In this document: piece by piece, positions 1 to 64,000 of the stretch
How the letters are laid out: every line of letters starts with the position of its first letter
Numbering within the stretch: the stretch's first letter is position 1
Source of the DNA: Oscillospiraceae bacterium
GTDB taxonomy: Bacteria > Bacillota > Clostridia > Saccharofermentanales > Saccharofermentanaceae
Direction: 5' to 3'
DNA length: 64,000 nt
Assembly (NCBI GenBank): GCA_902780785.1
Contig: CACZGS010000010.1
Span: forward strand, 44,363 to 108,362
The notes under the pieces: generated by a model
What the model was told of the DNA's origin: nothing
The model's database searches: none
What the model saw: only the letters and a program-made list of their open reading frames with translations
Position numbers and translations under genes: made by a program

Positions 1-666
1 GAGCTCCGTAGGAGAGTCAACCTGCTGGATGAAGCCGTCCTTCATAACTACGATTCTGGTACCCATGGTCATAGCTTCTGTCTGGTCGTGTGTAACGTAA
101 ACGAATGTTGTCTTAAGTCTGTGGTGGAGCTTTGTGATCTCAACACGCATCTGTACACGGAGCTTAGCGTCCAAGTTGGAGAGAGGCTCGTCCATGAGGA
201 AGACCTTAGGGTCACGTACGATAGCACGGCCGAGAGCAACTCTCTGACGCTGACCACCGGAGAGAGCCTTAGGCTTTCTGTCTAAGAGGTGCTCGATCTC
301 AAGGATCTTAGCTGCTTCCTGAACACGGCGGTTGATCTCGTCCTTAGGCATCTTTCTGAGCTTAAGTGCGAATGCCATGTTGTCACGAACTGACATGTGA
401 GGATAGAGAGCGTAGTTCTGGAAAACCATTGCGATGTCTCTGTCCTTAGGGAGAACGTCGTTTACACAACGATCGTCGATATAAATTTCACCCTCGGAAA
501 TATCTTCGAGACCAGCGAGCATACGGAGTGTTGTAGACTTACCGCATCCTGAAGGACCTACGAGGATAACGAATTCCTTATCTGCTACGTCAAGATTGAA
601 ATCTGAAACTGCGACAACGCCGCCTTCATACTTCTTGTAAACGTGCTGGAAAGATAAACTTGCCAT
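1..666 (-). CDS. Sugar (CUT1-type) ABC transporter ATP-binding protein, MalK/MsmK/UgpC-like; C-terminus runs off the window edge
   Basis: Absent from the ORF track because it is open at the window edge. Hand translation of the minus strand from the ATG at 666-664 gives [16 protein letters not shown]... Motifs seen: Walker [11 protein letters not shown]-loop [14 protein letters not shown], signature [14 protein letters not shown], Walker [14 protein letters not shown]-loop VYVTHDQ. Confidence 0.9.
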
Positions 667-1037
667 AACTTATAACCTCCAAAAATGTGCCCAAACATAC
701 ATGGGCAAGATAACTACGAGAATAGTATCAAAACGCAAATTTCTTTACTATATGACACACTCAACAAAAAAAGTTTTGCTATTTTGGCATAGTAATTTCC
801 GTTGCTTGGTAAATATATCAATTGCCCTTGAACTATTTTGTGAGTGTTGTACAAGAAAAAGCGGCAAATCTAATAATTTGAGGCATTTTTCGCCTTTTTT
901 CGCATTGTGCAATATATCCTTTTGGGCCTGAAAACAGGCTTTTTTATGTTACGTTTCGGTGACCTTTGACGGTATTTCACAAACAAATGCAGCTTATGCG
1001 TTATTATGCGGGGAGATCCCCACGGATAATATTATGT

Positions 1038-1096
1038 AATATATTTATGCATGTTTCAGTTGACTTTTGAATATTTATGCATTATATTGCATAAAT
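1038..1096 (+). promoter_or_regulatory. Candidate ArgR (ARG-box-like) operator pair upstream of argC
   Basis: The 12-mer ATATTTATGCAT occurs twice (1041-1052 and 1071-1082). There is also a perfect 8-bp inverted repeat ATTTATGC-N8-GCATAAAT (1073-1096). Both lie 50-100 nt upstream of the argC ATG in an AT-rich leader. Confidence 0.45.
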
Positions 1097-1142
1097 CAAA
1101 CATCAGGGTGGGGATTATCCACCCTTACCGGAGGCAATTAAA

Positions 1143-2219
1143 ATGGCGATTGAAGAATCTGTAAAGTATGTTTCTATTATAGGATCCACGGGATACGTCG
1201 GGGCAGAACTCGTAAGAGGCTTTGCCGGTCACCCCTGCTTCAGATTCCGACATCTTACAAGCCAGACATTCGCAGGCAAGCCCTATTCGGAGATCTATCC
1301 CGAATTCAGAGGCATCGTTGACGTAATCTGCGAAGATCTTCCCTACGAAGAAGTTGCCAAGGATTCCGATCTTGTCATCACAGCACTCCCTCACGGAGTA
1401 TCCGCAAAGATCGTTCCCGAGCTCCTTAAGGCAGGCGCAAAGGTAATAGATCACAGCGGAGACTTCAGATATAAGGATCTTGCTACATATGAAAAGTCTT
1501 ATAAGCTTACTCACCCGAATCCGGAGCTCCTCGCAGAGGCAGTTTACGGAATCCCCGAGTTCTACAGAAATGATCTTAAGACTGCAAAGCTCGTAGCAAA
1601 TCCCGGCTGCTATCCGACATGCTCACTCATCGCTCTGGCACCTTTCCTTAAGAATCATCTTATCGATGAGGATTCAATCATCATTGATGCTACATCAGGT
1701 GTCAGCGGCGCAGGAAGAAAGGCTGATCTCGCATATGCATTCTGTGAGACAGACGAAGCCTTCAAGCCTTATGGTGCTGTAGGCCACCGCCACACAACGG
1801 AGATCGCTGAGCAGTGCTCACTTCTCGCAGGAAAGAATCCGGGAGACATAAAGGTAACCTTTACTCCCCACTTGGCACCTTTTAAGCGCGGAATGCTCGC
1901 AAGCATCTATGTAAAGCCTTCAAAGGATTTCGCAGATGTATCCTCCGAGAAGATCAATGAGATCTACAGTGAATTCTATAAGGATGAGAACTTTGTAAGA
2001 GTGCTTCCCGGAAAGACTCTTCCGGACGTAAAGGCCGTAGCAGGTTCGAACTATATCGACATCAACGGTGTTTTCGATCCCGACACAGGCATGATCAAGC
2101 TCTTCTCGGCTCAGGACAATCTCGGCAAGGGAGCAGCGCTCCAGGCAATCCAGGCAGCAAATGCAATGTTCGGCTTCGATGAGACGACCGGACTTAAGAA
2201 TATCGTAAGAGGTATCTGA
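1143..2219 (+). CDS. argC: N-acetyl-gamma-glutamyl-phosphate reductase
   Basis: 358 aa with an N-terminal Rossmann motif [11 protein letters not shown] and active-site GCYPT. It heads the arg cluster, and a GGAGG RBS precedes the ATG. Confidence 0.93.
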
Positions 2220-2221
2220 TT

Positions 2222-3166
2222 ATGGCAGGACAGAAAGAAAATCCCGTTATCACGGGCGACATGAAGAATAATGTGGACAGGGCTTCGATCCTCATCGAAT
2301 CTCTTCCCTACATCAGGAAGATGAGGGGCCAGACCTTCGTTATCAAGTACGGTGGAAATGCCATGATCAACGAAGAACTGAAGCAGTCTGTCATGGACGA
2401 TATCACGCTCCTTAAGTACATCGGCATCAACCCCGTCATCGTTCACGGCGGCGGACCCGATATCAGCGACATGCTCAACAAGGTCAATAAAGAGTCCCAT
2501 TTCGTAAACGGATTAAGGTACACGGATGAAGAGACGATGGGTTATGCCCAGATGGTATTGATCGGTAAGACAAATAAAGATATCGTATCCACTCTTTGCG
2601 GCAAAGGCGCAAAGGCCATCGGTATCTCCGGCATCGACGGCAACCTGATCGAAGCTGAGAAGATGACTGAGGATGCAGAAGGCAATCCTATCGACATCGG
2701 CTTTGTAGGCAAGATCAAGAAGATCAACACGAAGGTCATCGCCATGCTCGCAAACGACGAGTACATCCCCGTCATCGCCCCTATCGGCGTAGGCAAGGAC
2801 GGCGAGAGCTATAACATCAACGCAGATACCGTTGCAGCAGAAGTAGCCGTTGCATTGGGCGCTTCAAAGCTCATCACCCTGACTGATGTCGGCGGCGTAT
2901 TGAGAAAGCTCGAAGACGGTTCTGACTATATCATTCCTGTTTTGGACGAGAAGGACATCAAGGATCTCGTCGAGGAGGGCATTATCAAGGGCGGCATGAT
3001 CCCCAAGATCGAAGGCTGTCTTGATACGGTATTGCGAGGTGTCGACCGCGCACACATAATAGATGGTAGGATCCCTCATTCTATTATTCTCGAAACATTT
3101 ACCAAGAACGGTATCGGCACAATGATCGTAAAGGAGAAAAAAGAACATTATGAGTATAGAAAATGA
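2222..3166 (+). CDS. argB: Acetylglutamate kinase
   Basis: 314 aa with amino-acid-kinase motifs VIKYGGNAM and VHGGGP. It starts 2 nt after the argC stop. Confidence 0.93.
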
Positions 3167-4514
3167 CCTCTCCCTGATTCAGGATTTCGACAAGAACTAT
3201 TGTCTTCAGGTATTTAACCTCCTCCCTGTTGCATTCACAAAGGGCAAGGGCTGCTATCTTTATGACACCGAAGGCAGGAAATATCTCGACATGATCGGCG
3301 GCATCGCAGTTAACAGCCTGGGCTACGCTCATCCGAAGCTCACATCCGCCATCTGTTCACAGGCAAAGAACATCATTCACGCCTGCAACTATTACTATAT
3401 TCCGCAGAAGTCTGAACTCGCTTACAGGCTCTGCCGCGCAAGCTTTGCAGACAAGGTATTCTTCTGCAATTCCGGCGCTGAGGCAAACGAAGCTGCCATC
3501 AAGCTCGCACGCAGTTATTTCTACTATAAGGATATAAACAAGTACGAGATCATCACGGCTACCATGAGCTTCCACGGAAGAACAATGGGTACCGTTGCCG
3601 CTACAGGCCAGGAAAAGTTCCAGCTGCCTTTCGCACCTAATCTCCCGGGCTTTGTTTATGTTCCTTATAACGACATCGACGCCATGATCAAGGCAGTAAC
3701 ACCCAAGACTGCTGCCATCATGCTCGAGCTCGTTCAGGGCGAGAGCGGCGTTCACCCCGCTGACCTCGAATACATCCAGGCTATCAAGAAGCTCTGCGTC
3801 GAGAAGGGTATCCTTCTCATCTTCGACGAAGTCCAGACAGGTGTAGGACGTACAGGCAAGATGTTCTGCTATCAGAACTACGGCGTACAGCCTGATATCA
3901 TGACCCTCGCAAAGGGCTTGGGCGGCGGTGTTCCGATCGGCGCTATGCTCACGACAAACGCAGTCGCAACAGGCATGAAGCCCGGCGATCACGGTTCCAC
4001 ATTCGGCGGAAATCCGTTAGCTTGCGCAGCAGGAAATGCCGTACTGGAGACTATCGAAGAAGAGAACATCATCGATAACGTAAGAGAAGTTAGCGAAGAA
4101 CTTTTCGAGAAACTCAACAAATTAAGGGCAAAGTATAACTGCATCCGCTCGGTAAGGGGCAAGGGTCTCCTCATCGGCATCGAGTTCGATGATACGATCA
4201 CAGCCCAAGGCATGCGTGAGCAGTTATTCTCTATGGGCATCCTCGTTAGCGCCATCGGCAAATCAACGATCAGGCTCGCGCCTCCGCTCATCATTACAAA
4301 AGCTCAGGCAAACCAGTTCATCAAGGCTCTTGATAAGATCCTTAAGAACGTACAGGGACCCAAGAATGTTTTCGACAAGCTCAAGGACGCCCTTCCTACA
4401 AAGAAGCAGATCAAGGAATCTGCAGCAAGCGTAAATAACGCAAAGATCGACAAGCTCGACACTTTAGGTCTTACGGACGGAAAAGATCCGGACCTGACAG
4501 ACGGCGATGAATAA
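3150..4514 (+). CDS. argD: Acetylornithine aminotransferase (class III PLP aminotransferase) with a ~55-aa charged C-terminal tail
   Basis: 454 aa with motifs [26 protein letters not shown] and TLAKGLGGG (PLP Lys). It overlaps the argB end by 17 nt. Confidence 0.9.
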
Positions 4515-4541
4515 TAAACCGGCAAATAAGGAGTAAGTAAA

Positions 4542-5465
4542 ATGAAGCATTATATTGATTTCCACAGAGACGTTTCTTTCGAAGATCTTGATTACCTTTT
4601 GGACGTTGCAGTAGACCTTAAGGCCAAGACAAAGGCAGGCATCGAGCATCACCTTCTCAAGGGTAAGTCCCTTGCCATGATCTTCACAAAGTCTTCCACA
4701 AGAACCAGAGTCTCCTTTGAAGTCGGCATGTATCAGTTAGGCGGCCAGGCACTTTTCTTAAGCAACAACGACATCCAGATCGGCAGAGGCGAGACCATCT
4801 ATGACACGGCTAACGTATTGTCCGGAATGGTCGACGGCATCATGATCAGAACATTCAAGCATCAGGACGTTCAGGACCTCGCTGACTACGGCAAGATCCC
4901 CGTAATCAACGGCCTTACAGACGACCAGCACCCCACACAGGTATTAGCTGACCTCCTTACGATCAAGGAGCACAAGGGTACGCTTAAGGGCCTCAAGATG
5001 GCTTACTTAGGTGACGGAAACAACATGGCAAATTCCCTCCTCCACGCTTGCGCAAAGGCAGGAATGGACATCTCCGTTGCTTCCCCCAAGGCTTACACAT
5101 GCCCTGACAAGTATGTAACAGAGGCACAGGAAGACGCCAAGGTTACAGGCTCCAAGATCCTCATGACAGAAGATCCTTTCGAGGCTGCAGAAGGCGCTGA
5201 CGTTATCTATACAGACACATGGACATCCATGGGCCAGGAAGCTGAGAAGGCTAAGAGAGTTGAGATCTTCAAGAACTATCAGGTCAATTCCAAGCTCATG
5301 GGCGTTGCTCACAAGGACGCTATCTTCATGCACTGCCTCCCTGCTTACAGAGGCTACGAAGTAACAGAAGACGTTATCGACGGACCTCAGAGCGTCGTAT
5401 TCGACGAAGCTGAGAACAGACTCCACGCTCACAAGGCAATCCTCGTAAACTGCTTCCTTAACTGA
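4542..5465 (+). CDS. argF: Ornithine carbamoyltransferase
   Basis: 307 aa with the carbamoyl-phosphate motif STRTRVSFE, plus HPTQ, DTWTSMG (the ornithine SMG loop) and HCLP. Confidence 0.93.
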   Translation: MKHYIDFHRDVSFEDLDYLLDVAVDLKAKTKAGIEHHLLKGKSLAMIFTKSSTRTRVSFEVGMYQLGGQALFLSNNDIQIGRGETIYDTANVLSGMVDGIMIRTFKHQDVQDLADYGKIPVINGLTDDQHPTQVLADLLTIKEHKGTLKGLKMAYLGDGNNMANSLLHACAKAGMDISVASPKAYTCPDKYVTEAQEDAKVTGSKILMTEDPFEAAEGADVIYTDTWTSMGQEAEKAKRVEIFKNYQVNSKLMGVAHKDAIFMHCLPAYRGYEVTEDVIDGPQSVVFDEAENRLHAHKAILVNCFLN

Positions 5466-5998
5466 TGAACAATAGTCCCGTAATAAGAACAGCAAGCGTC
5501 AATGACGCACCTGAAGTATCGCGCCTCTTAAGAAGCGCGATGCTTACTTATTGCGCGGATTCGGGTATATCGTCATCGATGCTCGAAGCAATGACCGAGA
5601 GCATCGAGAGCGTTGCCGACAGGATCGCCAGGCAGACCTGCCTCGTTGCAGAGACCGACGGAAAGATCGTCGGTTCCATCTGCATCAAGGAATGCCAAAA
5701 TCCCCTTGTCTACAATTTCTCAGACAAGACTTATGAATACTTGAAAGACCTGGGGAAATCTTTTTATATCTCAAGATTCGCAGTGCTCGAAAAGTACAGA
5801 AAGACGGGCCTCGGAATAGACCTCATGACCAGAGCCGTCGAGCTTGCAGCAGGATCAGGCGCAGAATGCATACTCCTGCACTCAGCGGCAACCAATAAGA
5901 ACATGGTCGAATTCTACGGAAAAAGAGGATTCAAACTCATAGATTCGGAAAATTCCAGAGGCTATATGAGAGGACTTTTCGCTTATTCTCTGAAATAG
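5465..5998 (+). CDS. GNAT-family N-acetyltransferase, translationally coupled to argF (candidate short N-acetylglutamate synthase)
   Basis: 177 aa. Its ATG overlaps the argF TGA (ATGA at 5462-5468 region). The acetyl-CoA motif RKTGLGIDLM is present. Confidence 0.8.
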   Translation: MNNSPVIRTASVNDAPEVSRLLRSAMLTYCADSGISSSMLEAMTESIESVADRIARQTCLVAETDGKIVGSICIKECQNPLVYNFSDKTYEYLKDLGKSFYISRFAVLEKYRKTGLGIDLMTRAVELAAGSGAECILLHSAATNKNMVEFYGKRGFKLIDSENSRGYMRGLFAYSLK

Positions 5999-6009
5999 AA
6001 AACTGCGGA

Positions 6010-6960
6010 TTATATAGTCTTCGACAGGAAGATGTCGCAGCCGGAGATCTCAGGATCGTTCTTTATCTGTTCGTAAGCTTTATCCCTTGAATCAACACTG
6101 TCATACATCGCGAAAACAGCGCTGCCGGAACCGGTCATGCGGCTGAACTTTGCGCCTGTTGTAAGGAGCATCTCCCTTACCTTCTTTATCAGAGGAACCT
6201 TTTCCTCGGACGGCATTTCGAGATCATTCGTAAGAAGATCTCCGCCCTTAAGGAACCTTGCCAGAGGATCACCGTCATCTTCGTTAAGGCCTGCGATATA
6301 TGCCTCGTAACGTTCTTCGTCAAACGGCGGCAAAGGCTTGCTGTCTATGGCATGGAAGCATTCGGGAGTTGATACTCCCTCCTTAGGTTTTACGATAAGA
6401 AGAGGTATATCAGAGAGCGGAGCAAGTGATCTGATCTCCTCGCCGACTCTCTCGCAGAGACATGTTCCGCCGTAAAGGAAGAACGGAACGTCGGCACCGA
6501 CATTTACGGCGAGCTGGTTGAGCTCTTCATCGGTAAACGGATTGCCGAAGTGTTCCTGAAGGACCATGAGAACCGCTGCCGCGTCAGAGCTTCCGCCGCC
6601 CATTCCGGATTCGGAAGGAATGCGCTTGGTAAGGACGATCTCAATATAAGGGAACTCATTATGCTGCCACTTTGCGGCGCCTTCGATCGAAGGATCATTG
6701 CCGGCCTTCTTACGGAGTGAGGACAAGAATCTGTCTCTGGCCTTGCTGCAGAGATTCTTCTCCGGATCGATATCATTTCTGCCGATACACTTGATATCAA
6801 ATCCGCATTCGCGCTCGGGATAGATGTTTATTGTGAGATTATCTGCAAGATCTATCTCCTGCATTATAGAATACAAGCTGTGATAACCGTTCGGAAGTAT
6901 CCCGCGGACACGCAGGAACAGGTTCAATTTAGCGTTAGCTGTTATTTCATAAGAATCCAT
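6010..6960 (-). CDS. ispE: 4-diphosphocytidyl-2-C-methyl-D-erythritol kinase
   Basis: 316 aa with N-terminal AKLNLFLRV and the GHMP-kinase loop PSESGMGGGSSDAAAVL. Confidence 0.9.
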   Translation of the reverse strand: MDSYEITANAKLNLFLRVRGILPNGYHSLYSIMQEIDLADNLTINIYPERECGFDIKCIGRNDIDPEKNLCSKARDRFLSSLRKKAGNDPSIEGAAKWQHNEFPYIEIVLTKRIPSESGMGGGSSDAAAVLMVLQEHFGNPFTDEELNQLAVNVGADVPFFLYGGTCLCERVGEEIRSLAPLSDIPLLIVKPKEGVSTPECFHAIDSKPLPPFDEERYEAYIAGLNEDDGDPLARFLKGGDLLTNDLEMPSEEKVPLIKKVREMLLTTGAKFSRMTGSGSAVFAMYDSVDSRDKAYEQIKNDPEISGCDIFLSKTI

Positions 6961-7039
6961 AAGGATCTCCTAAAATCAATAAAAGCAAAAAGGTTTGTAA
7001 TTCAATTTTACCTTACAAAGATATATAAAGCAAAAAACA

Positions 7040-7110
7040 CAGGTGCCGGGAGATTTGTCTCCCCATAAAAAAGCACTGTCAAAACCTGACCGAATCAGTT
7101 CTGACAGCGC
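7040..7110 (-). terminator. Rho-independent terminator region downstream of veg
   Basis: On the minus strand, the hairpin GCGCTGTCA...TGACAGTGC is followed by TTTTTT. A second hairpin GGGAGACAAATCTCCC is followed by a T-run. Confidence 0.55.
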
Positions 7111-7136
7111 CATGTAATTAGCTTAATTGTTCAGGA

Positions 7137-7406
7137 TCAGACGGCTACTTCTTCCTGTGACTTCTCAGGCATGATGCCTACTCTGACTGTTCTTGTGAGA
7201 ACATCGATGTATGAGAAGGATACGAGAGACTCCTTACCTGCTTCATTCTTGCAAAGCATTGTGAAAACATTAGGATAGCAGTGCTCTACTGTGCCGATGT
7301 ATGTGATGATCCTCTTGCGTCCGCCGTTGGTCTTGCAAACTATACGCTTGCCGATGAGCTCTTGAAACTTACCCTTGCACATTTCCAAATCGGAACTGAT
7401 AATCAT
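7137..7406 (-). CDS. veg: Veg family protein (biofilm/sporulation-associated small DNA-binding protein)
   Basis: The sequence matches the Veg pattern GKR..(C)K.NGGR.K....G.....YP.VF...VSFSY.D.LT.TV. I moved the start to the ATG at 7406, which has a GGAGGG RBS 7 nt upstream. The track ORF extends to 7448. Confidence 0.85.
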   Translation of the reverse strand: MIISSDLEMCKGKFQELIGKRIVCKTNGGRKRIITYIGTVEHCYPNVFTMLCKNEAGKESLVSFSYIDVLTRTVRVGIMPEKSQEEVAV

Positions 7407-7624
7407 ACGTCTTCCCTCCGCCCGGAGAATTGTTGATAAATATTGCAAACGCCTTAAAGGAACATTACGGAAATATTACCAAACTTGCACCAATGCTAAC
7501 ATTTCCTTGACATATTGTCAACGAGAAAACACAACATTTAGTAAAAAAACACCAGCAATCTCACAAAATATAGTGGTTAGGTAGAAGTTTTTCTATTTTC
7601 TTACAGAACTGCATTTTACTCTCA

Positions 7625-7653
7625 TTGAAAAGGCAGAATTTTTACAATACAAT
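7625..7653 (+). promoter_or_regulatory. Candidate sigma-A promoter for fhs
   Basis: TTGAAA (7625-7630), a 17-nt spacer, then TACAAT (7648-7653), about 40 nt upstream of the fhs ATG. Confidence 0.4.
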
Positions 7654-7691
7654 CGTAGCATTACTCTAAAAAAAGATAGGAGAGGTCAAAA

Positions 7692-9365
7692 ATGCTTAGT
7701 GATATCGAGATAGCCCAGAGTGCAAAGATCAAGCCCATCGCAGAAGTAGCGGAGCAGGCAGGAATCGATCCTGACAAGCTCGAATTATACGGAAAGTACA
7801 AAGCAAAACTCCCGTTAAACTACATCCAGAATCTACCTGAAAGACCTGACGCAAAGCTCATCCTCGTTACGGCGATGAACCCTACACCGGCAGGTGAAGG
7901 CAAGACAACAGTAAGCATCGGCCTCGCACAGGGCTTAAAGCTCGTGGGAAAGAATCCTATCCTGGCATTAAGAGAACCCTCATTAGGACCTGTATTCGGC
8001 GTCAAGGGCGGAGCCTGCGGCGGCGGTTATTCACAGGTCGTTCCGATGGAGGACATCAACCTTCACTTCACAGGTGACCTCCACGCCATAACAACTGCAA
8101 ATAACCTTCTTGCAGCCCTCATCGACAACCACCTTTTCCAGGGCAACAGCCTCAACATCGATAAGGACAGGATCTTGTGGAAGAGATGTCTCGACATGAA
8201 CGACAGGTGCCTTCGAGCAGTTACTGTCGGTGTCGGCGGCGGCACAAAGGGCGTTACACGTCCCGAGATCTTCCAGATCACGGCTGCTTCAGAGATCATG
8301 GCTATCCTCTGCCTTGCCAAGGACATGGATGACCTCAAGGTAAGACTCGACAGGATCGCGATCGCTTACGACATGGACGGAAACATCGTAACGGCAGGCC
8401 AGCTCGGCGCTACCGGAAGCCTCGTTACATGCCTTAAGGACGCTATGTGTCCTAACCTCGTACAGTCTCTCGAAGGTGTTCCCGCACTTGTACACGGCGG
8501 ACCTTTCGCGAACATCTCACACGGATGCAACACATGCATCGCTACAAAGACAGCATTAAAGCTCAGCGACATCGTAGTAACCGAAGCAGGATTCGGTGCA
8601 GACTTAGGCGCTGAGAAGTTCCTTGATATCAAGTGCAGAGACCTGGGCATCTGGCCTGATCTCGTAGTTATCGTTACAACGGTAAGATCTCTCAAGTACA
8701 ACGCAGGCATCCCTAAGGCAGAGCTCTCCAATCCTAATCCGGAAGCAGTCAAGGCAGGTCTTGCAAACGTATTGAGACACATTCAGAACATGCAGAATTT
8801 CGGCATCCCGGTCCTCGTTGCATCCAACAGATTCCTTACGGATACCGAAGAAGAACTCGCGATCGTCGAAGAAGCATGCAAGGCCACGGGCGCTGAGTTC
8901 GCACCTGCAGAGATCTTCGCAAAGGGCGGCGCAGGCGGAATCGATCTGGCTAACAAGGCACTCTCGATCCTCGGCCAGAACAAGCCCAAGAACCCTGTCT
9001 ACAGCTATGAGCTGACAGATTCAGTCGAAGAGAAGATCACAAAGGTCGCAACAAAGGTTTACGGCGCAGGCAAGGTAGACATCCTTCCTGAGGCACAGGT
9101 CAAGATCGACGAATTCGTCGCTAAGGGCTACGGCAACCTTCCTATCTGCATCGCAAAGACACAGTATTCACTTTCCGATGACCCGAAGAAGCTCGGCAAT
9201 CCGGAAGGCTTCACACTTACGGTAAGAGACTGCTATATCTCAGCAGGCGCAGGCTATCTTGTTATCCTTACGGGTACGATCGTAACCATGCCGGGACTTC
9301 CCCCGCACCCTGCCGCAATGGATATCGACATCGATAACAACGGTGTAATTACGGGACTGTTCTGA
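7692..9365 (+). CDS. fhs: Formate--tetrahydrofolate ligase
   Basis: 557 aa with the P-loop-like motif PTPAGEGKTT, full-length family architecture and an AGGAGAGG RBS. Confidence 0.95.
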   Translation: MLSDIEIAQSAKIKPIAEVAEQAGIDPDKLELYGKYKAKLPLNYIQNLPERPDAKLILVTAMNPTPAGEGKTTVSIGLAQGLKLVGKNPILALREPSLGPVFGVKGGACGGGYSQVVPMEDINLHFTGDLHAITTANNLLAALIDNHLFQGNSLNIDKDRILWKRCLDMNDRCLRAVTVGVGGGTKGVTRPEIFQITAASEIMAILCLAKDMDDLKVRLDRIAIAYDMDGNIVTAGQLGATGSLVTCLKDAMCPNLVQSLEGVPALVHGGPFANISHGCNTCIATKTALKLSDIVVTEAGFGADLGAEKFLDIKCRDLGIWPDLVVIVTTVRSLKYNAGIPKAELSNPNPEAVKAGLANVLRHIQNMQNFGIPVLVASNRFLTDTEEELAIVEEACKATGAEFAPAEIFAKGGAGGIDLANKALSILGQNKPKNPVYSYELTDSVEEKITKVATKVYGAGKVDILPEAQVKIDEFVAKGYGNLPICIAKTQYSLSDDPKKLGNPEGFTLTVRDCYISAGAGYLVILTGTIVTMPGLPPHPAAMDIDIDNNGVITGLF

Positions 9366-9371
9366 TTTTCG

Positions 9372-10613
9372 ATGAAAAGACCGAATCCGACATTTCTGAA
9401 AAAAGCCGAAGGGATAAAGACATCCCGTAAAAAGCGTACGCTCGTGATCATCCTGATCCTGCTTGCGATTACTTTCGTAGTAGTATTCATAAGTTCAATC
9501 GCGTCCGCTCAGGATACCTACAGGCTTATGTATCCCGGACTTGTCGGTGCGGCCACAAGCACAACTACTGCTTATTCGGCATATCAGAGACCGGTCCATA
9601 CGACCACTGAAACAACAACTGAGGTAACGACGACCATGACGACCACCCAGCCTCATGCGGTGCTCGCTGCGACGCCGACGCCTACCGTATCTCCTGAGGG
9701 TACAGGCCGTTCCCAGAACAATGCGCCTGACCCCTTCATGGAGGACAGGAACTTCAGCTTTAAGCCTATCGAGATCCAGACTGCCTCATACCAGAAGCGC
9801 GCCGTCTATCTCGATGATCTCAAGGAACAGGTTGAGGCTTATCAGAGGAGCCATCCCAATATGAGGATCTGCTATGAGTTCATCTCATTGTCCAGCGGTG
9901 AACGTCTGGGCGTCGATGAGCTCGATCCGGTCCTCCCTTCCGGCGCCATGGCCATTCCTGCCGCGATCGTCTATTACGACAATATCGCGGGCGTAACAGG
10001 ACCTCTTTCCGAAGTCGTTACTTACGACGGAAATTCCAAGGGTTCACGTAATTCTTCTTATATCGCGAGTAAATATTCTTATGGCAAACAGTTCTATATG
10101 AGAACTATCCTTTATTATGCGATCGCGAAAAACGACAGCATCGCGCTCAATCTCCTGTTCAACAAGCTCGGCGGCCAGGAAGAAGCTCTGGCATCGATCA
10201 AGAAGATCAGCGGTTATATCTCTTTCGATGACAAGGTTATCTATAAGGATTACAGCGGCAAGGAATTCCGCACATCCGGAACCATTTCCTGCTACGACAT
10301 GGGCCAGTATCTCTCCTACATCTACCGCACGTTCACGATCAACCCCCAGGTAAACCAGCGTCTGTTAAACGACCTGGCGGCAAATGAGATCGGCTCGCCT
10401 TTATCTGCCGCTTTCCCTGAGGATACGAGGATCCTTCACGTTCTGGGCAGAAACACAGAGCGTAAAGCATATATGGAATGCGCTATCGTGGATTATAAGG
10501 AGCCTTTCGCGCTCATAATCTACGTTGAAGCATCCACTTCAGATTCAGCGGGAACGGCAATTGCAACGCTCGGGAGCTATACACAGAAATATATCGAGTT
10601 GTGCTACAAATAA
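9372..10613 (+). CDS. Membrane-anchored class-A beta-lactamase-fold (serine-hydrolase-like) protein; catalytic motifs apparently degenerate
   Basis: 413 aa with an N-terminal TM (LVIILILLAITFVVVFI) and a Thr-rich linker. The segment YYAIAKNDSIALNLLFNKLGG resembles the class A SDN-loop region (..SDN.A.NLL....GG). No clear SxxK or KTG motif could be aligned by eye. Confidence 0.5.
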   Translation: MKRPNPTFLKKAEGIKTSRKKRTLVIILILLAITFVVVFISSIASAQDTYRLMYPGLVGAATSTTTAYSAYQRPVHTTTETTTEVTTTMTTTQPHAVLAATPTPTVSPEGTGRSQNNAPDPFMEDRNFSFKPIEIQTASYQKRAVYLDDLKEQVEAYQRSHPNMRICYEFISLSSGERLGVDELDPVLPSGAMAIPAAIVYYDNIAGVTGPLSEVVTYDGNSKGSRNSSYIASKYSYGKQFYMRTILYYAIAKNDSIALNLLFNKLGGQEEALASIKKISGYISFDDKVIYKDYSGKEFRTSGTISCYDMGQYLSYIYRTFTINPQVNQRLLNDLAANEIGSPLSAAFPEDTRILHVLGRNTERKAYMECAIVDYKEPFALIIYVEASTSDSAGTAIATLGSYTQKYIELCYK

Positions 10614-10677
10614 TGTTGTCCTCATAATTGAAGTGTCTTATTTTTCTTTTATGATATAATCCATAGTGTTTGAAATA

Positions 10678-10832
10678 CGAGTTCGTCCCGCGCGGTCTGC
10701 CGCCGGCCAAGGTCCCGTGCGATTTCGGGCTGTGAACCCTGTCAGGTCCGGAAGGAAGCAGCAGTAAGCGGTTTACGGAGTGCGCCGCGGGTCAAGCCTT
10801 ACCGACGGCAGTTCGGGCGGGACGGACTTTTT
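10678..10832 (+). ncRNA. ffs: Signal recognition particle RNA (small bacterial SRP/4.5S-type)
   Basis: Contains the universally conserved domain IV motif GTCAGGTCCGGAAGGAAGCAGC (10741-10762). The terminal helix pairs GTTCGTCCCGC (10681-10691) with GCGGGACGGAC (10817-10827) and is followed by TTTTTTATTTT. An extended -10 (TGATATAAT) sits at 10652-10660. The position immediately upstream of dnaX matches the Bacillus/Clostridium scr-dnaX-ybaB-recR arrangement. Confidence 0.88.
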
Positions 10833-10870
10833 TATTTTCGGTTTAAGATTTGGGCTTTAAGGAATTTGCT

Positions 10871-13126
10871 ATGGAAGATCATATCGTTCTCTACAGACAA
10901 TACAGACCTGTTACCTTTGACGATGTTGTCGGTCAGGACGCCGCAAAGACTGCATTAAGGCAGTCGGTAGTATCGAAGAAGCTCGCTCACGCTTATCTTT
11001 TCTGCGGCCAGCACGGCACGGGCAAGACCACGATCGCCAAGATCTTCGCAAGAGCGGTCAACTGCGAGCACCCCGTCAACGGCAATCCATGCAACGAGTG
11101 CCCCACATGTAAGGGTATCCTTGACGGTTCCATCCTCGACGTTACAGAGATGGACGCCGCTTCCAATAACGGTGTCGATGACATCAGGCCTATCCTTCAG
11201 GAAGTAAATTTCGCTCCTACAAGAACAACATATAAAGTCTATATAATCGACGAGGTCCACATGCTCTCAAAGGGTGCTTTCAATGCACTCCTCAAGACCA
11301 TCGAGGAACCTCCGAAGCATGTAATCTTCCTTTTCGCGACAACAGAATCGGATAAGATCCCCGCAACGATCATTTCCCGTTGCCAGAGATATGATTTCAA
11401 GAGGATCCCTTTAGATCTCATTACCGCAAGATTAAGAGAAGTCTGCGGCAAGTCCGGCATCAAGGCTTCCGACGACGCACTCCGTCTCATCGCTTCAAGA
11501 TCTGACGGCGCTCTCCGTGACGCGCTCTCACTGCTCGACCAGATCTCCGCTATCTCAGGCGGAGACAATGAGATATCATCCCAGGATGTCGAGAAGATCA
11601 CAGGCACCGTCGACAGCTCATTCCTCTTTAAGATGGCTAACTGCCTTATCGATGCCAGATTCGATGAGCTTATCGACCTTTGCGAGATCCTGAACGCTTC
11701 AGGCAAGAACCAGGCGCGTTTCACACTGGATCTTGCAGCTTACTTCAGAGACCTCCTGATCATCAGAGTCAAGGCAGACCCCATCATCTATCTGCCCTAC
11801 CCCAAGGAAACCATCAAGGATATGTATCAGACGGCCGCAAAGGTCAGCGCCGATACATTGACAGGTTATATCAGTTACCTCTCCAAGGAATACGCAGAGC
11901 TCCGCAAGTCACCTGATATTCCCACGAGCTTCGAGCTCATGCTGATGCGCCTCTGCGGCAGAAAATCAGCTTTGCCGGTAACACCCATCGTGATCCCCGA
12001 CTTCGAGAAGAAGCAGGCTGAGGCAGCCGCTACACTCACGATTGAGGACAAGAAGGAACCCGAAGAACCCAAGAAGGCTGAAGAACCCGTTAAGGCTCCA
12101 GAAGAGCCCGTAAAGGAAGATAAGTCTGAAGAGCCTGAAGCAAAGCCCGCTGCAGAATCAAAGCCGGCTTTCTCCAACCCTGCTCCCTACAGACCCCAGC
12201 CGTCTTCTGCACCTTCAGGACTATTCCCGTTCAGCCAGACTCCGTCTGAGCCCAAGGAACCGAAGGAACCCAAGGCAAGCGAGCCTTCATTGTCTTCTTT
12301 TGACGCTCTTTTCGCGCCTTCTGCAAACGTTACGGCAAAAGAACCCGATGAACCCGAAGAGCCTTCTGTCGATCCTGATGACGATGCATATATTCCCGGA
12401 GACGAATCATTTAATGAGCACTCCGAGCCTACGATATTCTCATTCATGCCCAAGGACACTGAACCTCAGTTAAGCTTCGGCACGGATGAGCCTGAACCTG
12501 AAGAACCCGCAGCGCCTTCGAACTTCTCATTTGACCTGCCCGAAGACAAGCCCGCGCCTTCAGCCGGGATCTTTGCAGGCCTTGCGACATCATTCTTAAG
12601 AGATCTCGAAGATGATATCGGCTCCAAGGAAGAGCCTGCGGCAGAACCCGCAGCAGAAGCTCCCGCGCAGCCGCGTTCACAGCTGGCAGTTCAGGCAGAC
12701 AAGAGCGGCCTTATCGTTGACGGCAGGCCCAGATCAGGCGTCAGAGCCCCTTCTTTCAGCGGCGAGTCAACTGATGTAGACTTCAGATGGTCCAATATCA
12801 CCGCTAAGCTCAAGGAGAGCAACGATAATATCGCGGTCATCCTGGAGCAGACAAAGCTCCGCAAGGACGGCAATTCCGCTTATATCGTTTTCGAAGACAA
12901 GGATACAAAGCTTCTGTCCAACCTTAAGAGATCCCAGGCATTCAGACAGATCTCGGCAGGCATAAAGGATGAGTTCGGCGCAGAGCATCTCTTCCTCTGC
13001 ACCAGGACACAGTTTTCAAATCTCGAAAAGAAGAACCAGGAGTCAGAGCTCGACAGGAAGCTCGATGACTTGAACGAGCGTTCCCAGAATCTGGGCGTTC
13101 CTACGGATTTTCATTTCGGTGACTGA
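10871..13126 (+). CDS. dnaX: DNA polymerase III subunit gamma/tau with a long Pro/Glu/Ala-rich linker
   Basis: AAA+ clamp-loader motifs GQHGTGKTT, Zn module CNECPTC, Walker B YIIDEVHML and SRC (ISRCQRY). I set the start at the ATG at 10871 (MEDHIVLYRQYRP); the track ORF starts at 10850. Confidence 0.93.
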   Translation: MEDHIVLYRQYRPVTFDDVVGQDAAKTALRQSVVSKKLAHAYLFCGQHGTGKTTIAKIFARAVNCEHPVNGNPCNECPTCKGILDGSILDVTEMDAASNNGVDDIRPILQEVNFAPTRTTYKVYIIDEVHMLSKGAFNALLKTIEEPPKHVIFLFATTESDKIPATIISRCQRYDFKRIPLDLITARLREVCGKSGIKASDDALRLIASRSDGALRDALSLLDQISAISGGDNEISSQDVEKITGTVDSSFLFKMANCLIDARFDELIDLCEILNASGKNQARFTLDLAAYFRDLLIIRVKADPIIYLPYPKETIKDMYQTAAKVSADTLTGYISYLSKEYAELRKSPDIPTSFELMLMRLCGRKSALPVTPIVIPDFEKKQAEAAATLTIEDKKEPEEPKKAEEPVKAPEEPVKEDKSEEPEAKPAAESKPAFSNPAPYRPQPSSAPSGLFPFSQTPSEPKEPKEPKASEPSLSSFDALFAPSANVTAKEPDEPEEPSVDPDDDAYIPGDESFNEHSEPTIFSFMPKDTEPQLSFGTDEPEPEEPAAPSNFSFDLPEDKPAPSAGIFAGLATSFLRDLEDDIGSKEEPAAEPAAEAPAQPRSQLAVQADKSGLIVDGRPRSGVRAPSFSGESTDVDFRWSNITAKLKESNDNIAVILEQTKLRKDGNSAYIVFEDKDTKLLSNLKRSQAFRQISAGIKDEFGAEHLFLCTRTQFSNLEKKNQESELDRKLDDLNERSQNLGVPTDFHFGD

Positions 13127-13165
13127 ATATATAATTGATTAGAATAAATTTCGGAGGTTTTTAAA

Positions 13166-13504
13166 ATGGCTAAAGGATTCCGTGGCGGAATGGGAATGGG
13201 CGGCAATATGAGCCAGGTTATGGCTCAGGCTCAGAGAATGCAGAGACAGATCGAGATGGCTCAGGCTGAGATCCAGGAAATGCGTTTCACAGGCACAGCA
13301 GGCGGTGAGCTCGTTAAGGTAGTCGTTACCGGCAAGCACCAGCTCGAGAGTGTCGAGATCGCTAAGGACGTAGTCGATCCTGATGATATCGAAGGTCTCC
13401 AGGATCTCATCATCGCTGCTGCTAACCAGGCTTTGGCACAGATCGACAAGACCAACCAGGAGCGCATCGGCTCCATCACCGGCGGCATGAAGATGCCCTT
13501 CTGA
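13166..13504 (+). CDS. ybaB: YbaB/EbfC family nucleoid-associated protein
   Basis: 112 aa with the typical N-terminal Gly/Met-rich tail followed by QAQRMQ..., and a conserved position between dnaX and recR. Confidence 0.92.
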   Translation: MAKGFRGGMGMGGNMSQVMAQAQRMQRQIEMAQAEIQEMRFTGTAGGELVKVVVTGKHQLESVEIAKDVVDPDDIEGLQDLIIAAANQALAQIDKTNQERIGSITGGMKMPF

Positions 13505-13506
13505 TA

Positions 13507-14130
13507 ATGGCAAGATATTCGCCTTCGATTCAGAATCTCATAGCTCAGTTAAGCAGTCTTCCCGGCATAGGCGGCAAGTCTGCACAGCGTTTGGCATTCC
13601 ATATCCTTGCTATGGACAATAAGGATGCCGAAGCTCTGACGTCCTCAATAATGGCCGCAAGACAGTCCACAAAGAGATGTTCCTGCTGCCAGAATTTCAC
13701 GGACTCTGATCCCTGCCCTATATGCTCGGATCCTTTGAGAGACAAGACCACGATACTTGTCGTTGAATCACCCAGAGACGTATCCACTTTCGAGCGTGCC
13801 CACGAATACAAGGGACTTTACCATGTGCTTCACGGCGTATTTAATCCCATGAAGTCCATGAGTATCTCTGATACGACCATACCTGATCTTATTAAGCGCC
13901 TTGCCGATCACCCTGAAGTCTCAGAGGTTATCGTCGCGACCAACCAGACTGCCGAAGGAAATGCCACGGCTCTCTATCTGTCGAGAATGGTAGGCCCTTC
14001 AGGTATCAAGGTATCCAGACTCGCATCCGGTCTTCCGATGGGCTCTGATATCGAATATGCAGATGACTTAACACTCCTTTCCGCTCTTAAGGGAAGAGTG
14101 ATCCTTGCAGGAGAAAATAATGAGGCTTGA
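13507..14130 (+). CDS. recR: Recombination protein RecR
   Basis: 207 aa with the HhH motif LPGIGGKSAQRLAFH, Cys4 zinc finger CSCC...CPIC and Toprim ILVVESPRDV. Confidence 0.95.
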   Translation: MARYSPSIQNLIAQLSSLPGIGGKSAQRLAFHILAMDNKDAEALTSSIMAARQSTKRCSCCQNFTDSDPCPICSDPLRDKTTILVVESPRDVSTFERAHEYKGLYHVLHGVFNPMKSMSISDTTIPDLIKRLADHPEVSEVIVATNQTAEGNATALYLSRMVGPSGIKVSRLASGLPMGSDIEYADDLTLLSALKGRVILAGENNEA

Positions 14131-14362
14131 TAAATTCCTTAAGCTCTCCAGAGTAATAAAGCGCAGAACGGTCGCAAATGATGTCTGCCAGGCCGGCAGA
14201 GTTACCGTAAACGGTAAGCCCGCAAAGCCTTCCGTAAAGCTCAAGGTCGGCGATGTCGTTACGATCCTCTTCGGCAGCGGTGAAGTCAAATTCAGGGTCT
14301 TATCGCTCCAGGAAACGGTCAGGAAAGAGGAAGCCGCTTCGATGTACGAGCTCCTTGAATGA
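14120..14362 (+). CDS. RNA-binding S4 domain protein
   Basis: MRLDKFLKLSRVIKRRTVANDVCQAGRVTVNGKPAKPS is a classic S4 fold signature. I set the start at the ATG at 14120 behind AGGAGA; the track ORF starts at 14105. Confidence 0.85.
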   Translation: MRLDKFLKLSRVIKRRTVANDVCQAGRVTVNGKPAKPSVKLKVGDVVTILFGSGEVKFRVLSLQETVRKEEAASMYELLE

Positions 14363-14398
14363 AATCTGAGTCATTAATATTACAAGTACTTTAAGTTT

Positions 14399-14429
14399 AA
14401 CCCCGGGTTGTTGTTTTGAACCCGGGGTT
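14399..14429 (+). terminator. Perfect 11-bp stem hairpin after the dnaX-recR-S4 operon (terminator-like, no strong U-tract)
   Basis: AACCCCGGGTT (14399-14409), a 9-nt loop, then AACCCGGGGTT (14419-14429). Confidence 0.45.
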
Positions 14430-14473
14430 AAGTAATAATTATTGTATATCGCTGTAATTTCCGGAGGCATATC

Positions 14474-14788
14474 TTGCGCAAAGTCAGACGCAAAACAGGC
14501 GGAATATCATTCTTAACGGCAATGATCTGCATTGTCTGCGTTGTCGTCGGAATTCTCTGCCTTACCAAGTATGCCAACATCAACAGACAGAAGGAACGCC
14601 TTAAGGCTGAGAACTCTTCCCTTGTAGCACAGTCTGAAGCATTGTCTGATAAGCTCCAGCAGATCAGGGCACAGGAAGAATTCGGCAAGGACGATGCCTA
14701 CGTCGAGAGCGTTGCAAGAACACAGCTCGACATGGTATATCCCGGCGAGGTGATCTTCCGCGTATCCGGCGATAAGTACAGCAACTGA
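14474..14788 (+). CDS. Septum formation initiator family protein (FtsB/DivIC-like)
   Basis: 104 aa with an N-terminal TM, a coiled coil (RLKAENSSLVAQSEALSDKLQQI) and the typical C-terminal motif DAYVESVARTQLDMVYPGEVIF. The start codon is TTG. Confidence 0.82.
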   Translation: MRKVRRKTGGISFLTAMICIVCVVVGILCLTKYANINRQKERLKAENSSLVAQSEALSDKLQQIRAQEEFGKDDAYVESVARTQLDMVYPGEVIFRVSGDKYSN

Positions 14789-14800
14789 TCCCGACTGAGT

Positions 14801-16048
14801 TTAATTTGTATTAAGGATATTCTTGGAAGCAAGATATGCTTCGCTCATGCATGCCTGGAGGTTATATCCTCCGCTGATGCCGTCTATGTCCAGCGCTTCG
14901 CCGATTATATAAAGGCCCGGAACGATCTTCGATTCCATGGTCTTCCTGTCCACCTCTTTAAGCGGCACTCCGCCCCTGGTGACATATGCAATGTTGAGGT
15001 CCGCAGCTTCTGCCAGAACGATTTTAAGATGCTTTATCTCACGGCAGACATTCTTACGGTTCTCCTTTGTAAAGCCCTGTGCGTAAAGTCCTTCGGCTCC
15101 TGCCCTTGCCGTGATCTCAGATGCAACAGACTGGGGCACGAACCTTGATAAAAGCGTGGTTATCTTTGTATCAGAGTGCTGCCCTATCAGGTCCAGAAGC
15201 ACTTTGTCGAACTCCTCATCACTCATGGAAGGAACGAGATCGAGCTCTATATATACATCCTTTCCGTTAATGTCTTTAGGGACTTCTCTTGATATCTCCA
15301 TTACCGCAGGACCCGTAAGGCCGAATTCCGCAAACAGTATCTCGCCTTCTTTGGACGCGGTTTTCCTGCCCTCACTGTAAAGTGCGACGCCGGCATTAAC
15401 CGGTACACCGCTTAAGCTCTTGCAGAAGGCCTTATCCTTCCCGTCAGCCTTTAACGGCGCGAGCGCGCCTCTTACGGGGATCACCGAGTGTCCCAGACTC
15501 TCTGCGAACCTGTATGAATCGCCCGTTGAGCCGGTCTTAGGAAAAGAAGAACCGCCGCAGGATAAGATCACGTTATCAAATGATAACGTCCCCTTTGATG
15601 TCTCCACCTCAAAGCAGGAAGTCTTCCTGATGCCCTTTACATTTGCATCACAGACGATCTCAGTGGTGCCTGAGATATATGAAACCAGCCTGTCTCTTAC
15701 GGTTACCGCGCTGTCACAGACCGGGAAGATCCTGTTATTGTCTTCTTCCTTTACCTTTAATCCTATCTCGTTCTCGAAAAACCTGACCGTATCTTCCGGT
15801 CCGAATTCCTTAAGCGCGGGATATAAGAACTTATCCGCGTCGTGATAGCCCTCTTTAAGCTTGTTTATCTCTTTCCTGTTGGTAATGTTGCAGCGTCCGT
15901 GGCCTGTGAGGATGAGCTTTTTGCCCGGCACGGGATTCTTCTCGATCAGAGTGACTTTTATATCACTTCCGCCACTAAGCCTTTTTAACTGGCAGGCCGC
16001 AAAAAGTCCTGCTGCGCCGCCTCCGATTATGCCTATACGCTTCTTCAT
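14801..16048 (-). CDS. NAD(P)/FAD-dependent oxidoreductase, HI0933/YhiN (BaiN-like) flavoprotein family
   Basis: 415 aa with the dinucleotide fold IGIIGGGAAGLFAA. Length and C-terminal pattern fit the HI0933 family. Confidence 0.8.
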   Translation of the reverse strand: MKKRIGIIGGGAAGLFAACQLKRLSGGSDIKVTLIEKNPVPGKKLILTGHGRCNITNRKEINKLKEGYHDADKFLYPALKEFGPEDTVRFFENEIGLKVKEEDNNRIFPVCDSAVTVRDRLVSYISGTTEIVCDANVKGIRKTSCFEVETSKGTLSFDNVILSCGGSSFPKTGSTGDSYRFAESLGHSVIPVRGALAPLKADGKDKAFCKSLSGVPVNAGVALYSEGRKTASKEGEILFAEFGLTGPAVMEISREVPKDINGKDVYIELDLVPSMSDEEFDKVLLDLIGQHSDTKITTLLSRFVPQSVASEITARAGAEGLYAQGFTKENRKNVCREIKHLKIVLAEAADLNIAYVTRGGVPLKEVDRKTMESKIVPGLYIIGEALDIDGISGGYNLQACMSEAYLASKNILNTN

Positions 16049-16317
16049 CAGGCTTCGATTACTCTTATCTGGAATCTGTCGAATCTTATGTTCTCCGTGT
16101 ACTGTTCACGGAAAAAGATCGTCTGGCCGAACGCCGCAAATTCCTTGGTATTCTTCTTCATCCACATCGGAACGGGGATATCCATCTGCTTGCAGAGCTC
16201 TACAAGAGCCTTCTCCAAACGCTTTGAATAGGAGGCATCCGTGTCCTCCGTTGTGACTTCTTTTATCTCAGTCATCCTGTTTGCGACGAAGAGTCTGCCC
16301 TCGAGTGTCAATCCCAT
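16048..16317 (-). CDS. Hypothetical small protein co-transcribed with the flavoprotein gene
   Basis: 89 aa. Its stop overlaps the downstream start by 1 nt. I recognise no motif. Confidence 0.55.
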   Translation of the reverse strand: MGLTLEGRLFVANRMTEIKEVTTEDTDASYSKRLEKALVELCKQMDIPVPMWMKKNTKEFAAFGQTIFFREQYTENIRFDRFQIRVIEA

Positions 16318-16381
16318 ATCCTCCGATTTTGCTTAATTCTTTGCCACTATTTTGCCTTTTTTGAATCTTAAAGTAAATATT

Positions 16382-16477
16382 GAGGGTGGTAAGATATGGT
16401 TGTTCAAAGTAATTGTTCCTTACTTCATAACACCCTCCTTAAGACACTGACACCCCCTCGTCAGTGTCTTTTATTTG
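16382..16477 (+). ncRNA. Candidate small RNA (two hairpins, C-rich loops, intrinsic terminator) with no upstream same-strand gene
   Basis: Hairpin 1 pairs GAGGGTG (16382-16388) with CACCCTC (16431-16437). Hairpin 2 pairs AAGACACTGA (16441-16450) with TCAGTGTCTT (16461-16470), has loop CACCCCCTCG, and is followed by TTATTTG. A possible promoter is TTGCCT-16-TAAATA at 16352-16379. Confidence 0.3.
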
Positions 16478-16544
16478 TGCATATGTAAATAAAATTTGCT
16501 AGTAAAAATAACAATAAAACCTAGTAAATAAAAGTGTCTTCTTA

Positions 16545-16573
16545 TTGATTATGTAAAAACAAGGTTGTAAAAT
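16545..16573 (+). promoter_or_regulatory. Candidate promoter of the zinc-ribbon/HD-like gene
   Basis: TTGATT (16545-16550), a 17-nt spacer, then TAAAAT (16568-16573). Confidence 0.4.
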
Positions 16574-16628
16574 AGTTTTAAATTATATTTGCGGTTTATC
16601 TTTGAGCCGCAAAACAGGAGGTCACAAC

Positions 16629-17471
16629 ATGAAGAAATGTCCCGATTGCGGTATGGTCATTGCCAATCAGGCTATCAGATGCCCTAAGTGTAAGTATACA
16701 TTCACATCAGCAGACGAGAGTGCAGGCGGTAACGATTCCGCTGCAGTTACTCCTCAGGCAGCAGCTGTTTCAGCAGCAGCTACAGGCAAGTCCGATAAGG
16801 TTGCCGGTATTATGCCGATGATCGAAGTAAACAAGGACAACGTTGATACTCTTTATGAGCAGCTCAAGGCAGCTATAGTTAAGAGAAAGACCGAATTCGA
16901 TCACTTCATCGATTTCCTCGAGAACAGAACATCCTGGCTTACAGCACCTGCAGAAGTTAAGGGTTCCCTCGCTTGCGAGAAGGGTCTCCTCATCAGAAGC
17001 GTTTCTGTTGCTAAGCAGCTCTTAAGAATCAAGGATACGATCATGCCTCAGCTCGACGAAGAGTCCGCTATCATCATCGCTCTCTTCCACGAAGTAGGTA
17101 AGGTTGGTATCGAGGGTAAGCCTCTCTTCATTCAGGATGAGACAAGTTCTCTCGGCGCTACATCCACATTGGGTCTTTCCTTCAGCAGCAGATTGTCAGG
17201 TGCTTCTTCAAGCTCCAACCCTACATACTCTATCAACAATAAGCTCGTTCACATGAACGTTGGCGTTAGATCCCTCTTCCTCGTTTCACAGTACATGCTG
17301 CTCTCAGACGACGAAGCTCAGGCTATCAGCTACGGTTCAGACGTTGAGCTTCTTAAGGGCAAGCTCTCACCTTATACACTTCTCCTCTCTACAGCTCTTC
17401 AGATGCAGAAGACGATCTATGAGGATTCCGATGTTGTATCAGGCTACAGCTTCACAGTAATCAATCCTTAA
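16629..17471 (+). CDS. Zinc-ribbon protein with a C-terminal degenerate HD-like domain (hypothetical)
   Basis: The start is at ATG 16629 behind AGGAGG. N-terminal CPDCG...CPKC zinc ribbon, an Ala/Ser linker, then an HD-like segment in which HEVGK replaces the usual HD.GK and upstream His positions are substituted. Confidence 0.6.
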   Translation: MKKCPDCGMVIANQAIRCPKCKYTFTSADESAGGNDSAAVTPQAAAVSAAATGKSDKVAGIMPMIEVNKDNVDTLYEQLKAAIVKRKTEFDHFIDFLENRTSWLTAPAEVKGSLACEKGLLIRSVSVAKQLLRIKDTIMPQLDEESAIIIALFHEVGKVGIEGKPLFIQDETSSLGATSTLGLSFSSRLSGASSSSNPTYSINNKLVHMNVGVRSLFLVSQYMLLSDDEAQAISYGSDVELLKGKLSPYTLLLSTALQMQKTIYEDSDVVSGYSFTVINP

Positions 17472-17494
17472 TTGATCTAATAAGCGTTTAATCG

Positions 17495-17529
17495 AAAACG
17501 GACTGTCATCTGACAGTCCGTTTTCTTTT
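17495..17529. terminator. Bidirectional rho-independent terminator between convergent genes
   Basis: CGGACTGTCA (17499-17508) pairs with TGACAGTCCG (17511-17520). It is flanked by GAAAA upstream and TTTTCTTTT downstream. Confidence 0.8.
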
Positions 17530-17560
17530 GTGTGCTGTATATCAGAGGAGTGATCTTTCT

Positions 17561-19417
17561 TTATACATCCTTTACCATGCTGAGGATCGCGGGGCGTATC
17601 CAGCGGTAATCGTTCTGATCGTAGTAGGTGCAGCATTCGTTTGTAAAATCGACTCTTATGATATCTCCTGAAGCATCCTTAAAATCGATGTATTCGACTT
17701 CATTGACCGCTACGGGTGTTATCAGATCGTCAGTCTTGATCTTCTTTGTCTCATCTGTGACCTTTCCGTCTCTTACGATCTTACCTTCCATGTCTCTTGC
17801 TGCTCTGAAAGTCGTTGACCATTCGAACTGACTGTAATTGTCAGCAGGGATCGCAAGTCCGTTCTTTGCTACCTTATAGTTTCTCGTGATAAGGAAAGGA
17901 TAATTATTTCCGTAATCCTCATAGCAGGAGAAAGACTTTGTGTCCTTTAATGTCCTAATAAGAAGGTTCTCAACCGTACCAACGTACTTTACCGAATCAT
18001 CAGTCAATTCATAAACATTCAGATCGCAGCCTCCGACAGGCTTTCTGACAGTAGTTACATAGATATATGCTTTGCCGTTTGCCTTAAGAAGATATGCGCT
18101 GCTCAAGGCATAACCGGAATCACCGTACTTTATATTGAGATCAAAGCTCTTTTTGCCGTTTGTGATCCTGAGCATATTATTGCCGAGTGTCTCGACACAC
18201 AATTTTCCATAGCATCCTTCTGCCCAGAAGCATTTGCTGCCGTCATTGAACTTCTCAATATAACCTTCAGACAGGTAATTAACTGAAGCTTTGAACTGGC
18301 TTACTTCAACTAACATGCTGCGGAGGGCCGTATAGATCCAGCGGTAATTGTTCTGATCGTAGTATTTGCAGCATTCATCAGTGAAATCCACTCTGATGGT
18401 GTTTTTATTGGCATCCTTGAGATCAATGTATTCAACTTCGTTGAGCCATGTGGGAGTAACACTTTCACCGGCCTTGATCGTCATCTTGGTATTTGTCTTT
18501 TTGCCGTTTGATACGAGATATCCTGACAGATCCCTGGCTGCGACAACCCTTACAGATCCGATATAGCTCATATTGTCTGCAGGTACGGGGAGTCCGTCTT
18601 TGCCGATCTTAAACTGCCTTTCGCTGCAGAACATTGCGCCGTCTGCATCGTATCCCTTGAAATTCTTCGTGTTGTCTATAGAAGGAGATACCGTGAAGTT
18701 TGTAAGGACAGTCATGCATGAGATGGAGTTCTCTTTTATCTCATATATATTTGTTTCGTTGTTGTTATTGCCGCGTACAACATCTACATAAAGATATGTC
18801 TTGTCGTTTTCCTTGATCAGATATGCGTAGGATACTCTTTCTGAACTGATACTGACCTGCCATAACTTGTTTCCTTCTGTCTCATAGCGGAGCGTGCCTG
18901 CGTTTACCGTGAAAGATACTTCGCCGTAATCACCTGATACCTTGTACTCTTTAACGTTGTCCTTGATATCAAAATGAATTACTGTTCCGTTCTTGATCTT
19001 CGAAAAGTCCCTCTTCTTACTGTCGTTTACCGGTACGGGAGTTGCTGTCGCCGGTGCCTTGGTAGGAGCTGCTGTTGTCTCTGCTGCAGTAGGTTCGGTA
19101 ACTTCGGGCTCTTCCGTTTCCTTGCTCTCTTCAGGTACGGATACTGAAGGTGTTATATCCGTATCAAAATCATCAGCCGGTAATTGGATAGCAGGATCTG
19201 TAATTACGTCTGCATTTACGCCCTGCTGATTGATCGATATACCCGAAGCCAGCGCTTCGTCATTGATCACTACTGTTCCTACAGGAGTTCCGTCTGCCAT
19301 CTTGATCTCTGCCGTGCAGCCGGAAGCCGTAACTGCGAGTGCGCCTGTAAGGATAACCGTTGCAAGTGCCGATCCTGTAATTCTGCCTCTCTTAATAGGG
19401 TTTGCTATAAACTTCAT
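17561..19417 (-). CDS. Lipoprotein L1 with two tandem copies of an unassigned ~230-aa domain (paralog of L2 and of the BlaR1-like sensor domain)
   Basis: I set the start at ATG 19417 (MKFIANPIKRGRITGS...) behind GGAGG. Signal peptide with lipobox VTASGC. Two repeats end ...EVEYIDLKDANKNTIRVDFTDECCKYYDQNNYRWIYTALRSM and ...EVEYIDFKDASGDIIRVDFTNECCTYYDQNDYRWIRPAILSM. Confidence 0.85.
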   Translation of the reverse strand: MKFIANPIKRGRITGSALATVILTGALAVTASGCTAEIKMADGTPVGTVVINDEALASGISINQQGVNADVITDPAIQLPADDFDTDITPSVSVPEESKETEEPEVTEPTAAETTAAPTKAPATATPVPVNDSKKRDFSKIKNGTVIHFDIKDNVKEYKVSGDYGEVSFTVNAGTLRYETEGNKLWQVSISSERVSYAYLIKENDKTYLYVDVVRGNNNNETNIYEIKENSISCMTVLTNFTVSPSIDNTKNFKGYDADGAMFCSERQFKIGKDGLPVPADNMSYIGSVRVVAARDLSGYLVSNGKKTNTKMTIKAGESVTPTWLNEVEYIDLKDANKNTIRVDFTDECCKYYDQNNYRWIYTALRSMLVEVSQFKASVNYLSEGYIEKFNDGSKCFWAEGCYGKLCVETLGNNMLRITNGKKSFDLNIKYGDSGYALSSAYLLKANGKAYIYVTTVRKPVGGCDLNVYELTDDSVKYVGTVENLLIRTLKDTKSFSCYEDYGNNYPFLITRNYKVAKNGLAIPADNYSQFEWSTTFRAARDMEGKIVRDGKVTDETKKIKTDDLITPVAVNEVEYIDFKDASGDIIRVDFTNECCTYYDQNDYRWIRPAILSMVKDV

Positions 19418-19547
19418 TTTTAATTTCCTCCGTATGATAACAGTTGTTCTACAGGCGTAGATTCTACAAACGTAGAACAACCTTACGAGCGTCATTCTAC
19501 ATTTGTAGAAAACGGATGTCAATAGTTTTTTCTACATTTGTAGAATT
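19379..19547 (-). repeat. Copy 1 of a near-identical ~170-bp promoter/leader/signal-peptide cassette (partner at 29597-29765)
   Basis: Base-by-base comparison with 29597-29765 shows 2 mismatches (CTACAGGCG versus CTATAGACG). Identity falls to about 75-85 percent further into the coding region, down to about 19230 and 29447. Confidence 0.9.
19462..19545 (-). promoter_or_regulatory. L1 promoter with three BlaI/MecI/CopY-type operators
   Basis: The minus strand reads TTCTACAAATGTAGAA-N7-TTGACA-17 nt-TAGAAT. Operators lie at 19530-19545 (upstream of -35), 19495-19510 (overlapping the spacer and -10) and 19462-19477 (in the leader). Each is a perfect 16-bp palindrome with a TACAnnnnTGTA core. Confidence 0.75.
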
Positions 19548-19564
19548 TATTTAAAACCCGGGAA

Positions 19565-19597
19565 TCAAAAAGGCGCTGCCTTTTGGAGCAACGCCTA
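19565..19597 (-). terminator. Terminator after the pilus operon
   Basis: The minus-strand hairpin AGGCGTTGC...GCAGCGCCT is followed by TTTTTG. Confidence 0.6.
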
Positions 19598-19621
19598 ACT
19601 GAGTCTATATAACCGTCGGTA

Positions 19622-20239
19622 TCAAGCTTTTCTGCATCTGACTGTAAGACGGCTTTTACCGCCATAGGTACAGGTATAAAGCGAGAGATCCCAGTCACCC
19701 GTTATCATCTCTTCAACAGCCGTGCCGTCCAGCACTTCTATTACTTCCACGATATATCTCGTTACCCTTCCGTTCATGTCGGTAAAGAACACCTTGTCTC
19801 CGGGAGACAGCTTCTTCAGTTTCCCGAACCCGCTTTTGTAATTGTGTCCTGCAATCACCAGATCATCAGTATATGGAGATCCGTAGTAACGGCATGCCGA
19901 CTTTCTGAGATAGTCATCATTCCATGTATCAAAGACCGCCATTTCAAGTTCGATTGCGGGGACGGTAAGATATCCGTCATAAGGGCAGTCATCGATCACT
20001 GCAACTTCCAGTTCAGAATCATAAAGAGCAGGAGACCTGCTGCCGTCCGTGTCGTTTACGGGATCATCTGCGGTCCTTTGCGAGATCTCAGCCTTAATAT
20101 CTTCTACGATCATCCCCGTTTCTTTCTTCAGATTGTTGCTGAGCACCATGTTTGTAACAATAAGAATAACAGCTCCGCCTATAAGGACAGAGCCGGTTAT
20201 AAGAAATATGTTTCCGATTGTACGGTGCTTATTTTTCAT
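19622..20239 (-). CDS. Small sortase (single N-terminal TM; housekeeping/class-D-like) at the end of the pilus operon
   Basis: 205 aa with the catalytic triad context IAGHNY (His), LYTCTYGG (Cys) and RLTVRC (Arg). It overlaps the upstream gene by 11 nt. Confidence 0.85.
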   Translation of the reverse strand: MKNKHRTIGNIFLITGSVLIGGAVILIVTNMVLSNNLKKETGMIVEDIKAEISQRTADDPVNDTDGSRSPALYDSELEVAVIDDCPYDGYLTVPAIELEMAVFDTWNDDYLRKSACRYYGSPYTDDLVIAGHNYKSGFGKLKKLSPGDKVFFTDMNGRVTRYIVEVIEVLDGTAVEEMITGDWDLSLYTCTYGGKSRLTVRCRKA

Positions 20240-21131
20240 CTGCTTTTCTGCCGGTCAGCCTGATCACTATTCCTGCACTCACCAGGAACGAACCGGAAAA
20301 CAGGAGTACCGGAACAGGCCAGTCGATCTGTCCCGTCTGGATGAGTTTCTCTGTATTTGTCACCGTAAATTCGTATCCTTCGGAAGAATATGTTGCCGTA
20401 TAGTTCTTTGGAATATCTGTCTCTTCGACAGACCACTTTTTGCTTGCATCAAGCTTTTCCCATGTATGCTTCCATGAGTTTTGTCCGCTGAGCCTTACCG
20501 TATCATAGATGCCGTCTTCATTAATAAGCCTTACACTTACATAGTCAGGCCGGTTCAGGCCGTTATCGTTCCAGATTTTTTTAACAGAGACATCAACAGG
20601 CGGCAGATATTCGATCTTGGGCTCGGCAACGCCGTCATATATCCAGACCAGTGAATCGTAATCATAGTGCGGAAGGAAATAAAGGAAAGGAACAAAAGAT
20701 GTAAATCCTTCCGGAAGGCTTTTAGCCGTTATCAGATACACTCCTGCCGTAAGCCCGTCGAAAACAACACCGCCATCTTCACCGGATCTTTCAGAGATAC
20801 CGGTGATGTTATTGTTTCCGGCATATTTGACGAGATCGTCCACCATCGACTGGGTAATGTTGTCATCAAGATCCAGTCTTGTCTCGGCAAAATCATCGTC
20901 GAGCACATAATCGATCCCTCTGGATGTAAATGTGGCTTTTGCAATAAGATAAGCCGTTACTTCGGCACCTGCAGCGGTCCTGCCGTTCTCACCGGGTGTC
21001 TTAAGAGTCATTGAAAGGCTTAAGTTTCTGCCGGGATCAGGCTTTTCAGCAGCGAGTACTCTTGCAGGGAAAAAGAAAAGAATCGCAGTCAATAATAGAG
21101 CTGCCCAGGCAGTTTTATTTTTTCTTGCCAT
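20229..21131 (-). CDS. Cna-B-domain minor/basal pilin with a non-canonical sorting signal (LIQTG)
   Basis: 300 aa with a signal peptide (...ARVLAAEK) and a Cna-B-like module VSVKKIWNDNGLNRPDYVSVRLI. The C-terminus reads KLIQTGQIDWPVPVLLFSGSFLVSAGIVIRLTGRK (motif, hydrophobic stretch, basic tail). Confidence 0.8.
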   Translation of the reverse strand: MARKNKTAWAALLLTAILFFFPARVLAAEKPDPGRNLSLSMTLKTPGENGRTAAGAEVTAYLIAKATFTSRGIDYVLDDDFAETRLDLDDNITQSMVDDLVKYAGNNNITGISERSGEDGGVVFDGLTAGVYLITAKSLPEGFTSFVPFLYFLPHYDYDSLVWIYDGVAEPKIEYLPPVDVSVKKIWNDNGLNRPDYVSVRLINEDGIYDTVRLSGQNSWKHTWEKLDASKKWSVEETDIPKNYTATYSSEGYEFTVTNTEKLIQTGQIDWPVPVLLFSGSFLVSAGIVIRLTGRKADEK

Positions 21132-21942
21132 GTTCTTTCCTCCTTTCTGCGATGAACGTGATCACCACTATCGCAATAAATGCCGGCACGGCCATAACAG
21201 TCGCCACAGTAATACTGTTTACCTTAAATGCCTCGCCTGACACGAATATGCCGGGTGAGCTTTTCGCGCTTCCCACTCTGACGCCTCTTACAAGCAGACG
21301 GTGGGTATTGATACCGTAAGGTGTGCAGGTGACAAGTGTGCAGTAATCCTTGCCGTCATCAATGGTCAGATTAGATACATCCTCCGGAAGCACCGTCCTG
21401 ATCTGATCGACTTCGTAAGTCAATACCCTGTCAAGCACGGTGATCCTGAACCTGTCTCCCACTTCCATCTTATCCAGATCCGTAAAGAGCCTTGCCGACG
21501 GAAGACCTCTGTGACCGGACAGGACACAGTGTGTTCCCGGGCCTCCGACCGGAAGCGAAGAGCCTTCGATATGGCCTACGCCTATCTGAAGTACTCCGTC
21601 ATCGACTCCGTGATAGACCGGGAGTTCGACTCCGATCTTATCTATGTCGATATAGCCCATTATTCCGGTGCCGGTTATATTGAGTGTATCGTTATATCCC
21701 GTTACTCCTGACGGATTGAAAAACGAAGCCCTGCCTTCCCTTAAATATTCATTGTACTGTTCGGCAGAAACTATCATCTGCTCGCGCCTTTCTATGTCTG
21801 TGTTGACATAGACCTCGTTGTACCTGGATATTTCGGCCGCAGAATGCTTTGAGTTGATAAAATCGCTGACGGTAGGATAAAGGAGCAGTCCAAGGCCTCC
21901 CGCGATCAGTACAACTATCAAAACATTAAGCAGCTTATTCAT
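21115..21942 (-). CDS. srtC: Class C (pilin-polymerising) sortase
   Basis: 275 aa with N- and C-terminal TM segments. Motifs: VLSGHRGLP (His), TLVTCTPYGINTHRLLVRG (Cys/Arg). Confidence 0.9.
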   Translation of the reverse strand: MNKLLNVLIVVLIAGGLGLLLYPTVSDFINSKHSAAEISRYNEVYVNTDIERREQMIVSAEQYNEYLREGRASFFNPSGVTGYNDTLNITGTGIMGYIDIDKIGVELPVYHGVDDGVLQIGVGHIEGSSLPVGGPGTHCVLSGHRGLPSARLFTDLDKMEVGDRFRITVLDRVLTYEVDQIRTVLPEDVSNLTIDDGKDYCTLVTCTPYGINTHRLLVRGVRVGSAKSSPGIFVSGEAFKVNSITVATVMAVPAFIAIVVITFIAERRKEHGKKK

Positions 21943-21954
21943 ATTCCAAGTTTA

Positions 21955-23697
21955 TTATGCGTTATCAGATCCGGTCTTCTTCTTTATTACGACCAGAGCT
22001 GCACCGGCTGCGAGAAGAGCAGCACCTGCGGCATAGAAACCAACTGTACCGATGCCGCCCGTCTCAGGAAGAGATGAGGTCTTCTTGTTTACGACTTCAA
22101 GGACCACATACTGATCTCCCTGGGCTACTGTTGTGTCAGTGCCGTCGATCTTGTATGTCCATACAGGCTTCTTGTTCGTGCTGTCATAAGCAAATGTGAT
22201 CTCAAGACTGTGAGGTGTCTTGTCTAATGTATAACCGTCAGGTGCCTTAGTCTCCTTGATGGTATAAGTTCCGGCTCCAAGTCCCGTAAGAACAAGCTCA
22301 CCGTTATCATCTACTTCGATAGTTGTATCCGTAGCATCGATATTCTCGACAATAACGCTGTCCCTTTCGACGGGAACATATTTTGTATCTGTCGAATCAT
22401 ACTTATTCTGCGTCTGAGCCGTAGGTGCCGTATCGGTATATGTGCCATCCTTTAACTTGTAGAAAGTACCTGTTGCGCTTACTTCATACTCTGTCTTGGT
22501 TACGATGACCTGCTTGCTCTGAGTTCCTTCAACATGGAATTCTGCTCCGACAAGGGGATTTCCATCCTTATCGATCTTCTTAACCTTGGCACCTGTAGTG
22601 TAAGTTACTGTCTGAATGTCAGGAGACTTACCCGTAACATCACCGTTGCCGGGTTTGTCGCTGGTATATGTGTGTGAAGGGTCATTTGAATAAGTAAGGC
22701 CGGCAGTATTGGGGTTGCCTGCATCAGTTGTTACAGCCTTCTCATTTAGCTTTGCCTTATATGTAACAGTTATATCCTCACCGATATAATCTGTATCCGT
22801 ACCATAATCAAGGAAATCCTTAAATACGATCTCAATGGAATTGGTTGCCGAATCGAATGTGAAATCATAATCACCGGCAGTTAATGTCTTAGAGCCGACC
22901 GTGATAACAGGCTTGTTGTCTGTTGCACTTGTTCCGATGTAATCAAAACCTTCGCTCAAAGTATCGTTCATTACGAAGCAATACTTGTTATAACCCTTAT
23001 CAGTCAGGTCAGGAACCGTAGAAGAGAGCTTAAATGTGATCTCATCGCCTACGCTTGCCTCGTTGTACTTCTGCTCATTGCCTTCGACTACGATATTCTT
23101 ATCCAAAGAAGGTACTACTTCCTTGGTGTTGATCGTAAGGTTTGTTGCCTGGTTTACGACCATGAGCATAAATTTGGACTCTGCACCGTCAACTACGGGC
23201 GAGGATGTTATCTCGTCTTTTACAAGGTAGTATCCGAACCCGGAAGCAAGAGTTACATCTTTCTGTGTATCGGATGCACCAAGCTCTGCTGTCGTAACAC
23301 TTGGATCAGATGATGCGACCGTCTTTCCTGCAATGAATGTCGCGAATCTGTCAACGAGTTCTGTGTCGTTATTGGTGTTAGCTTCCTCCAATACTTCAAG
23401 AAGAGCGTTAAGATCATCGCAGCTGTCAAATCCGTCAACAGCCTTAAGAGCTGTATAGAAAGCCGCATCAGGCTCAGTTACGCCTTCGCCCCATTCAATG
23501 TCATAAAGATCATCATTATCATCAACTTTTACGGAGAAGATCTGATAGAACTCATAACTATGGGCAGACTTATCATTGCTGTCACTCTTTTTGATCGTTA
23601 CTTTGGGATTCTCAGCGGCAAGCGCCATGGTTCCGATCATCATTACCATGACTGTTGCTACGATCGCTGATATCGTTTTTTTCATCAGTTTCATCAT
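21955..23697 (-). CDS. Major (backbone) pilin, LPXTG-anchored
   Basis: I set the start at ATG 23697 (MMKLMKKTISAIV...). Features: pilin-motif-like VVPSLDKN, E-box-like YTIKETKAPDGY, sorting signal LPETGG followed by a hydrophobic stretch and KKKTG. Confidence 0.85.
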   Translation of the reverse strand: MMKLMKKTISAIVATVMVMMIGTMALAAENPKVTIKKSDSNDKSAHSYEFYQIFSVKVDDNDDLYDIEWGEGVTEPDAAFYTALKAVDGFDSCDDLNALLEVLEEANTNNDTELVDRFATFIAGKTVASSDPSVTTAELGASDTQKDVTLASGFGYYLVKDEITSSPVVDGAESKFMLMVVNQATNLTINTKEVVPSLDKNIVVEGNEQKYNEASVGDEITFKLSSTVPDLTDKGYNKYCFVMNDTLSEGFDYIGTSATDNKPVITVGSKTLTAGDYDFTFDSATNSIEIVFKDFLDYGTDTDYIGEDITVTYKAKLNEKAVTTDAGNPNTAGLTYSNDPSHTYTSDKPGNGDVTGKSPDIQTVTYTTGAKVKKIDKDGNPLVGAEFHVEGTQSKQVIVTKTEYEVSATGTFYKLKDGTYTDTAPTAQTQNKYDSTDTKYVPVERDSVIVENIDATDTTIEVDDNGELVLTGLGAGTYTIKETKAPDGYTLDKTPHSLEITFAYDSTNKKPVWTYKIDGTDTTVAQGDQYVVLEVVNKKTSSLPETGGIGTVGFYAAGAALLAAGAALVVIKKKTGSDNA

Positions 23698-23744
23698 TTT
23701 GTTGTTCCTTTCATTTATAATTTTTCTTTTTTTGATTTCATAAT

Positions 23745-26700
23745 TCATTTCGCATATCCGCCTCCTTCGCACCGCCTTTTAATCAGCAGGATAAGTGCGC
23801 CTCCGATCATGAGCGTTCCTGCGGCTATGAACGGAGCTATGCCCGGCCCGCCTGTATTTGGCAGGCTGAAGATAACACTGTTTGTAAACTTAAATGTGTA
23901 GTTGTTGTTAAACTCCTTAACATCAGCCATGAGCATGCCGCCGGTGTTGGGGATCTCCGTTACTTCCACCGTGACATCGTATACGGAGTTGTCGTATCTG
24001 ATTCCCGCCTGGTGATCATCTTTTTCTCTGATATAGAATCTATATATTCCGGGATGATTGAACTGGAGCCTCTCGAAAAGCACCTTTCCCTCTGCGTTAT
24101 TTACTTCAGTGACTACCTTATCAGTATTCCTGTCCACGAGCTCGAAAGTGAAATCCCCGCCACGGAGGACACCGTTTGTAAGTTCCTTCGTAGCACCAAA
24201 CTGCACCGATGCAGTATTGGCATGAACTGTAAAGTCAAGGCCGGAATGGTTAGGACACTTGTTATATGCATCGATTACATATCTCTTATCAAGTTTGAAA
24301 ACCTGGCTGTCAATCCTTTCGACGATATCATCAAGCTCTCCGTCCGTAACCGTTACAACACCGTTTACGGTCTTCGTATATTTGCGGTTCGGATAATCAG
24401 GCGTATATACAACAGTCTCCTCAGCCATGATTTCCCACTCGCCTGTTGTACTGTTGTATTTATACTTTTCGATCTTTGTCGGAGCTATCTGAAGACTGAC
24501 ATCGAAAACAACATGATCAGTATCCTTATAACGGAAATGTTTGTTGTTCGTGATATAGTCATCATGATACTTGGAAGTAAGTTCGTACTGGGAATCTCCC
24601 GGGCCGAATCTCGGATCAGACCAGTAATCATCGGAATCAAAGCCGTTGTCCGGAAGAGGCGTGGCATTTGTGATCTGCCAGTTTTGATCAGACTGGGTCT
24701 CGAAGAACGGCGTGGGATTGCCGTTTTCATCATATATCCTGCAGCTGTTAACGCCCGAAACATATGACTGATACTCGGTAACCGTCTTTATCATTCCGGT
24801 ATCATCGCCAAGTTCAAAACTTACGGAAGTATAAACACCGCCGTCTGCGATCTCGATATCCGCATGATCCAATATCTCATAGTAATCAGTATTCTCATTG
24901 TGATAATCGTAATTTACGACTACGTTTATCCTCTTCATTACCCCGTTTTGCGTCCAAAAACTGACCTGCTGGGTATTATTCCCGCTGGTGTAATTTTCAG
25001 CACGGCAGGTAACGCTCCTTACACCGTATGCTTCTTCGCTCTCATTTTCGAAAGCCGAGAGTAAACCTCTGTCCTGACCGCCTTCGATATAAGGCCAGTC
25101 ATAGTCTTCACCGTATCTGTTGGGAGTTCCTTTAAAGACTATCGTGTCACCGTAATTGACATAAACGGTGTCACCGTCATTATGCTGATCAAAATCAATA
25201 ACATCTGTCTCGCTATCTCTTCTGATTACACGGATCGAGAAATCCTGATCGAGATCCGTGTTGCCACGGTATAAAGATACCGCACAGCTTCCGCCGTTGG
25301 GCTGTGAGGAAATACCGGTTATAGTGGCACGTACTTCGGTAGGAGTGGAGCTTGTCTCATTGATACTTACGACTTCGCCCATCCAGTTTAAATTTTCATA
25401 GAACCTGATATGAAGGTTCTCGCCATTGGCATCTGCCGGATCTATCCTGCCTATAAGTTCTAACGTATCTCCTTCCATCAATACATAAGGGAAATTCGGG
25501 GAATTCTTAATAGTGTCACCTGCAAGATCCGTTTCGGGATTTACGTTGACGGCATTATCAAGATATGCGTGAACTTTGTCTTTGTCTTTTTCACCGGTTG
25601 CGGTAACAACATAGATGGAGAATCCGTCAGTGGTAAATGCAGCTTCCGAAGATGAGACCTCAGCTCCTTCCACTACGGAAACCTTCTGGCCATCGATATG
25701 AAGAAGATCATAGGTCTGACCTTCTGGCTGTCTGGATTCAGGGATCTTTATGCTTACATCAACTGTTGTGCCTTCTGCGGGCTCCACTTTATTGCCTTCA
25801 GCATCAAAAAACGAGATATCAACGGCAACCATGCCCTTGATCTCTTTGCCGTCTCTGACAGTCTGCTCTGCAAGGGCCTTTACCTTGCTGTTTGCAATAT
25901 CAGATGCGTTCATTGTCGTTCCTTCCGGGAACGCACCATAAGGTGCTGACGCATTTACGGTTATTCCTGAACCGGTAACCGCTTCAAATTCCAAAGGATT
26001 CTTAACAGGATCTTCCGGTGCATCCGCTCCGTCCTGTACATCATCCGTATTTTCCGTGCTTTCCGTATTCTCTCCGGCATCTTCAGATACGGCGGGCTCC
26101 GTCTCTTCAGTGGTCTCAGTAGTTTCAGCCGGCTCAGTTGTTTCCTCTGTTTCTTCTGCAGGTTCACTCTCATTTGAATCAAGCCTGTTTACGGAAACAT
26201 AACCATAAAGAACCGCATCGGAGATCCGGTAAGACTTAACGGCTACAACGCCGTCTATATCGCCTTCCATAACACTTATGTCGTTGTCATTAATGTTTAT
26301 TATGATGCCTGTTAAGTCGCACTTGCCGTCCCCGTCATTATCAATAAGGATAAGATCTCCCATCTTGGGCATTACGGTAAAGTCCTTAATAAGAAGTCCT
26401 GCTTCGTCAAGTTTTACCTGCCATGCCCAGCAGCCGGAACCGTAAGGGATATCCTTTTCGGAGATCTTTGAATAGTGCAGGCAGAATGAAACGAACATTA
26501 CATTCCAGTCACCCGTGGGATTTCCGTACCATGCACCGTATCTTGTATATCCGTCCGGTTCTTCTTTGTAATCAAGCTGTGAAGAAGCAGTGTTCACGAG
26601 GCTTTGAGCCTTCTTTGCAACAGGTTTGGGGAGCTTTGACTCCCACTCTGACTGACATTCCTTTTTAGAGACTTCAGCAGGCCTGCAGCTGTCAGTATGG

Positions 26701-26996
26701 GTATGTTCATCAAGACCGCATGTCAATACGCGGTTATAGCAATTCTCATCATGAATATGCTCAGGATCTGTTTCTGAGCATATCAGCTGCTCCTCATAGC
26801 ATTCGTCAGAATGAGTGTGCTCTGAAAGACCGCATGTATATTCATCGGCAAGAGCCACACCGGTATTCCTGAGAGTCCAGAAGACATTGCCTGAAAGTAC
26901 AATGGACACTGCAAGGAACAAAGCCATCGAGCGGTTTCTCGCCTGATGCCTCCTGTTAAGCCAATTTATGTAACCCTCAATACGTTCCTTTTTCAC
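23745..26996 (-). CDS. Large LPXTG-anchored pilus tip adhesin candidate
   Basis: 1083 aa. N-terminal CGL.EHTH.D.C repeats, then a CHAP/NlpC-P60-like segment, an acidic Glu/Thr linker, a C-terminal pilin isopeptide-type domain (FELVDRNTDKVV...YRFYIREKDD), and the sorting signal LPNTGG. Confidence 0.8.
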   Translation of the reverse strand: MKKERIEGYINWLNRRHQARNRSMALFLAVSIVLSGNVFWTLRNTGVALADEYTCGLSEHTHSDECYEEQLICSETDPEHIHDENCYNRVLTCGLDEHTHTDSCRPAEVSKKECQSEWESKLPKPVAKKAQSLVNTASSQLDYKEEPDGYTRYGAWYGNPTGDWNVMFVSFCLHYSKISEKDIPYGSGCWAWQVKLDEAGLLIKDFTVMPKMGDLILIDNDGDGKCDLTGIIININDNDISVMEGDIDGVVAVKSYRISDAVLYGYVSVNRLDSNESEPAEETEETTEPAETTETTEETEPAVSEDAGENTESTENTDDVQDGADAPEDPVKNPLEFEAVTGSGITVNASAPYGAFPEGTTMNASDIANSKVKALAEQTVRDGKEIKGMVAVDISFFDAEGNKVEPAEGTTVDVSIKIPESRQPEGQTYDLLHIDGQKVSVVEGAEVSSSEAAFTTDGFSIYVVTATGEKDKDKVHAYLDNAVNVNPETDLAGDTIKNSPNFPYVLMEGDTLELIGRIDPADANGENLHIRFYENLNWMGEVVSINETSSTPTEVRATITGISSQPNGGSCAVSLYRGNTDLDQDFSIRVIRRDSETDVIDFDQHNDGDTVYVNYGDTIVFKGTPNRYGEDYDWPYIEGGQDRGLLSAFENESEEAYGVRSVTCRAENYTSGNNTQQVSFWTQNGVMKRINVVVNYDYHNENTDYYEILDHADIEIADGGVYTSVSFELGDDTGMIKTVTEYQSYVSGVNSCRIYDENGNPTPFFETQSDQNWQITNATPLPDNGFDSDDYWSDPRFGPGDSQYELTSKYHDDYITNNKHFRYKDTDHVVFDVSLQIAPTKIEKYKYNSTTGEWEIMAEETVVYTPDYPNRKYTKTVNGVVTVTDGELDDIVERIDSQVFKLDKRYVIDAYNKCPNHSGLDFTVHANTASVQFGATKELTNGVLRGGDFTFELVDRNTDKVVTEVNNAEGKVLFERLQFNHPGIYRFYIREKDDHQAGIRYDNSVYDVTVEVTEIPNTGGMLMADVKEFNNNYTFKFTNSVIFSLPNTGGPGIAPFIAAGTLMIGGALILLIKRRCEGGGYAK

Positions 26997-27000
26997 TTTT

Positions 27001-27633
27001 TCATCCCAAAGGCCATACCTTGCCTAATACCTTGCCGACGATCTGATCTTTTTCCACGCATCCGATAACGGAGCTTCTGCTGTCTATGGAAGTATCTCTT
27101 TGGTCTCCCATCACGAAAAATCTTCCTTCAGGAACTGTATAAGGAAAATCAATATCACATTCACCCAGACTCTTTTCGCTTACATAAGGCTCATCTATGA
27201 GTTCGCCGTTAATGTAAACATTTCCCTTTTCATCGATATCCACGGAATCTCCGGAAATGGCGATTACACGTTTAATAAGCAGTTTGTTTTGCCATGCAAC
27301 ACAGCAGAGCTGTCCTGTACGGTAATCGCCGGCATGAAGAAGAACCAGTACGTCGCCGTCAGAAAGCGTCGGCTCCATGCTGTTTCCGGACACCTGGATC
27401 ACCGGCAGAAGATATGTCGACAGTAAAACGGCAACAGCTGCAACTACAGCCAGCAATCCGACTGCAGTAAACGTTGCACGCCTTATCCTTGCGCGTTTTC
27501 TTAGTCTTTTCCGTTCCTCAGTAACTTCTTTCGGATCGAGTCTTTTGCGTGACGGATCTTGTTCATTCATCATGTTATAAACAACATCCACTAACTCTTT
27601 CCGGCTTAAGTTCTTCAGGTTTTCCTTTTTCAT
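27001..27633 (-). CDS. Signal peptidase I (S26), pilus-operon associated
   Basis: 210 aa. GNSMEPTL (catalytic Ser), LIKRVIAISGD (catalytic Lys) and GDQRDTSIDSR are all present. It is the first gene of the pilus operon. Confidence 0.88.
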   Translation of the reverse strand: MKKENLKNLSRKELVDVVYNMMNEQDPSRKRLDPKEVTEERKRLRKRARIRRATFTAVGLLAVVAAVAVLLSTYLLPVIQVSGNSMEPTLSDGDVLVLLHAGDYRTGQLCCVAWQNKLLIKRVIAISGDSVDIDEKGNVYINGELIDEPYVSEKSLGECDIDFPYTVPEGRFFVMGDQRDTSIDSRSSVIGCVEKDQIVGKVLGKVWPLG

Positions 27634-27773
27634 TTCACTCTTCCCGGACAGTCTTCCTGAATATGATATTTTGATTATAGAATCCTGATTTGCCCGAGAT
27701 TTATTACCGTTCGGTTACTGGATAACAATTAATCGACCCTAAATTTCATTCTTGTTATCAATTACGCAGAAAT

Positions 27774-27798
27774 GAAAAAAGCTGTCTGAAACAGCTTT
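27774..27798 (-). terminator. Terminator after lipoprotein L2
   Basis: The minus-strand hairpin AAAGCTGTTTCAGACAGCTTT is followed by TTTTC. Confidence 0.7.
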
Positions 27799-27834
27799 CT
27801 TCCCCCGGTGTTATTTTGTTGCCGGATAATGATC

Positions 27835-29634
27835 TTATAATGGTTCGGCAAGGCTTAACAAAGCCTTATATACCCAGTGATTGTCATTCTCGTCATAGAA
27901 CTCGTTAAGCAAAGGTTCGGAGCTTACTCTGATGACGGTACCTGTAACACTTTCTGTAATATCCGTGTATGTTACTTCGTTAAACTCGGTGAAATTGATC
28001 TGACTGCCGGCCTTGATCGTATACTTCTCGGTTGTTGCTTTTCCGTTCTTGACAACATAACCTGTCAGGTCCTTGGCTGCTTTTACTTTGACGCTTAAAT
28101 TTACATAGCATACTGTATCTGCGATCACCGGCATGCCGTTAGCTGATGCCTTATAGTATCTGGTGATGCCGATCATTCCGTTCATGCCGTCATTCTCATA
28201 GCAAATGAACTTGTCGGCACTTGATGGATTTGATTCAAGATACATGCCTTCATGGTGACCGATAAACTTGATCGAGCTGTCATTTACTTCGTAAACATTG
28301 ATGTCACGAAGATCTCCGTCCATGCAGGATGTTACGTAGATAAATGCCTTGCCGTTGGTCTTAACAAGGTAAGTGCTGCCGATCCTCAATCCTGAATTAT
28401 CAGTGTGTACGGGAAGAACATAAGCATGTCTGTTATACATGATCTGGATCTTCTGACTGTCTATATTATTCTCAACTACAAATGAGCCGTATGCTGATTC
28501 AAGTACACGCTTTTTGGATTCTGCCTGGAAGGTCATTATACGTCCGTTGCCCAACGCTCCAACGGTTCCGGCCTTCTCTTCATCAAAATCCTTGGCGATC
28601 TCGAAAATACTGAAGAAAGCGTTGGTTTTGTTGTTCTTACCGAACATATCAAAGTAATACTTACTGTTAAGTCTGATGACAGTACCGTTTTGTAATGCTA
28701 CATCGATATAATTTTCCATATCTGTTCCGATAAGTCTAACAACATCACCTCTATTGACGGTCTTTAATTCACTGGTTACTTTTCCGTTTCTTACGGCCTG
28801 ACCGCTGTAATCCACCTTGATCCTTGAAGGAGATGTGTTATAAAGGCTGTGCACATTATTTGCAAGCACCGGCATGCCGTTATTACCGACTTTATAATAT
28901 CCGTGCATTACGAACATGTAATTACGTCCGCAATGTTCATAGCAGGAAAACGAATCGATAGATTCAATCGAATCAGTATAAAGATTCTCATAACATCCGA
29001 CATACTTTACGGATTCATCATCAAGAGAATAAACATTGGTCTCGCAAATATCTCCGCCGTGCATTGCGCAGATGTAGAGGTATGCCTGACCGTCTTTCTT
29101 CAACAGGAATGCTTCGCATATTCCGAGTTCAGAGTTCCTGATGGGGAGCTCAAAGCCGTGATCTTCGACCTGGATCCATACTTTTGCTGAAGATTTAGAT
29201 AAGGGATAGAAAAACATATACCCCCAGCCTTCATTATCAGTATATCTTACATCATCGTTGCCTCTTCTTAACTTTAAGACAGAACCGTCCTTAACGGATG
29301 CTATCGCACCGGGCTTCTGAGTTTCATAAGCCTTAGGGGTTGTCACAGGAATATCACTCTCTTGTGTATCTGTTATCTCATCGAAATCATCGTCCGGTAA
29401 AACAACCGTGGGATCAATAATATCATCTGCATTTACACCCTGCTGCTTTACCGTAATGCTTGAAGCAAGCGCTTCATCATTGATAACGACATTTCCGATG
29501 GGGGTTCCGTCTGCCATCTTGATCTCTGCCGTGCATCCGGAAGCCGTGACCGCAATGGCACTTGAAAGGATAACAGCTGCAAGTGCTGATCCGTTGATTC
29601 TGCCTCTCTTAATAGGGTTTGCTATAAACTTCAT
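27835..29634 (-). CDS. Lipoprotein L2, paralog of L1 (two divergent copies of the same ~230-aa domain)
   Basis: The start is at ATG 29634 behind GGAGG. The N-terminal ~60 aa are nearly identical to L1 (MKFIANPIKRGRINGSALA...TASGCTAEIKMADGTPIG). The domain signature is retained (e.g. NVYEVNDSSIKFIG, FICYENDG, YYKASANGMPVIAD, ...YDENDNHWVYKALLSL). Confidence 0.85.
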   Translation of the reverse strand: MKFIANPIKRGRINGSALAAVILSSAIAVTASGCTAEIKMADGTPIGNVVINDEALASSITVKQQGVNADDIIDPTVVLPDDDFDEITDTQESDIPVTTPKAYETQKPGAIASVKDGSVLKLRRGNDDVRYTDNEGWGYMFFYPLSKSSAKVWIQVEDHGFELPIRNSELGICEAFLLKKDGQAYLYICAMHGGDICETNVYSLDDESVKYVGCYENLYTDSIESIDSFSCYEHCGRNYMFVMHGYYKVGNNGMPVLANNVHSLYNTSPSRIKVDYSGQAVRNGKVTSELKTVNRGDVVRLIGTDMENYIDVALQNGTVIRLNSKYYFDMFGKNNKTNAFFSIFEIAKDFDEEKAGTVGALGNGRIMTFQAESKKRVLESAYGSFVVENNIDSQKIQIMYNRHAYVLPVHTDNSGLRIGSTYLVKTNGKAFIYVTSCMDGDLRDINVYEVNDSSIKFIGHHEGMYLESNPSSADKFICYENDGMNGMIGITRYYKASANGMPVIADTVCYVNLSVKVKAAKDLTGYVVKNGKATTEKYTIKAGSQINFTEFNEVTYTDITESVTGTVIRVSSEPLLNEFYDENDNHWVYKALLSLAEPL

Positions 29635-29765
29635 TTTTAATTTCCTCCGTATGATAACAGTTGTTCTATAGACGTAGATTCTACAAACGTAGAACAACCT
29701 TACGAGCGTCATTCTACATTTGTAGAAAACGGATGTCAATAGTTTTTTCTACATTTGTAGAATAT
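29597..29765 (-). repeat. Copy 2 of the ~170-bp promoter/leader cassette (partner at 19379-19547)
   Basis: See copy 1. The two copies are direct repeats 10.2 kb apart that bracket the L2 body and the whole pilus operon. Confidence 0.9.
29679..29762 (-). promoter_or_regulatory. L2 promoter with three BlaI-type operators
   Basis: Same architecture as L1. Operators lie at 29747-29762, 29712-29727 and 29679-29694. The -35 TTGACA is the complement of 29734-29739, and the -10 TAGAAT overlaps the middle operator. Confidence 0.75.
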
Positions 29766-29790
29766 TTTTTGAATTCTTTTCCAGGGCACG

Positions 29791-29814
29791 AAAAAGGGGA
29801 GCTCAAAGCTCCCC
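29791..29814 (-). terminator. Terminator after the blaI-blaR1-like operon
   Basis: The minus-strand hairpin GGGGAGCTTTGAGCTCCCC is followed by TTTTT. Confidence 0.75.
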
Positions 29815-29842
29815 TGAAAGCATTGATTTTATTATGTTTGCG

Positions 29843-32362
29843 TTATGCAGGTTCGAACCAGTCCACTATGGCATTGTAGACCCAGCGGTAGTTATTGCTG
29901 TCGTAGAATCTGTCTTTCTGGTCTTTGAAGTTTACCTGGAGCACTGTGCCGTCTTCTTTTTGAATTATGATAACGTCCTTTTCATCTGTTTTTACCGGAG
30001 TTACTTTCTCACCTACATATATGTAGATTAAATTGTTTTTATAGATGGTGCCGTTTATCATCAGATAGCCGCACAGATCAACCTTGCTCTTTAAAGGCAT
30101 CTTCACGTTGAAGCATGTATACATCAGGTAGGTATCAGGTGCCGGCATTCCTGTTGTTTTGGACATCGAGTAATTTCTCCTCACATCAACGACCGCATTT
30201 TCCCCATAGTTTTCAATGATCCAGAATGTTCTGGGATTATCGACTGCTCTTTCGAATGTGGCGTTATTAACCGCTCCTTTGAAGAAAACACCGTTATCAA
30301 AGACATTGTATGCACAGATCTGGTTCCCGCCTTCAACGTAGAACTGAATAAAGATGTTCGCCTTTCCGTAATCTTTCAGCAGGTAGATTCCTCCGGTGCT
30401 CGTTGAAGGAATTGCATATTCAAATGACTTGTCCTTAATAGTGAAGCGCACCACTTTCTCCGGGAGGATCCTGCAAACGATACTTCCAAATTCTCCTGAG
30501 ACAGTAAAAGTGGAATTGTTGCTCTCGTTCACAAACGGAATGACCGTAAAATCCTTTATCTTGCTTATCGAAAGCAGCTTATCCTCTGCAGGTACCGTTG
30601 TTTCAACAGGTGTTGTGGTCTCAGAAGCAGTAGCAGCCGTTGTCTCTTCCGTCGTCTCTGTTGTCTCGGAAACAGCCGGGTCATCCGAGATATTTGACGG
30701 GATCTTGGTTCCGCCGGAAGTCTTCTGGCCATTCAGGATCTCAATAGCCTTATCAGGACCGACTTTGCCGGTTATCACTTCGGCTTCGCGGCTTCTGAAA
30801 AACTCTTTATATTCATTCTGCGTGACACTCTTTCCGTCTATTGAAAACGAAGTTCCCTCAAAATAGCCGTCAGCTTTAGGCTTTGCACCTGTCATAAGAT
30901 CATTCATGGAATAGAGCTTAGCTTCAGCCAGCTCACCCTGGGTCAGTATAACGTGATGAATAATAAAGTCTTCAAAAGGAACGTAGTGATAAGACTCACT
31001 TGAATCCATATAAACACCGTCCTCAAAGACAGGCAGTACCTTTCCGTTTCTGAATGTATAGAGACTTACCAGATCGTTCGCTCCCTCTGTCGGTCTTTCC
31101 GTAACAAGCTCAGGGATCAGATCATCATCAACATAGATAAATGCATACTTATAAAACAGCTTGTTGCCCTGATTGTCATATCCGGTCTTTCTGATCAGTT
31201 CAATATACGGATCGATAAATGCGGAACTCCATCTCCTGGAGTTTGTTGTCTCGGCTGTGGTCTCGGACGGTTCAGATTCTGTAGTCTCAGACGCAATAAC
31301 AGCACTCTCTTCGGGCTCTGCGGGCTTCTCTCTTACCCACGGCTGGTGATCAATAGAAGATGCGGATACCAGAAGTGAGAAGACAAGCGTAACGCAGATG
31401 GAAGCTATCTGGATCTCTCTTGACGATATCTTATGGGACAGGAGATTCTTGATCCTCATCTTGGTCTCCATGCCTCCGAAGCTCAGGCCGCTGAATGCAG
31501 TGCTCTGCATGAATGCGCCCTTATTGTCGTCAGCTGCATGTCTTACGAGGGACTTACAGTATTCCTTTACCATCGAAAGGTTGAAATTGCTCGTGGTCTC
31601 CTCATCAACACGCATTTCGATATCTGCGCAGAGCATGAAGAAGGCGAGCCATACGAGCGGATTGAACCAGTGAATGCAGAGCACGATGTAGCTTAAGAAC
31701 TTTGTAAGTCCGTCCTTATTCTTTATGTGCGTCCACTCATGATTAAGGACATATTCGCGCTCGTCGTCATCCATGTTGATCGGGAAAAAGATCTTCGGAT
31801 TGATGATGCCTACGACAAAAGGCGAATCAATATCATTTGCCATGTAATATCTTCCGTCGAAGGAGCGAGAACTCCATCTCGCCCTTGAATAGAAGATCGC
31901 ATATCTTATTGCTGAGAAAATCAGCATGCCAACCATAACGGTGAGCCAGATATAAGGAAGAATGGTCTTAAAGGTAACCTTCGGAGCCTGCTCTGTTACG
32001 GCGGGCGCAGGCACTTGCTCTGCAGTTCCGTTATCAATAACCGCAATGTCGGATTCAGGTGTCTGCTCTATGACCTCAGGCATGGTATCAACCACCGCGA
32101 TCTCTCTTAATCTCGTCTCCGGATCGTAGGTCGTGGGCTCTGCCGACACTGTCTTCGGCTGCATGAACTTGCCGAAGTTAAGGATGCTCGTCGGCGAATT
32201 GAAATTGAACGGCAGTACCAGCCTTAACGCAACTATGATCCAGAAAAGGATCATGACCTTCTTGGGGCATTTCTTGAAGATCAGTCTGAACAACAGCACG
32301 ACCAGTATGGCAATACTGCCGTACAGGCTCATCTCCAATACTTTGGAAAATATATAACTCAT
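29843..32362 (-). CDS. BlaR1/MecR1-family M56 sensor-protease with a non-PBP C-terminal sensor domain
   Basis: 839 aa. Multi-TM N-terminus typical of M56 and the zinc motif NHEWTHIKNKD. The Thr/Glu-rich linkers are extracytoplasmic. The last ~235 aa are homologous to the L1/L2 repeat (…YGKANIFIQFYV…NVFDNGVFFKG…YSMSKTTGMPAPD…VLQVNFKDQKDRFYDSNNYRWVYNAIVDW). Confidence 0.85.
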   Translation of the reverse strand: MSYIFSKVLEMSLYGSIAILVVLLFRLIFKKCPKKVMILFWIIVALRLVLPFNFNSPTSILNFGKFMQPKTVSAEPTTYDPETRLREIAVVDTMPEVIEQTPESDIAVIDNGTAEQVPAPAVTEQAPKVTFKTILPYIWLTVMVGMLIFSAIRYAIFYSRARWSSRSFDGRYYMANDIDSPFVVGIINPKIFFPINMDDDEREYVLNHEWTHIKNKDGLTKFLSYIVLCIHWFNPLVWLAFFMLCADIEMRVDEETTSNFNLSMVKEYCKSLVRHAADDNKGAFMQSTAFSGLSFGGMETKMRIKNLLSHKISSREIQIASICVTLVFSLLVSASSIDHQPWVREKPAEPEESAVIASETTESEPSETTAETTNSRRWSSAFIDPYIELIRKTGYDNQGNKLFYKYAFIYVDDDLIPELVTERPTEGANDLVSLYTFRNGKVLPVFEDGVYMDSSESYHYVPFEDFIIHHVILTQGELAEAKLYSMNDLMTGAKPKADGYFEGTSFSIDGKSVTQNEYKEFFRSREAEVITGKVGPDKAIEILNGQKTSGGTKIPSNISDDPAVSETTETTEETTAATASETTTPVETTVPAEDKLLSISKIKDFTVIPFVNESNNSTFTVSGEFGSIVCRILPEKVVRFTIKDKSFEYAIPSTSTGGIYLLKDYGKANIFIQFYVEGGNQICAYNVFDNGVFFKGAVNNATFERAVDNPRTFWIIENYGENAVVDVRRNYSMSKTTGMPAPDTYLMYTCFNVKMPLKSKVDLCGYLMINGTIYKNNLIYIYVGEKVTPVKTDEKDVIIIQKEDGTVLQVNFKDQKDRFYDSNNYRWVYNAIVDWFEPA

Positions 32363-32387
32363 AACACTCTATCCCTGAAATTGTTCC

Positions 32388-32759
32388 TTATTCTTCCGTA
32401 TGCTGTTCGATCATGTCGATAAGACTCTGGGCATCTTCCTTGCTCATCTTCTTGCCGCCGCCTAAGAAAGCATTAACGAACATCGGCAGAGAACCCTTGA
32501 AGTTCTTCTCGACGAGTTCCTCGCTCTGCTGCTTCTGGAGTTCATCGCGTCCTATCAGATATGTGATAGTGGACTTCTCGCTCTGGATAAAGCCCTTATC
32601 CTGGAGTCTTTTGAGCATTGTATAGACCGTGGTCTTCTTCCAGCCGTGGATCATCTCACACATCGTGGATAACTCGCCCGATGCGATCGGTGAATACTCC
32701 CAAATGATCTCCATCAACTTATATTCGCTGTCACCAATAGATGTTTCTTTCATATGCAT
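32388..32759 (-). CDS. blaI: BlaI/MecI/CopY-family winged-helix transcriptional repressor
   Basis: 123 aa. The pattern SEYKLMEIIWE....SGEL......GWKKTTVYTMLKRLQDKGFI matches the penicillinase-repressor family. It lies immediately upstream of the M56 gene. Confidence 0.88.
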   Translation of the reverse strand: MHMKETSIGDSEYKLMEIIWEYSPIASGELSTMCEMIHGWKKTTVYTMLKRLQDKGFIQSEKSTITYLIGRDELQKQQSEELVEKNFKGSLPMFVNAFLGGGKKMSKEDAQSLIDMIEQHTEE

Positions 32760-32783
32760 ATTTCCCCTTATACGTTTTTCAAC

Positions 32784-32812
32784 ATTCTACAAGTGTAGAA
32801 TTAAGATGTCAA
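32784..32812 (-). promoter_or_regulatory. Autoregulated blaI promoter with one BlaI operator
   Basis: The minus strand reads TTGACA, a 17-nt spacer, then TAGAAT. The palindrome TTCTACACTTGTAGAA (32785-32800) overlaps the spacer and -10. Confidence 0.7.
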
Positions 32813-32864
32813 CTTCTTTATACTTCTTTTTTGTGTTACCTTACATTTAAGGAGGTAATTGCGC

Positions 32865-34250
32865 ATGAAGTATGACAACGACAGACTCGGAGCAGCATTG
32901 AAGCTCTATCTTGGAACCGATCCTCTGCCGATGCACATGCCCGGCGGCAAGCGCAATCCTGACTTCGTGTCACAGGCTTTCATGCGCGACATCACTGAGA
33001 TCGGCGGATTCGATAACCTCCACTCCCCTACAGGGATCCTTAAGGATATGGAAGACTGCGCGGCTTCCATCTGGAAAGCTCGAAATGCCTTCATTTCCGT
33101 AAACGGTTCTTCCGCGCTCATCCTCGCTGCCATCTGGAGCGCTGCGACTCTCTACCCGAATTCGAAAATCCTTACTGCGATGAACTGCCATCTGTCAGTC
33201 TGGAATGCAATAGAACTTACAGGCAGCTCCATAGTTCCTCTGATGCCCGCATTTGACATCGGACTTCCTTTCGCGGGACACGTATCACCTTCCGACATCG
33301 AGAGATACCTTGCCAGAGACCCGTCCCTTAAGATAGTTGTCGTGACATCGCCCACTTACGAAGGCGTGATCTCGGACATGGACGAGATCTTCAGGATAAC
33401 CAGGAAATACGACGCCCTCCTCATTACCGACAGTGCGCACGGCGCACATCTCGGCCTCGACGACAAATTCTTCGGCCCTGATTCAAAGGGCGACATCGTC
33501 ATAAAGAGCCTTCACAAGACATTGTCCTCACCTACGCAGACAGCCGTAATGCTCCTTAACGAAGGCTGCCCCATCGAAGAGCCTTTAATCAGACGGGGAC
33601 TTGATATTTTCGAGACCTCATCGCCTTCCTACATACTCTTAGGCGGCGTATCCAAGTGCCTTGCGAGCCTTTATTCGAAGGGGCCTGAGATCTTGAAGCC
33701 GTGGGAAGAAGCAATAGCTTATGCGGAAGAGAACCTTAGGGGCCTTCGCAACTTCAGGCTCTGGGAAGCGCCCGTGAGGGAGAGGTCCAAGTTCGTAATT
33801 ATGGGCTACGGGGATTTCCTTTTCGACCAGCTCAGAGGAACATTCAACATCGAATGCGAAGCGAGCTTCCCTTCACACATGATCGCGATGACCGGCATAG
33901 GCGATACGATCAATTCCTTAAAGCGTTTCTGCGACGCTGTTTGGGCGGTCGATGACGCTGTTGACAGCCCTTATACCGAATCGAAGTTTATATCAAGGCC
34001 CTACCCGAGATTCGCAATGACACTCAGGGAAGCGGCTCAGTCAAGGCTCCGCTGCGTTGAACTCGAACCCGAATTTTGCATCGGAAGGCCTTCAGGCGAA
34101 TTCATCTACGGCTTTCCTCCGGGAATACCGATCCTTATGCCCGGCGAGATCATTACGGAAGATACAGTAAGGATCCTCACGAGGGGCGATATCCACCTTC
34201 ACATGGGCGGAGGCCGCACTTACAACGGACTGATACCCGTTTTGCCTTGA
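32865..34250 (+). CDS. Orn/Lys/Arg decarboxylase-family PLP-dependent enzyme
   Basis: About 461 aa from ATG 32865 (GGAGG RBS). PLP-Lys motif KSLHKTLSSPTQ. Length and organisation match Firmicute SpeA/YaaO-type decarboxylases. Confidence 0.75.
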   Translation: MKYDNDRLGAALKLYLGTDPLPMHMPGGKRNPDFVSQAFMRDITEIGGFDNLHSPTGILKDMEDCAASIWKARNAFISVNGSSALILAAIWSAATLYPNSKILTAMNCHLSVWNAIELTGSSIVPLMPAFDIGLPFAGHVSPSDIERYLARDPSLKIVVVTSPTYEGVISDMDEIFRITRKYDALLITDSAHGAHLGLDDKFFGPDSKGDIVIKSLHKTLSSPTQTAVMLLNEGCPIEEPLIRRGLDIFETSSPSYILLGGVSKCLASLYSKGPEILKPWEEAIAYAEENLRGLRNFRLWEAPVRERSKFVIMGYGDFLFDQLRGTFNIECEASFPSHMIAMTGIGDTINSLKRFCDAVWAVDDAVDSPYTESKFISRPYPRFAMTLREAAQSRLRCVELEPEFCIGRPSGEFIYGFPPGIPILMPGEIITEDTVRILTRGDIHLHMGGGRTYNGLIPVLP

Positions 34251-34307
34251 CTGTTATAATTCATCAAAGTATAATTCATCTATTAAAAACGAGGGAGATT
34301 AATCATT

Positions 34308-34454
34308 ATGACAAGAATCGTTACAATTGAGACAAGAGATCTCGAGAAGTCAGCTAAGGAAGGCGGATGCGGCGAGTGCCAGACATCTTGCCAGTCTGCA
34401 TGCAAGACATCATGCGGTGTTGCTAACCAGCCTTGCGAGCAGCTCAAGAAATAA
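34308..34454 (+). CDS. scfA: SCIFF (six-cysteines-in-forty-five) ribosomal peptide precursor
   Basis: Too short for the ORF track. Hand translation gives MTRIVTIETRDLEKSAKEGGCGECQTSCQSACKTSCGVANQPCEQLKK (48 aa). It has the hallmark GGCGECQTSCQSACKTSC core and a GAGGGAG RBS. Confidence 0.93.
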   Translation: MTRIVTIETRDLEKSAKEGGCGECQTSCQSACKTSCGVANQPCEQLKK

Positions 34455-34477
34455 TCTGAGTTTATCTTGAAACCTGA

Positions 34478-34508
34478 GAGGTCTCATTTTACGTGGGACC
34501 TTTTTTTA
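34478..34508 (+). terminator. Intrinsic terminator/attenuator between SCIFF precursor and maturase
   Basis: The stem pairs 34478-34486 with 34494-34502 and is followed by TTTTTTT (34501-34507). Confidence 0.6.
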
Positions 34509-34526
34509 TGTGAACGGGAGTTATAA

Positions 34527-35909
34527 ATGATCCACTGTTATCAATTTGAAGGTCTGAACATCGTGCTCGACTGCTATTCGGGTTCTATTCACATGGTCGA
34601 CGAGGTCGCCTATGACATGATCCAATGGTATGAGAATGAGCCCGCTGATACAGTTGTTGCCAAGGCAATCGAAAAGCACGGCATCTCAAAAGAGGATGCC
34701 GAGGAATGCATCGCCGACATTGACGACCTTAAGACAGCCGGTAAGCTCTACGCTCCCGACAAATACGAGCACCTGGCCAAGGACTTCAGAAAGAAGAACT
34801 TCAAGATCAAGGCTTTGTGCCTCCACGTTGCCCACACATGCAACCTCAATTGCTCCTACTGCTTCGCGAGCCAGGGCAAGTACCACGGCGAGCGCGCGAT
34901 CATGAGCTATGAGGTCGGTAAAAGGGCAATAGATTTCCTCATCGAGAATTCAGGTTTCCACAAGAACCTTGATATCGACTTCTTCGGCGGCGAGCCCCTT
35001 ATGAACTGGGATGTCGTAAAGCAGCTCGTTGCATACGGAAGAGAGCAGGAAAAGCTCCACAACAAGAATATCCGCTTCACTCTTACGACAAACGGCGTCC
35101 TCTTGGACGATGAGGTAACGGAATTCTGCAACAAGGAAATGCATAACGTCGTCCTTTCTTTGGACGGCCGTAAGGAAGTCAATGACCGCTTCAGAGTCGA
35201 CTATGCCGGCCACGGCTCCTACGACAAGATCGTTCCGAACTTCCAGAAGTTCGTCGCAAAGCGCGGTAACTTAAGCTACTACATGCGCGGCACCTTTACT
35301 CACTTCAACACAGACTTCGTAAACGACATCAAGCAGATGTTGGACCTGGGTTTCACAGAGCTCTCAATGGAGCCTGTTGTTACGGATCCTTCCAGTCCTT
35401 CGGCAATCACGAAGGAAGACCTGCCTGTCGTTTTCGAGCAATACGAAGAGCTCGCAAGACTTATGGTACAGCGCTACAAGGAAGGCAGACCATTTACCTT
35501 CTACCACTACATGCTGGATCTCACATGCGGCCCCTGCATCTATAAGAGGATCGCAGGCTGCGGTGCCGGAACAGAATACCTCGCCGTTACACCTTGGGGC
35601 GATCTCTATCCCTGCCATCAGTTCGTAGGCGATCAGGCATATAAGATGGGTTCTATCTATGAAGGTGTCACGAATCTTGAATATCAGAACAAGTTTGCTT
35701 GCTGCAACGCTTACAGCCGTCCCGAATGCAAGGACTGCTGGGCAAAGCTCTACTGCTCCGGCGGCTGCGCTGCCAATTCCTATCACGCATCAGGCGACAT
35801 CAACGGCATCTATGAGATGGGCTGCGACATCTTCCGCAAGAGGATCGAATGCGCAATAGCGGTCAAGCTCCTCACATCAGGACTGGAACAGCCCGGCGAA
35901 AAGAAATAA
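34527..35909 (+). CDS. scfB: Radical SAM/SPASM thioether-forming SCIFF maturase
   Basis: 460 aa with the radical SAM motif CNLNCSYC and a C-terminal SPASM Cys cluster (CGPC...GCGAG...YPCHQF...CKDCWAKLYCSGGCAANS). It is adjacent to the SCIFF precursor. Confidence 0.92.
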   Translation: MIHCYQFEGLNIVLDCYSGSIHMVDEVAYDMIQWYENEPADTVVAKAIEKHGISKEDAEECIADIDDLKTAGKLYAPDKYEHLAKDFRKKNFKIKALCLHVAHTCNLNCSYCFASQGKYHGERAIMSYEVGKRAIDFLIENSGFHKNLDIDFFGGEPLMNWDVVKQLVAYGREQEKLHNKNIRFTLTTNGVLLDDEVTEFCNKEMHNVVLSLDGRKEVNDRFRVDYAGHGSYDKIVPNFQKFVAKRGNLSYYMRGTFTHFNTDFVNDIKQMLDLGFTELSMEPVVTDPSSPSAITKEDLPVVFEQYEELARLMVQRYKEGRPFTFYHYMLDLTCGPCIYKRIAGCGAGTEYLAVTPWGDLYPCHQFVGDQAYKMGSIYEGVTNLEYQNKFACCNAYSRPECKDCWAKLYCSGGCAANSYHASGDINGIYEMGCDIFRKRIECAIAVKLLTSGLEQPGEKK

Positions 35910-35912
35910 GAC

Positions 35913-35942
35913 AAAGGGTGCTTCAAGGCACCCTTTTTATTT
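35913..35942. terminator. Bidirectional terminator
   Basis: AAAGGGTGC (35913-35921) pairs with GCACCCTTT (35928-35936), followed by TTTATTTT. It sits between convergent genes. Confidence 0.8.
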
Positions 35943-35981
35943 TGGTGTTAGTGAATTTTCACGATAGAAACGATCTTATCT

Positions 35982-36659
35982 TCAGTGAAGAAGATCCGCT
36001 AATGTATCTTCTTTCTCCACAGGCTGCCAATGCCCTTCAACACAGGTGGCAGCACCGGTCGAGCGGATCTTTTCTGCCAGCTCGCCCGCAAGTTTTCTGT
36101 CCTTGACGCCGCTGGTAAATTCCGAGCAGGCAGCGTCACCGACGAAGAGCGTCTTATCTTCGCACACATAAACGAGCGTTGAGTCGTCCGTGTGAGGAGC
36201 CTTCGTCTGTATAAGCTTGACCGTGCATCCGCCCAAGTCGATCGTCATGTCGCCCTCGAAAACAATATCGGCAGGAACAACGATGACTTCCTTGCCGCCT
36301 TCATATTCTTTTCGAATGCTGTCATACATGTTCAGGAACTCGTCAGGACCGTTTGCTTCGATCTTCTTCATGCATTCCAGAAGATACCCGTTCGTACGTT
36401 TATTGGCCATTGTAAGGCCGTTTACGGCATGCATAGCGAATGTGTGATCCCAGTGCCAGTGCGTAATGACCGTAAGCGACGGAAGAGGCAGACCTTCCTT
36501 TTGGAGAAGATCGTAAAACTCCCTGATGTGCCCTTCCGAGTGGCCCGCATCGATCGCGAGGCTCATCTTATCGCCCTTAACGTAGCCCAGATTCGGACGG
36601 TCGCGTTCCTCCTCAAAAGGCATATACCATATATGTTCAGACAGTTTCTTAAGTTCCAT
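35982..36659 (-). CDS. MBL-fold metallo-hydrolase
   Basis: The start is at ATG 36659 (MELKKLSEHIWYMPF) behind GGAGG. The HxHxDH motif reads ITHWHWDHTF. Confidence 0.82.
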   Translation of the reverse strand: MELKKLSEHIWYMPFEEERDRPNLGYVKGDKMSLAIDAGHSEGHIREFYDLLQKEGLPLPSLTVITHWHWDHTFAMHAVNGLTMANKRTNGYLLECMKKIEANGPDEFLNMYDSIRKEYEGGKEVIVVPADIVFEGDMTIDLGGCTVKLIQTKAPHTDDSTLVYVCEDKTLFVGDAACSEFTSGVKDRKLAGELAEKIRSTGAATCVEGHWQPVEKEDTLADLLH

Positions 36660-36663
36660 CTGT

Positions 36664-37110
36664 TTATCCTCCGATGTATTTGGAAAGCGGGACGGTGTTG
36701 CTTTCCTCAACATAGCCGTTCTTCTTGTAGAAGTTATAAGCGGGCACGTCCCTTCCGGTGAGCAGGAAGATCTGCTTTATGCCCATTTCCTTTACGGCCT
36801 TTTCGATCTCTGTCAGGAAGAATGTTCCTGCACCAGTGCCCTGGCGGTCGGTCTTAATGCACAGCTCGTTGATCAGGTATTCCGTGCCTCTGAACCAATG
36901 CTTTATGTCTCCCATCGAGATCCCGATCAACTCGCCGCCGTCGTAAAGTCCGAACGTAAGCGAATAGTCCTGGCCGCAGAGGTCTTCTATGTACAGGTCA
37001 AGCTGCTCACCATCAGACCAGTCGTCGTTCCACGGCTCGCCCGTGAAAACGCCTGTGAAAAGCTCTTTTATGGCTTCTTTATCATTTATCGAAAGTTTCT
37101 TCAGTTCCAT
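36664..37110 (-). CDS. GNAT-family N-acetyltransferase
   Basis: 148 aa with RQGTGAGTFFL (the acetyl-CoA Q/RxxGxG/A motif). Confidence 0.8.
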   Translation of the reverse strand: MELKKLSINDKEAIKELFTGVFTGEPWNDDWSDGEQLDLYIEDLCGQDYSLTFGLYDGGELIGISMGDIKHWFRGTEYLINELCIKTDRQGTGAGTFFLTEIEKAVKEMGIKQIFLLTGRDVPAYNFYKKNGYVEESNTVPLSKYIGG

Positions 37111-37828
37111 TTGTCATCTCCAATGACGCGTTTATTTCCGCAACTGCATCAAGTAATCCGGTCAGATCGCTGATCGTAAGATCCTGTCCGAACTCTTTAT
37201 CCTCGTCAGTACGGTTAATGAGAATTCCCTTGGTTCCGGCATTATGCGCGCACTCAATATCCTTTTGCTCGTCGCCTACAAAGACCAGTTCAGTGGGGTC
37301 TATGTGGAATTCTTCAGCGATCCTTTTAAGTCCGATACCCAGAGGTTTCCTGAACCCAATGTCATTGGACGTGTACGGCAGATCGATAAACTCTATCAGA
37401 TTACCAAGATCTCCCAGCGCATATTCATTATCCATTCCGTATGGGACATCTGACAGCGTCGCGGTCAGAATGTTTTTCGCTTTTAATTCCTTCAAGACCG
37501 CTTCTGCTTCAGGATAGACATCAACGTCTGTTCTGAAAAAAGAATAGAACTCTCTTTTAATCTCATTGACGCGGTTCTTGTCGATCCCCGTCCCTTCAAG
37601 GATCTCAGCAAATATCTCATCTGAAGATGCTTCGGTCTCTCTCGGGTTGATCCTGGTATTGTACCTGGTCAGCACTTTTCCTATGTGCTCGTATTCTTCT
37701 TCCGATATGGCAATGCCTAATTTCTCAGATACGGTCTCAAATGCCGGTCTGTATAACTTTGACCAGTTAAGCGGGATCGGATAAAAAGTTAAGGTCTGTC
37801 CAATATCGAAAACAATTGCTCTGATCAT
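37082..37828 (-). CDS. HAD-superfamily hydrolase (variant motif I)
   Basis: 248 aa. Motif I reads FDIGQT (the second Asp is replaced by Gly) and motif IV reads VGDEQKD. Confidence 0.7.
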   Translation of the reverse strand: MIRAIVFDIGQTLTFYPIPLNWSKLYRPAFETVSEKLGIAISEEEYEHIGKVLTRYNTRINPRETEASSDEIFAEILEGTGIDKNRVNEIKREFYSFFRTDVDVYPEAEAVLKELKAKNILTATLSDVPYGMDNEYALGDLGNLIEFIDLPYTSNDIGFRKPLGIGLKRIAEEFHIDPTELVFVGDEQKDIECAHNAGTKGILINRTDEDKEFGQDLTISDLTGLLDAVAEINASLEMTNGTEETFDK

Positions 37829-37866
37829 ATTCTCTCTTTTCTGTAATAAGGCCCAGAGTCTGTCCT

Positions 37867-38331
37867 CTACCGCTTATGTACGATCCAATTACCGCCCTCA
37901 ACAGTATATTGGAACTCACTGTATTTTTCATTCATCATGACATCTATCAGATCGTGAAAGTCATCCACAAGGTTAACGTTTCCAAGCTCTTCCTTCCTGA
38001 TCCAATGCATCCTGCCTTCATCGGAAGAGATCAACTCACCTTCGTAATCACTCGTTTCATAGAGAAAAACGAGATATCTTCCTTTGGTATAATCACCGTC
38101 TTTCAGCGGGAACTGCTTTACTCCGCAAAGCTTGGGAGAACGTATTGTAAGTCCGGTTTCTTCCTTCATCTCACGGATCACGGCTTCGATTATAGATTCG
38201 CCGGGTTCCACGTGACCTCCGGGAAGTGTATATCCTTTCCAGTCATCACTCACTCGGTCTTGAAGGAGATAACGTTCATCGTCATGGATCAGGCACAGGA
38301 CTGTTAATTCAGTTGTTTCTGTTCTACCCAT
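37867..38331 (-). CDS. NUDIX hydrolase
   Basis: The full Nudix box GGHVEPGESIIEAVIREMKEETGL is present. Confidence 0.88.
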   Translation of the reverse strand: MGRTETTELTVLCLIHDDERYLLQDRVSDDWKGYTLPGGHVEPGESIIEAVIREMKEETGLTIRSPKLCGVKQFPLKDGDYTKGRYLVFLYETSDYEGELISSDEGRMHWIRKEELGNVNLVDDFHDLIDVMMNEKYSEFQYTVEGGNWIVHKR

Positions 38332-38377
38332 GATTACTCCTTTTTCTAAAACACTTTACTAATTCACTGCGTCTGTT

Positions 38378-39277
38378 TTACTGAGGCGCGCTTATTCCGA
38401 AGAACACATAATCGTCCGGATTCTCTTCATCGCCGAACGGCGTCGGAGGCTCGAAATAAGGCGAGTTGTCAGCCATGATCTCGCTTAAGGGTGTGTCGGT
38501 ATCATTTGCCACAAAGACGCACATCAGGATGCCCCTGTAGAATTCAGGCACGATGAAATATGACGTGGTATGAAGCACCAGCTTTTGCTTCAAGAATACG
38601 TAGCCATCCCCTGCACTCTCCGTATTGCTTGAGACGTGCTCCTGGGATCTGAATTCGTAATAACCCAGATGATACTTCTCGCCCTTGTAGAAAACATTGC
38701 CAGTTACTCCGAAGCTGTCGATCTGTGTAGAAAGGTTGATCGCAGGGAATTTCCTGCCGGTATAGTAATCAACAAAGCTTACGTTGTGATACGAGAAAAA
38801 TGACGTATATACGTTGGAAGGCTCTCTGGAATAGATCGGGAATACCTGATCGTACGTTACCTCATAGACTATGTAACCCGGATCATCTTCCAAAGCATAA
38901 GCACGTACGGAAGGCTGGGTTACCGTCGAGATAAAATTCAGGTTCTCATTTATCTGGCTGTTGTTTCTGTCCAGCGCGAAATAGACAAAATAATTGTCGA
39001 CGTCACTGCTTGCCATGCGGAGATTCTGTGTCGCACCCCAGGGCTTATCGATGGGGTCGATATAAAGGTCTTCAAATGTCTCCTTCGCGTCCACGCTGCC
39101 GAGATCATGCGAAGGCTTTCCGTACGGAAGCGTGTATTCTATTTCAGATGTCTCTGATGTTTCCGTAGTCTCTTTCGGCTTCTTGCCGCCTCCGGCTCCG
39201 CCGCCAAAAATGGAGCACGAAGTCAGCGATAATGAAAAAACGGAAATTATGAGAATTGATGCCAAAAGCTTTTTCAT
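38378..39277 (-). CDS. Hypothetical lipoprotein
   Basis: 299 aa with a signal peptide carrying lipobox LTSC. No other motif recognised. Confidence 0.65.
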   Translation of the reverse strand: MKKLLASILIISVFSLSLTSCSIFGGGAGGGKKPKETTETSETSEIEYTLPYGKPSHDLGSVDAKETFEDLYIDPIDKPWGATQNLRMASSDVDNYFVYFALDRNNSQINENLNFISTVTQPSVRAYALEDDPGYIVYEVTYDQVFPIYSREPSNVYTSFFSYHNVSFVDYYTGRKFPAINLSTQIDSFGVTGNVFYKGEKYHLGYYEFRSQEHVSSNTESAGDGYVFLKQKLVLHTTSYFIVPEFYRGILMCVFVANDTDTPLSEIMADNSPYFEPPTPFGDEENPDDYVFFGISAPQ

Positions 39278-39360
39278 ATCTATGTCCTCTAACCTTATTC
39301 CTGTTGTTCCCTTATCGAAATTATATCATCACGCTTTATAACAGGCGAGAAAAACAAAGA

Positions 39361-39392
39361 GGTTGCCACAAAATTGAAGCAACCCCTTTTTT
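39361..39392. terminator. Terminator hairpin downstream of the ABC exporter operon
   Basis: GGTTGC (39361-39366) pairs with GCAACC (39379-39384). T-runs flank it on both strands. Confidence 0.6.
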
Positions 39393-39409
39393 GTTTTCTC
39401 CGCTGCGAG

Positions 39410-39474
39410 AGTAAGTTGTTTTGCGAACGATTCCGCACAAGCGAAGCGCGGAGGACCTAAGTGAGCAAAATAAC
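39410..39474 (-). repeat. REP-like ~60-nt intergenic repeat (copy 1 of 3; inverted relative to the copies at 61890 and 62477)
   Basis: The reverse complement TTTTGCTCACTTAGGTCCTCCGCGCTTCGCTTGTGCGGAATCGTTCGCAAAAC matches 62481-62532 almost base for base. It starts directly after the stop codon of the ABC gene. Confidence 0.8.
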
Positions 39475-41451
39475 TTACTCGAGTTCGAATGCGCCTGTAT
39501 AAAGCTGATAGTACGTACCCTTCTCTGCAATGAGCTGTTCGTGTGAACCGCGCTCGATGATCTTACCGTGATCCAATACCATGATGACATCGGAGTTCAT
39601 GACGGTCGAAAGTCTGTGAGCGATAACGAATACCGTTCTGCCCTCCATGAGTTTGTCCATACCGCGCTGAACGATAGCCTCGGTACGTGTATCGATCGAG
39701 GATGTAGCTTCGTCCAGGATCATTACAGGCGGGTTGGCTACGGCTGCCCTTGCTATAGCAATGAGCTGTCTCTGGCCCTGTGAGAGGTTGGAACCGTTGT
39801 TGTTAAGCATCGTGTTGTAACCGTCAGGGAGACGCTCGATAAAGTCTGCAGCGCCTGCAAGCTTGGCTGCTTCCCTGCACTCTTCATCCGTAGCATCGAG
39901 CTTGCCGTAACGGATATTCTCCATAACGGTGCCCGTGAAAAGATTTGTCTCCTGAAGAACAAGTCCTAAGGATCTTCTCAAATCCTTCTTCTTGATCTTG
40001 TTGACATTGATGCCGTCGTAACGGATCTTACCGTCAGCGATGTCATAGAAACGGTTGATAAGATTCGTGATCGTTGTCTTTCCTGCGCCGGTCGCACCGA
40101 CGAAAGCAACCTTCTGGCCGGGCTTTGCGAAGACGGATACATCGTAAAGGACCTGCTTTTCGGGCACATAGGCAAAGTCAACTTCATTGAGCAGTACGTC
40201 ACCCTTAAGTTCGGTATATGTGATCGTACCGTCTGCCTTATGAGGATGCTTCCATGCCCAGTGACCGGTCTGGTGATCAGCCTCAGTGATCGTGCCGTCA
40301 GAAGCGATATTTGCATTAACGAGCGTTACATAGCCGTCATCTGTCTCAGGCTTTTCATCGAGAAGATCGAAGATCCTCTGGGCACCTGCGCCTGCCATAA
40401 CGATCGCATTCATCTGCATCGTGAGCTGGTTGATATTGCCCATGAACTGCTTGCTTCCGTTAAGGAACGGAACGACGATATCGACGCCCATCGGCAATCC
40501 GGAGAATGAGAAATTGACAACATGCAGAGCTGTCATGATGCCGCCTGCCACAGCGAGGAGAACATAAATGATGTTTCCGATATTGTTGATGATAGGAGCC
40601 AGGATATTCGCATAGGTATTGGCTTTGCCGCTGTCTTCGGCAAGACCGTCATTGAGTTTGTTGAACTCTTCAGTGACCTTGCCCTCGTGGTTAAATACCT
40701 TGACGACCTTCTGACCGTTCATTATCTCCTGAATGTAGCCTTCGGTAGCGGCAACGGCTTTCTGCTGCCTGATAAAGTACTTGGCTGAACCTGCGCCGAC
40801 TTTACCTGTAACGAGCATCATTACAATGATTCCGACGACCATTATCAAAGTGAGCCAGATGCTGTAACGGAGCATCGTAACAAATACCGTGATAACGACG
40901 ACACCCGCTCTGATAATGTTCGGGATGGCCATGGATACGAGCTGTCTTAATGTATCGATATCGTTGGTATAGTGGCTCATGATGTCGCCGTGCTTATGAG
41001 TATCGAAATAGCTTAAAGGCAGTGTCTGCATCTTGTTGAACAGGTCAGTTCTGAGCTTGTGCAGGAACTTCTGCGTCATGTAGGCCATGAGCTGTGAATT
41101 CAGTATGCTTACGACCGCAGCGCCTGCATAGATGCAGATTAGCGGGATCAGGTATGAGACGATCTTAATCTTTGCGTATTCCCAGTCGCCTGATTCCAGA
41201 GTCTCCTCAAGAACCGCCGTGACTTTCTGAAGGAATACCATCGGGAGTGCCGCTGCAACAGCGTTGTAGATATTGAAGATTACGATGACCCACGTGAGGA
41301 CGGGGAACTGCTTGATATACATCTTTACAACGCGCTTGAGGCTTCCCATGGATCCGATGACCTGGGACATCGAAGCCGGGCCTCTGCGTCTTCCGCCGGG
41401 TGCGGGTGCTGCTTCTATCTTTTGCTTGGGAGCATTGGGCTTTTTACTCAT
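39475..41451 (-). CDS. ABC exporter permease/ATPase fusion, subunit with consensus catalytic site but deviant signature (LSQGQ)
   Basis: The start is at ATG 41451 (MSKKPNAP...) behind GGGAGG. Motifs: Walker A GATGAGKTT, Walker B VMILDEATSSID, H-loop IAHRLST. The signature reads LSQGQRQ. Confidence 0.88.
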   Translation of the reverse strand: MSKKPNAPKQKIEAAPAPGGRRRGPASMSQVIGSMGSLKRVVKMYIKQFPVLTWVIVIFNIYNAVAAALPMVFLQKVTAVLEETLESGDWEYAKIKIVSYLIPLICIYAGAAVVSILNSQLMAYMTQKFLHKLRTDLFNKMQTLPLSYFDTHKHGDIMSHYTNDIDTLRQLVSMAIPNIIRAGVVVITVFVTMLRYSIWLTLIMVVGIIVMMLVTGKVGAGSAKYFIRQQKAVAATEGYIQEIMNGQKVVKVFNHEGKVTEEFNKLNDGLAEDSGKANTYANILAPIINNIGNIIYVLLAVAGGIMTALHVVNFSFSGLPMGVDIVVPFLNGSKQFMGNINQLTMQMNAIVMAGAGAQRIFDLLDEKPETDDGYVTLVNANIASDGTITEADHQTGHWAWKHPHKADGTITYTELKGDVLLNEVDFAYVPEKQVLYDVSVFAKPGQKVAFVGATGAGKTTITNLINRFYDIADGKIRYDGINVNKIKKKDLRRSLGLVLQETNLFTGTVMENIRYGKLDATDEECREAAKLAGAADFIERLPDGYNTMLNNNGSNLSQGQRQLIAIARAAVANPPVMILDEATSSIDTRTEAIVQRGMDKLMEGRTVFVIAHRLSTVMNSDVIMVLDHGKIIERGSHEQLIAEKGTYYQLYTGAFELE

Positions 41452-43186
41452 TGTCCGATCCTCCCTTCGTCTGTTCTTCGTAGATCTCACGATAGATCTC
41501 ATTGCTCTTTAAGAGCTCCTCGTGAGTACCGGTACCCATGATCTTGCCGCCGTCCATGATGATGATCATGTCACATTCCTGAACGGAAGCGACTCTCTGG
41601 GCAATAATGATCTTTGTAGTCTCAGGGATATATTCCTTGAATCCCTTTCTTATCAATGCATCTGTTCTGGTATCGACTGCAGATGTGGAGTCGTCCAGGA
41701 TCAGGATCTTCGGGCGCTTCAAAAGCGCTCTTGCAATACAGAGTCTCTGCTTCTGACCGCCTGAGACGTTGGTGCCGCCCTGCTCTATATGAGTATCGAA
41801 TCCTTCCGGGAAGGAAGATACGAACTCATAAGCCTGGGCGATCTTGCATGCCTCAACAAGCTCTTCGTCAGATGCATTCTCATTACCCCATCTGAGGTTC
41901 TCGGCGATCGTTCCGGAGAACAGTTCGTTCTTCTGGAGAACGACCGAGACGGCGTCTCTTAATGTCTTTACGTCATAATCCTTTACGGGTACGCCGCCGA
42001 CTTTTACCTCGCCTTCAGTAACATCGTAAAGTCTCGGGATAAGCTGGATCAGTGTGGTCTTGGATGAACCCGTACCGCCTAAGATTCCGACTGACATTCC
42101 GCTGTCTATGTGAAGGTCGATGTCGAAAAGCGCATTTCTTGCAGCCTTCTCGGAATATTTGAAAGCAACATCCGTGAAATCGATCGAACCGTCCCTGACT
42201 TCCATGACAGGATTCTCGGGATTTGCGATAGAAGGCTTCTCTTCAAGGACCTCAACGATACGCTTGGCTGCCTCTACCGACATCGTGAGCATGACGTATA
42301 TCATTGATACCATCATGAGTGACATGAGGACCATGAAGCCGTATGTCATAAGTGCTGAGATCTGGCCGATATTGATCACGGTGCCGTTGCTCTGGATAGC
42401 CATTTTCGAGCCGACATAAAGAACAAATACAACATTGAAATGCAGGCAGAGTTCCATGAGAGGAGAGTTAAGACCGACGATCTTCTCAGCCTTGGTGAAG
42501 TCCAGTCTGATATTGTCTGAAGCCTTGCCGAACTTGTCCTGCTCGTATTCTTCTCTTGCAAAGCCCTTAACGACGCGCATTCCGCGGACGTTTTCCTCAA
42601 TGGATTCGTTCATCTTGTCGTACTTCTTGAATACGGCGCGGAAAGCAGGCATTGCGAGCTTTCCGATAATGATCAGACCAACAGCAAGAATGGGTACAAC
42701 GATCACGAAAGTCGTAGCAAGCGAACCTCCGAGAACATATGCCATGATGATCGCGAAAGCAAACATCAGAGGCGCTCTTACCGCGATCCTTATCATCATC
42801 ATAAATGCATTCTGGACGGTAGTGATATCTGTCGTCATTCTCGTAACGAGAGATGACGTGGAGAATTTATCGATGTTTCCGAATGAGAATTTCTGGACCT
42901 TGGCGAACATATCGGATCTTAAGTTCCCCGCAAATCCGGCTGATGCCTTGGCAGAGAAATTGCCGGCCAATGCGCCGCAGGTAAGTGACAGGATCGCAGC
43001 TACGGTAATAACACCGCCGATCTTAAGAATGGTGTCCATCCCTGCATTATCCTGGATCATATTAACCATGTACGCAGTGATAAACGGTATTACTACTTCA
43101 AGAATAACTTCTCCGATAATAAAAACGAGCGACAGTACCGTATCCTTCGTATACTGCCGGATAGATTTCATCAGTTTTCGTATCAA
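41444..43186 (-). CDS. ABC exporter permease/ATPase fusion, subunit carrying the degenerate ATP site
   Basis: The likely TTG start at 43186 sits 8 nt after AGGAGG (the ORF is open to 43231). Walker A is GGTGSSKTT and the signature is VSGGQKQR. Walker B is ILILDDSTSAVD (catalytic Glu replaced by Asp) and the H-loop is IAQRVAS (His replaced by Gln). Confidence 0.85.
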   Translation of the reverse strand: MIRKLMKSIRQYTKDTVLSLVFIIGEVILEVVIPFITAYMVNMIQDNAGMDTILKIGGVITVAAILSLTCGALAGNFSAKASAGFAGNLRSDMFAKVQKFSFGNIDKFSTSSLVTRMTTDITTVQNAFMMMIRIAVRAPLMFAFAIIMAYVLGGSLATTFVIVVPILAVGLIIIGKLAMPAFRAVFKKYDKMNESIEENVRGMRVVKGFAREEYEQDKFGKASDNIRLDFTKAEKIVGLNSPLMELCLHFNVVFVLYVGSKMAIQSNGTVINIGQISALMTYGFMVLMSLMMVSMIYVMLTMSVEAAKRIVEVLEEKPSIANPENPVMEVRDGSIDFTDVAFKYSEKAARNALFDIDLHIDSGMSVGILGGTGSSKTTLIQLIPRLYDVTEGEVKVGGVPVKDYDVKTLRDAVSVVLQKNELFSGTIAENLRWGNENASDEELVEACKIAQAYEFVSSFPEGFDTHIEQGGTNVSGGQKQRLCIARALLKRPKILILDDSTSAVDTRTDALIRKGFKEYIPETTKIIIAQRVASVQECDMIIIMDGGKIMGTGTHEELLKSNEIYREIYEEQTKGGSDNE

Positions 43187-43266
43187 GGACTCTTCCTCCT
43201 GCGCATAATCAAACACTTTATTATAGAACACGATGAAAAATATTTGTATTTATTATTTTATTATTT

Positions 43267-43295
43267 TGACGTACTTCCGTTGCGATGATATTATT
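43267..43295 (+). promoter_or_regulatory. Candidate promoter of the acyl-CoA synthetase gene
   Basis: TTGACG (43267-43272), a 17-nt spacer, then TATTAT (43290-43295). Confidence 0.45.
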
Positions 43296-43340
43296 GTCTT
43301 TGGCTTTATTTAGATAAATAGAGCACAAGGGAGGAATAAA

Positions 43341-44978
43341 ATGCCTGTAACAGATTTATTGAGACGCAATGCCAGAGAGCATGGCGATGAAGTAGCTCTT
43401 ATCGAGCTCAATCCCGCAATGGAAGAAACAAGGAAGATCTCCTTTAAGGAATTCGACCTTGTCCAGCAGACAAAGTCCGCGCCTTACCGTCACGAGATCA
43501 CATGGCAGATCTTCGATGAGAAGTCCAACAGAGTAGCAAACATGCTCCTGGGACGCGGAATCAAGAAGGGCGACAAAGTCGCTATCCTTATGTTCAACTG
43601 CCTTGAGTGGCTTCCTATCTATTTCGGTATCTTAAAGACCGGCGCCATCGCAGTTCCTTTTAACTTCAGATATACAGCAAACGAGATTTCCTACTGTGCG
43701 GATCTGGCTGAGATCTCAGTAATGTTCTTCGGACCCGAGTTCGTAGACAGACTTAATATCAATGCAGAAGAGCTCGCAAAGGACAGACTTCTCCTCTATG
43801 TAGGTGACGGTCAGGCTCCCGAGTTCGCAGAGAACTACTGGCAGCAGGTAGCTGACTACTCCTCAAGAGATCCCATGATCGAACTTACTGAAGAAGATTA
43901 TGCAGCTATCTACTTCTCATCCGGTACGACAGGATTCCCCAAGGCTATCCTTCACCCTCACAGAAGCCTTACACAGGCAGCTGAGATGGAAGCCGTTCAT
44001 CACCAGACAGGCAAGAACGACTGCTTCCTCTGCATCCCGCCTCTCTATCACACAGGTGCTAAATTCCACTGGATGGGTTCTTTGTGGACATGCAGCAGAG
44101 CAGTTCTTCTGAAGGGCACAAAGCCTGAAGTTATCTTAAAGGCAGCTTCTGACGAGCAGTGCACTATCGTATGGCTCCTCGTACCGTGGGCTCAGGACAT
44201 CCTCGATGCCCTTGACCGCGGCGAATTGAAGCTCTCAGATTACAAGCTCGACCAGTGGCGTCTTATGCATATCGGCGCTCAGCCCGTACCTCCGTCACTT
44301 ATCCGTCACTGGAAGGATTACTTCCCTAATCACCAGTACGATACAAACTACGGTCTTTCCGAATCCACCGGCCCCGGCTGCGTTCACCTTGGACTCGAAA
44401 ACACTCACAAGGTCGGCGCCATCGGCGTTCCGGGTTACCGTTGGGAGTGCAAGATCGTTGACGAGAACGGCAACACAGTACCTCAAGGCGAGGTCGGTGA
44501 GCTCTGCGTCAAGGGTCCCGGCGTAATGCTCGAATACTACAGAAACCCTGAAGCAACAAAGGAAACATTAAGAGACGGATGGCTCTTCACCGGCGACATG
44601 GCACGCCAGGATGAGGACGGTTTCTATTTCCTCGTTGACCGTAAGAAGGACGTTATCGTATCCGGCGGTGAGAACATCTACCCTGTCGAGATCGAGAACT
44701 TCCTTCAGGAATATCCTAAGGTAAAGGACGTTGCAGTAATCGGTCTTCCCGACAAGAGATTAGGCGAGATCACAGGTGCCATCGTTGAGATCGAACCCGG
44801 CAGCAACTGCACCGTTGAAGAACTCGAGAAGTTCTGCACACAGCTTCCCCGTTACAAGAGGCCGAAGCAGATCATCTTAGCTGACGTTCCGAGAAACGCC
44901 ACCGGCAAGATCGAAAAGCCTGTTCTCCGTAAGAGATATGGCGCTGAAAGACTTGTCGAACAGGAAAATCAGTCTTAA
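43341..44978 (+). CDS. AMP-forming acyl-CoA synthetase (class I adenylate-forming enzyme)
   Basis: 545 aa with the AMP motif YFSSGTTGFPKAIL, plus TGDMARQDEDGFYFLVDRKKD and a C-terminal GKI.K. Confidence 0.88.
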   Translation: MPVTDLLRRNAREHGDEVALIELNPAMEETRKISFKEFDLVQQTKSAPYRHEITWQIFDEKSNRVANMLLGRGIKKGDKVAILMFNCLEWLPIYFGILKTGAIAVPFNFRYTANEISYCADLAEISVMFFGPEFVDRLNINAEELAKDRLLLYVGDGQAPEFAENYWQQVADYSSRDPMIELTEEDYAAIYFSSGTTGFPKAILHPHRSLTQAAEMEAVHHQTGKNDCFLCIPPLYHTGAKFHWMGSLWTCSRAVLLKGTKPEVILKAASDEQCTIVWLLVPWAQDILDALDRGELKLSDYKLDQWRLMHIGAQPVPPSLIRHWKDYFPNHQYDTNYGLSESTGPGCVHLGLENTHKVGAIGVPGYRWECKIVDENGNTVPQGEVGELCVKGPGVMLEYYRNPEATKETLRDGWLFTGDMARQDEDGFYFLVDRKKDVIVSGGENIYPVEIENFLQEYPKVKDVAVIGLPDKRLGEITGAIVEIEPGSNCTVEELEKFCTQLPRYKRPKQIILADVPRNATGKIEKPVLRKRYGAERLVEQENQS

Positions 44979-44981
44979 AAT

Positions 44982-45019
44982 ATAAGCCTTGTGTTTTTAG
45001 GCACAAGGCTTATTTTTTG
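44982..45019 (+). terminator. Rho-independent terminator
   Basis: ATAAGCCTTGTG (44982-44993) pairs with CACAAGGCTTAT (45002-45013), followed by TTTTTT. Confidence 0.85.
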
Positions 45020-45078
45020 AATAAAAACGCTTCTTTTCATTTTGAGGGTGGAAGAAGCAAAAAGTGAGGAACAAAAAC

Positions 45079-46650
45079 ATGGATTTGGCAATCAAGATCA
45101 TCTTCCTTGTCGTCTTTTTCGCTGTCATGATCGGAATCGGTCTTATCACGCGTAAAAAGGCAAACAGTGTCGAAGGCTTCGTATTGGGCGGCAGAAACGC
45201 AGGACCCTGGCTTACGGCATTCGGTTACGGAACATCCTACTTCTCCGCAGTTGTATTCATCGGATATGCAGGACAGTTCGGTTGGAAATACGGTGTCGCA
45301 TCTACCTGGATCGGTATCGGCAACGCAGTAATCGGTTCACTTCTCGCATGGATCATCCTGGGAAGAAGAACAAGAGTCATGACAAAGCACTTGAACTCCA
45401 AGACAATGCCTGACTTCTTCGGCAAGAGATTCGACAGCAAGGCTCTCCGCGTAGCAGCTGCTCTCATCTCCTTCATCTTCCTTATCCCTTATACATCTTC
45501 CGTATATAACGGTCTCTCAAGACTCTTCAATATGGCATTCAACATCGACTATAAGATCTGCATCATCGTAATGGCAGCTCTTACATGCGTCTATGTTATC
45601 CTCGGCGGCTACATGGCAACTGTCGTAAATGACCTTGTACAGGGCATCATCATGCTCTTCGGCATCACGGCTGTTATCGCTACCGTTCTTAACAACAACG
45701 GTGGTTTCCTCACCGCCCTTACAACACTTTCACAGACAGAATCCGACCTTCCCGTCACAGCAGGCATGCAGGGTGCGTTCACATCATTCTTCGGACCTGA
45801 CCCGTTGAACCTCTTCGGCGTAATCATTCTTACATCCCTCGGCACATGGGGTCTTCCCCAGATGGTCGGTAAGTTCTACGCCATCAAGGACGAGAAGTCC
45901 GTTAAGGCAGGAACGATCATCTCCACGATCTTCGCATTCATCGTTGCAGGCGGCTGCTATTTCTTAGGCGGCTTCGCAAGACTCTACGAGGGCAACTCCG
46001 CTATCTACAAGGAAGACGGATCCGTTATGTACGACTCCATCATCCCTACAATGCTCGAAAACCTTCCTACGATCCTCGTAGGCGTAGTTATCGTACTCGT
46101 TCTTTCTGCTTCAATGTCCACACTGTCTTCCCTCGTTCTTACATCGAGCTCAACAGTTACTCTGGACCTCATCGAGCAGATCAAGCCCAAGGCAAACGAA
46201 GACAAGAAGAAGAGAGAAAAGACACAGCTCGTTACAATGCGTCTCCTCCTCGTTTTCTTCATCGCAGTATCAGTACTCCTCTCCCTTAACCCTCCGACGT
46301 TCATCGCTCAGCTCATGGGTTATTCATGGGGCGCACTCGCAGGAGCATTCCTCGCACCGTTCCTCTGGGGTCTCTACTGGAAGAAGACGACAAAGCTCTC
46401 CGTATGGGTATGCTTCATCTTCGGTGTAGGCTTCACTGTTGCAAACATGTTCCTGAAGTTCATCGCTTCACCTATTAACGCAGGTGCCATCACAATGGTA
46501 GCAGGCCTCGTTATCGTACCTCTGGTTAGCCTTATCACACCTAAGCTTGCCAAGGACAAGGTTGACGGAATCTTCTCCTGCTACGACGAGAAGGTCACAG
46601 TCGAGAAGAGATATTCACTTCCCGAAGAAGCACCTGCTGACGAAGCTTGA
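45079..46650 (+). CDS. Sodium:solute symporter family (SSF) transporter
   Basis: About 523 aa from ATG 45079 (GAGGAA RBS). It has 12 or more hydrophobic segments and SSF-like motifs (GGRNAGPWLTAF..., GLPQMVGKFYA). Confidence 0.8.
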   Translation: MDLAIKIIFLVVFFAVMIGIGLITRKKANSVEGFVLGGRNAGPWLTAFGYGTSYFSAVVFIGYAGQFGWKYGVASTWIGIGNAVIGSLLAWIILGRRTRVMTKHLNSKTMPDFFGKRFDSKALRVAAALISFIFLIPYTSSVYNGLSRLFNMAFNIDYKICIIVMAALTCVYVILGGYMATVVNDLVQGIIMLFGITAVIATVLNNNGGFLTALTTLSQTESDLPVTAGMQGAFTSFFGPDPLNLFGVIILTSLGTWGLPQMVGKFYAIKDEKSVKAGTIISTIFAFIVAGGCYFLGGFARLYEGNSAIYKEDGSVMYDSIIPTMLENLPTILVGVVIVLVLSASMSTLSSLVLTSSSTVTLDLIEQIKPKANEDKKKREKTQLVTMRLLLVFFIAVSVLLSLNPPTFIAQLMGYSWGALAGAFLAPFLWGLYWKKTTKLSVWVCFIFGVGFTVANMFLKFIASPINAGAITMVAGLVIVPLVSLITPKLAKDKVDGIFSCYDEKVTVEKRYSLPEEAPADEA

Positions 46651-46673
46651 GTGCTTTAACAACTTGAATTAAT

Positions 46674-46707
46674 AAGGGCTGTCCCGGTTGGGGCGGCCCT
46701 TTATTTG
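46674..46707 (+). terminator. Terminator after the symporter gene
   Basis: AAGGGC pairs with GCCCTT around a GC-rich loop, followed by TATTTG. Confidence 0.55.
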
Positions 46708-46741
46708 TTCCGGCGACAGTTCTTTTACCGTGTGTTAAATC

Positions 46742-46837
46742 TGTTGGCCTGAAAACGACTTTTACATCAACAAATATTCACATTTTTCGAAAATACGACT
46801 TTTTGTTGGCCTAAAAACGATTTTGACATCAACAAAT
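46742..46837. repeat. Pair of 34-nt direct repeats within an iteron-like repeat field
   Basis: TGTTGGCCTGAAAACGACTTTTACATCAACAAAT (46742-46775) and TGTTGGCCTAAAAACGATTTTGACATCAACAAAT (46804-46837) match at 31 of 34 positions. The sub-motif GAAAAnCGAyTTTT recurs at least 4 times between 46750 and 46880. Confidence 0.7.
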
Positions 46838-46951
46838 CTGCTACATGGGCTTGCCACTCGAAAAATCGATCCATTTTTGATAATCCAGCTTTTTGGACAG
46901 CTTTTTTGCTTGATAATGTTGTCCAAATGTTGTCCGCCAGGAAGACACCAC

Positions 46952-46979
46952 AAAAAAACCGCCCCGTGAAGAGGCGGCC
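46952..46979 (-). terminator. Terminator after the ior-paaK-ACT operon
   Basis: The minus-strand hairpin CCGCCTCTTCACGGGGCGG is followed by TTTTTTTG. Confidence 0.75.
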
Positions 46980-47001
46980 ATAAATCATTACTTGATCAGG
47001 A

Positions 47002-47430
47002 TCAGCAGAGCTGCAGATCTTCCATGCCGAGAGTCTTAACTCCTGCTGCGTTGAGAAGTGCTTCTGCCTTTGCGTTATCGTCAGTCTTGATGGCGATGGG
47101 AGCGCCCTCACCGTCAATGGAAAGACCGTAGATGTAGCTGATGTTAAGGCCTGCTGCGTGGATCATGCCTACGACCTTAGCGAGGGATCCTACTGCATCA
47201 GGAACTACTACAGCGATAACTTCGTCTATACGTGCTGCAAAGCCTGCGTCCTTTAAGATCTGCTTAGCCTTGTCGGGATCTTTTGCAAGGAGACGGAGAA
47301 CGCCGTATTCCATTGTATCTGCAAGGCTTGCAGAGAGAAGGTCGATACCGCCCTGTGCAAGGATCTTCAAGACCTCATCAAGTCTGCCCTCAGTGTTTTC
47401 GAGAAAAACTGATAACTGCTTTACGAACAT
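47002..47430 (-). CDS. ACT-domain (amino-acid-binding) protein
   Basis: 142 aa with two ACT-like halves (VFLENTEGRL... and VVPDAVGSLAKV...). Confidence 0.75.
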   Translation of the reverse strand: MFVKQLSVFLENTEGRLDEVLKILAQGGIDLLSASLADTMEYGVLRLLAKDPDKAKQILKDAGFAARIDEVIAVVVPDAVGSLAKVVGMIHAAGLNISYIYGLSIDGEGAPIAIKTDDNAKAEALLNAAGVKTLGMEDLQLC

Positions 47431-47448
47431 AGTGGTACCTCCCCATAA

Positions 47449-48750
47449 TTATTGATAAAGTTTACGCTTGTCTGTAACGTGCTTGCTCTTTCCGTCGAAG
47501 TGCTCAAGGCCGTTGGGCTCAACGAGCTTGACCTTTGCATTGAGGCCGATAGCCATCTTGAGCTTATCATGAACTGCCTTGGAAAGCTTCTCCAAAGACT
47601 TGATCTCGTCTGTGAAGACGTTCTCTGCGACTTCAACCTGAACTTCAAGAGTATCCGTGTTGTCAACACGGTCAACTACGAGCATGTAGTGAGGTGTGGT
47701 GCCTTCTACTGTAAGAAGGGCTGCCTCTACCTGTGAAGGGAAAACGTTTACGCCGCGGATGATGAGCATGTCGTCAGATCTGCCTCTGAAGCGCTGGATC
47801 CTTGCCATTGTACGTCCGCACTCGCACTTGCCGTATTCGATGGATGTTAAGTCCTTAGTCCTGTAACGGATGAGCGGCATGCCTTCCTTTGTGAGGTTGG
47901 TGATGACGAGCTCGCCGTCTGAACCCTTGGGAAGCTGCTTCTGTGTTGCAGGATCGATGATCTCCGGGAGGAAGTGGTCTTCCCAGATGTGGAGACCCTT
48001 GTGGTATTCGCAGTCGCAAGCAACGCCGGGGCCCATCATTTCCGTAAGACCGTAGATGTCGTATGCCTTGATGTGAAGTCTGTTCTCCATCTGGTCGCGC
48101 ATCTCGTCTGTCCAGGGCTCAGCGCCGCAGATAGCAGTCTTGAGCTTGATCTTGTCGATGAGGCCCGCCTTCTCAAGGTCTTCAGCAACGTGAAGGAGAT
48201 AAGAAGGTGTGCATGCGATGGATGTAACGTCACAGTCGATCATCATGTCGATGAGCTTCTGCGTATTGCCTGTGGACATAGGGAGAACAAGAGCGCCGAG
48301 ATACTCAGCACCGTAGTGTGCTCCGAGGCCGCCTGTGAAGAGGCCGTAGCCGTAACCGATCTGGATGATGTCATCCTTGGTGATGCCTGCCATTGAAAGG
48401 CATCTTGCTACGCACTCAGCCCAGATGTCGATATCGCGTCTTGTGTAGACAGCGATCTTAGGCTTACCGGTCGTACCGGATGATGCGTGTACACGGACCA
48501 TCTCTGATCTGGGAACTGCTGCCAAACCAAAGGGGTATGTGTCTCTCAGATCTGCGTAAGTCGTGTAAGGCAGCTTATCGAGGTCTTCTATGCCCTTAAT
48601 GTCACCGGGCTCCAAGCCTACTGCCTGCATCTTTTTGCGGTAATACTCAACGTTGTGGTAAACGCGGTTTACCTGCTTGACGAGTCTTGCGCTCTGAAGC
48701 GCTTCAAGTTCGTCACGCGACATGCACTCCTTTGCTTCGTTCCAAATCAT
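47449..48750 (-). CDS. paaK: Phenylacetate--CoA ligase family protein
   Basis: 433 aa with the AMP-binding motif SSGTTGKPK. Size and C-terminal pattern are typical of PaaK/F390-synthetase-like enzymes. Confidence 0.85.
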   Translation of the reverse strand: MIWNEAKECMSRDELEALQSARLVKQVNRVYHNVEYYRKKMQAVGLEPGDIKGIEDLDKLPYTTYADLRDTYPFGLAAVPRSEMVRVHASSGTTGKPKIAVYTRRDIDIWAECVARCLSMAGITKDDIIQIGYGYGLFTGGLGAHYGAEYLGALVLPMSTGNTQKLIDMMIDCDVTSIACTPSYLLHVAEDLEKAGLIDKIKLKTAICGAEPWTDEMRDQMENRLHIKAYDIYGLTEMMGPGVACDCEYHKGLHIWEDHFLPEIIDPATQKQLPKGSDGELVITNLTKEGMPLIRYRTKDLTSIEYGKCECGRTMARIQRFRGRSDDMLIIRGVNVFPSQVEAALLTVEGTTPHYMLVVDRVDNTDTLEVQVEVAENVFTDEIKSLEKLSKAVHDKLKMAIGLNAKVKLVEPNGLEHFDGKSKHVTDKRKLYQ

Positions 48751-48777
48751 AAAATGGTCCCTCCTTAAGCGGGATGT

Positions 48778-49188
48778 TTATTTTCGTGCGGTCTTAAAAC
48801 CGTTGACGATGATAAGTGCGAGTTCGGTGCCGTCCTTATCGAACGCCTTTACCTCGTATAAACAGATATATCTTCCGTCCTTGACGATGTCGGCTGTGCA
48901 AGTGACCTTGCCGCCGTGCCAGGACCTTAAGAAATTCATCTGTGTTGCCTGTGTTACCGTGATTGTATCGGAGTCAAGAATGCAGTTCTCCGCAACGGCG
49001 AACGCAAAGTCGGCCATTGTGTAATAGACTGCGCCCATAAGACCTCCGACAGCGTTAAGATGTCTTCCGTCCGGCTCAAGGCTCACAACGCTGTGGCCCT
49101 TCTCAACCTTCTCGATTACTATTCCTGTAGCTTCCGTGGCGTATTTGTCGCCCTCGAAAAACTTTCTTACTTCTTCAATGTTTACCAT
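48778..49188 (-). CDS. Hotdog-fold (PaaI-type) thioesterase
   Basis: 136 aa with the PaaI-like pattern ...LNAVGGLMGAVYYTMADFA... Confidence 0.7.
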   Translation of the reverse strand: MVNIEEVRKFFEGDKYATEATGIVIEKVEKGHSVVSLEPDGRHLNAVGGLMGAVYYTMADFAFAVAENCILDSDTITVTQATQMNFLRSWHGGKVTCTADIVKDGRYICLYEVKAFDKDGTELALIIVNGFKTARK

Positions 49189-49197
49189 GTACTGCCT

Positions 49198-49773
49198 TTA
49201 CTCTGCTGCGAGGCCCATCTCGAAGGCCTTCATATTGAGTTCAAGGAACTTTGCAGGAACAGAAGCTTCGACAGCCTTTACCCACTCTTCCTTGCTGATC
49301 TCCTTGATGTACTTGGAGAAAACTCCCATGAGTACGATGTTCGTAGCCTTTGCGTTTCCTGCCTGCTCAGCGATCGTGAGTGCATCGATTGCATCTACCT
49401 TAGCGCCTGCTGCTTCCATCTTTGAGATGAGATCAGAAGGATACTCTGCCGTGCCTGCGATTACTGGCATAGGATCGATCTGCTGTGAGTTGGTAACGAT
49501 CTGTCCGCCGGGTTTTAAGAACTGAACATATCTTGCAGCTTCCAAGAGCTCGAAAGAGATGATGTAGTCAGCTTCACCCTTGTCGATGATGGGGGAATTT
49601 ACCTTGTCACCGAACTTAACGTAAGTTACAACGCTTCCGCCTCTCTGGCTCATTCCGTGAACCTCGGAGACCTTTACGTCATAGCCCTTGTCCATTGCGG
49701 CTCTGCCCAACAACTTACTTGCGAGGAGCGAACCCTGTCCGCCGACGCCTACTATCATTATGCTTGTTACCAT
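49198..49773 (-). CDS. iorB: Indolepyruvate ferredoxin oxidoreductase subunit beta
   Basis: The start is at ATG 49773 (MVTSIMIVGVGGQGSLLAS) behind GGGGAGG. It overlaps the iorA stop by 7 nt. Confidence 0.88.
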   Translation of the reverse strand: MVTSIMIVGVGGQGSLLASKLLGRAAMDKGYDVKVSEVHGMSQRGGSVVTYVKFGDKVNSPIIDKGEADYIISFELLEAARYVQFLKPGGQIVTNSQQIDPMPVIAGTAEYPSDLISKMEAAGAKVDAIDALTIAEQAGNAKATNIVLMGVFSKYIKEISKEEWVKAVEASVPAKFLELNMKAFEMGLAAE

Positions 49774-51521
49774 GTGATTGCCTCCCCGTTCAAATCTTCG
49801 AAAGCGCCGAACTTGCAGAGCTCGCTGCATACCTTGCAGCCGAAACACTGTGTTGTGTCAACGTGAGCGTGTCCGTCCTTAAAGGAGATCGCAGGGCATC
49901 CGAGCTTCATGCATGCCTTGCAGGACTTGCACTTGTCGGCATTTACCTGGATAGGCTCACCGCGCTTAACCTTCTTAAGGAGAGCGCAGGGTCTTCTGGA
50001 GATGATTACGGAAGGCTCTTCTGCTGCGAGTTCTTCCTTAACTGCTGCTTCAGCCTCAGCGAGGTTATAAGGATCTACTACTCTTACTCTGTTGATGCCC
50101 ATAGCCTTTACGAGAGCTTCGAGATCGATCTTTCCTGCCGGATCGCCACGGAGGTTGAAACCTGTCGTAGGATTCTGCTGGTGTCCTGTCATGCCCGTGA
50201 TGGAGTTATCAAGGATGATGACAGTTGAATTTGTCTGGTTGTATGCGATGTTTGCAAGGCCTGTCATACCTGAATGCATGAAGGTTGAATCACCGATAAC
50301 GGCAACAGTCTTCTTCTCTGCATCAGCGCCCAGAGCCTTGTTGAAGCCGTGGAGCGAGCTTATAGATGCGCCCATGCACTCTGTTGTATCGATAGCGCAG
50401 AGCGGAGGTGTGGCACCCAATGTATAGCATCCGATATCGCCCATGACTGTGAGCTTGAGCTTGGAAAGGACATAGAACATACCTCTGTGAGGGCAGCCTG
50501 CGCACATTGCCGGCGGTCTTCCCGGAAGTCCTTCGATGGGCTTGCAGGCGGGCTTCTCAGGGAGCCCCAGCTTTGTAGCGATGAGACCCTGGGAGAACTC
50601 GTCGATCAACGGGAAAATGTCCTTGCCTGTTACTTCAAGACCTAATGTCTTGCAGTGTGTCTCGATGATGGGGTCAAGTTCCTCAACTACAACAAGCTTA
50701 TCAACCTTGGCAGCGAAGTCCTTGATCTTCTGCTCGGGAAGCGGATTGATAAGTCCGATCTTCAATACCGGATACTTGTCTCCGAATACTTCCTTTACGT
50801 ACTGATATGAAGTGGAAGAAGTGATGATACCCATTGATGAATCAGAACCTTCTTCAACGCGGTTAAGGGAAGACTCCTCGGCAAATGCTACGAGCTTTCT
50901 TGTTCTCTCCTCAACGATGGGATGACGTCTCTTTGCATTTGCAGGAACCATGACATACTTTGCTGCGTCCTTCTCGTAAGGCTTAACAGCAACTTCGATC
51001 CTCTCACCTGTCTCTACGACAGACTGGGAGTGAGCAACTCTTGTGCACATCTTGATGAGTACGGGAGTATCGAACTGCTCGGAAATATCATAAGCTTCGA
51101 TAACGAAGTCCTTTGCTTCCTGGGAATCAGCGGGCTCCAGCATAGGCATCTTTGCAGCGATCGCATAGTGCCTTGAATCCTGCTCATTCTGGGAAGAGTG
51201 CATTCCGGGGTCGTCTGCTACGAGGATGACCATTCCGGCATTAACACCGGTATAGCTCATTGTGAAGAGCGGGTCAGCTGCAACGTTAAGACCGACGTGC
51301 TTCATTGCACAGTAAGATCTCTTACCTGCTCTTGATGCACCGAAAGCGGTCTCCATAGCGACCTTCTCGTTAGGTGCCCATTCGCAGTAGATCTCTTCGA
51401 ACTTTGCGGCTTCCTCAGTAGTCTCTGTACTGGGCGTACCGGGGTACGAACTTGCGACAGCTACGCCGGCCTCATAAAGACCTCTGGCGATAGCCTTGTT
51501 ACCAAGCATTAGTTCTTTCAT
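49767..51521 (-). CDS. iorA: Indolepyruvate ferredoxin oxidoreductase subunit alpha
   Basis: The start is at ATG 51521 (MKELMLGNKAIARG) behind AGGAG. TPP motif GDSTFMHSG. The C-terminus carries 2x[4Fe-4S] Cys clusters (CKSCKAC...C, CFGCKVCSELC). Confidence 0.9.
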   Translation of the reverse strand: MKELMLGNKAIARGLYEAGVAVASSYPGTPSTETTEEAAKFEEIYCEWAPNEKVAMETAFGASRAGKRSYCAMKHVGLNVAADPLFTMSYTGVNAGMVILVADDPGMHSSQNEQDSRHYAIAAKMPMLEPADSQEAKDFVIEAYDISEQFDTPVLIKMCTRVAHSQSVVETGERIEVAVKPYEKDAAKYVMVPANAKRRHPIVEERTRKLVAFAEESSLNRVEEGSDSSMGIITSSTSYQYVKEVFGDKYPVLKIGLINPLPEQKIKDFAAKVDKLVVVEELDPIIETHCKTLGLEVTGKDIFPLIDEFSQGLIATKLGLPEKPACKPIEGLPGRPPAMCAGCPHRGMFYVLSKLKLTVMGDIGCYTLGATPPLCAIDTTECMGASISSLHGFNKALGADAEKKTVAVIGDSTFMHSGMTGLANIAYNQTNSTVIILDNSITGMTGHQQNPTTGFNLRGDPAGKIDLEALVKAMGINRVRVVDPYNLAEAEAAVKEELAAEEPSVIISRRPCALLKKVKRGEPIQVNADKCKSCKACMKLGCPAISFKDGHAHVDTTQCFGCKVCSELCKFGAFEDLNGEAITW

Positions 51522-51647
51522 GTTTCTTCTCCTAGGATGTGAGTTTATACATAAATCAATTTGTAGATTATACGACAATTCTACACAGGTTTAAACAAAA
51601 ACCCCTAAGAAAAATAATAAGAAAGAAAATGTCAAAGCCGGAATTCT

Positions 51648-52688
51648 TTAAGCTGCGTCCTCGAATTCGAGTTCTTCGACTTCCACGGTCTTCCCGAAAC
51701 AGTTGGAATACTTATATTTCGTGCCTGTACACTTAGGCAGGGACTGAGCCAGATTGTCTCTCGTATGATATAAAAATGCACTGTCAGTCAGGTTGAAGAA
51801 CGGGTAAACATCTTCCTCTAAGGTCTCACTTGCCGAGTCATCCCAAAGAACATCAACGTTATAGTACTCGCCGTCCAGATAGATGATATTCCAGGCATGT
51901 GCGCCGTCTTCCCCGCCAATATTGGAGTCTGTAGTCGTTCCAGGTATGTAATAGCAGGTAATGCCCTTCTTGTTCAAAAGATACTGGAATGCCTTTGAAT
52001 ATCCTGCGCAGACAGATTTGTGAAGAACGATTACCGAATATGCGCTCTGGTTATAGGGAGCGGATTCATCGTATGCAGTGTTCTTGCAGATATAGTCGTG
52101 AATCGCACGCTCGTACTCAACCGCAGACTGCTGGGATCCGATACCGGCAAGGATGTCATCTGCCGCCTTCTCAAATGCTGCTTTCGCATCATTAAGCTTA
52201 TCGGACGTACTCGCAAAATCAAAGAAATCAAAGGTTACATCCTCTATGATCCCGCCATCGGAATCGTATGTAAATTCGTACTGGTTATCGATCCAGAAGA
52301 GCTCAGCATGGTCGTTGAGCACAGCATCTATAGCTTTTGTAAGCTGCTCTTCGTTGGCATTTGCCTTTTGGCAGTCAATCTTCTTGCCGCCTTGGGAAAG
52401 TCCTTCGTAAAGCAGTGAATAAACTTCTTTCTCCTTGGAGCTGAGGACAGCATAATACGGATACTGATCCGCATTGAAATCTGATACTACGACTGTCCCG
52501 TCTGCAGCTTTTGAGGGTTCATCTGATTCATCATCATAACTATTGTCATAGTCATCATCATAATCATCTTCATAGACATTGCCATTGTCATAATCATCAT
52601 AGTCATCGAATTCGTCGCAGGCACAAAGACCTGAAACGACAGATAACATAAGCAAAACAGATACTAACTTAACTAATCTCTTCTTCAT
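51648..52688 (-). CDS. Transglutaminase-like (Cys-His-Asp) lipoprotein, tandem paralog 1
   Basis: The start is at ATG 52688 (MKKRLVKL...). Lipobox-like GLCAC and an Asp/Tyr-rich linker. Core motifs: SVCAGYSKAFQYLL, GAHAWNIIYLDGEYYNVDVLWDD. Confidence 0.8.
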   Translation of the reverse strand: MKKRLVKLVSVLLMLSVVSGLCACDEFDDYDDYDNGNVYEDDYDDDYDNSYDDESDEPSKAADGTVVVSDFNADQYPYYAVLSSKEKEVYSLLYEGLSQGGKKIDCQKANANEEQLTKAIDAVLNDHAELFWIDNQYEFTYDSDGGIIEDVTFDFFDFASTSDKLNDAKAAFEKAADDILAGIGSQQSAVEYERAIHDYICKNTAYDESAPYNQSAYSVIVLHKSVCAGYSKAFQYLLNKKGITCYYIPGTTTDSNIGGEDGAHAWNIIYLDGEYYNVDVLWDDSASETLEEDVYPFFNLTDSAFLYHTRDNLAQSLPKCTGTKYKYSNCFGKTVEVEELEFEDAA

Positions 52689-52775
52689 AAAAAACACCCC
52701 TCGGGATTTAATCCAAGGGGAATTATAAGGAAAAACCCGTGAATAATCTATCCTTATTTCAGATGTATCCCGGTG

Positions 52776-53768
52776 TCATGCTGCGTCAACGAAAACTATG
52801 CTCTCGGCTTCGACCGTCTGTCCGAAATAGTTTGAATACTTGTATTTCGTGTCATAGCACTTGGGGAGTCCCATGGACATGCCGATCCTTGCGTGATAGA
52901 CAAATGCCTCGTCCGTCAGGTTGAAAAAAGGATATATCGCGCTTCCGTATGTATCACTGGCCGTGTCGTCCCAGAGGCAGTCCACATTGTAGTAACTGCC
53001 TTCTATAAGGACCATGTTCCAGGAATGGCTGCCGCCGTCTTCACTGCCTCCGATGACCTGTCCGCTTATCCCTTCCGTTTTTCCGGCAACATAGTAGCAG
53101 ACGAACCCTGCCCTGCACATGAGATACTGGAATGCCCTCGCATATCCGGCACATACCGATTTGTTGAGGATCAGGCAGGAATATGCGCTCTGATTATAGG
53201 GCGCAGCCTCATCGTAGGTCGTATTCTGGCAGATGTAATCGTGAATGAAGAGTTCCCTCTCGACCATCGAGCCTTTATGACGGGCTTCACTGATGACGGA
53301 ATCGGCCTTCTCCTCCATGTCGATCTTTGCCTTGCGGAGCTTTTCGGGCGTGTCGGCAAAATCGTAGAAATCGAAGGTTATCTCCTTGATGCTTCCGTCG
53401 TCAGGGTCGTATGTATAGGAATACTTGTTGTCGAGCCAGAATAATTCGGGATGGTCATTAAGCACCGCGTCTATGGATTTGGAGAGATCGTCGGCAGTAG
53501 CTTCGACCGTACATTCAAACTTCTGGCTTCCTTTATATAATTCAGCGAAAAGAAGAGAATATATGTCCTTCTCTTTTTCCGTAAGGGTCGCGAAATAAGG
53601 ATATATGCCGGCATCGAAATTTGCTCTCTTAAAGCTTGTTTCGGAAATTCCGGTGATATCGGATGTTGATCCGTCCGTAATGTCGAAGTCTCCAAAGCAC
53701 GAGCAAAGACCGATAACCGATGTTATCAGAAGAACGGACGCCAATATCTTTATAAGTGTCTTATGCAT
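52776..53768 (-). CDS. Transglutaminase-like lipoprotein, tandem paralog 2
   Basis: 330 aa with lipobox-like GLCSC. Core motifs: SVCAGYARAFQYLM, GSHSWNMVLIEGSYYNVDCLWDD. Confidence 0.8.
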   Translation of the reverse strand: MHKTLIKILASVLLITSVIGLCSCFGDFDITDGSTSDITGISETSFKRANFDAGIYPYFATLTEKEKDIYSLLFAELYKGSQKFECTVEATADDLSKSIDAVLNDHPELFWLDNKYSYTYDPDDGSIKEITFDFYDFADTPEKLRKAKIDMEEKADSVISEARHKGSMVERELFIHDYICQNTTYDEAAPYNQSAYSCLILNKSVCAGYARAFQYLMCRAGFVCYYVAGKTEGISGQVIGGSEDGGSHSWNMVLIEGSYYNVDCLWDDTASDTYGSAIYPFFNLTDEAFVYHARIGMSMGLPKCYDTKYKYSNYFGQTVEAESIVFVDAA

Positions 53769-53833
53769 TAAAAATCCCTTCAGACCAATAGGCCTAAAGG
53801 GATTATAAGTAAAAACTCGTGATTATTCTATCC

Positions 53834-55192
53834 TTATTTCAGGTGCATTTCATCGTCTTTGACGACCAGAGCTTTCTCTTCTTCCGGAACCTGAACTTCA
53901 TTGACATCAAGTACGACGAGCTCGAGTTCTTCGGGAGCAATCGCCTTCTTGGCACGGAACTTAAGGACAAGTGCGGCTAAGCCGATAAGGAGCAGTAAGA
54001 TTCCGAAGGCAGTGATCACATAATCGTAGAAGAGTCTGGTCTCAGTCATCTGCGTAGCGATCTCCCAGTAAGGGAATTCGTAGCCCAGGCGCTCCTTGTC
54101 TGTCTCTCCTATAGGGAACATCGTATCGATGATCCTGGTTATCTTGAAACGTCCGGTGTCATTTACGACCAGGACCTGAGGATTTGTAAGAGAATATGAA
54201 GGCAATGCATTCTTAAAGTCTGTTACAGCTACTCCGGTAACGAGCTCGGGAAGCATAGCTTCGTAGCACTGGATCGCATAATCGGACTCGGATCCCTGCT
54301 TGGTTGTACCGGAATCTAATCCGCCGTAATCGGAGAAATCGTCAAAACCGCCCATATCTCCGGAGGGATCTGCATTGATCGCAGTGTCACTTGAGTCACC
54401 GCCGTAAAGCGCCCCCAAAGCTCCGAAATAGATGAACACCCTGCACTCCTGCTCGCCGGCAAGTTCTGCAACCTTGGTATTCTTCTCTTCAACAACGCCG
54501 ATAACGGTGAACATCTTGCCGTTGATCTCGATAACATGTCCTACAACATCGTATGAACGGTAGAATTTCCATGCGAGAACGTCATTGATGACGATCTGGT
54601 ATGTGTCTACGGGTGTCTCGGGAAGGAAACCGCCGGATAAGAATCTGAAAGGATGGAATGCCCTGTAGTTTCCGCCGACTGCGACGATCTCTGCATCGGA
54701 TGTTCCTGCCTTCTTCTGCTGGCCGTCGACTACCTCAAGAGATGCTACCTCACCCCTAAGGGTTGAAGAATAGCAGTCTTCCCAGCCTCTGAGCTTATCG
54801 GAATTGCCCGATATCTTTTTGCCGCCGGTGTTGATGCCCGTATCAGCTGATGCCTGAAGCTTCTGTCTCATCAGCGGGAGATCACCTAAATGAATAGACT
54901 TTCCGCCGCCGGTATATGTCATGGGTGATGTCTCGCCCTTGGCTCTGTTGCCGCCCGCAAAGACAACCATGTGTCTGAACCCTGTCTCGGATTTGTTCTG
55001 CCACATCTCTGCGACTTTCTGTTCCGGTCTGCTGTCGGAAAGATATATAGCTCTTCCGATACCAAAACCGATCAGGATCAGCGATGCGACAACGATCCAG
55101 AAAGGAACTGCGAGAACGAGCTTCAGGAAACCAACCTTGATCTTGCTCTTCTCAAAATTGAAGAATTGTTTTGTCTTTTCAATTACACGCAT
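53834..55192 (-). CDS. Bitopic membrane protein with a MacB-like periplasmic core domain but no FtsX 4-TM module
   Basis: 452 aa. TM near the N-terminus (LVLAVPFWIVVASLILIGFGI). PCD-like segment YQIVINDVLAWKFYRSYDVVGHVIEINGKMFTVIGVVEE. A single C-terminal TM (ITAFGILLLLIGLAALVL) is followed by an acidic tail. Confidence 0.65.
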   Translation of the reverse strand: MRVIEKTKQFFNFEKSKIKVGFLKLVLAVPFWIVVASLILIGFGIGRAIYLSDSRPEQKVAEMWQNKSETGFRHMVVFAGGNRAKGETSPMTYTGGGKSIHLGDLPLMRQKLQASADTGINTGGKKISGNSDKLRGWEDCYSSTLRGEVASLEVVDGQQKKAGTSDAEIVAVGGNYRAFHPFRFLSGGFLPETPVDTYQIVINDVLAWKFYRSYDVVGHVIEINGKMFTVIGVVEEKNTKVAELAGEQECRVFIYFGALGALYGGDSSDTAINADPSGDMGGFDDFSDYGGLDSGTTKQGSESDYAIQCYEAMLPELVTGVAVTDFKNALPSYSLTNPQVLVVNDTGRFKITRIIDTMFPIGETDKERLGYEFPYWEIATQMTETRLFYDYVITAFGILLLLIGLAALVLKFRAKKAIAPEELELVVLDVNEVQVPEEEKALVVKDDEMHLK

Positions 55193-55210
55193 TGTTCTAT
55201 CCCTTCAGGA

Positions 55211-56878
55211 TCACTTAGCCGTATAGTCCTCAAGTCTTACACGCTGTCCGTCTTCGAGAGGCTTCTCGGATCTTATAACGATCATTACGTCGTACTTATC
55301 GAGCTCGCCCTTTTGGCTTGTAATAGCAGAATAAGCACCGTCTGTTGCCTCGATCGTAACGTCGATCCTCTTTACGGTGTACTTATCACCGAGAGGTGTT
55401 GAAGAACCTATGATGGCATATACGAAATTACCGCCGTTATCTTCGTTTACCGCGCTGCTCGGAACTACGCACTTGTAGTTGTCATTGCCTCTTCCAGCAT
55501 TTACGGTTATCGGTTCGCCCGGCCAGGCATCACCGCCTTCTACACGACACTTAACGAGCATGTTTCCTCTCGGATTGTCCGGATCGGGCTTCTTCGACAT
55601 AACAGTGCATCCCTCGGCAAATCCGCTCGTTATCTCGAGCTGCTGTCCTGCCCAGATATTCTGTGCTGTCTTGGTCTCGAAAGAGAATGTTACGGAACAC
55701 TGCCTGTCCTTCTCAGGAAGAATATAGCCGACTATAGTCTTTGCCGTAAGATCGTCTCCTGCTGAGACTGCGATGTTATATACAAGTCCGTCAGCGGGTG
55801 CCGTTATTGCCGTGATCTTGGCAGCTGCTTCGAGTTTTGCGATCTCGTCCTTAAGCTTGGCGATATCCTCATCACGGTCTTTTTCCACATCCTTAGCCTT
55901 ATCAGCTTCAATGCTTGCTGAGTTTTTGGCGTCTGAATAAGCCTTATTTGCAGTATTAAGCGAATTCTGGGCTGCAGTTACCTCATTCTTTGCAGATGAT
56001 TCAGAAGGGAGTCCTTCCAAAGCCGTGATCTCAGCTTCAGCCTTGCTGATCTTTCCCTCACATTCCGCAAGATCTGCAGATGCTTCGTTCATACGTTCTT
56101 CTGCAGGTTTAAGCTGATCTTTGAGCTTTTTGATCTCTTCTTCCTTTTCTTTAACCTTATTTACGAGGATCGCATAAGGAGTGGAGTTATTAAGAAGTTC
56201 ATCTTCCGTAGGTTCGGGAGTGTTTGTTTCCTTGTAAACAGTGATCTGTGCATCAAGAGGGGCCTTTTCTGCCAACAACTTGTCGATCTGGGTCTTAAGA
56301 TCTTCAACTGTCTTTGCAGCAGCAGCGACTGTAGCCTCCAAAGAGACTTTCTTGACGGATTCCTCATCGATTATCTTCTGATTATTGCTGATAGCACTCT
56401 TCTTGTTCTGAACCTTCTTCAAAGTTTCCTTAGCTTCTGACAAAGAAGTCTTAGCCCTGTTAATATCATCTGAAAAATTGGATAGATCTGTAGACTGCTT
56501 GGGCTGTCTTGCAGCATAAGCCTTTTCGCGCTCAAGGGTCTTGAGCGAAGCCTTCTTTGTTTCGAGTGTCTCATCGCCTTCAATAGGCTTTAATGTGAGG
56601 ATCGTGTCACCCTTTTTGACAGAGTCATAACTCGTAACCTTGATCTCATCAACGACTCTGCCGTCCAGACCCTTTATCTCGGTCTGGTTATCTACAACGA
56701 CTGTGCCTTTCGCACTGTTCGAATAAGAGAGATTTCCCCTCGAAGCATAAGATCCCATAACCTTGGGGATCGTCATGTTCATGATCGTGTTCGAAAAGAA
56801 TGTCAGTACCGCAAGTAAAGCAACGAACGCAATCATTGCTTTAATAACTCTGGCTCTTCTAGCACTTCCCTTTGCCAT
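55211..56878 (-). CDS. HlyD-family membrane-fusion/periplasmic adaptor protein with a very long coiled coil
   Basis: 555 aa with an N-terminal TM and lipoyl-like VTSYDSVKKGDTILTL...ITAPADGLVYNI halves. The halves are separated by about 270 aa of heptad-rich sequence, followed by a beta-barrel-like C-terminus. Confidence 0.8.
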   Translation of the reverse strand: MAKGSARRARVIKAMIAFVALLAVLTFFSNTIMNMTIPKVMGSYASRGNLSYSNSAKGTVVVDNQTEIKGLDGRVVDEIKVTSYDSVKKGDTILTLKPIEGDETLETKKASLKTLEREKAYAARQPKQSTDLSNFSDDINRAKTSLSEAKETLKKVQNKKSAISNNQKIIDEESVKKVSLEATVAAAAKTVEDLKTQIDKLLAEKAPLDAQITVYKETNTPEPTEDELLNNSTPYAILVNKVKEKEEEIKKLKDQLKPAEERMNEASADLAECEGKISKAEAEITALEGLPSESSAKNEVTAAQNSLNTANKAYSDAKNSASIEADKAKDVEKDRDEDIAKLKDEIAKLEAAAKITAITAPADGLVYNIAVSAGDDLTAKTIVGYILPEKDRQCSVTFSFETKTAQNIWAGQQLEITSGFAEGCTVMSKKPDPDNPRGNMLVKCRVEGGDAWPGEPITVNAGRGNDNYKCVVPSSAVNEDNGGNFVYAIIGSSTPLGDKYTVKRIDVTIEATDGAYSAITSQKGELDKYDVMIVIRSEKPLEDGQRVRLEDYTAK

Positions 56879-56927
56879 CTTCTTGTTCCTCCATATTTTA
56901 CGTAGCGCTTATCGCAGGCTTATTTCT

Positions 56928-57983
56928 TTACTTGATACCCGATCTCGAGATTCCTTCGACGAGATACTCCTCACCCCAGAAGAAGATCAGGAGCGGCGGT
57001 ATCATGTACACACTCGATGCCGCAAATGCGATACCCAGCTCGGGCTCGTTTATCTGCGAAAGGAATACGGATAACGGTTGCTTATTAACGTCTGTCAACA
57101 GGACGAGCGGCTGCTCTACCATGTTCCAGTAGTCGATGAATAACAGGATCGTCAGGGCAAAGATGGCGTTCTTACACAAAGGCAGTGCGATATTCGTAAA
57201 TATCTGCCATTCCGTCGCGCCGTCGAGCGTTGCCGCTTCGATATATCCGGACGGGATCTGACGCATGTATTTGGTAAGAAGGAAGATCGCGAATGTCGAG
57301 AAGATACCCGGCAGTATGATCGCCCAGATCGTATCAAGGATCCCCAATGTATCTGCGATCATGTAGTTCGGAACGAGAGTTACCTGGAACGGCATGAGCA
57401 TGAGGATGATGTATGAGAAGAATAAGATCTCTCTTCTCTTCCTTCTGTATCTTGCGAATGAATAGGATGCGAGGCATGCTACGACCATCTGTCCTGCAAC
57501 GATAGGAAGTGTCAGCAGGATCGAATTCCAATACTTGAACAGGTATTCGGGATTCATGAAGAGCAGAGTCGTGTACTGCTTGATCGTTACCTCTTCAGGA
57601 ATGAGCTTTAATACAGGTGTTCTGGACATATAAGTCGCACCCTGTGTGGCATGTCCTGACATACTCTGGAAGACCGTCTGGTAATTTGCGACGATCTCTT
57701 CTGATGACATGAATGAGTTAAGGAATGTAAAGAAGATAGGTACGAGTGCCAGTGCCGAGATAAATGCGGCAATAAAGACACCTGCGCCCGTGATTATTCC
57801 TTTCTGGATCTTGCGCTTTCTTAAGTTGAGCGCAATCCTCTTTTTCTCGCTTGCGAAAAATAACTCTCTGGCTTCATCGGACATCGATGTGATGAATGTC
57901 TCAGGAGCCTTAGATTCGGTATATATATTACGGCGTGCGAGAGTAGCCTGCTTTTTTCTTTCTAAACGCGTGATCTCGTCCAT
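56928..57983 (-). CDS. CUT1-type (MalG-like) ABC permease with N-terminal cytoplasmic extension
   Basis: The start is at ATG 57983 behind GGAGGA. EAA loop EAATLDGATEWQIFTNIALPL. About 70 aa precede the first TM. Confidence 0.82.
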   Translation of the reverse strand: MDEITRLERKKQATLARRNIYTESKAPETFITSMSDEARELFFASEKKRIALNLRKRKIQKGIITGAGVFIAAFISALALVPIFFTFLNSFMSSEEIVANYQTVFQSMSGHATQGATYMSRTPVLKLIPEEVTIKQYTTLLFMNPEYLFKYWNSILLTLPIVAGQMVVACLASYSFARYRRKRREILFFSYIILMLMPFQVTLVPNYMIADTLGILDTIWAIILPGIFSTFAIFLLTKYMRQIPSGYIEAATLDGATEWQIFTNIALPLCKNAIFALTILLFIDYWNMVEQPLVLLTDVNKQPLSVFLSQINEPELGIAFAASSVYMIPPLLIFFWGEEYLVEGISRSGIK

Positions 57984-57984
57984 C

Positions 57985-59193
57985 TTATTCCTCCACATCC
58001 GAGTCGAACTTGGATTCTGCGAAGAACAGACCGCCGACGATTATGATCATGACAATACACATTACGATGGCGCCTGCAGAAAGCTTGCTGTAGTCCAGAT
58101 GCGTAAATGAGTTGTTCATGAAGTGCTGAAGCATATAGAGGTTATCGAACGGATAGTCACCCGTTAAGAGATATACCTCTCTGAATATCTTGAATGAATT
58201 GATAAGCGACATGATGCCGACAAAGAAGATCGTCGGTGAGAGATAGTGGAGCTTGATAGCGAAGAATCTCTTTAAGGGACCTGCTCCGTCCATCTCGGCA
58301 GATTCAAGGATCTCATGAGGGATACTGTTCAATGCCGCGAGGAACAACACCATGTTGTAACCTAAGTTTTTCCATAGGAACAGCAGCATGATAACGACCT
58401 GGGCGTACTGCGACTTCATCCAGTCTATCTTTTGCGCCCCTTCGAAAAGGTCTGCCGCGATACCGTTGATAACGCCGTTGTAGCTGAAGAATACCTGCCA
58501 GATAAGAACGACTGATGCGACCGGTACCATCATCGGGTTGAGCAAAAAGCTTCTGAACAAGCTCTTTCCGGGAAGTCCCGTGTTAAGGAGCAATGCGATG
58601 AGCAGCGCAAGGACAACTGCTAATGGTACAGAGATCAAGGCAAATGTTAGAGTGTTCTTTGACGCTGAGATAAAGGCTTCGTTGGTCAATACTCTCTCAT
58701 AATTTCTGAATCCTACAAAATCCGAATTCGTAGGAGACTTCTGGAACGAAGTTTTGAGGAGCAGGATCAACGGAAGAAAGAAGAAAACCAATACACCGGC
58801 CAAACTGGGTGTCAGATAACCCGTGAAGATTCCCCAATCGCGGAGCTTTCTTTTGAAGTGCCTCTTCTTGCGGAGCTCGAGTGTCTCTCTTCTTTCGGGA
58901 GTGTCCTCAAAGACCGGAATGTCTTTTGGTGTCAGTTTTGCTGTTGCAAGCGGAGTAACATTCTTGGGCTTGGGTCTGTTGATAAGTGCTTCTTCGTGCT
59001 CTTCTTCGGAAAGTACTCTGACTATGGGTTTAACTGCAAGGGCCTTGTTGGTTTTCTCTGAAGCAGGCTTCTCATCAGCCTTCTCAGTCTTAATAACCTC
59101 AGACCCCGGCCTCATGCCGGTGACTTCACCTTTTTCATTTAACTGGTTTTCTTTGCTAGTCCTATTATCCATACCAAATAACAGTGTCCCCAC
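57985..59193 (-). CDS. CUT1-type (MalF-like) ABC permease with ~100-aa N-terminal extension
   Basis: 402 aa with EAA loop ESAEMDGAGPLKRFFAIKL. No Met codon occurs between residue 27 and the first TM at about residue 120. Confidence 0.8.
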   Translation of the reverse strand: MGTLLFGMDNRTSKENQLNEKGEVTGMRPGSEVIKTEKADEKPASEKTNKALAVKPIVRVLSEEEHEEALINRPKPKNVTPLATAKLTPKDIPVFEDTPERRETLELRKKRHFKRKLRDWGIFTGYLTPSLAGVLVFFFLPLILLLKTSFQKSPTNSDFVGFRNYERVLTNEAFISASKNTLTFALISVPLAVVLALLIALLLNTGLPGKSLFRSFLLNPMMVPVASVVLIWQVFFSYNGVINGIAADLFEGAQKIDWMKSQYAQVVIMLLFLWKNLGYNMVLFLAALNSIPHEILESAEMDGAGPLKRFFAIKLHYLSPTIFFVGIMSLINSFKIFREVYLLTGDYPFDNLYMLQHFMNNSFTHLDYSKLSAGAIVMCIVMIIIVGGLFFAESKFDSDVEE

Positions 59194-59369
59194 ACTTTGT
59201 CGCTCGGATTATAATCCGTTGCTGATATTAATCTAATACATCTTTATGTACATTTTGTGGCAAAGCGGCATCAAAACGGCATCATTTAAAGAAAAAATGT
59301 CTTACAGAGCTAAGTATATCTTTAAAGATACCGTTATAGGTTTAAGTTTTGGTTAAGATTTCCGTAAGA

Positions 59370-60785
59370 TCAGCTTACGGTCTCTACCTTAATCGTATTG
59401 GTGTTTCCGGCTTTGCCGTTGATAAGGCCGCCTGTCATTACGACATTGTCGCCTGCCTTGAGGTCAAGGACTTCCTTGGCGACATTAAGGCCGTGATAGT
59501 ACATTACGTCAGTTGAATTGAATTCCTCATTAAGGATCGGGATAACGCCCCATGAGAGGTTAAGTCTTCTCCAGATCCTCTCGGATGTGGTCATGCCGAT
59601 GATGTCTATAGGGCATCTGAAACGTGATACCATTCTCGCTGTAACGCCGCTTCTGGAGTGAACGACGATAGCCTTGGCGCCTACGTCGATCGCCATCTGG
59701 CATGTCGCATGGGAAATAGCGTCCAGGTTATTTCTCATGTTGAACTCCTGCTTTGCAAAACGCTCCTTATAGTTGATGTGCATCTCGGTATACTCGGCTA
59801 CCTGTGACATTGTCTGGACTGCTTCCACAGGATACTTGCCGGCAGCGGATTCGCCGGAAAGCATGATAGCTGAAGAACCGTCATATACTGCGTTTGCGAC
59901 ATCAGAGATCTCGGCTCTTGTCGGTCTCGGATTATTGATCATGGACTCGAGCATCTCCGTAGCTGTGATAACACGGCGGCCCAAAAGTCTGCAGCGCTTA
60001 ATGAGCTGCTTTTGAACGCTCGGAACCTCATGGAACGGGATCTCAACGCCTAAGTCACCTCTTGCGATCATGATGCCTGCGCAATATTCGGAGATCTCAT
60101 CGATATTATCAACGCCTGCACGGTTCTCGATCTTTGCGATGACTTCGATATTCTCGCCGCCGTTTGCATCTAAGAACTCACGCATCTCGATCATGTCTTC
60201 TTTTCGCGATACGAAAGAAGCTGCGACAAAATCGATCTCATTTTTAATGCCGAACATAAGATCCTTCTTATCCTGCTCGCTTAAGAAGTCACCCTGCATG
60301 ACCTTGTTCGGGAAGTTCATTGACTTCTGATTAGAGAGAACGCCTCCGACGACTACCTCGCAGATAACGTCAGAACCCTTGATCTCTTTAACTTCGAGGA
60401 TAACGAGTCCGTTGTTGATAAGAACCCTGTCACCGGGATTAAGCTGTTGGGGAAGCATCTTATATGTAACGGATACGCGTGTTTCATCGCCTTCGATGTC
60501 GTCTGTCGTGAGAACGAATGTAGCGCCGTCCTTAAGCTCAACCTTGCCTTCCTTGAAGGTCTTGATCCTGTACTCGGGTCCCTTTGTGTCGAGCATGATC
60601 GCGATCGGGAGGTTCATCTTCTCCCTTACCCTCTTGATGAGGTCGATCTTCTCCTGGTGCTGTTCATGTGTGCCGTGCGAAAAGTTGAGTCTTGCAACGT
60701 TCATTCCCGCTTCGAACATCCTGGATAATGTCTCTTCATTATCCGAAGCCGGTCCTATCGTACAGATTATCTTAGTTTTGCGCAT
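59370..60785 (-). CDS. pyk: Pyruvate kinase
   Basis: 471 aa. MRKTKIICTIGPAS...ARLNFSHG, MVARGDLGVEIP-like IARGDLGVEIP. Confidence 0.95.
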   Translation of the reverse strand: MRKTKIICTIGPASDNEETLSRMFEAGMNVARLNFSHGTHEQHQEKIDLIKRVREKMNLPIAIMLDTKGPEYRIKTFKEGKVELKDGATFVLTTDDIEGDETRVSVTYKMLPQQLNPGDRVLINNGLVILEVKEIKGSDVICEVVVGGVLSNQKSMNFPNKVMQGDFLSEQDKKDLMFGIKNEIDFVAASFVSRKEDMIEMREFLDANGGENIEVIAKIENRAGVDNIDEISEYCAGIMIARGDLGVEIPFHEVPSVQKQLIKRCRLLGRRVITATEMLESMINNPRPTRAEISDVANAVYDGSSAIMLSGESAAGKYPVEAVQTMSQVAEYTEMHINYKERFAKQEFNMRNNLDAISHATCQMAIDVGAKAIVVHSRSGVTARMVSRFRCPIDIIGMTTSERIWRRLNLSWGVIPILNEEFNSTDVMYYHGLNVAKEVLDLKAGDNVVMTGGLINGKAGNTNTIKVETVS

Positions 60786-60908
60786 TTACTATAATCTCCT
60801 CAAAAGCCATAAAAAAGTTTTGTCTGATTGTATCATTTGTGCCCCTAAACTTCTGCACAATATTGTAAAATGTTTAAGTCAATATTTTTTACATCGGAGG
60901 CTTTGCAC

Positions 60909-61889
60909 ATGGCAGACGTAAGACCTGAATCCCTTAAAAGAATCACAACCAAAGCCCTGGCTGACGAGTTTATCGCAGATCAGCTCAAGGCTATCAAGGA
61001 GCAAGTCGGTGACAAGAAAGTTCTCTTGGCTCTTTCCGGCGGCGTTGACTCTTCAGTAGTCGCAGCTCTCCTCATAAAAGCAATCGGAACAAATCTCGTT
61101 TGCGTTCACGTTAACCACGGACTCTTGAGAAAAGGCGAACCCGAGATGGTATGCAAAGTCTTCAGAGACGAGCTCGGCGCTAACCTCATCTATGTCGATG
61201 CAGTTGACAGATTCTTAGGCCTTCTCGAAGGCGTTACGGATCCTGAGCAGAAGCGTCACATCATCGGCGAAGAGTTCATCAAGGTCTTCGCTGAAGAAGC
61301 TGCAAAGCTCGACGGCATCGCTTTCCTCGCACAGGGCACCATCTATCCTGACATCTTAGAGAGCGAGCAGGGCATCAAGGCTCACCACAACGTTGGCGGC
61401 CTCCCTCCGGAACTCGATTTCGAGCTCGTTGAACCCGTTAAGTACCTCTACAAGGATGAGGTCCGTGTAGTAGGTTCCGCTTTGGGTCTTCCTGACAAGA
61501 TGGTTTACCGTCAGCCTTTCCCCGGACCGGGACTTGGCGTAAGATGCCCCGGTGCCATCACAAGAGACAGACTCGAAGCTGTAAGAGAGTCCGATGCGAT
61601 CCTTCGTGAAGAGTTCGAAAAGGCCGGCCTCGAAGGCAAGGTGTGGCAGTACTTCACGGTAGTTCCTGACTTCAAGTCAACTGGCATCAAGGACGGCAAG
61701 AGAGCTTTCGAGTGGCTCTGCATAGTGCGTGCTATCAACACAACAGACGTTGTTAAGTGCACTGTAGAACCTATCGACTACGATCTTATGTGCCGCATCA
61801 CAGACCGTATCACTCACGAAGTACCCGGCATCAACCGTGTTCTCTACGATTACACGCCGAAGCCGACAGCAACAGTAGAGTACGAGTAA
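60909..61889 (+). CDS. guaA: GMP synthase ATP-pyrophosphatase/dimerisation module only (no glutamine amidotransferase domain)
   Basis: 326 aa from ATG 60909 (GGAGG RBS). PP-loop LALSGGVDSSV at about residue 45, then ...QGTIYPD..ES, HHNVGGLP, and C-terminal TVEYE. The upstream gene is divergent (pyk), so no GATase domain can be encoded in frame. Confidence 0.85.
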   Translation: MADVRPESLKRITTKALADEFIADQLKAIKEQVGDKKVLLALSGGVDSSVVAALLIKAIGTNLVCVHVNHGLLRKGEPEMVCKVFRDELGANLIYVDAVDRFLGLLEGVTDPEQKRHIIGEEFIKVFAEEAAKLDGIAFLAQGTIYPDILESEQGIKAHHNVGGLPPELDFELVEPVKYLYKDEVRVVGSALGLPDKMVYRQPFPGPGLGVRCPGAITRDRLEAVRESDAILREEFEKAGLEGKVWQYFTVVPDFKSTGIKDGKRAFEWLCIVRAINTTDVVKCTVEPIDYDLMCRITDRITHEVPGINRVLYDYTPKPTATVEYE

Positions 61890-61957
61890 TATTATTTGCT
61901 CGCTTAGGTCCTCGACGCTTCGCGTCTGCGGAAATCGCTCGCAAACAAAATTACTCT
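61890..61957 (+). repeat. REP-like repeat copy 2, abutting the guaA stop codon
   Basis: ATTATTTGCTCGCTTAGGTCCTCGACGCTTCGCGTCTGCGGAAATCGCTCGCAAACAAAATTACTCT. Confidence 0.8.
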
Positions 61958-61980
61958 TTTCAATGAGACAAAAACTAAGG

Positions 61981-62026
61981 AAGCTCCTGGTAATTCAGGG
62001 GCTTTCTTTTTGGGAGATGATATAAT
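61981..62026 (+). promoter_or_regulatory. Terminator-plus-promoter module A
   Basis: The hairpin AAGCTCCTG...CAGGGGCTT is followed by a T-run, then GATGATATAAT (extended -10; TATAAT at 62021-62026). Confidence 0.55.
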
Positions 62027-62077
62027 TAATCTATCTGAGGAAACCTTAGAAACGAAAAGATTATATGACTCGATTCA

Positions 62078-62410
62078 ATGGGAACCGGCGGTACTTCTAT
62101 GACTGATCAAAACAGGAAAATTAACAAGATGGCTTTGGCGGGTTTTATTCTTGTCCTGCTTTCTGTTACTCCCCTTGTGTTTTTTCGCTATTTCGTTGGA
62201 GAATGGTTTACCTGGGCGCTTTTATTTTCACTCGTCGTTTTATCACCTGTTGGATTGGTTCTATCAGTCATCGGACTAGTTCATTCCATAAAGAATAAAG
62301 AAAAAGGCAAGTTTTTTGCCATTACGGCAATAGTAATAAACTTCCTTGAAACAGCATTTATTATTTTTCTTTTTTTAGGTGCACTGTTTGTCGGAATGAG
62401 CAAAATCTGA
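62078..62410 (+). CDS. Small hypothetical membrane protein (3 predicted TM)
   Basis: 110 aa with hydrophobic segments LAGFILVLLSV, ALLFSLVVLSPVGLVLSVIGLV and ITAIVINFLETAFIIFLFLGALF. The start codon is uncertain. Confidence 0.55.
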   Translation: MGTGGTSMTDQNRKINKMALAGFILVLLSVTPLVFFRYFVGEWFTWALLFSLVVLSPVGLVLSVIGLVHSIKNKEKGKFFAITAIVINFLETAFIIFLFLGALFVGMSKI

Positions 62411-62446
62411 TGTCGTTAATGGAGATGTCGAAGCCAATAAAGATAT

Positions 62447-62546
62447 AATCCGACTGCAACAGTCGAGTACGAGTAATATCATTTGCTCGCTAAGGTCCTC
62501 CGCGCTTCGCTTGTGCGGAAATCGCTCGCAAACAATATTGCTCTCT
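62447..62546 (+). repeat. Duplicated guaA 3' end (30 nt) plus REP-like repeat copy 3
   Basis: AATCCGACTGCAACAGTCGAGTACGAGTAA (62447-62476) versus the guaA end AAGCCGACAGCAACAGTAGAGTACGAGTAA (61860-61889). The same REP element follows. Confidence 0.85.
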
Positions 62547-62566
62547 TGATTGAGAAATAAACTTTG

Positions 62567-62627
62567 AAAGCTCCTGATCAGTCAGGAGCTTTTTTATGCC
62601 GTTATTTCTTTTCATGGATGATATAAT
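62567..62627 (+). promoter_or_regulatory. Terminator-plus-promoter module B
   Basis: AAAGCTCCTGA pairs with TCAGGAGCTTT and is followed by TTTT, then GGATGATATAATTACCTTATC (TATAAT at 62622-62627). Confidence 0.6.
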
Positions 62628-62677
62628 TACCTTATCAGAAGGAACGTTAGTCAGGCTTTTTTATCGTTTGAGGCATT

Positions 62678-63349
62678 ATGAAACCTAGAATTATAGTTTC
62701 AATAGCACTGTGTTTAGTGTTCTTTTGGCTCTCTTGGGTTTATTTTGAATTCAAGTGGCGGTTGCTTCCTGGACATCCCGGACTTAACACATCATCTTTT
62801 GCTCCTTCAAAAGTTATAGAGGTTCCGGATGAAGAAGACATTATCGTTAAGGTCTATCCGCCAATCCCTGGTAATCTTATGGGTGGTAGTGACGAGAATA
62901 TTGAAACTGGTCTGAATAATATCAAGAAGGGGTGGATCATAGCTCAATATAACGGTAATTGCAGGCTGCTATTTGAGATCAATGATGCAGATATAGAGGA
63001 TTTCTATACATCCCCCACTAGTAATGGAAAGCACTATTACTATTCCGAGATAATTCCCAAGTCAAGACTCGAAGTAATTGATATAACGGCAAGACTAGAG
63101 GAAGATAAAACAAACCCATTTAACAATAACAAACGACCAATTTATACGGATTGTTGTATAGCTGAAGAAATACGCCGCTATGATATTAAGAGTTATGTAA
63201 TTCCGAGGCAAGTAATTCCGCGTTACGCAGTTGTAAATATCATATTCATTCTCATAGTAGTGGGAATAAACATCTTAATCCACAAATTTAAGTCAAGATC
63301 CAGGCTCAAGAAAAATGATTTTACGATTCATACCGACAGCAATAGTTGA
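62678..63349 (+). CDS. Hypothetical bitopic membrane protein
   Basis: 223 aa with an N-terminal TM (IIVSIALCLVFFWLSWVYF) and a C-terminal TM (AVVNIIFILIVVGINILI). A GAGG RBS is present. Confidence 0.6.
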   Translation: MKPRIIVSIALCLVFFWLSWVYFEFKWRLLPGHPGLNTSSFAPSKVIEVPDEEDIIVKVYPPIPGNLMGGSDENIETGLNNIKKGWIIAQYNGNCRLLFEINDADIEDFYTSPTSNGKHYYYSEIIPKSRLEVIDITARLEEDKTNPFNNNKRPIYTDCCIAEEIRRYDIKSYVIPRQVIPRYAVVNIIFILIVVGINILIHKFKSRSRLKKNDFTIHTDSNS

Positions 63350-63362
63350 GAAATAATCTTTG

Positions 63363-63424
63363 AAAGCTCCTGAATCAGTCAGGAGCTTTTTTATACCAGG
63401 AATTCTTTGCCTGGATGATATAAT
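63363..63424 (+). promoter_or_regulatory. Terminator-plus-promoter module C
   Basis: AAAGCTCCTGA pairs with TCAGGAGCTTT and is followed by TTTT, then GGATGATATAATTACCTTGTC (TATAAT at 63419-63424). It is nearly identical to module B. Confidence 0.6.
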
Positions 63425-63769
63425 TACCTTGTCTGAGTGATTCCTTAGTACAGAAAATACACAGGATAACTAGCTAAAAATGAAAAACTGTGGAAATTGA
63501 TTTACTGAAAAAACTGATGTCATTTTTCGCTGAAGGGAAGCCATACTAACCGGTTATTTTGATGCAGCTTGCCTGCTGTTTGACAAACGTGAAAAGAAAC
63601 CGGAATGGAAGATCTGAAATTGATTGACGACTTTATGGAATGGGATATCAAGAATTTAAGTGCATAAATTAATGAGGGGGGATTGTTATGAAAGAAATAG
63701 AGTTGGGAGTTTATGAAACCGCTATGCTTGATCAGTCTTTGATATAAAACAAAAGGGATAAAGAAATAG

Positions 63770-64000
63770 ATGATTGCAAGATGTAGTAATTGTGCGGGCA
63801 GGCTGGTTTTCGATCCCGGAACACAAAGACTTGTATGTGACAAGTGCGGGAGCAGATTTAAGCCTGAGGAATTCAATATTTCCGATAATGATCCCGTTTG
63901 GGATAAACGGCCCAGTTCCATGAATGAGATACTCGGAACGGATTCCGAAGAATACATGGACTGCTATGTGTATACCTGTTCGAGCTGTGGCGGTGAGATC
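63770..64000 (+). CDS. Zinc-ribbon protein, N-terminal part (runs off the window)
   Basis: Hand translation gives MIARCSNCAGRLVFDPGTQRLVCDKCGSRFKPEEF...CYVYTCSSCGGEI, with two CxxC...CxxC ribbons. It is absent from the track because it is open at the window end. Confidence 0.6.
   Translation, partial: MIARCSNCAGRLVFDPGTQRLVCDKCGSRFKPEEFNISDNDPVWDKRPSSMNEILGTDSEEYMDCYVYTCSSCGGEI

Follow-up and report, generated by a model that had tools for sequence, protein, structure and literature searches.

The window, by which we mean the whole 64-kb stretch of DNA analysed, carries three minus-strand genes whose products share a domain of ~235 residues. The domain occurs twice in the lipoprotein L1 (17561-19417, 618 aa, ATG at 19417, preceded at 8 nt by a GGAGG ribosome-binding site), twice in the lipoprotein L2 (27835-29634, 599 aa) and once at the C-terminus of a membrane protein of the M56 family (29843..32362, 839 aa). 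HMM envelopes and BLASTP place the lipoprotein copies, all on the minus strand, at 18302..19003 (L1a, L1 residues 139-372), 17564..18280 (L1b, L1 residues 380-618), 28585..29301 (L2a, L2 residues 112-350) and 27838..28560 (L2b, L2 residues 359-599); the fifth copy, M56c (29846..30562, minus strand), spans residues ~601-839 of the M56 protein as its C-terminal sensor domain. When the window was translated in all six frames and searched with an HMM, exactly these five copies and no further ones were returned. All ten pairwise comparisons among them are significant by BLASTP (E 1e-11 to 5e-48), ranging from L1a against L1b (39% identity, E 5e-48) to the weakest pair, L2a/M56c (E 2.6e-11), and an hhalign comparison of nine sensor C-termini with 18 lipoprotein domains aligned 231 columns with a probability of 100% and E 5.5e-61. 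An earlier note on this DNA had described five copies in this distribution, the same reading frames for the three genes and a domain shared between receptor and lipoproteins, and had named a profile-profile comparison as the test for the M56 C-terminus. Each of these points holds, and the landmark blocks that it quoted are found at the ends of L1a (NEVEYIDLKDANKNTIRVDFTDECCKYYDQNNYRWIY), L1b (NEVEYIDFKDASGDIIRVDFTNECCTYYDQNDYRWIR) and the M56 protein (DRFYDSNNYRWVYNAIVDWFEPA).

L1 and L2 are predicted to be membrane-anchored lipoproteins that carry two tandem sensor-type domains on a long flexible linker. Both begin with a hydrophobic segment followed by a lipobox, TASG-C, at residues 30-34. 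In L2 the signal peptide with its lipobox TASGC is followed by a short conserved module after the cysteine, a linker and the two domain copies; L1 has the same layout, with a Thr/Pro/Glu-rich linker at residues ~95-135. No recognisable enzyme or transporter domain is present in either protein, which makes binding at the cell surface the most likely role.

The domain itself was previously uncatalogued. Pfam-A gave only noise (E >= 0.01, under the cut-offs), NCBIfam gave no match of any kind to L1 or L2, and the domain has no match among PDB sequences, in PADLOC (phage defence) or in PHROGs (phage proteins), in line with the earlier note, which could assign it to no named family. Structure prediction and a Foldseek search, both proposed in that note, were also carried out. 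The AF2 models are confident (pLDDT 86.9 and pTM 0.81 for L1b; pLDDT 80-93 for the M56 sensor copy), and no match at E <= 1e-3 was obtained against PDB and BFVD. The top Foldseek matches, none of them significant, are propellers (prolyl oligopeptidase, clathrin N-terminal domain and DDB1), with best E-values of 0.013 and 0.0017 and TM-scores <= 0.36. Every one of the weak neighbours is a beta-propeller, with lectins, sialidases and glycoside hydrolases among them, and the Foldseek matches provide no functional hint. The domain appears to be all-beta and propeller-like. Its signature is Y-x-V-x-x-(D/N)-G-M-P-V, and the columns conserved across the family are Gly, Pro and aromatic residues together with one Arg and one Asp; these give no sign of catalysis, and the domain is read as a putative non-enzymatic binder.

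Upstream of the M56 gene lies a blaI-type repressor gene (32388..32759, minus strand, 123 aa), which ends 26 nt before the M56 start. Its product matches Pfam Penicillinase_R (E 1.4e-22, 80.6 bits, cut-off 22.6) and contains an Asn86-Phe87 dipeptide within EKNFKGS. S. aureus BlaI is cleaved at a comparable site, N101-F102 (PMC1935004), and by analogy cleavage probably occurs here too. The M56 protein matches Pfam Peptidase_M56 over residues 7-306 (E 2.4e-41, 142.3 bits, cut-off 31). It has five hydrophobic segments (residues 11-29, 36-54, 134-152, 226-244 and 319-337), a HEWTH (HExxH) motif at residue 208 between the third and the fourth of them, and an ectodomain of residues ~338-839. The NCBIfam model blaR1_generic scores 87.5 bits where the cut-off is 400, over residues 175-334 only, and neither Pfam nor NCBIfam detects a penicillin-binding (class-D-like) sensor domain at the C-terminus. 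By these sequence features the M56 protein is a BlaR1-type membrane zinc-protease transducer, but not BlaR1 or MecR1 proper. Between the last hydrophobic segment and the sensor domain, the ectodomain includes a "mid" part (30683..31249, minus strand, residues ~372-560), which has no Pfam match, is poorly modelled (pLDDT < 50) and is optional, as short M56 forms (P0022, P0024 and P0047) do without it. At three related loci (L008, L009 and L010) an extra lipoprotein of ~400 aa is found under the same operators; a relationship between its C-terminal domain and the mid part was considered and rejected (BLASTP E 1e-4, hhalign probability only 1%).

Within 17300-33000, the promoters of blaI, L2 and L1, all on the minus strand, are the three top-scoring sigma-70 matches, and each has its -10 element inside an operator. 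The blaI-M56 promoter (32784..32812, TTGACA-17-TAGAAT, 11/12 match) has a single palindromic operator, TTCTACACTTGTAGAA, at 32786-32799, overlapping the -10 element. The L2 promoter region (29665..29761) has the same TTGACA-17-TAGAAT arrangement at 29739-29711 with four operators around it (29748-61, 29713-26, 29680-93 and 29665-78), and lies downstream of a terminator at 29815-29795 (minus strand). Likewise, the L1 promoter region (19448..19544, TTGACA-17-TAGAAT at 19522-19494) lies downstream of a terminator at 19596-19571 (minus strand) and has its promoter bracketed by four candidate TCTACAnnTGTAGA operator sites (19531-44, 19496-09, 19463-76 and 19448-61). The exact palindrome TACANNTGTA, which is the published BlaI/MecI/CopY core (PMC1935004, PMC7253601), occurs five times in the 64-kb window, where 0.45 would be expected, and all five are at the blaI, L2 and L1 promoters; the longer palindrome has nine sites at the same three promoters. 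BlaI-type TACAnnTGTA operators are thus confined to these promoters within the 64-kb window, and the pattern of sites supports control of L1, L2 and the blaI-M56 operon itself by BlaI and the M56 protein.

The same arrangement (blaI, an M56 gene with the domain, three to four operators and one to three lipoprotein genes) is present at 17/17 related loci from rumen Oscillospiraceae, that is, in 8/8 genomes and in 9/9 metagenome contigs with enough flank. The host is described as a rumen, Clostridium-like bacterium, and two of the host strains, YAD3003 and AB4001, come from isolates and not from metagenome bins. Two suggestions of the earlier note can be judged from this survey. Its view that the sensor appears to control the lipoproteins is supported by evidence that it did not have, namely the operators at the blaI, L2 and L1 promoters together with the M56/BlaI association, which it had proposed to look for, in 17/17 loci; its suggested association with pilus loci is not borne out.

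In the window, L2 and L1 flank genes for an S26 signal peptidase, three pilins and two sortases, which could suggest that the two lipoproteins act in the assembly of, or adhesion by, a sortase-dependent pilus, with BlaI/M56 as the pilus regulator. These genes and the body of L2 make up a block of ~9.9 kb (19557..29425) bounded by a direct repeat of ~390 bp (19163-19556 and 29380-29773) made up of the promoter and the 5' coding sequence, a configuration expected of recombinational insertion or deletion. Pilus, sortase or S26 genes occur in 0/18 related loci, and the closest relative, L004 (~90% identical), lacks the whole 10-kb block, so that its M56 gene is followed directly by L1. The pilus operon has no operator in front of it, and L2 is followed by a hairpin with a T-run. 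The pilus genes are an incidental feature outside the conserved module, and a pilus accessory function for L1 and L2 is very improbable and largely refuted.

A comparison between genomes shows that the ectodomains diverge far faster than the neighbouring genes and are mosaic. Flanking genes are 65-99% identical at the amino acid level (80-99% with the exception of one FAD protein at 65-84%), BlaI 80-94% and the membrane/protease part of the M56 protein 61-90%. The corresponding values are 32-43% for the mid domain, 24-31% for the sensor copy and 38-50% for the L1 domains, with L004 omitted from these ectodomain ranges because it shares a recombination tract (94-100%). Over the sensor ectodomain and L1, a tract of 96-100% identity stands against a background of ~86%, and the mosaic pattern of alleles extends down to single domains. 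Positive selection was considered and rejected: in the single informative, unsaturated close pair dN/dS is 0.24 and dS is locally raised, which looks like the import of divergent alleles and does not demonstrate positive selection. Such fast divergence and mosaicism suggest a variable biological antagonist rather than a fixed small molecule as the ligand.

The same comparison bears on the possibility that the lipoprotein domains pair with the sensor domain, the M56 protein monitoring its own lipoproteins and signalling upon their loss, damage or titration. The presence of one domain in sensor and lipoproteins, the tandem copies in the latter (which suggest that copies can pack together) and the autoregulated circuit would all fit. 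However, sensors that are identical or nearly so are paired with lipoproteins that are only 42% identical: at L017 and L020 the sensor copy is 95% and 83% identical to that of the window, whereas the lipoprotein shares only ~42% identity with L1. In a neighbour-joining tree of the domains, the sensor copies group together and apart from the lipoproteins of their own genomes, with no co-clustering within genomes. The reassorting alleles and the tree thus give no evidence of strictly matched specificity, and the one distant M56 protein that bears the domain (see below) has no paralogous lipoprotein next to it. We regard such homotypic feedback as quite unlikely. Nor does the tree show any concerted evolution or gene conversion linking sensor and lipoproteins within a genome.

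The domain family is rare, with 300 of 1.84 billion representatives found in an exhaustive HMMER search. The count rests on this search because word-indexed protein searches were too weak (one match from a single domain and two from a 38-sequence profile). Its members are lipoproteins with either two domains or one, a small number of M56 sensors, and distant lipoproteins with PdaC and DUF3298 domains; a lipobox-like N-terminus is present in 111 of the 150 best family representatives. No single-domain lipoprotein was found in the metagenome contig scan, and the scan of viral contigs gave no match. Of 85 distant relatives, 67 have DUF3298 and 61 have a PdaC domain ahead of the shared core, which is limited to ~150 aa (profile positions 60-215); L1, L2 and the M56 protein match neither PdaC nor DUF3298 in Pfam. 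The one distant domain-bearing M56 protein (P0045) is encoded directly downstream of genes for six double-glycine-leader peptides, a C39 ABC exporter and an AprE/HlyD-type protein. It represents a single bacteriocin-type neighbourhood, in which the operator is seen only at blaI, and the domain is present in 0/119 of its other M56 homologues. Both this neighbourhood and the fusion of the domain core to PdaC/DUF3298 are leads to a possible protein or peptide ligand.

A different reading is that the conserved GMP loop binds a conserved component, or a fragment, of the bacterium's own wall, the M56 protein reporting damage and the lipoproteins shielding or repairing the envelope, with the variability attributed to surface exposure. 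This loop is the sole strongly conserved motif common to sensors, lipoproteins and the distant PdaC/DUF3298 lipoproteins, the PdaC/DUF3298 modules occur in wall-related proteins and in the lysozyme receptor RsiV, and BlaR1 itself reports a cell-wall-directed insult. Against this, Pfam detects no SH3b, LysM or PGB match, the regulon has no wall-modifying enzyme, and the conserved residues, being mostly Gly, Pro and aromatics, may be purely structural. Envelope surveillance of this kind seems to us rather improbable. RsiV, an anti-sigma-V factor with a DUF4163/PdaC and DUF3298 ectodomain (PMC5014341), resembles the present system in that an extracytoplasmic receptor domain triggers proteolytic signalling, its ligand being a host or competitor protein; unlike RsiV, the proteins of the window are connected to PdaC/DUF3298 proteins only through the core common to the distant lipoproteins.

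A close parallel is with BlaR1-BlaI and MecR1-MecI of S. aureus and Bacillus licheniformis. These likewise combine an M56 membrane zinc protease, which carries HExxH and a C-terminal sensor outside the cell, with a winged-helix BlaI repressor encoded next to it; they also have TACAnnTGTA operators over promoters, autoregulation and an effector akin to the sensor domain (in their case through a penicillin-binding fold, in ours through the new domain). The present system differs from them in that its sensor is not penicillin-binding or class-D-like, its effectors are two-domain lipoproteins without a recognisable enzyme, each effector promoter has four operators, the ectodomain includes the extra mid part, and the genes follow the order blaI, M56, effector on one strand. 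Atypical BlaIR systems of M. tuberculosis, M. abscessus and P. aeruginosa (PvmSR, bioRxiv 10.64898/2026.08.03.742534) have neither a beta-lactam sensor nor an ectodomain; they share with the present pair that beta-lactams are not sensed, whereas here there is a large ectodomain, predicted to be well folded, with paralogues in the regulon. M56 proteins with ectodomains outside the named families number in the hundreds in Clostridia.

RsgI anti-sigma-I factors of Clostridium thermocellum use carbohydrate-binding-module or PA14 sensor domains (PMC6852018, PMC10328401), so that there too, in Clostridia, the outside domain of a membrane receptor is of the same kind as that of the secreted or surface proteins it induces. 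The view of the earlier note that sharing a domain between receptor and effectors is unusual was thus overstated, given this precedent and that of BlaR1/MecR1 with their penicillin-binding effectors. RsgI differs in relying on autoproteolysis, RseP and a sigma factor, and in having known carbohydrate-binding folds and polysaccharide ligands. By extension, the domain could be lectin-like or carbohydrate-binding, the M56 protein sensing a plant or host glycan and inducing binders of the same polymer. The hosts are saccharolytic rumen Oscillospiraceae, and lectins, sialidases and glycoside hydrolases are among the weak Foldseek neighbours, which would agree with this, as would the RsgI and cellulosomal carbohydrate-binding-module precedent. 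Yet the Foldseek scores are not significant, no Pfam carbohydrate-binding-module family is matched, the conserved module contains no glycoside hydrolase, transporter or sugar-utilisation gene, and 24-50% identity against 80-99% in the neighbours is unexpected for a fixed polysaccharide ligand. We accordingly give substrate capture a low probability.

The explanation that we favour, tentatively and at somewhat under an even chance, is a proteolytic module of the BlaI/BlaR1 type in which the penicillin-binding sensor has been replaced by the ~235-aa domain and which induces surface lipoproteins acting as binders or decoys. An extracellular ligand would bind the C-terminal ectodomain of the M56 protein and switch on its cytoplasmic zinc-protease domain, which would then inactivate BlaI, probably by cutting at Asn86-Phe87, and thereby open three tightly repressed promoters, those of its own operon, L2 and L1. 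Since sensor and lipoproteins are built from the same domain, they probably recognise the same ligand, and the induced lipoproteins would bind its class at the cell surface by sequestering, shielding or decoy action. The LanI immunity lipoproteins NisI and SpaI, which have two similar beta-rich domains and a linker and protect by binding an antimicrobial peptide (PMC4828448), are two-domain surface lipoproteins that may serve, as an analogy only, as a functional model for the decoy role. They differ in the size of the domains (~110 aa in NisI) and in regulation by a two-component system, and no sequence or fold similarity was detected (PDB sequences, Foldseek).

Candidates for such a variable antagonist include bacteriocins and other secreted proteins or peptides, and perhaps a phage protein. 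Taken further, the module may represent inducible surface immunity in Gram-positive anaerobes, with receptor and decoys made from one hypervariable propeller-like domain whose alleles are swapped domain by domain through recombination, directed against fast-evolving antagonists such as bacteriocins and phage receptor-binding proteins; this broader proposal is speculative and, as it stands, somewhat unlikely. The work defines a domain family of about 300 cluster representatives, so far absent from Pfam, and joins the sensors of rumen Oscillospiraceae to RsiV-like lipoproteins found more widely among Firmicutes. It also offers a tractable M56 example, with a clearly defined operator and promoter and with soluble paralogues of the sensor domain abundant in the regulon, so that the lipoproteins are usable as bait for the ligand. 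BlaI/BlaR1 is the textbook antibiotic sensor acting by proteolysis, and if the surface immunity reading is true, the module would parallel beta-lactam sensing and resistance at the protein level.

On the minus strand between 17.5 and 32.8 kb of the window, transcription runs from a BlaI-type repressor gene (32388-32759) through the genes for an 839-aa M56 protein (29843-32362), lipoprotein L2 (27835-29634), an S26 signal peptidase with three LPXTG pilins and two sortases (19622-27633), to that for lipoprotein L1 (17561-19417). HEWTH and five hydrophobic segments in the M56 protein place its residues ~338-839 outside the cell, and BlaI carries an Asn-Phe dipeptide comparable to the cleavage site of S. 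aureus BlaI. The earlier note had described a ~230-aa domain occurring twice in L1, twice in L2 and once at the M56 C-terminus (the sensor copy), and its count, coordinates and motifs proved right. When L1, L2 and the M56 C-terminus were split into five ~235-aa pieces and compared all-against-all by BLASTP, 10/10 pairs were significant (E = 2.6e-11 to 5.4e-48, identity 27-39%), and searching all six translated frames of the window with an HMM recovered exactly these five copies. The kinship of the M56 C-terminus with the lipoprotein repeats was likewise upheld by aligning a profile of nine sensor C-termini with one of 18 lipoprotein domains (probability 100%, E = 5.5e-61, 231 columns). Directly after the lipobox Cys, L1 (residues 34-60, window ~19240-19318) and L2 also share a short conserved module, C-T-x-E-(I/V/F)-(K/S)-x-x-D-G-x-x-(I/V)-x-x-(V/L)-(V/I), common to two-domain, single-domain and additional lipoproteins of the clade, which may be a retention or sorting element.

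The note had left the domain unassigned, and none of the libraries searched names it: Pfam-A gave sub-threshold noise for L1 and L2, NCBIfam gave no match for either, and searches of PDB sequences, PADLOC and PHROGs with the domain proteins gave none. The family at the center of the system is not yet curated. The M56 protein and BlaI do belong to their respective families; NCBIfam blaR1_generic matched the protease part of the former alone, with 87.5 bits where the cut-off is 400, and its identity as a BlaR1/MecR1 beta-lactam sensor was tested and rejected. The AlphaFold2 model of the second L1 copy is confident (pLDDT 86.9, pTM 0.81), with ~19 beta strands arranged as successive four-stranded meanders and, after them, two helices at the C-terminus, and a separate model of the M56 ectodomain repeats this strand pattern in the sensor copy (pLDDT 80-93). 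Foldseek against PDB and BFVD returned nothing at E <= 1e-3, its top matches being beta-propellers with TM-scores <= 0.36; as modeled, the fold is one of propeller-like building blocks for which that search found no solved counterpart. Columns conserved family-wide are Gly, Pro and aromatics plus one Arg and one Asp, with the signature Y-x-V-x-x-(D/N)-G-M-P-V, and nothing resembling a catalytic residue set was found among them.

When 1.84 billion cluster representatives were searched exhaustively with HMMER, just 300 proteins reached E <= 1e-3 and 30 reached E <= 1e-30. Among the best 150 of the 300 are 12 two-domain lipoproteins of the L1/L2 kind and 12 M56 proteins with a single C-terminal copy; a lipobox-like N-terminus is seen in 111, among them single-domain lipoproteins of 310-450 aa. 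The weaker matches are lipoproteins of 480-640 aa that align at profile positions ~60-215 only. DUF3298 occurs in 67 of the 85 scanned and a PdaC domain ahead of the core in 61; the PdaC/DUF3298 module is the lysozyme-binding ectodomain of RsiV (PMC5014341). In four M56 proteins (P0022, P0024, P0047 and P0015; 589-692 aa), there is no mid ectodomain, and a linker alone connects the C-terminal copy with the final membrane segment. Since some sensors of the clade thus dispense with the mid domain, it is the C-terminal copy that forms the constant sensor element.

L1 and L2 are preceded by nearly identical stretches of ~140 nt, each with four TTCTACAnnTGTAGAA-type palindromes around a TTGACA-17-TAGAAT promoter, and one further, "fifth-type" site lies at the blaI promoter. 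Allowing <=1 mismatch, TCTACNNNTGTAGA occurs at nine sites at these three promoters versus 0.8 expected. The exact core TACANNTGTA, that of the BlaI/MecI/CopY operator (PMC1935004; PMC7253601), occurs five times in 64 kb versus 0.45 expected, always at these promoters. They are also the three best matches of a sigma-70 scan of 17.3-33 kb, with the -10 element within an operator in each. The promoters of L2 and L1 each have a terminator-like hairpin upstream. No operator was found at the pilus operon, which is itself preceded by a T-run hairpin. From these sites, the M56 topology and the BlaI dipeptide, the predicted regulon within the window is blaI-M56, L2 and L1.

A genome scan gave eight loci, all from rumen or gut Oscillospiraceae (Saccharofermentans bins and the "Ruminococcaceae bacterium" isolates YAD3003 and AB4001), and a metagenome scan ten more. 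At all 17 with enough upstream sequence to judge the arrangement (8 genome, 9 metagenome), we found blaI, an M56 protein ending in a domain copy, three or four operators, and one to three lipoprotein genes. The note had suggested looking for a recurring association with pilus loci, and this did not hold up: pilus, sortase and S26 genes are present at 0/18 related loci. The nearest relative, L004 (RUG11004; about 86-92% nucleotide identity), lacks the whole of window 19557-29425, so that L1 comes straight after M56, and in the window this block is flanked by a ~390-bp direct repeat of promoter and 5' coding sequence. In this genome, the proximity to pilus genes is thus accidental. In the 1083-aa pilus tip protein (23745-26996, minus strand), Pfam detects an FctA domain and LPXTG anchor alone; its N-terminus has two copies of the Cys/His-rich repeat C-G-L-x-E-H-T-H-(S/T)-D-x-C, separated by a related HIHDENCY stretch, and one segment resembles a CHAP/NlpC-type amidase. 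A 48-aa SCIFF ranthipeptide precursor and its radical-SAM maturase (34270-35909; genes as given in the L001 gene table) are encoded on the strand opposite to blaI, two genes upstream of it; across 8/8 relatives the maturase shows 91-95% identity, so this neighborhood is probably plain synteny.

Three related loci encode an additional ~400-aa lipoprotein under the same predicted operators (L008 8005-9201, L009 8169-9392, L010 8311-9492), found also at L018 ~5422, L021 ~9634 and, as second lipoprotein, L023/L024. It shares the post-Cys module and has a different, unassigned C-terminal domain with the motif YIDCGNDGxPELL...YYIIKEFNGKLYI, for which kinship with the M56 mid domain was rejected (hhalign 1%). 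The L017 and L020 contigs end just past the lipoprotein gene, and several assemblies break after the first such gene; these breaks would fit assembly being misled by repeated promoter/5' coding sequences of the kind present in the window, and metagenome bins probably under-count the lipoprotein genes.

Amino-acid identity between the window and the other genomes is 65-99% for flanking genes (80-99% except one FAD protein, 65-84%), 80-94% for BlaI and 61-90% for the M56 membrane/protease part, and, leaving out L004, 32-43% for the mid domain, 24-31% for the sensor copy and 38-50% for the L1 domains. L004 is 94-100% identical over these last three, which belong to a tract of 96-100% nucleotide identity (window 16360-19357 and 29948-31147; background about 85-88%) spanning the M56 mid and C ectodomains, L1 and a downstream 289-aa zinc-ribbon gene. 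Recent recombination is thus indicated. A 10-kb block with L2 and the pilus genes splits the tract in the window, which looks like a recent import split later, or a deletion in L004. L007 and L008 are near-identical save in the second lipoprotein domain (dS 0.65 versus 0.03-0.09 elsewhere; dN/dS 0.24), so that alleles have been replaced there one domain at a time. In a tree of 27 copies, sensor copies and first and second lipoprotein copies form separate clades, and L017 and L020 pair the window's sensor allele (95% and 83% identity) with a lipoprotein ~42% identical to L1. Sensor and effector alleles hence reassort, and the tree gave no sign of gene conversion between sensor and effector copies.

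The evidence best supports a BlaI/BlaR1 circuit equipped with a new sensor, in which a ligand would bind the outside domain of the M56 protein, its zinc protease would become active, BlaI would be removed, and L1 and L2 would be produced. L1 and L2 are lipid-anchored, have long Thr/Pro/Glu-rich linkers and contain this domain alone, in which no catalytic residues are conserved; binding is their most likely role. Receptor and effectors share a domain and a ligand in BlaR1/MecR1 and penicillin-binding effectors. The other known case is RsgI with carbohydrate-binding modules (PMC6852018, PMC10328401). We favor a variable biological antagonist as ligand, against which the lipoproteins would serve as decoys at the cell surface, much as NisI does (PMC4828448). 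Three features speak for this: the heavy repression implied by four operators at each effector promoter, ectodomains that evolve rapidly and as mosaics, and the surroundings of the one distant domain-bearing M56 protein (P0045). Upstream of this blaI-M56 pair (L012, 987-5428), six tandem genes encode 38-68-aa peptides with double-glycine leaders (M-F-x-x-L-N-E-K-E-L-x-x-V-N-G-G, then FYYVP...), followed by a C39-peptidase ABC exporter and an AprE/HlyD-type protein, a class II bacteriocin-like cluster of an apparently undescribed peptide family. That alleles reassort and that dN/dS is below 1 both speak against an arms race between closely matched partners. As rival explanations we consider homotypic feedback, glycan sensing and envelope surveillance, each of them rather improbable.

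A large folded ectodomain that has paralogues within the regulon sets this system apart from the sensor-less, "atypical" BlaIR systems known from mycobacteria and Pseudomonas. Clostridia commonly encode M56 proteins whose ectodomains are unassigned, so that a new sensor would not by itself be surprising; what stands out is the paralogy of sensor and effectors, the clean operator logic and the hypervariability, which point to a signal open to experiment.

What the first reader, a model, noticed from the sequence alone, without database searches (positions are those of the whole stretch)
19379..19547. Triple-operator promoter cassette: three perfect 16-bp TTCTACAnnnnTGTAGAA palindromes wrapped around a consensus TTGACA-17-TAGAAT promoter (duplicated at 29597-29765)
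Read on the coding (minus) strand, each lipoprotein gene is preceded by operator 1, then 7 nt, then TTGACA. Operator 2 fills the spacer and overlaps the TAGAAT -10. Operator 3 lies in the leader inside a 10-bp stem (GTTGTTCTAC...GTAGAACAAC), followed by the GGAGG RBS. The TACA/TGTA core is the established recognition element of BlaI/MecI/CopY repressors. The blaI gene 3 kb away has the same promoter skeleton with one operator over its -10 (32785-32800). Three phased operators imply very tight, probably cooperative repression of both lipoprotein genes. The 170-bp cassettes differ at only 2 positions while the coding bodies are strongly diverged.
Basis: partly seen in the sequence, partly recalled or inferred. 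Interest (0 to 1): 0.65.

Follow-up and report, generated by a model that had tools for sequence, protein, structure and literature searches.

The report
Repressor-site array before rumen lipoprotein genes
Two surface-lipoprotein genes of a rumen bacterium sit behind near-identical strong promoters packed with three to four binding sites for a penicillinase-repressor-type protein; the layout is conserved across related species, so the switch looks real, but what it senses is unknown.

Summary
The site is 16 bp, TTCTAC-N4-GTAGAA (O1 and O2 = TTCTACA-AA-TGTAGAA). The 18-bp pattern as written has no match.

- **Layout.** Each cassette has O1, then 7 nt, then TTGACA-17-TAGAAT with O2 over the -10, then O3 in the leader. 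A fourth degenerate site (O4) abuts O3. One more site covers the -10 of the adjacent blaI-like gene.
- **Rarity.** The genome holds eight perfect sites: these seven, plus one upstream of a small membrane-protein gene.
- **Conservation.** Arms and spacing (35/33/15 bp) are kept in eight congeneric species, while the regulated lipoproteins drop to 30-43% identity.
- **Co-occurrence.** Four complete congeners without the system have no perfect site.
- **Specificity.** Each of the other six repressor paralogues has its own, different promoter repeat or palindrome.
- **Best reading.** A BlaI/MecI/CopY-family repressor blocks these promoters, and a BlaR1-like M56 protease relieves it.
- **The sensor is atypical.** Its C-terminal domain is not penicillin-binding. 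It is one copy of the unassigned all-beta domain that occurs twice in each regulated lipoprotein.
- **Not shown.** Binding, transcription start, cooperativity and the inducing signal remain untested.

Multi-operator BlaI/CopY promoters are already known, so this is a new variant of a known kind.

The parts
19530..19545 (-). Cassette 1, operator O1 (TTCTACAAATGTAGAA). It lies upstream of the -35, followed by the A-rich 7 nt AAAACTA.
   Evidence: Invariant in 9 promoters from 8 species.
19494..19522 (-). Cassette 1 promoter: TTGACA (19522-19517), 17-nt spacer, TAGAAT (19499-19494).
   Evidence: 11 of 12 consensus matches. Both hexamers are invariant across species. The transcription start was not mapped.
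19495..19510 (-). Cassette 1, operator O2 (TTCTACAAATGTAGAA). It fills the spacer and overlaps the -10.
   Evidence: Arms are invariant; the centre varies (AAAT, AAGT, AATT).
19462..19477 (-). Cassette 1, operator O3 (TTCTACGTTTGTAGAA), in the transcribed leader at about +10 to +25 of the inferred start.
   Evidence: Arms are invariant. The centre is inverted (AAAC) in G025, as expected for a DNA palindrome.
19447..19462 (-). Cassette 1, degenerate fourth site O4 (ATCTACGCCTGTAGAA, 1 mismatch). It shares one base with O3.
   Evidence: Present in 7 of 9 aligned promoters and absent in G007 and G025.
19443..19481 (-). Leader RNA hairpin: outer stem GUUGUUCUAC/GUAGAACAAC enclosing O3/O4.
   Evidence: -19 kcal/mol, z = -3.5; 98% of cells paired, and the outer stem varies only by G-U wobble. 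No Rfam match.
17561..19417 (-). Lipoprotein L1 (618 aa). It has a signal peptide with a lipobox Cys at residue 34, a conserved low-confidence (pLDDT below 50) N-terminal region of about 100 aa, and two copies of an unassigned ~240-aa all-beta domain.
29747..29762 (-). Cassette 2, operator O1'.
29711..29739 (-). Cassette 2 promoter TTGACA-17-TAGAAT, with O2' (29712-29727) inside it.
29664..29694 (-). Cassette 2, O3' (29679-29694) and degenerate O4' (29664-29679, 2 mismatches).
27835..29634 (-). Lipoprotein L2 (599 aa), a paralogue of L1. It is 35% identical overall but near-identical over the first ~60 residues.
32784..32812 (-). Promoter of the blaI-like/M56 operon: TTGACA-17-TAGAAT with a single operator, TTCTACACTTGTAGAA (32785-32800), over the -10.
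   Evidence: Conserved in all relatives about 3 kb upstream of the array.
32388..32759 (-). BlaI/MecI/CopY-family repressor (123 aa, PF03965).
   Evidence: The recognition helix is identical in six species.
29843..32362 (-). BlaR1-like M56 membrane protease (839 aa). HEWTH is at residue 208 (31727-31741). The C-terminal 247 aa (29846-30586) are one copy of the lipoprotein domain.
19622..27633 (-). Six-gene sortase-pilus operon lying between the two cassettes. It is not part of the regulon by sequence and is absent from this locus in the seven relatives whose loci were mapped.
   Evidence: There is no operator in it, and a terminator-like hairpin follows L2.

Best explanation
The palindromes are operators of the locally encoded BlaI/MecI/CopY-family repressor (32388-32759). 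Dimers sit at four places:
- O1, next to the -35, over the A-rich stretch where an UP element would lie;
- O2, across the spacer and the -10;
- O3, at about +10 to +25 of the inferred transcription start;
- possibly the weaker O4.

A near-consensus promoter in front of each lipoprotein gene is therefore kept off. A single site over the -10 of the repressor's own operon gives negative autoregulation.

The co-transcribed M56 membrane metalloprotease (HEWTH motif) is the signal transducer. When its extracellular part is triggered, the repressor is inactivated, presumably by cleavage as in BlaR1/BlaI. Three things then come on together: the lipoproteins, a small 4-TM protein encoded elsewhere in the genome, and the blaI-M56 operon itself.

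The sensor's C-terminal domain is a paralogue of the domain repeated in the regulated lipoproteins. Sensor and product therefore probably recognise the same unknown ligand, or each other.

Once transcribed, the O3/O4 palindromes fold into a 5' hairpin that probably stabilises the mRNA.

**Shown by sequence:** sites, positions, conservation, regulon restriction, domain paralogy.

**Inferred:** binding, repression, proteolytic induction, role of the hairpin, nature of the signal.
For: **Regulator and sites**
- Regulator family: PF03965 at 80.6 bits. MecI and BlaI are the nearest solved structures. There is no C-terminal Cys motif, so it is not a CopY-type metal sensor.
- Site type: a TACA-NN-TGTA core and 16-bp size, as in the refined CopY operator.
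- Autoregulatory site over its own -10.

**Regulon restriction**
- The genome has 8 perfect sites: 7 at this locus and 1 upstream of a 146-aa membrane-protein gene. The orthologues of that gene in G005 and G021 keep a site.
- Eight of 8 genomes with the system have 4-9 perfect sites. Four of 4 complete congeners without it have none.

**Conservation**
- Footprint: arms, -35, -10 and the 35/33/15-bp spacing are kept in all but one of the promoters compared (G035 has a 35-bp deletion; G008b one extra A). The N4 centres and the bases between the -35 and O2 vary.
- The O1/-35/O2 core is also kept in a distant metagenomic locus and in 18 metagenome instances. Where a downstream gene could be read in those instances, it encodes a lipoprotein with the same N-terminal module.
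- The repressor's recognition helix is identical in six species, while M56 ectodomains fall to 21-54% identity.

**Specificity and partner**
- Each of the other six PF03965 paralogues has a different repeat or palindrome in its own promoter.
- The M56 partner carries HEWTH and a BlaR1-like arrangement of hydrophobic segments.
- Sensor/lipoprotein domain homology.

**Precedent**
- Multi-operator promoters are known in this family: B. licheniformis OP1-3, two CopY operators, and ordered double sites in C. thermocellum.
Against: - No experiment of any kind supports binding or repression.
- The transcription start is not mapped. Rumen metatranscriptome contigs contain the gene but run across the promoter, at depths similar to blaI and M56. 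They neither show a start nor show tight repression, and may include DNA.
- The BlaI/MecI scissile Asn-Phe is not strictly conserved; the aligned segment reads V-N-A-F.
- Operator spacings are not whole helical turns, so cooperative binding is not implied.
- O4 is degenerate and is absent in two species.
- The genome has seven paralogous repressors, so cross-talk cannot be excluded.
Confidence: 0.8

Rival explanations
1. Only O1 and O2 (and the blaI site) work as operators. The O3/O4 palindromes exist mainly for the RNA: they build a stable 5' leader hairpin that protects the mRNA or modulates translation, and repressor binding there is incidental.
For: - The leader folds at -19 kcal/mol, z = -3.5.
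- The outer stem lies outside the operator arms and varies at 5 pairs. Pairing is always kept, and only through G-U wobble, which matters only in RNA of this strand.
- A distant locus has O1 and O2 but no O3.
- O4 is degenerate.
Against: - The O3 arms are identical to those of O1, O2 and the blaI site in every species.
- This includes G007 and G025, which lack O4 and the extended stem. In G025 the O3 centre is inverted, which is neutral for a DNA palindrome.
- No double compensatory change supports the stem, and there is no Rfam family.
- The two roles are not exclusive.
Confidence: 0.2
2. The sites are bound by a different regulator: one of the six other Penicillinase_R paralogues, or an unrelated protein. 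The neighbouring blaI-like gene is then only co-located.
For: The genome encodes seven PF03965 proteins.
Against: - Each other paralogue carries its own distinct repeat or palindrome in its own promoter: GACTAT-type, GTTTAYAAG-type or GTC[TCG]ACC-type.
- TTCTAC-N4-GTAGAA covers the -10 of this gene only.
- Sites and system are present or absent together across 12 genomes.
Confidence: 0.04
3. The repeated palindromes and the duplicated cassette are recombination substrates (mobile-element ends or sites for cassette exchange), not transcriptional operators.
For: - The two cassettes are direct repeats 10.2 kb apart that bracket L2 plus a pilus operon absent from this locus in relatives.
- They are more alike (2 differences) than cassette 1 is to its orthologues (9-12 differences), which suggests gene conversion.
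- Lipoprotein bodies and sensor domains are mosaic between species.
Against: - No recombinase or transposase gene was seen among the genes annotated at the locus.
- There is no match in phage or plasmid collections.
- The palindromes sit at fixed positions relative to the -35 and -10 in single-copy loci too.
- Homologous recombination through the conserved cassette explains the mosaicism without any special site.
Confidence: 0.03

Closest known systems
BlaI/BlaR1 of Bacillus licheniformis and Staphylococcus aureus (and MecI/MecR1)
   Same: - Winged-helix PF03965 repressor next to an M56 membrane metalloprotease.
- Palindromic operators with a TACA/TGTA core.
- Autoregulated repressor-sensor operon.
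- Several operators per control region: three (OP1-OP3) in B. licheniformis (PMC3305447).
- The sensor ectodomain is related to the class of protein being regulated (from established knowledge of BlaR1/MecR1 and PBPs).
   Different: - The sensor has no penicillin-binding domain. It scores 87.5 bits against a cut-off of 400 for the BlaR1 model.
- Its ectodomain is an unassigned all-beta domain.
- The regulated genes are lipoproteins of unknown function, not a beta-lactamase or PBP.
- The genes are co-directional rather than a divergon.
- Three to four operators are packed around one unidirectional promoter.
- The Asn-Phe cleavage site is not strictly kept.
CopY/CopR cop-box operators of streptococci, enterococci and lactococci
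   Same: - 16-bp operator built on TACANNTGTA.
- The pneumococcal site ATTGACAAATGTAGAT is close to TTCTACAAATGTAGAA.
- Two operators per promoter, proposed to block the -35 and to occlude polymerase (PMC7253601).
   Different: - The repressor here lacks the C-terminal Cys-X-Cys metal site and scores below the CopY_TcrY cut-off (49 vs 122 bits).
- Its partner is an M56 protease, not copper.
- There are no copper-export genes in the regulon.
BlaI-family regulons of Clostridium thermocellum (DAP-seq)
   Same: Clostridial BlaI paralogues with very small, self-regulated regulons and ordered multiple sites per promoter, paired with BlaR1-like genes and hypothetical proteins (PMC8457756).
   Different: - A different motif (GTCTAT/GACTAT-type). 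That motif resembles the one at another paralogue of this genome, not this site.
- No sensor/product domain paralogy is described there.
Atypical BlaIR system PvmSR of Pseudomonas aeruginosa (bioRxiv 10.64898/2026.08.03.742534)
   Same: A BlaI/BlaR-type pair that does not control beta-lactam resistance.
   Different: - Gram-negative host and a virulence phenotype.
- I did not compare its operator or sensor domain.

Membership tests
BlaI/MecI/CopY (Penicillinase_R) repressor-operator systems | Regulator with the PF03965 winged-helix domain | tested here: met
   E = 1.4e-22, 80.6 bits against a cut-off of 22.6. MecI and BlaI are the best solved relatives.
BlaI/MecI/CopY (Penicillinase_R) repressor-operator systems | Inverted-repeat operator with a TACA/TGTA core, about 16 bp | tested here: met
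   Fourteen of 16 positions match RNYKACANNYGTMRNY; only the outermost positions differ.
BlaI/MecI/CopY (Penicillinase_R) repressor-operator systems | Operator in the repressor's own promoter (autoregulation) | tested here: met
   the site at 32785-32800 overlaps the -10. It is conserved in all relatives. This rests on sequence position only.
BlaI/MecI/CopY (Penicillinase_R) repressor-operator systems | The protein binds the operator and represses transcription | not testable with these tools
   Needs EMSA or footprinting and reporter assays.
BlaR1/MecR1-type signal transduction | Adjacent M56 membrane metalloprotease with HExxH | tested here: met
   PF05569, 142 bits. HEWTH at residue 208, with five hydrophobic segments before the ectodomain.
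BlaR1/MecR1-type signal transduction | Extracellular penicillin-binding (transpeptidase-like) sensor domain | tested here: not met
   no such domain, and 87.5 bits against a cut-off of 400 for blaR1_generic; the C-terminal domain is an all-beta domain with no significant PDB match.
BlaR1/MecR1-type signal transduction | Repressor cleavage at the conserved Asn-Phe in the dimerisation helix | tested here: inconclusive
   the aligned segment reads FVNAF against MecI LVLNF. The Asn is shifted by one residue. Cleavage itself is not testable here.
CopY/CopR copper repressors | C-terminal Cys-X-Cys metal-binding motif | tested here: not met
   there is no cysteine in the C-terminal half; 49.4 bits against a cut-off of 121.95.
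Sigma-70-type promoter | -35 and -10 hexamers at 17-bp spacing, with a transcription start just downstream | tested here: inconclusive
   The hexamers match 11 of 12 and are conserved. The start is not mapped, because the RNA contigs run across the promoter.
Known structured RNA leaders (Rfam) | Match to a curated covariance model | tested here: not met
   no match at E <= 1.

The most novel reading that the evidence does not exclude
The constant module (operators, promoter, signal peptide and N-terminal tether) may be a fixed expression site. Hypervariable all-beta surface domains would be swapped into and out of it by homologous recombination, and the M56 sensor would acquire matching copies of the same domain. 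In G035 and G027 the sensor domain is sister to the second repeat of the cognate lipoprotein type.

The system would then be a self-matching sensor/decoy pair. The sensor detects an extracellular agent (a phage receptor-binding protein, a bacteriocin, a host or plant polymer) through the same domain that the induced lipoprotein then displays in bulk to bind or neutralise it. Sensor and product would co-diversify under an arms race.
Probability: 0.15. Interest if true: 0.7.

Novelty: new variant of a known kind. Interest (0 to 1): 0.42.

Why it matters
**A complete, testable wiring diagram.** The finding covers repressor, operators, promoter, regulon and sensor for one of the many 'BlaR1-like' M56 systems that clearly do not sense beta-lactams. 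It comes from rumen bacteria that are otherwise barely studied.

**A clear hypothesis.** The sensor's ectodomain is a paralogue of the regulated product, so sensor and effector may share a ligand.

**A workable reagent set.** The 16-mers, a 123-aa repressor and a cultured isolate (Ruminococcaceae bacterium AB4001) that carries the system are enough to start looking for the signal.

**A possible tool.** The tightly defined operator/promoter module could serve as a compact repressible promoter for Clostridia.

**A limit on the claim.** As a regulatory principle it is not new: multi-operator BlaI and CopY promoters are already known.

Tried and rejected
- **Literal pattern.** TTCTACANNNNTGTAGAA has no match, so I replaced it with the 16-bp form.
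- **Transcription start from public RNA data.**
  - Rumen metatranscriptomes hold the gene, but only as assembled contigs.
  - These contigs break at the repeat or run across the promoter.
  - Their depths are similar over blaI, M56 and the lipoprotein gene.
  - That gives no 5' end and no statement on repression.
- **Fold assignment of the lipoprotein/sensor domain.** The models are confident (pLDDT above 90 and 94). Only weak, partial beta-propeller-like hits appeared in the PDB (best E = 0.037, TM <= 0.33). BFVD gave nothing significant. The fold is left unassigned.
- **Sensor middle domain.** I tested whether the M56 middle domain is paralogous to the extra 393-aa lipoprotein of locus L042. 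There is no significant similarity, so I rejected the idea.
- **Pilus operon under the same control.** It has no operator, and a terminator-like hairpin follows L2. I treat it as independent; read-through is not excluded.
- **Mobile-element origin.** No phage or plasmid match.
- **Known RNA family.** None.
- **Pfam and NCBIfam for the lipoproteins.** None.
Full report
**1. What is in the sequence**

Read on the minus strand, each lipoprotein gene is preceded by the same module. Coordinates below are for cassette 1.

- An intrinsic terminator of the upstream gene (19596-19571).
- O1, TTCTACAAATGTAGAA (19545-19530).
- Seven A-rich bases, AAAACTA.
- TTGACA (19522-19517), then a 17-nt spacer.
- O2, TTCTACAAATGTAGAA (19510-19495). 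It fills the 3' two-thirds of the spacer, and its right arm supplies most of the -10, TAGAAT (19499-19494).
- Sixteen bases further on, O3, TTCTACGTTTGTAGAA (19477-19462).
- A fourth site sharing one base with O3, ATCTACGCCTGTAGAA (19462-19447; one mismatch).
- GGAGG, then the ATG at 19417.

Cassette 2 is the same at 29762-29634. The blaI-like gene has TTGACA-17-TAGAAT with one site, TTCTACACTTGTAGAA, at 32800-32785.

Its written motif is not: an 18-mer with four Ns has no match. The site is 16 bp, TTCTAC-N4-GTAGAA, and the fourth degenerate site was overlooked.

**2. More than chance**

- The window has seven perfect sites. With up to two mismatches there are ten matches, against 2.5 +/- 1.7 in shuffles; none of 100 shuffles reached ten.
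- The whole 2.84-Mb genome has eight perfect sites. I calculate about 0.17 expected for twelve specified bases.
- The eighth site lies about 70 bp upstream of a 146-aa gene for a four-helix membrane protein on another contig.

**3. Gene context**

All genes below are on the minus strand.

| Gene | Coordinates | Evidence |
|---|---|---|
| Penicillinase_R repressor | 32388-32759 | PF03965, 80.6 bits |
| 839-aa M56 (BlaR1-type) membrane protease, 25 bp downstream | 29843-32362 | PF05569, 142 bits; HEWTH at residue 208 |
| Terminator | 29815-29795 | |
| Cassette 2 and lipoprotein L2 | 27835-29634 | |
| Six-gene sortase-pilus operon | 19622-27633 | preceded by a terminator-like hairpin |
| Terminator | 19596-19571 | |
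| Cassette 1 and lipoprotein L1 | 17561-19417 | |

L1 and L2 have no Pfam or NCBIfam match. They are 35% identical overall but nearly identical over the first ~60 residues.

**4. Comparative evidence that the sites are functional**

The organism belongs to a genus of rumen Clostridia. Related records are titled Saccharofermentans sp., Ruminococcaceae bacterium AB4001, and RUG/RGIG MAGs. Runs holding the sequence are bovine and sheep gut metagenomes.

- **The locus is syntenic in seven congeners.** The order is radical-SAM, decarboxylase, then (divergent) blaI, M56, lipoprotein(s), a 289-aa gene, and an HI0933-like gene.
- **Identity is uneven across the locus.**
  - The immediately flanking genes stay at 83-99% amino-acid identity, and the repressor at 87-98%.
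  - The lipoproteins fall to 30-43%.
  - In the divergent species the M56 ectodomain falls to 21-54%, while its protease part stays at 71-92%.
- **The operator array is kept in almost every promoter compared.**
  - O1, O2 and O3 arms are invariant, as are the -35 and the -10.
  - Spacing is 35, 33 and (where O4 exists) 15 bp. G008b has one extra A, and G035 has a 35-bp deletion that removes the -35 and half of O2.
  - The N4 centres, the five bases between the -35 and O2, and the sequence after O4 all vary.
  - In G025 the centre of O3 is inverted (AAAC instead of GTTT). That is neutral for a DNA palindrome.
- **Sites and system co-occur.** Eight of eight genomes that carry the system have 4-9 perfect sites. 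Four of four complete (99-100%) congeners lacking it have none.
- **The membrane-protein gene is a regulon member.** The site upstream of it is kept with its orthologues (73-75% identity) in G005 and G021.
- **G025 has a further target.** A 294-aa lipoprotein gene there carries two sites.
- **The core reaches beyond the genus sample.** A distant metagenomic locus with a 760-aa M56 protein keeps O1, 7 nt, TTGACA and O2/TAGAAT, but has no O3.
- **Metagenome instances.**
  - An exact scan of JGI metagenomes for the O1/-35/O2 core found 18 instances on 16 stretches.
  - In 14 of them, my simple RBS-based gene call found a downstream lipoprotein gene with the same N-terminal module (MK.I.KPIKKG...TASGC.AEIK.ADG).
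  - In the other four, my call failed or the locus ended. Where complete, the gene bodies are 385-638 aa and variable.

**5. Assignment to the local repressor**

The genome has seven PF03965 paralogues. Each of the other six has its own, different repeat or palindrome overlapping its own promoter: GACTAT-N4-ATAGTC, GTTTAYAAG-type, or GTC[TCG]ACC-type. TTCTAC-N4-GTAGAA is found only at this gene's promoter and its targets.

The recognition-helix segment GWKKTTVYTMLKRLQDKGFI is identical in six species.

The site contains TACA-NN-TGTA. It has the 16-bp size that O'Brien et al. showed to be needed for CopY binding: RNYKACANNYGTMRNY, with the pneumococcal site ATTGACAAATGTAGAT (PMC7253601). It matches that consensus at 14 of 16 positions.

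The protein lacks the CopY Cys-X-Cys motif and is paired with an M56 protease. It is therefore of the BlaI/MecI type, not the CopY type.

**6. Likely mechanism**

The mechanism is inferred from the positions of the sites.

- **The promoter is near consensus.** It matches 11 of 12 hexamer positions, and an A-tract sits where a proximal UP element would lie.
- **Three layers of repression are possible.** O1 would block upstream polymerase contacts. O2 occludes the spacer and the -10. O3, and perhaps O4, would act as a roadblock just downstream of the start. O'Brien et al. propose a similar two-layer logic for the two CopY operators.
- **Precedent exists.** B. licheniformis BlaI uses three operators (PMC3305447). 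C. thermocellum BlaI paralogues use ordered double sites in very small regulons (PMC8457756).
- **Cooperativity is not implied.** Centre-to-centre distances of 35 and 33 bp are 3.3 and 3.1 turns, and O1 to O3 is 68 bp (6.5 turns). 'Phased' is only approximate.
- **Induction presumably follows the BlaR1 paradigm.** An extracellular trigger activates the M56 protease, which inactivates the repressor. This is inference. The MecI/BlaI Asn-Phe scissile pair aligns with V-N-A-F here.

**7. A second layer: the leader RNA**

From the inferred start, the leader folds into a long hairpin of -19 kcal/mol (z = -3.5; none of 200 shuffles folded as well). The outer stem is GUUGUUCUAC/GUAGAACAAC.

Across seven promoters, 98% of cells pair. 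The five outermost pairs lie outside the operator arms. They vary on the 3' side, always by transitions that keep G-U or U-G pairs. That pattern only makes sense in RNA of this strand.

There are no double compensatory changes and only seven related sequences, so this is suggestive and no more. G007 and G025 lack O4 and the extended stem but keep the O3 hairpin. I read O3/O4 as dual-use: operator in DNA and 5' stabilising hairpin in RNA.

**8. What is being regulated and sensed**

- **One domain, five copies.** The C-terminal 247 residues of the M56 protein are one copy of a ~240-aa domain that occurs twice in each lipoprotein. It ends in the block YYD.N.YRW.Y.A.
- **The fold is unassigned.** AlphaFold models are confident (pLDDT above 90 in the lipoprotein domains; 94 for the sensor domain) and all-beta. 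Foldseek finds only weak, partial beta-propeller-like similarities.
- **Sensor domains are not monophyletic.** In a domain tree, those of G035 and G027 are sister to the second repeat of L2-type lipoproteins (support 96/99), and the single repeat of the short G008 lipoprotein groups with the other sensor domains. In G035 the protease part is 92% identical to the window's, but the sensor domain only 26%. Domains have therefore moved between sensor and product.
- **The domain is wider than this genus.** A profile search found 504 representative proteins. They include other M56 proteins and many ~550-aa proteins with PdaC/DUF3298 domains.
- **The lipoprotein family is small.** It has 62 clusters, all unnamed.
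- **The signal remains unknown.** By analogy with BlaR1/MecR1, and from established knowledge of the RsgI-SigI sensors of cellulolytic clostridia, sensor and product plausibly recognise the same ligand.

**9. The duplication**

From O1 to the ATG, the two cassettes differ at 2 of 131 positions. Cassette 1 differs at 12 and 9 positions from its orthologues in G005 and G021, whose lipoproteins are 98% identical to L1. The cassettes have therefore been homogenised within this genome, or one was copied recently.

In G005 and G021 the M56 gene is followed directly by the L1 orthologue. The L2 body plus the pilus operon plus one cassette therefore looks like a ~10.2-kb insertion bracketed by direct repeats.

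**10. Expression data**

Rumen metatranscriptomes contain L1-like sequence. Only assembled contigs are available. They cross the promoter or break at the repeat, with similar depth over blaI, M56 and L1. This shows neither a start site nor repression.

**11. Verdict**

- The interpretation as a BlaI-family operator array is strongly supported by comparative genomics but remains untested at the bench.
- The regulatory principle is known. The packed three-to-four-site unidirectional layout, the dual DNA/RNA use of O3/O4 and, above all, the non-penicillin sensor that is a paralogue of its own regulated lipoproteins make it a new variant of a known kind.

**Earlier notes of this scan**

These notes had already flagged the sensor/lipoprotein paralogy and the direct repeats. 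I had reached the paralogy and the insertion reading from my own calls before reading them, and my cassette-difference count came afterwards.

Noticed in passing
G000 contig C24, locus L008:982-1510 (outside the window): The eighth perfect site in the genome (TTCTACAAATGTAGAA) lies about 70 bp upstream of a 146-aa four-helix membrane-protein gene with no Pfam match. Its orthologues in G005 (L055) and G021 (L058) keep a site, so it is a likely extra regulon member.
   Followed up: partly
window 19379-29765: The two cassettes are direct repeats bracketing L2 plus a six-gene sortase-pilus operon that is absent from this locus in the seven relatives mapped. The cassettes differ at 2 positions, against 9-12 differences to the orthologous cassettes, which suggests gene conversion or a recent insertion.
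   Followed up: partly
window 29846-30586 (M56 C-terminus); loci L035, L036: The M56 sensor domains are mosaic. In G035 the protease part is 92% identical to the window's protein but the sensor domain only 26%. In a domain tree that sensor domain groups with the second repeat of L2-type lipoproteins.
   Followed up: yes
proteins P0111, P0118, P0128, P0140, P0164, P0190: The same all-beta domain occurs at the C-terminus of many ~550-aa proteins carrying PdaC (PF13739) and DUF3298 (PF11738) domains. From memory, RsiV-type anti-sigma receptors carry that pair. It also occurs in other M56 proteins (P0101, P0114). In all, 504 representative clusters match.
   Followed up: no
G000 loci L047-L053: Six further Penicillinase_R paralogues are present, each with its own distinct repeat or palindrome over its own promoter (GACTAT-N4-ATAGTC, GTTTAYAAG-type, GTC[TCG]ACC-type). 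This is a ready-made set for studying operator specificity in the family.
   Followed up: partly
L035 about 6400-6510 (G035): The promoter has a 35-bp deletion that fuses O1 to the -10 (…GTAGAAAAAAGTCTTGTAGAATG…), removing the -35 and half of O2. This may be a natural promoter-down allele or a MAG assembly collapse between the O1 and O2 repeats.
   Followed up: no
L042:3176-6321 and L040: In two more distant species the operator array precedes an extra 393-aa lipoprotein. It has the same N-terminal module and a different body with no Pfam match. The two-domain family member follows it in an apparent operon.
   Followed up: partly
window 17561-19417, residues 35-133 of L1: The ~60 residues after the lipobox Cys (CTAEIKMADGTP.G.VVIN...) are conserved in all regulon lipoproteins, even those with unrelated bodies, yet they are modelled with pLDDT below 50. 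They may be a tether or an interaction motif.
   Followed up: no
G023 contigs C80, C102, C371, C451: One fragmented congener MAG carries at least four separate O1/O2 pairs. This suggests several lipoprotein cassettes in a single genome.
   Followed up: no

What the first reader, a model, noticed from the sequence alone, without database searches (positions are those of the whole stretch)
29843..32812. BlaI/BlaR1-type signalling module whose sensor is the lipoprotein domain rather than a penicillin-binding domain
A 123-aa BlaI/MecI/CopY-type repressor is followed by an 839-aa protein with the multi-TM M56 protease module (zinc motif HEWTH). In BlaR1/MecR1 the extracellular C-terminus is a PBP/class-D-like beta-lactam sensor. 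Here the extracellular part consists of Thr/Glu-rich linkers, an unassigned middle domain, and a terminal ~235-aa domain homologous to the repeats of lipoproteins L1 and L2.

The regulon visible in this window has perfect TACAnnnnTGTA-core palindromes over three TTGACA-17-TAGAAT promoters. It comprises exactly blaI-blaR1 itself and those two lipoprotein genes, which flank a pilus operon.

This looks like a self-contained sense-and-respond circuit: an unknown extracellular ligand is sensed by domain X, and proteolytic inactivation of the repressor follows. Secreted proteins made of the same domain X are then produced, possibly to bind, sequester or degrade the inducer. M56 proteins with alternative sensors are known to exist, but I am not aware of this particular architecture being described.
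Basis: partly seen in the sequence, partly recalled or inferred. Interest (0 to 1): 0.85.

Follow-up and report, generated by a model that had tools for sequence, protein, structure and literature searches.

The report
BlaI/BlaR-type switch controlling novel surface lipoproteins
A rumen Clostridia bacterium carries a repressor-plus-membrane-protease switch of the kind that normally detects penicillins, but its outside sensor is an unknown all-beta domain copied from the surface lipoproteins it controls, so it almost certainly senses something other than antibiotics; what it senses is still unknown.

Summary
blaI (32388-32759, -) and an 839-aa M56 protease (29843-32362, -) form an operon. The protease keeps HEWTH, ExxxD and the Ser-Phe autocleavage site. 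Its ectodomain has no penicillin-binding fold: it is linker, domain M, linker, domain X. X (~250 aa) is homologous to the two repeats in each of lipoproteins L1 and L2.

Nine TTCTACA-NN-TGTAGAA boxes lie only on three TTGACA-17-TAGAAT promoters: one at blaI, four at L1, four at L2.

In ten further loci fetched from related rumen MAGs and metagenome contigs, blaI, sensor, boxes and lipoprotein recur. The pilus operon is a box-free insertion present in only three of the loci examined.

X and M have confident AlphaFold models but no Pfam, PDB or viral match.

The sensor half is mosaic. X types are swapped between near-identical M56 bodies. Sister systems carry M+Y sensors with M+Y lipoproteins, or a C-type lectin sensor with five X lipoproteins.

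Non-penicillin BlaR proteins are already known to be the majority. What I found no description of is this domain family and the recurrent sensor/output paralogy. The ligand and the "sequester the inducer" idea remain untested. I classify it as a new variant of a known kind, of moderate to high interest.

The parts
32784..32812 (-). blaI-blaR promoter: -35 TTGACA (32812-32807), 17-nt spacer, -10 TAGAAT (32789-32784). One BlaI box, TTCTACACTTGTAGAA (32785-32800), overlaps the -10.
   Evidence: The same single box lies upstream of blaI in L001, L003, L004, L084, L085 and L170.
32388..32759 (-). blaI: 123-aa BlaI/MecI/CopY-family winged-helix repressor.
   Evidence: Pfam PF03965 E 1.4e-22, above cut-off. 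Aligns to MecI structures 1sd6 and 1okr at E 5e-7.
29843..32362 (-). M56 sensor-protease, 839 aa. Hydrophobic segments at aa 11-29, 36-54, 134-152, 226-244 (within the protease domain) and 319-337. The ectodomain is aa ~338-839.
31445..32344 (-). M56 peptidase region (aa 7-306). It contains HEWTH (aa 208-212, nt 31727-31741), E249xxxD253, and S294-F295, which aligns with the BlaR1 autocleavage site. The outer loop EL1 (aa ~55-133) carries the motif YDPETRLRE.
   Evidence: PF05569 E 2.4e-41. Alignment to S. aureus BlaR1 8exp. These residues are invariant in 16 sensors.
30677..31237 (-). Ectodomain module M (aa 376-562; motif DDDLIPELV). It is optional: some X-type sensors lack it.
   Evidence: AlphaFold model pLDDT 82.7, pTM 0.80. 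No PDB match by fold or by sequence. Absent in P0086, P0091, P0110 and P0121. An M-like module also occurs in the L005 and L006 lipoproteins.
29846..30595 (-). Ectodomain module X (aa 590-839), all-beta, 'type A'. It is a paralogue of the lipoprotein repeats.
   Evidence: BLASTP 4e-23 and 4e-16. AlphaFold pLDDT 93.5, pTM 0.87. No PDB or viral fold match. dN/dS 0.18-0.28.
29795..29815 (-). Intrinsic terminator after the sensor gene.
   Evidence: 9-bp stem, 6 GC pairs, followed by a T run.
29664..29762 (-). L1 promoter-operator: -35 at 29739-29734, -10 at 29716-29711. Four BlaI boxes, core 14-mers at 29748-29761, 29713-29726, 29680-29693 and 29665-29678 (the last with one mismatch).
27835..29634 (-). 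L1: 599-aa lipoprotein (lipobox ...VTASG|C) with an acidic linker and two X domains. It is 'L1-type', orthologous to the lipoproteins of L001, L004, L165 and L166.
27775..27798 (-). Weak hairpin plus T run after L1 (aaagctgt-ttcag-acagcttt). It marks the left edge of the pilus cassette.
   Evidence: The same sequence starts the cassette in L004 and L001.
19622..27633 (-). Context only, not part of the regulon: an inserted sortase-pilus cassette. It encodes an S26 signal-peptidase-like protein, a 1083-aa tip pilin, a 605-aa backbone pilin, a sortase, a 300-aa minor pilin and a second sortase.
   Evidence: Pfam. No BlaI box. Absent from L003, L164, L165, L166 and L167.
19447..19545 (-). L2 promoter-operator: -35 at 19522-19517, -10 at 19499-19494. 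Four BlaI boxes, core 14-mers at 19531-19544, 19496-19509, 19463-19476 and 19448-19461. The promoter and 5' UTR are nearly identical to those of L1.
   Evidence: The ~380-nt duplicated segment is 95-100% identical across the promoter.
17561..19417 (-). L2: 618-aa lipoprotein with two X domains. It is 'L2-type' and is the probable native output gene at this chromosomal position.
17494..17525 (.). Bidirectional-looking terminator hairpin after L2.

Best explanation
This is a chromosomal BlaI/BlaR-type regulated-proteolysis switch. It belongs to a clade found so far only in uncultured Clostridia, mostly from ruminant rumen or gut where the record names a source. It is not a beta-lactam sensor.

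Proposed steps:
1. In the resting state, BlaI dimers occupy TTCTACA-NN-TGTAGAA boxes. One box covers the -10 of the blaI-blaR promoter. Four boxes flank and cover each near-consensus lipoprotein promoter. L1 and L2 are therefore tightly off, and the sensor is autoregulated.
2. The 839-aa M56 protein is built like BlaR1: hydrophobic segments matching its membrane helices, a cytoplasmic gluzincin with HEWTH and ExxxD, and a Ser-Phe autocleavage site.
3. On long Thr/Glu-rich tethers it displays a novel ectodomain, module M plus the all-beta module X.
4. An unknown extracellular cue engages X. The cue is possibly a glycan or a surface macromolecule. Engagement may displace the conserved outer loop EL1, as happens in BlaR1.
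5. The protease is activated and BlaI is cleaved. L2 and L1 (the latter acquired together with the pilus cassette) are then produced in bulk.
6. Each lipoprotein displays two X domains on a similar tether. Because X in the sensor is a paralogue of X in the output, the output most likely binds the same class of ligand. That would capture or neutralise the ligand and damp the signal.

Shown here: the gene content, motifs, homology, operator layout, their conservation, and the modular evolution.

Inferred: DNA binding, proteolysis, and above all the nature of the ligand and the shared-ligand feedback.

Confidence is about 0.85 for the core circuit and about 0.4 for the shared-ligand step.
For: Core circuit:
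- Pfam PF03965 and PF05569.
- HExxH, ExxxD and Ser-Phe align to S. aureus BlaR1 8exp and are invariant in 16 homologues.
- The repressor aligns to MecI.
- Nine boxes sit on three promoters, against 0.82 hits expected.
- The same layout (one box at blaI, two to four at the lipoprotein gene) holds in relatives whose ectodomain is down to 26% identical to this one.
- Canonical mechanism: BlaR1 cleaves BlaI directly, and ligand displaces EL1 from the sensor (PMC9834060).

Not beta-lactam:
- No TP or PBP hit.
- NCBIfam blaR1_generic scores 87.5 bits against a 400-bit cut-off.
- X is modelled as almost entirely beta strands, pLDDT 93.5.

X is the obligate sensor part:
- M is missing in four X-type sensors, whereas X is always present.
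- X is under purifying selection, dN/dS 0.18-0.28.

Sensor-output link:
- X homology within the window.
- Type-B sensor X is closest (40-44%) to repeat 2 of its neighbouring L1-type lipoprotein.
- L005 and L006 carry an M+Y sensor with an M+Y lipoprotein (2e-45).
- Unrelated BlaI-M56 systems L138 and L123 have 59% and 57% identity between the sensor tail and a neighbouring lipoprotein.

Glycan hint: the sister system L170 has a C-type lectin sensor (PF00059 above cut-off).
Against: - No ligand is known, and nothing has been tested experimentally.
- Neither X nor M resembles any solved or viral structure, so there is no binding-site inference.
- The window's sensor X is only 21-28% identical to any lipoprotein X. 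Shared specificity is therefore not assured.
- Sensor and lipoprotein types reshuffle independently. Type-A sensors are 77-82% identical while their L2-type neighbours are ~42% identical. L1-type lipoproteins sit beside type A, A' and B sensors.
- L170 (lectin sensor, X outputs) and L085 (X sensor, two non-X 'Z' lipoproteins) show that paralogy is not obligatory.
- The MecI/BlaI Asn-Phe scissile pair aligns to Ala97-Phe98, with Asn96 one residue earlier. The cleavage site is therefore not strictly conserved.
Confidence: 0.45

Rival explanations
1. Self-monitoring feedback. The sensor's X domain binds the X domains of the lipoproteins themselves (homotypic X-X contact) rather than an external ligand. 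Free lipoprotein would hold the protease off. Loss, shedding or ligand-occupancy of the lipoprotein would release it. The circuit would then keep the surface lipoprotein layer topped up. This is a CpxP/CpxA- or MgrB/PhoQ-style loop built on regulated proteolysis.
For: - The sensor ectodomain is a paralogue of the output in two different domain flavours, X and M+Y.
- The same is seen in the unrelated systems L138 and L123.
- Lipoproteins carry X in tandem pairs, which may pack against each other.
- Sensor and lipoproteins carry similar long tethers, placing X at a similar distance from the membrane.
- BlaR1 itself works as a dimer whose sensor contacts a loop of the partner (PMC9834060).
Against: - There is no co-evolution signal. 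Near-identical type-A sensor X domains sit beside lipoproteins only ~42% identical to one another, and L1-type lipoproteins sit beside three sensor types.
- L170 has a lectin sensor with X lipoproteins, and L085 has an X sensor with non-X lipoproteins.
- No complex prediction could be run here.
Confidence: 0.15
2. Opportunistic domain capture. The cue is an envelope or surface stress unrelated to what the lipoproteins bind. The sensor's ectodomain is simply whatever extracellular module recombination supplied from the adjacent gene. In that case X would serve in the sensor as a wall-spanning, displayed or anchoring module, and the paralogy would carry no information about the ligand.
For: - The gene is mosaic. 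dS is 1.7-2.6 in the M56 half but 0.17-0.56 in the X half between the same genomes.
- There is a sharp identity drop at aa ~590 between the window protein and P0018: 90-100% falls to 17-30%.
- Ectodomains of at least four architectures occur on one conserved M56 body: X alone, M+X, M+Y and C-type lectin.
- Adjacency favours such exchange.
- CenIR of C. difficile also controls an adjacent exported protein and responds to no identified inducer (PMC13492132).
Against: - X in the sensor is under purifying selection and is never lost, whereas M is dispensable.
- Independent recurrence of sensor/neighbour paralogy in unrelated M56 systems suggests selection rather than accident.
- In canonical systems the ectodomain is the ligand-binding element.
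Confidence: 0.25
3. Polymer sensing for adhesion or nutrient capture, rather than defence. X (and the lectin domain of sister systems) recognises a plant, host or microbial glycan. The induced X-lipoproteins, and in some strains the neighbouring pilus, would then attach the cell to that substrate. This is analogous to RsgI/SigI biomass sensing in Clostridium thermocellum.
For: - Where the record names a source, relatives come mostly from the rumen or gut of ruminants.
- L170 has a C-type lectin sensor with a GEPS...FICE signature.
- Weak beta-propeller or lectin-like fold echoes for X.
- A sortase-pilus cassette has inserted into this locus in three of the loci examined.
- RsgI sensors use carbohydrate-binding modules like those of the enzymes they regulate (PMC6852018 and PMC4711584, listed).
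Against: - The pilus cassette has no BlaI box and has its own conserved upstream region.
- No CBM, glycoside hydrolase or transporter lies in the module.
- The fold matches are all non-significant (E > 0.01, TM < 0.35).
- Irreversible repressor cleavage is more typical of stress responses. That last point rests on my own knowledge.
Confidence: 0.15

Closest known systems
BlaR1/BlaI and MecR1/MecI of Staphylococcus aureus and Bacillus licheniformis
   Same: - An M56 membrane gluzincin with HExxH and ExxxD, a Ser-Phe autocleavage site, and hydrophobic segments matching BlaR1's membrane helices.
- A BlaI-family winged-helix repressor.
- TACA-NN-TGTA dyad operators overlapping promoters, and autoregulation.
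- The expected signalling logic: ligand acts on the ectodomain, the EL1 loop is displaced, and the repressor is cleaved (PMC9834060).
   Different: - The ectodomain is not the class-D-beta-lactamase-like penicillin sensor. It is linker-M-linker-X, all-beta, with no known relatives.
- The output is surface lipoproteins, not a beta-lactamase or PBP2a.
- The Asn-Phe cleavage pair of the repressor is shifted.
- Four operators sit on each output promoter.
Atypical BlaIR systems: CenIR of C. difficile, PvmSR of P. aeruginosa, BlaIR of M. tuberculosis and M. abscessus
   Same: - M56 plus BlaI without a transpeptidase domain.
- CenIR has the same gene order, and an adjacent exported protein of unknown function is its most strongly induced target.
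- The ligand is unknown.
- About 94% of ~15,000 M56 proteins are of this non-TP kind (PMC13492132; bioRxiv 10.64898/2026.08.03.742534).
   Different: - Those sensors have short, largely unstructured tails or no sensor domain.
- Here the ectodomain is ~500 aa with two confidently folded modules.
- One of those modules is a paralogue of the regulated protein. That relation is not reported for the atypical systems in the papers read here.
C. difficile BlaRI controlling the blaXD operon (class D beta-lactamase BlaD plus the membrane protein/lipoprotein BlaX)
   Same: A BlaRI system derepresses an operon for cell-surface proteins (bioRxiv 10.1101/630020). BlaR-type sensor domains are related to class D beta-lactamases (PMC9834060). 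Sensor and output are therefore of one fold family there too. This is my inference from combining the two papers.
   Different: - There the shared fold is the well-known penicillin-recognising serine enzyme, and the ligand is known.
- The regulator is 11 kb away from its target.
- Here both the fold and the ligand are unknown.
RsgI/SigI polysaccharide-sensing anti-sigma factors of Clostridium thermocellum
   Same: A transmembrane sensor whose extracellular module is of the same kind as modules in the proteins it regulates (CBM, PA14 and GH domains). Signalling is by regulated proteolysis, in Clostridia (PMC10328401, PMC6852018 and PMC4711584, listed; details are from my own knowledge).
   Different: - It uses anti-sigma/sigma logic with RseP cleavage, not repressor cleavage by an M56 protease.
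- The domains are recognised carbohydrate-binding families.
Firmicutes lipoproteins with PdaC-N (DUF4163) plus DUF3298 followed by an X-like C-terminal domain
   Same: They are the only wider relatives of domain X: E 1e-10 to 1e-18 over profile positions ~45-225. They are lipoproteins of about 500-600 aa.
   Different: - The one genomic context examined had no M56 or BlaI nearby (L168).
- They are only distantly related.
- DUF4163/DUF3298 is the lysozyme-binding module of RsiV (my own knowledge). That makes this a lead, not a functional assignment.

Membership tests
BlaI/MecI/CopY repressors (Pfam PF03965) | N-terminal winged-helix DNA-binding domain plus C-terminal dimerisation helices, scoring above the family threshold | tested here: met
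   PF03965 at 80.6 bits against a 22.6-bit cut-off, covering aa 8-119 of 123. Aligns to MecI 1sd6 and 1okr at E 5e-7.
BlaI/MecI/CopY repressors (Pfam PF03965) | Asn-Phe scissile bond in the dimerisation domain (N101-F102 in BlaI and MecI) | tested here: inconclusive
   MecI 'LVLNF' aligns to 'FVNAF'. Phe98 is kept, and Asn is at 96 rather than 97.
BlaI/MecI/CopY repressors (Pfam PF03965) | Binds TACA-NN-TGTA dyads overlapping the regulated promoters | tested here: met
   Sequence level only. Nine TTCTACA-NN-TGTAGAA boxes lie on three promoters, against 0.82 hits expected. The layout is conserved in the related loci. Actual binding is not testable here.
M56 peptidases (BlaR1-like signal transducers) | PF05569 match with the HExxH zinc motif and the downstream ExxxD | tested here: met
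   142.3 bits against a 31-bit cut-off. HEWTH and E249xxxD253 align with BlaR1 8exp and are invariant in 16 homologues.
M56 peptidases (BlaR1-like signal transducers) | Four transmembrane helices with a cytoplasmic protease loop and an extracellular C-terminal domain; Ser-Phe autocleavage site | tested here: met
   Hydropathy peaks at aa 11-29, 36-54, 134-152 and 319-337, plus a further hydrophobic segment at 226-244 inside the protease domain. S294-F295 aligns to BlaR1 S283-F284. Topology is inferred, not measured.
M56 peptidases (BlaR1-like signal transducers) | Adjacent blaI gene | tested here: met
   blaI ends 25 nt upstream of the M56 start.
Beta-lactam sensors BlaR1/MecR1 sensu stricto | C-terminal penicillin-binding (transpeptidase/class-D-like, SxxK) sensor domain | tested here: not met
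   - No PF00905 or any other Pfam hit beyond aa 306.
- NCBIfam blaR1_generic 87.5 bits against 400, covering only aa 175-334.
- No PDB sequence hit for aa 345-839.
- The AlphaFold model of aa 590-839 is all-beta with no PDB fold match.
Bacterial lipoproteins (L1, L2) | Signal peptide ending in a lipobox with an invariant Cys | tested here: met
   MKFIANPIKRGR...AVTASG|C in both proteins. The same pattern occurs in all regulated lipoproteins of the related loci. No dedicated predictor was run.
Domain X (new, unnamed family) | A ~245-aa all-beta module matching the profile built from 24 copies | tested here: met
   Five copies in the window, E 1e-76 to 1e-99. Of 1.84 billion representative proteins, 465 score E <= 1e-3 and 34 score E <= 1e-30. 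There is no Pfam or NCBIfam model.
Sortase-dependent pilus locus (context) | LPXTG pilins, class C sortase and a SipA-like S26 protein; under BlaI control? | tested here: not met
   The components are present. However, there is no BlaI box, the cassette has its own upstream region, and it is absent from most related loci. It is a pilus locus but not a member of this regulon.

The most novel reading that the evidence does not exclude
M56/BlaI systems may repeatedly build their sensors out of their own output gene. The resulting 'like-senses-like' circuits would read the state of the lipoprotein layer itself (free versus engaged) through homotypic domain contacts, rather than reading a free ligand. 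That would be a previously unrecognised feedback logic for regulated-proteolysis signalling. It would also offer a general route to guessing what some of the atypical (non-penicillin-binding) BlaR proteins sense.
Probability: 0.15. Interest if true: 0.8.

Novelty: new variant of a known kind. Interest (0 to 1): 0.6.

Why it matters
Most BlaR-like sensors do not bind beta-lactams, and nobody knows what they sense (PMC13492132).

This clade offers a rare handle. The sensor's ectodomain is a folded, conserved module that also makes up the regulated surface lipoproteins. Whatever the lipoproteins bind is therefore a concrete candidate for the inducer.

The same sensor/neighbour paralogy turns up independently in other clostridial M56 systems.

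The locus also shows how such sensors evolve. A nearly invariant protease body carries ectodomain cassettes (X types A, B and C; M+Y; C-type lectin) that are swapped by recombination.

It adds two confidently modelled domain families with no structural relatives.

The main limitation is that the hosts are uncultured, mostly rumen or ruminant-gut bacteria. Tests need heterologous reconstitution.

Tried and rejected
1. PBP-like or class-D-like sensor. Rejected by Pfam, NCBIfam, PDB sequence searches and the fold model.

2. Pilus operon as part of the regulon. Rejected. It has no box, and it has its own conserved upstream region that begins at the hairpin after L1. In L004 it directly follows the sensor terminator. 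It is absent in five related loci.

3. Naming X or M by structure. Foldseek against PDB and BFVD gave only non-significant beta-propeller, lipocalin or OspA-like fragments (E >= 0.02, TM <= 0.35). Profile searches against PDB sequences gave noise.

4. Strict sensor-lipoprotein co-evolution. Only type-B sensors are closest to their neighbour's repeat 2 (40-44%). The window's type-A X shows no preference, and types reshuffle independently.

5. Obligatory sensor/output paralogy. Rejected by L170 (lectin sensor) and L085 (Z lipoproteins).

6. Nearby beta-lactamase as the real target. The Beta-lactamase2-family gene at 9372-10613 follows fhs by 6 nt and has no box.

7. The search for related loci with the X alignment failed because no stretch was conserved enough. 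The genome and metagenome scans with the sensor alignment returned mostly generic M56 loci. These served as a background set.

8. DUF3298+X-like lipoproteins as members of the circuit. There was no M56 or BlaI in the one context examined.

Full report
**1. What is in the window**

On the minus strand, a 123-aa ORF (32388-32759) and an 839-aa ORF (29843-32362) lie 25 nt apart.

- The first ORF is a BlaI/MecI/CopY repressor. It matches PF03965 at E 1.4e-22 and aligns to MecI structures at E 5e-7.
- The second ORF is an M56 peptidase, matching PF05569 over aa 7-306 at E 2.4e-41.
- Aligned to S. aureus BlaR1 (8exp), it keeps HExxH (HEWTH, aa 208-212) and ExxxD (E249, D253). It also keeps the Ser-Phe pair at the position of BlaR1's autocleavage site (S294-F295).
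- All of these residues are invariant in an alignment of 16 homologues.
- Hydropathy gives segments at aa 11-29, 36-54, 134-152 and 319-337, plus a hydrophobic segment inside the protease domain. That is the layout expected for BlaR1.

**2. The ectodomain is not a penicillin sensor**

- Beyond aa 306 there is no Pfam or NCBIfam domain. The blaR1_generic model scores 87.5 bits against a 400-bit cut-off and covers only aa 175-334. No PDB sequence matches aa 345-839.
- The region reads as a Thr/Glu-rich linker, a module I call M (aa ~376-562), a second linker, and a module I call X (aa ~590-839).
- AlphaFold2 models X with pLDDT 93.5 and pTM 0.87, as an almost purely beta structure. M is modelled with pLDDT 82.7 and pTM 0.80.
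- Neither model has a significant Foldseek match. X was searched against the PDB and the viral library, M against the PDB only. The best E is ~0.02 with TM below 0.35, and the hits are propeller, lipocalin or OspA-like fragments.
- Profile searches against PDB sequences give only noise.

**3. The lipoproteins**

- The ORFs at 27835-29739 and 17561-19522 start, as real genes, at MKF codons (29634 and 19417). They have a lipobox (...VTASG|C).
- Each carries two X domains.
- The sensor's X matches L2's repeats at 4e-23 and 3e-21, and L1's repeats at 4e-16 and 1e-12, with 26-30% identity.
- An HMM of X finds exactly these five copies in the window.

**4. Promoters and operators**

- The three best sigma-70-like sites in the 16.5-kb region scanned are TTGACA-17-TAGAAT. 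They lie upstream of blaI, L1 and L2.
- The dyad TTCTACA-NN-TGTAGAA occurs once at blaI, overlapping the -10. It occurs four times at each lipoprotein promoter: upstream of the -35, over the -10, and twice downstream, spaced 35/33/15 bp.
- The search gave 18 strand-hits against 0.82 expected. The only other hit is a one-mismatch site inside dnaX.
- The promoter and 5' UTR of L1 and L2 are 95-100% identical over about 150 nt. The coding regions have diverged.
- Good terminators follow the sensor gene, the last sortase gene and L2. A weak hairpin follows L1.

**5. The pilus operon is a passenger**

- Between L1 and L2 lie genes for an S26 signal-peptidase-like protein, three LPXTG pilins and two sortases. 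No box lies there.
- In relatives the locus sits at a fixed chromosomal position. On one side are AMP-binding and ABC transporter genes, SCIFF with its radical-SAM maturase, and an Orn/Lys decarboxylase. On the other side are an unnamed 280-aa gene, HI0933-like, divIC, recR, ybaB and dnaX.
- Five loci (L003, L164, L165, L166, L167) have blaI, the sensor and lipoprotein gene(s), and no pilus genes.
- The cassette occurs only in the window, L001 and L004.
- In L004 it follows the sensor's terminator directly. It starts at the same hairpin and upstream sequence that follow L1 in the window.
- The window is best read as a type-A sensor with an L2-type lipoprotein, into which an [L1 + pilus] segment was inserted. 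The insertion duplicated the lipoprotein promoter and 5' end.

**6. The pairing recurs, and the family is narrow**

- Word-indexed searches found 37 sensor clusters and 42 lipoprotein clusters. All were unnamed and carried no Pfam domain other than M56.
- Every sensor cluster with a complete C-terminus has one full X copy. Every full-length lipoprotein has two.
- An exhaustive profile search of 1.84 billion representatives found 465 proteins at E <= 1e-3 and only 34 at E <= 1e-30.
- The close hits are X-X lipoproteins, M56-X sensors and single-X lipoproteins.
- The distant hits are ~500-600-aa Firmicutes lipoproteins with DUF4163/DUF3298 followed by an X-like end. In the one context examined they sit in tandem pairs without M56 or BlaI.
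- Among 185,579 species genomes, only one representative (Ruminococcaceae MAG RUG12748, L004) has an M56-X sensor. Its closest relatives L005 and L006 come from yak rumen and water-buffalo reticulum.
- The same box layout is found in L001, L003, L004, L084 and L085, even where the ectodomain is only 26% identical to the window protein.

**7. The sensor is modular and mosaic**

- In the alignment of 16 sensors the M56 half is nearly invariant while the ectodomain diverges. M is absent from four sensors, but X is always present.
- X falls into types:
  - Type A: the window, L084, L164 and L167 (77-93% identical to each other), with L165 as a 55% variant.
  - Type B: L001, L166 and L004.
  - Type C: L003 and L085.
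- The types are only 22-30% identical to each other. This holds even between proteins whose first 300 residues are 90-100% identical. There is a sharp break at aa ~590.
- Among type-A orthologues, dN/dS is 0.06-0.09 for the M56 half with saturated dS (1.7-2.6). For X, dN/dS is 0.18-0.28 with dS of only 0.17-0.56.
- The ectodomain is therefore functional, but it has been exchanged far more recently than the body of the gene.

**8. Sensor/output paralogy beyond X**

- In L005 and L006 the same kind of BlaI, boxes and M56 body carries M plus a different terminal domain, Y. The box-preceded downstream lipoprotein consists of an M-like module plus Y. The match is 30% identity across the whole ectodomain, E 2e-45.
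- Type-B sensor X is closest (40-44%) to repeat 2 of its neighbouring L1-type lipoprotein.
- I tested the C-terminal tail of every M56 protein in the 164 sequences in hand (163 fetched loci plus the window) against its neighbours.
  - Twelve of 155 ORFs gave a hit.
  - Outside the focal clade there were three loci: L138 (59% over 496 aa, to the downstream lipoprotein), L123 (57% over 301 aa, to a lipoprotein with BspA-type LRRs) and L114 (31% over 90 aa, to a secreted beta-helix protein).
  - Each of the three has blaI directly upstream.
  - Among loci with 3 kb of flank on both sides, that is 2 of 62.
- The pattern is uncommon overall but recurrent. It is dominant in this clade.

**9. Counter-examples**

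- L170 and L171 have the same BlaI boxes and M56 body, but the ectodomain is a C-type lectin domain (PF00059, 24.2 bits against a 22.6-bit cut-off). Five single-X lipoprotein genes surround the pair, and two of them carry paired boxes.
- L085 has a type-C X sensor followed by two box-preceded lipoproteins with a different domain, which I call Z.
- Sensor types and lipoprotein types also assort independently. The window's type-A X is 77-82% identical to the X of L084, L164 and L167, yet their neighbouring L2-type lipoproteins are only ~42% identical to window L2. L1-type lipoproteins sit beside A, A' and B sensors.
- X-lipoproteins are therefore the common output of the clade. Paralogy is frequent but not required, and there is no one-to-one co-evolution.

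**10. Mechanism**

By homology, the core is a BlaR1-like switch. In BlaR1, ligand at the ectodomain displaces the outer loop EL1, the protease is activated, and it cleaves BlaI directly (PMC9834060). Here EL1 carries a motif, YDPETRLRE. The motif is conserved in X-type sensors, including those without M, and is absent from Y-type and lectin-type sensors. It is a candidate intramolecular partner of X.

I commit to the following model:
- An unknown extracellular cue acts on X.
- BlaI is inactivated.
- L2 and L1 are strongly expressed.
- Their X domains bind the same class of ligand and feed back on the signal.

The core is well supported (about 0.85). The shared-ligand step is an analogy, with probability about 0.4.

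The analogy has a precedent. BlaR-type sensor domains are related to class D beta-lactamases, and C. difficile BlaRI controls a class D enzyme.

The rivals are homotypic self-monitoring, opportunistic domain capture with an unrelated cue, and glycan sensing for adhesion.

**11. Comparison with what is known, and novelty**

- Atypical BlaIR systems are established: CenIR, PvmSR and the mycobacterial BlaIR. Only about 6% of ~15,000 M56 proteins have a transpeptidase domain. The finding's headline of an alternative sensor is therefore not new in itself.
- I found no description of three things in two full-text searches:
  1. Domain families X and M.
  2. This clade's lipoprotein regulon.
  3. The recurrent derivation of the sensor ectodomain from the regulated neighbour.
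- I rate it a new variant of a known kind. It has real value as a lead for the open question of what atypical BlaR proteins sense. That value is tempered by the lack of any ligand clue and by uncultured hosts.

Noticed in passing
window 34308-34454 (+) and 34527-35909 (+): A canonical SCIFF peptide gene (MTRIVTIETRDLEKSAKEGGCGECQTSCQSACKTSCGVANQPCEQLKK) lies next to its radical-SAM/SPASM maturase. Both sit beside the blaI module in all syntenic relatives.
   Followed up: partly
window 9372-10613 (+): A Beta-lactamase2-family (PF13354) protein is encoded 6 nt after formate-tetrahydrofolate ligase (7692-9365). It is conserved in synteny in L164 and L167. It has no BlaI box, so it is not a target of this BlaI.
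   Followed up: partly
window 19175-19553 and 29392-29770: A direct repeat of ~380 nt covers the lipoprotein promoter, four operators, the 5' UTR, the signal peptide and the first ~40 mature residues. It is 95-100% identical across the promoter and decays into the coding region. It brackets the inserted L1 + pilus segment.
   Followed up: yes
L001 14395-14397 (also L002): The L1-type lipoprotein carries an in-frame TAA where the window has Asn (CYV*LSV versus CYVNLSV). This truncates the second X domain. It is seen in two independent assemblies.
   Followed up: partly
L004 10001-12092: In the only GTDB species genome with an M56-X sensor, the sensor gene is split into two overlapping reading frames (10001-11368 and 11334-12089). 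This is either a frameshift or an assembly error. The gene also lacks module M.
   Followed up: no
L170 1355-8258 (and L171): A sister BlaI-M56 system has a C-type lectin ectodomain (GEPS...GFICE). It is surrounded by five single-X lipoprotein genes, and the same BlaI boxes occur in pairs before two of them.
   Followed up: yes
L138 9564-14403; L123 3322-9744; L114 517-4813: Three unrelated clostridial blaI-M56 systems have a sensor tail homologous to a neighbouring lipoprotein or secreted protein: 59% over 496 aa, 57% over 301 aa, and 31% over 90 aa. Their operators differ from the TTCTACA box.
   Followed up: partly
window sensor aa 79-87 (nt ~32102-32128): The outer-loop motif YDPETRLRE is conserved in X-type sensors, including those lacking M. 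It is absent in Y-type and lectin-type sensors. It may be the counterpart of the BlaR1 EL1 segment that docks into the sensor domain.
   Followed up: partly
window L1 aa 35-60, L2 aa 35-60; L003, L085, L170 lipoproteins: All box-regulated lipoproteins share a similar signal peptide and a conserved start of the mature protein (C-T-x-E-[IVF]-K/x...DG), whatever domains follow: X-X, single X, M+Y or Z.
   Followed up: no
L168 4142-7609: The distant X-like domain occurs at the C-terminus of DUF4163/DUF3298 lipoproteins. These are encoded as a tandem pair next to ffh, rpsP, rimM and trmD, with no BlaI or M56 nearby.
   Followed up: partly
L085 3830-6405: Two box-preceded lipoproteins (362 and 423 aa) carry an unassigned domain with a YRYIDCG-DG-ELL motif reminiscent of module M's DDDLIPELV. 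The M profile does not detect it.
   Followed up: partly
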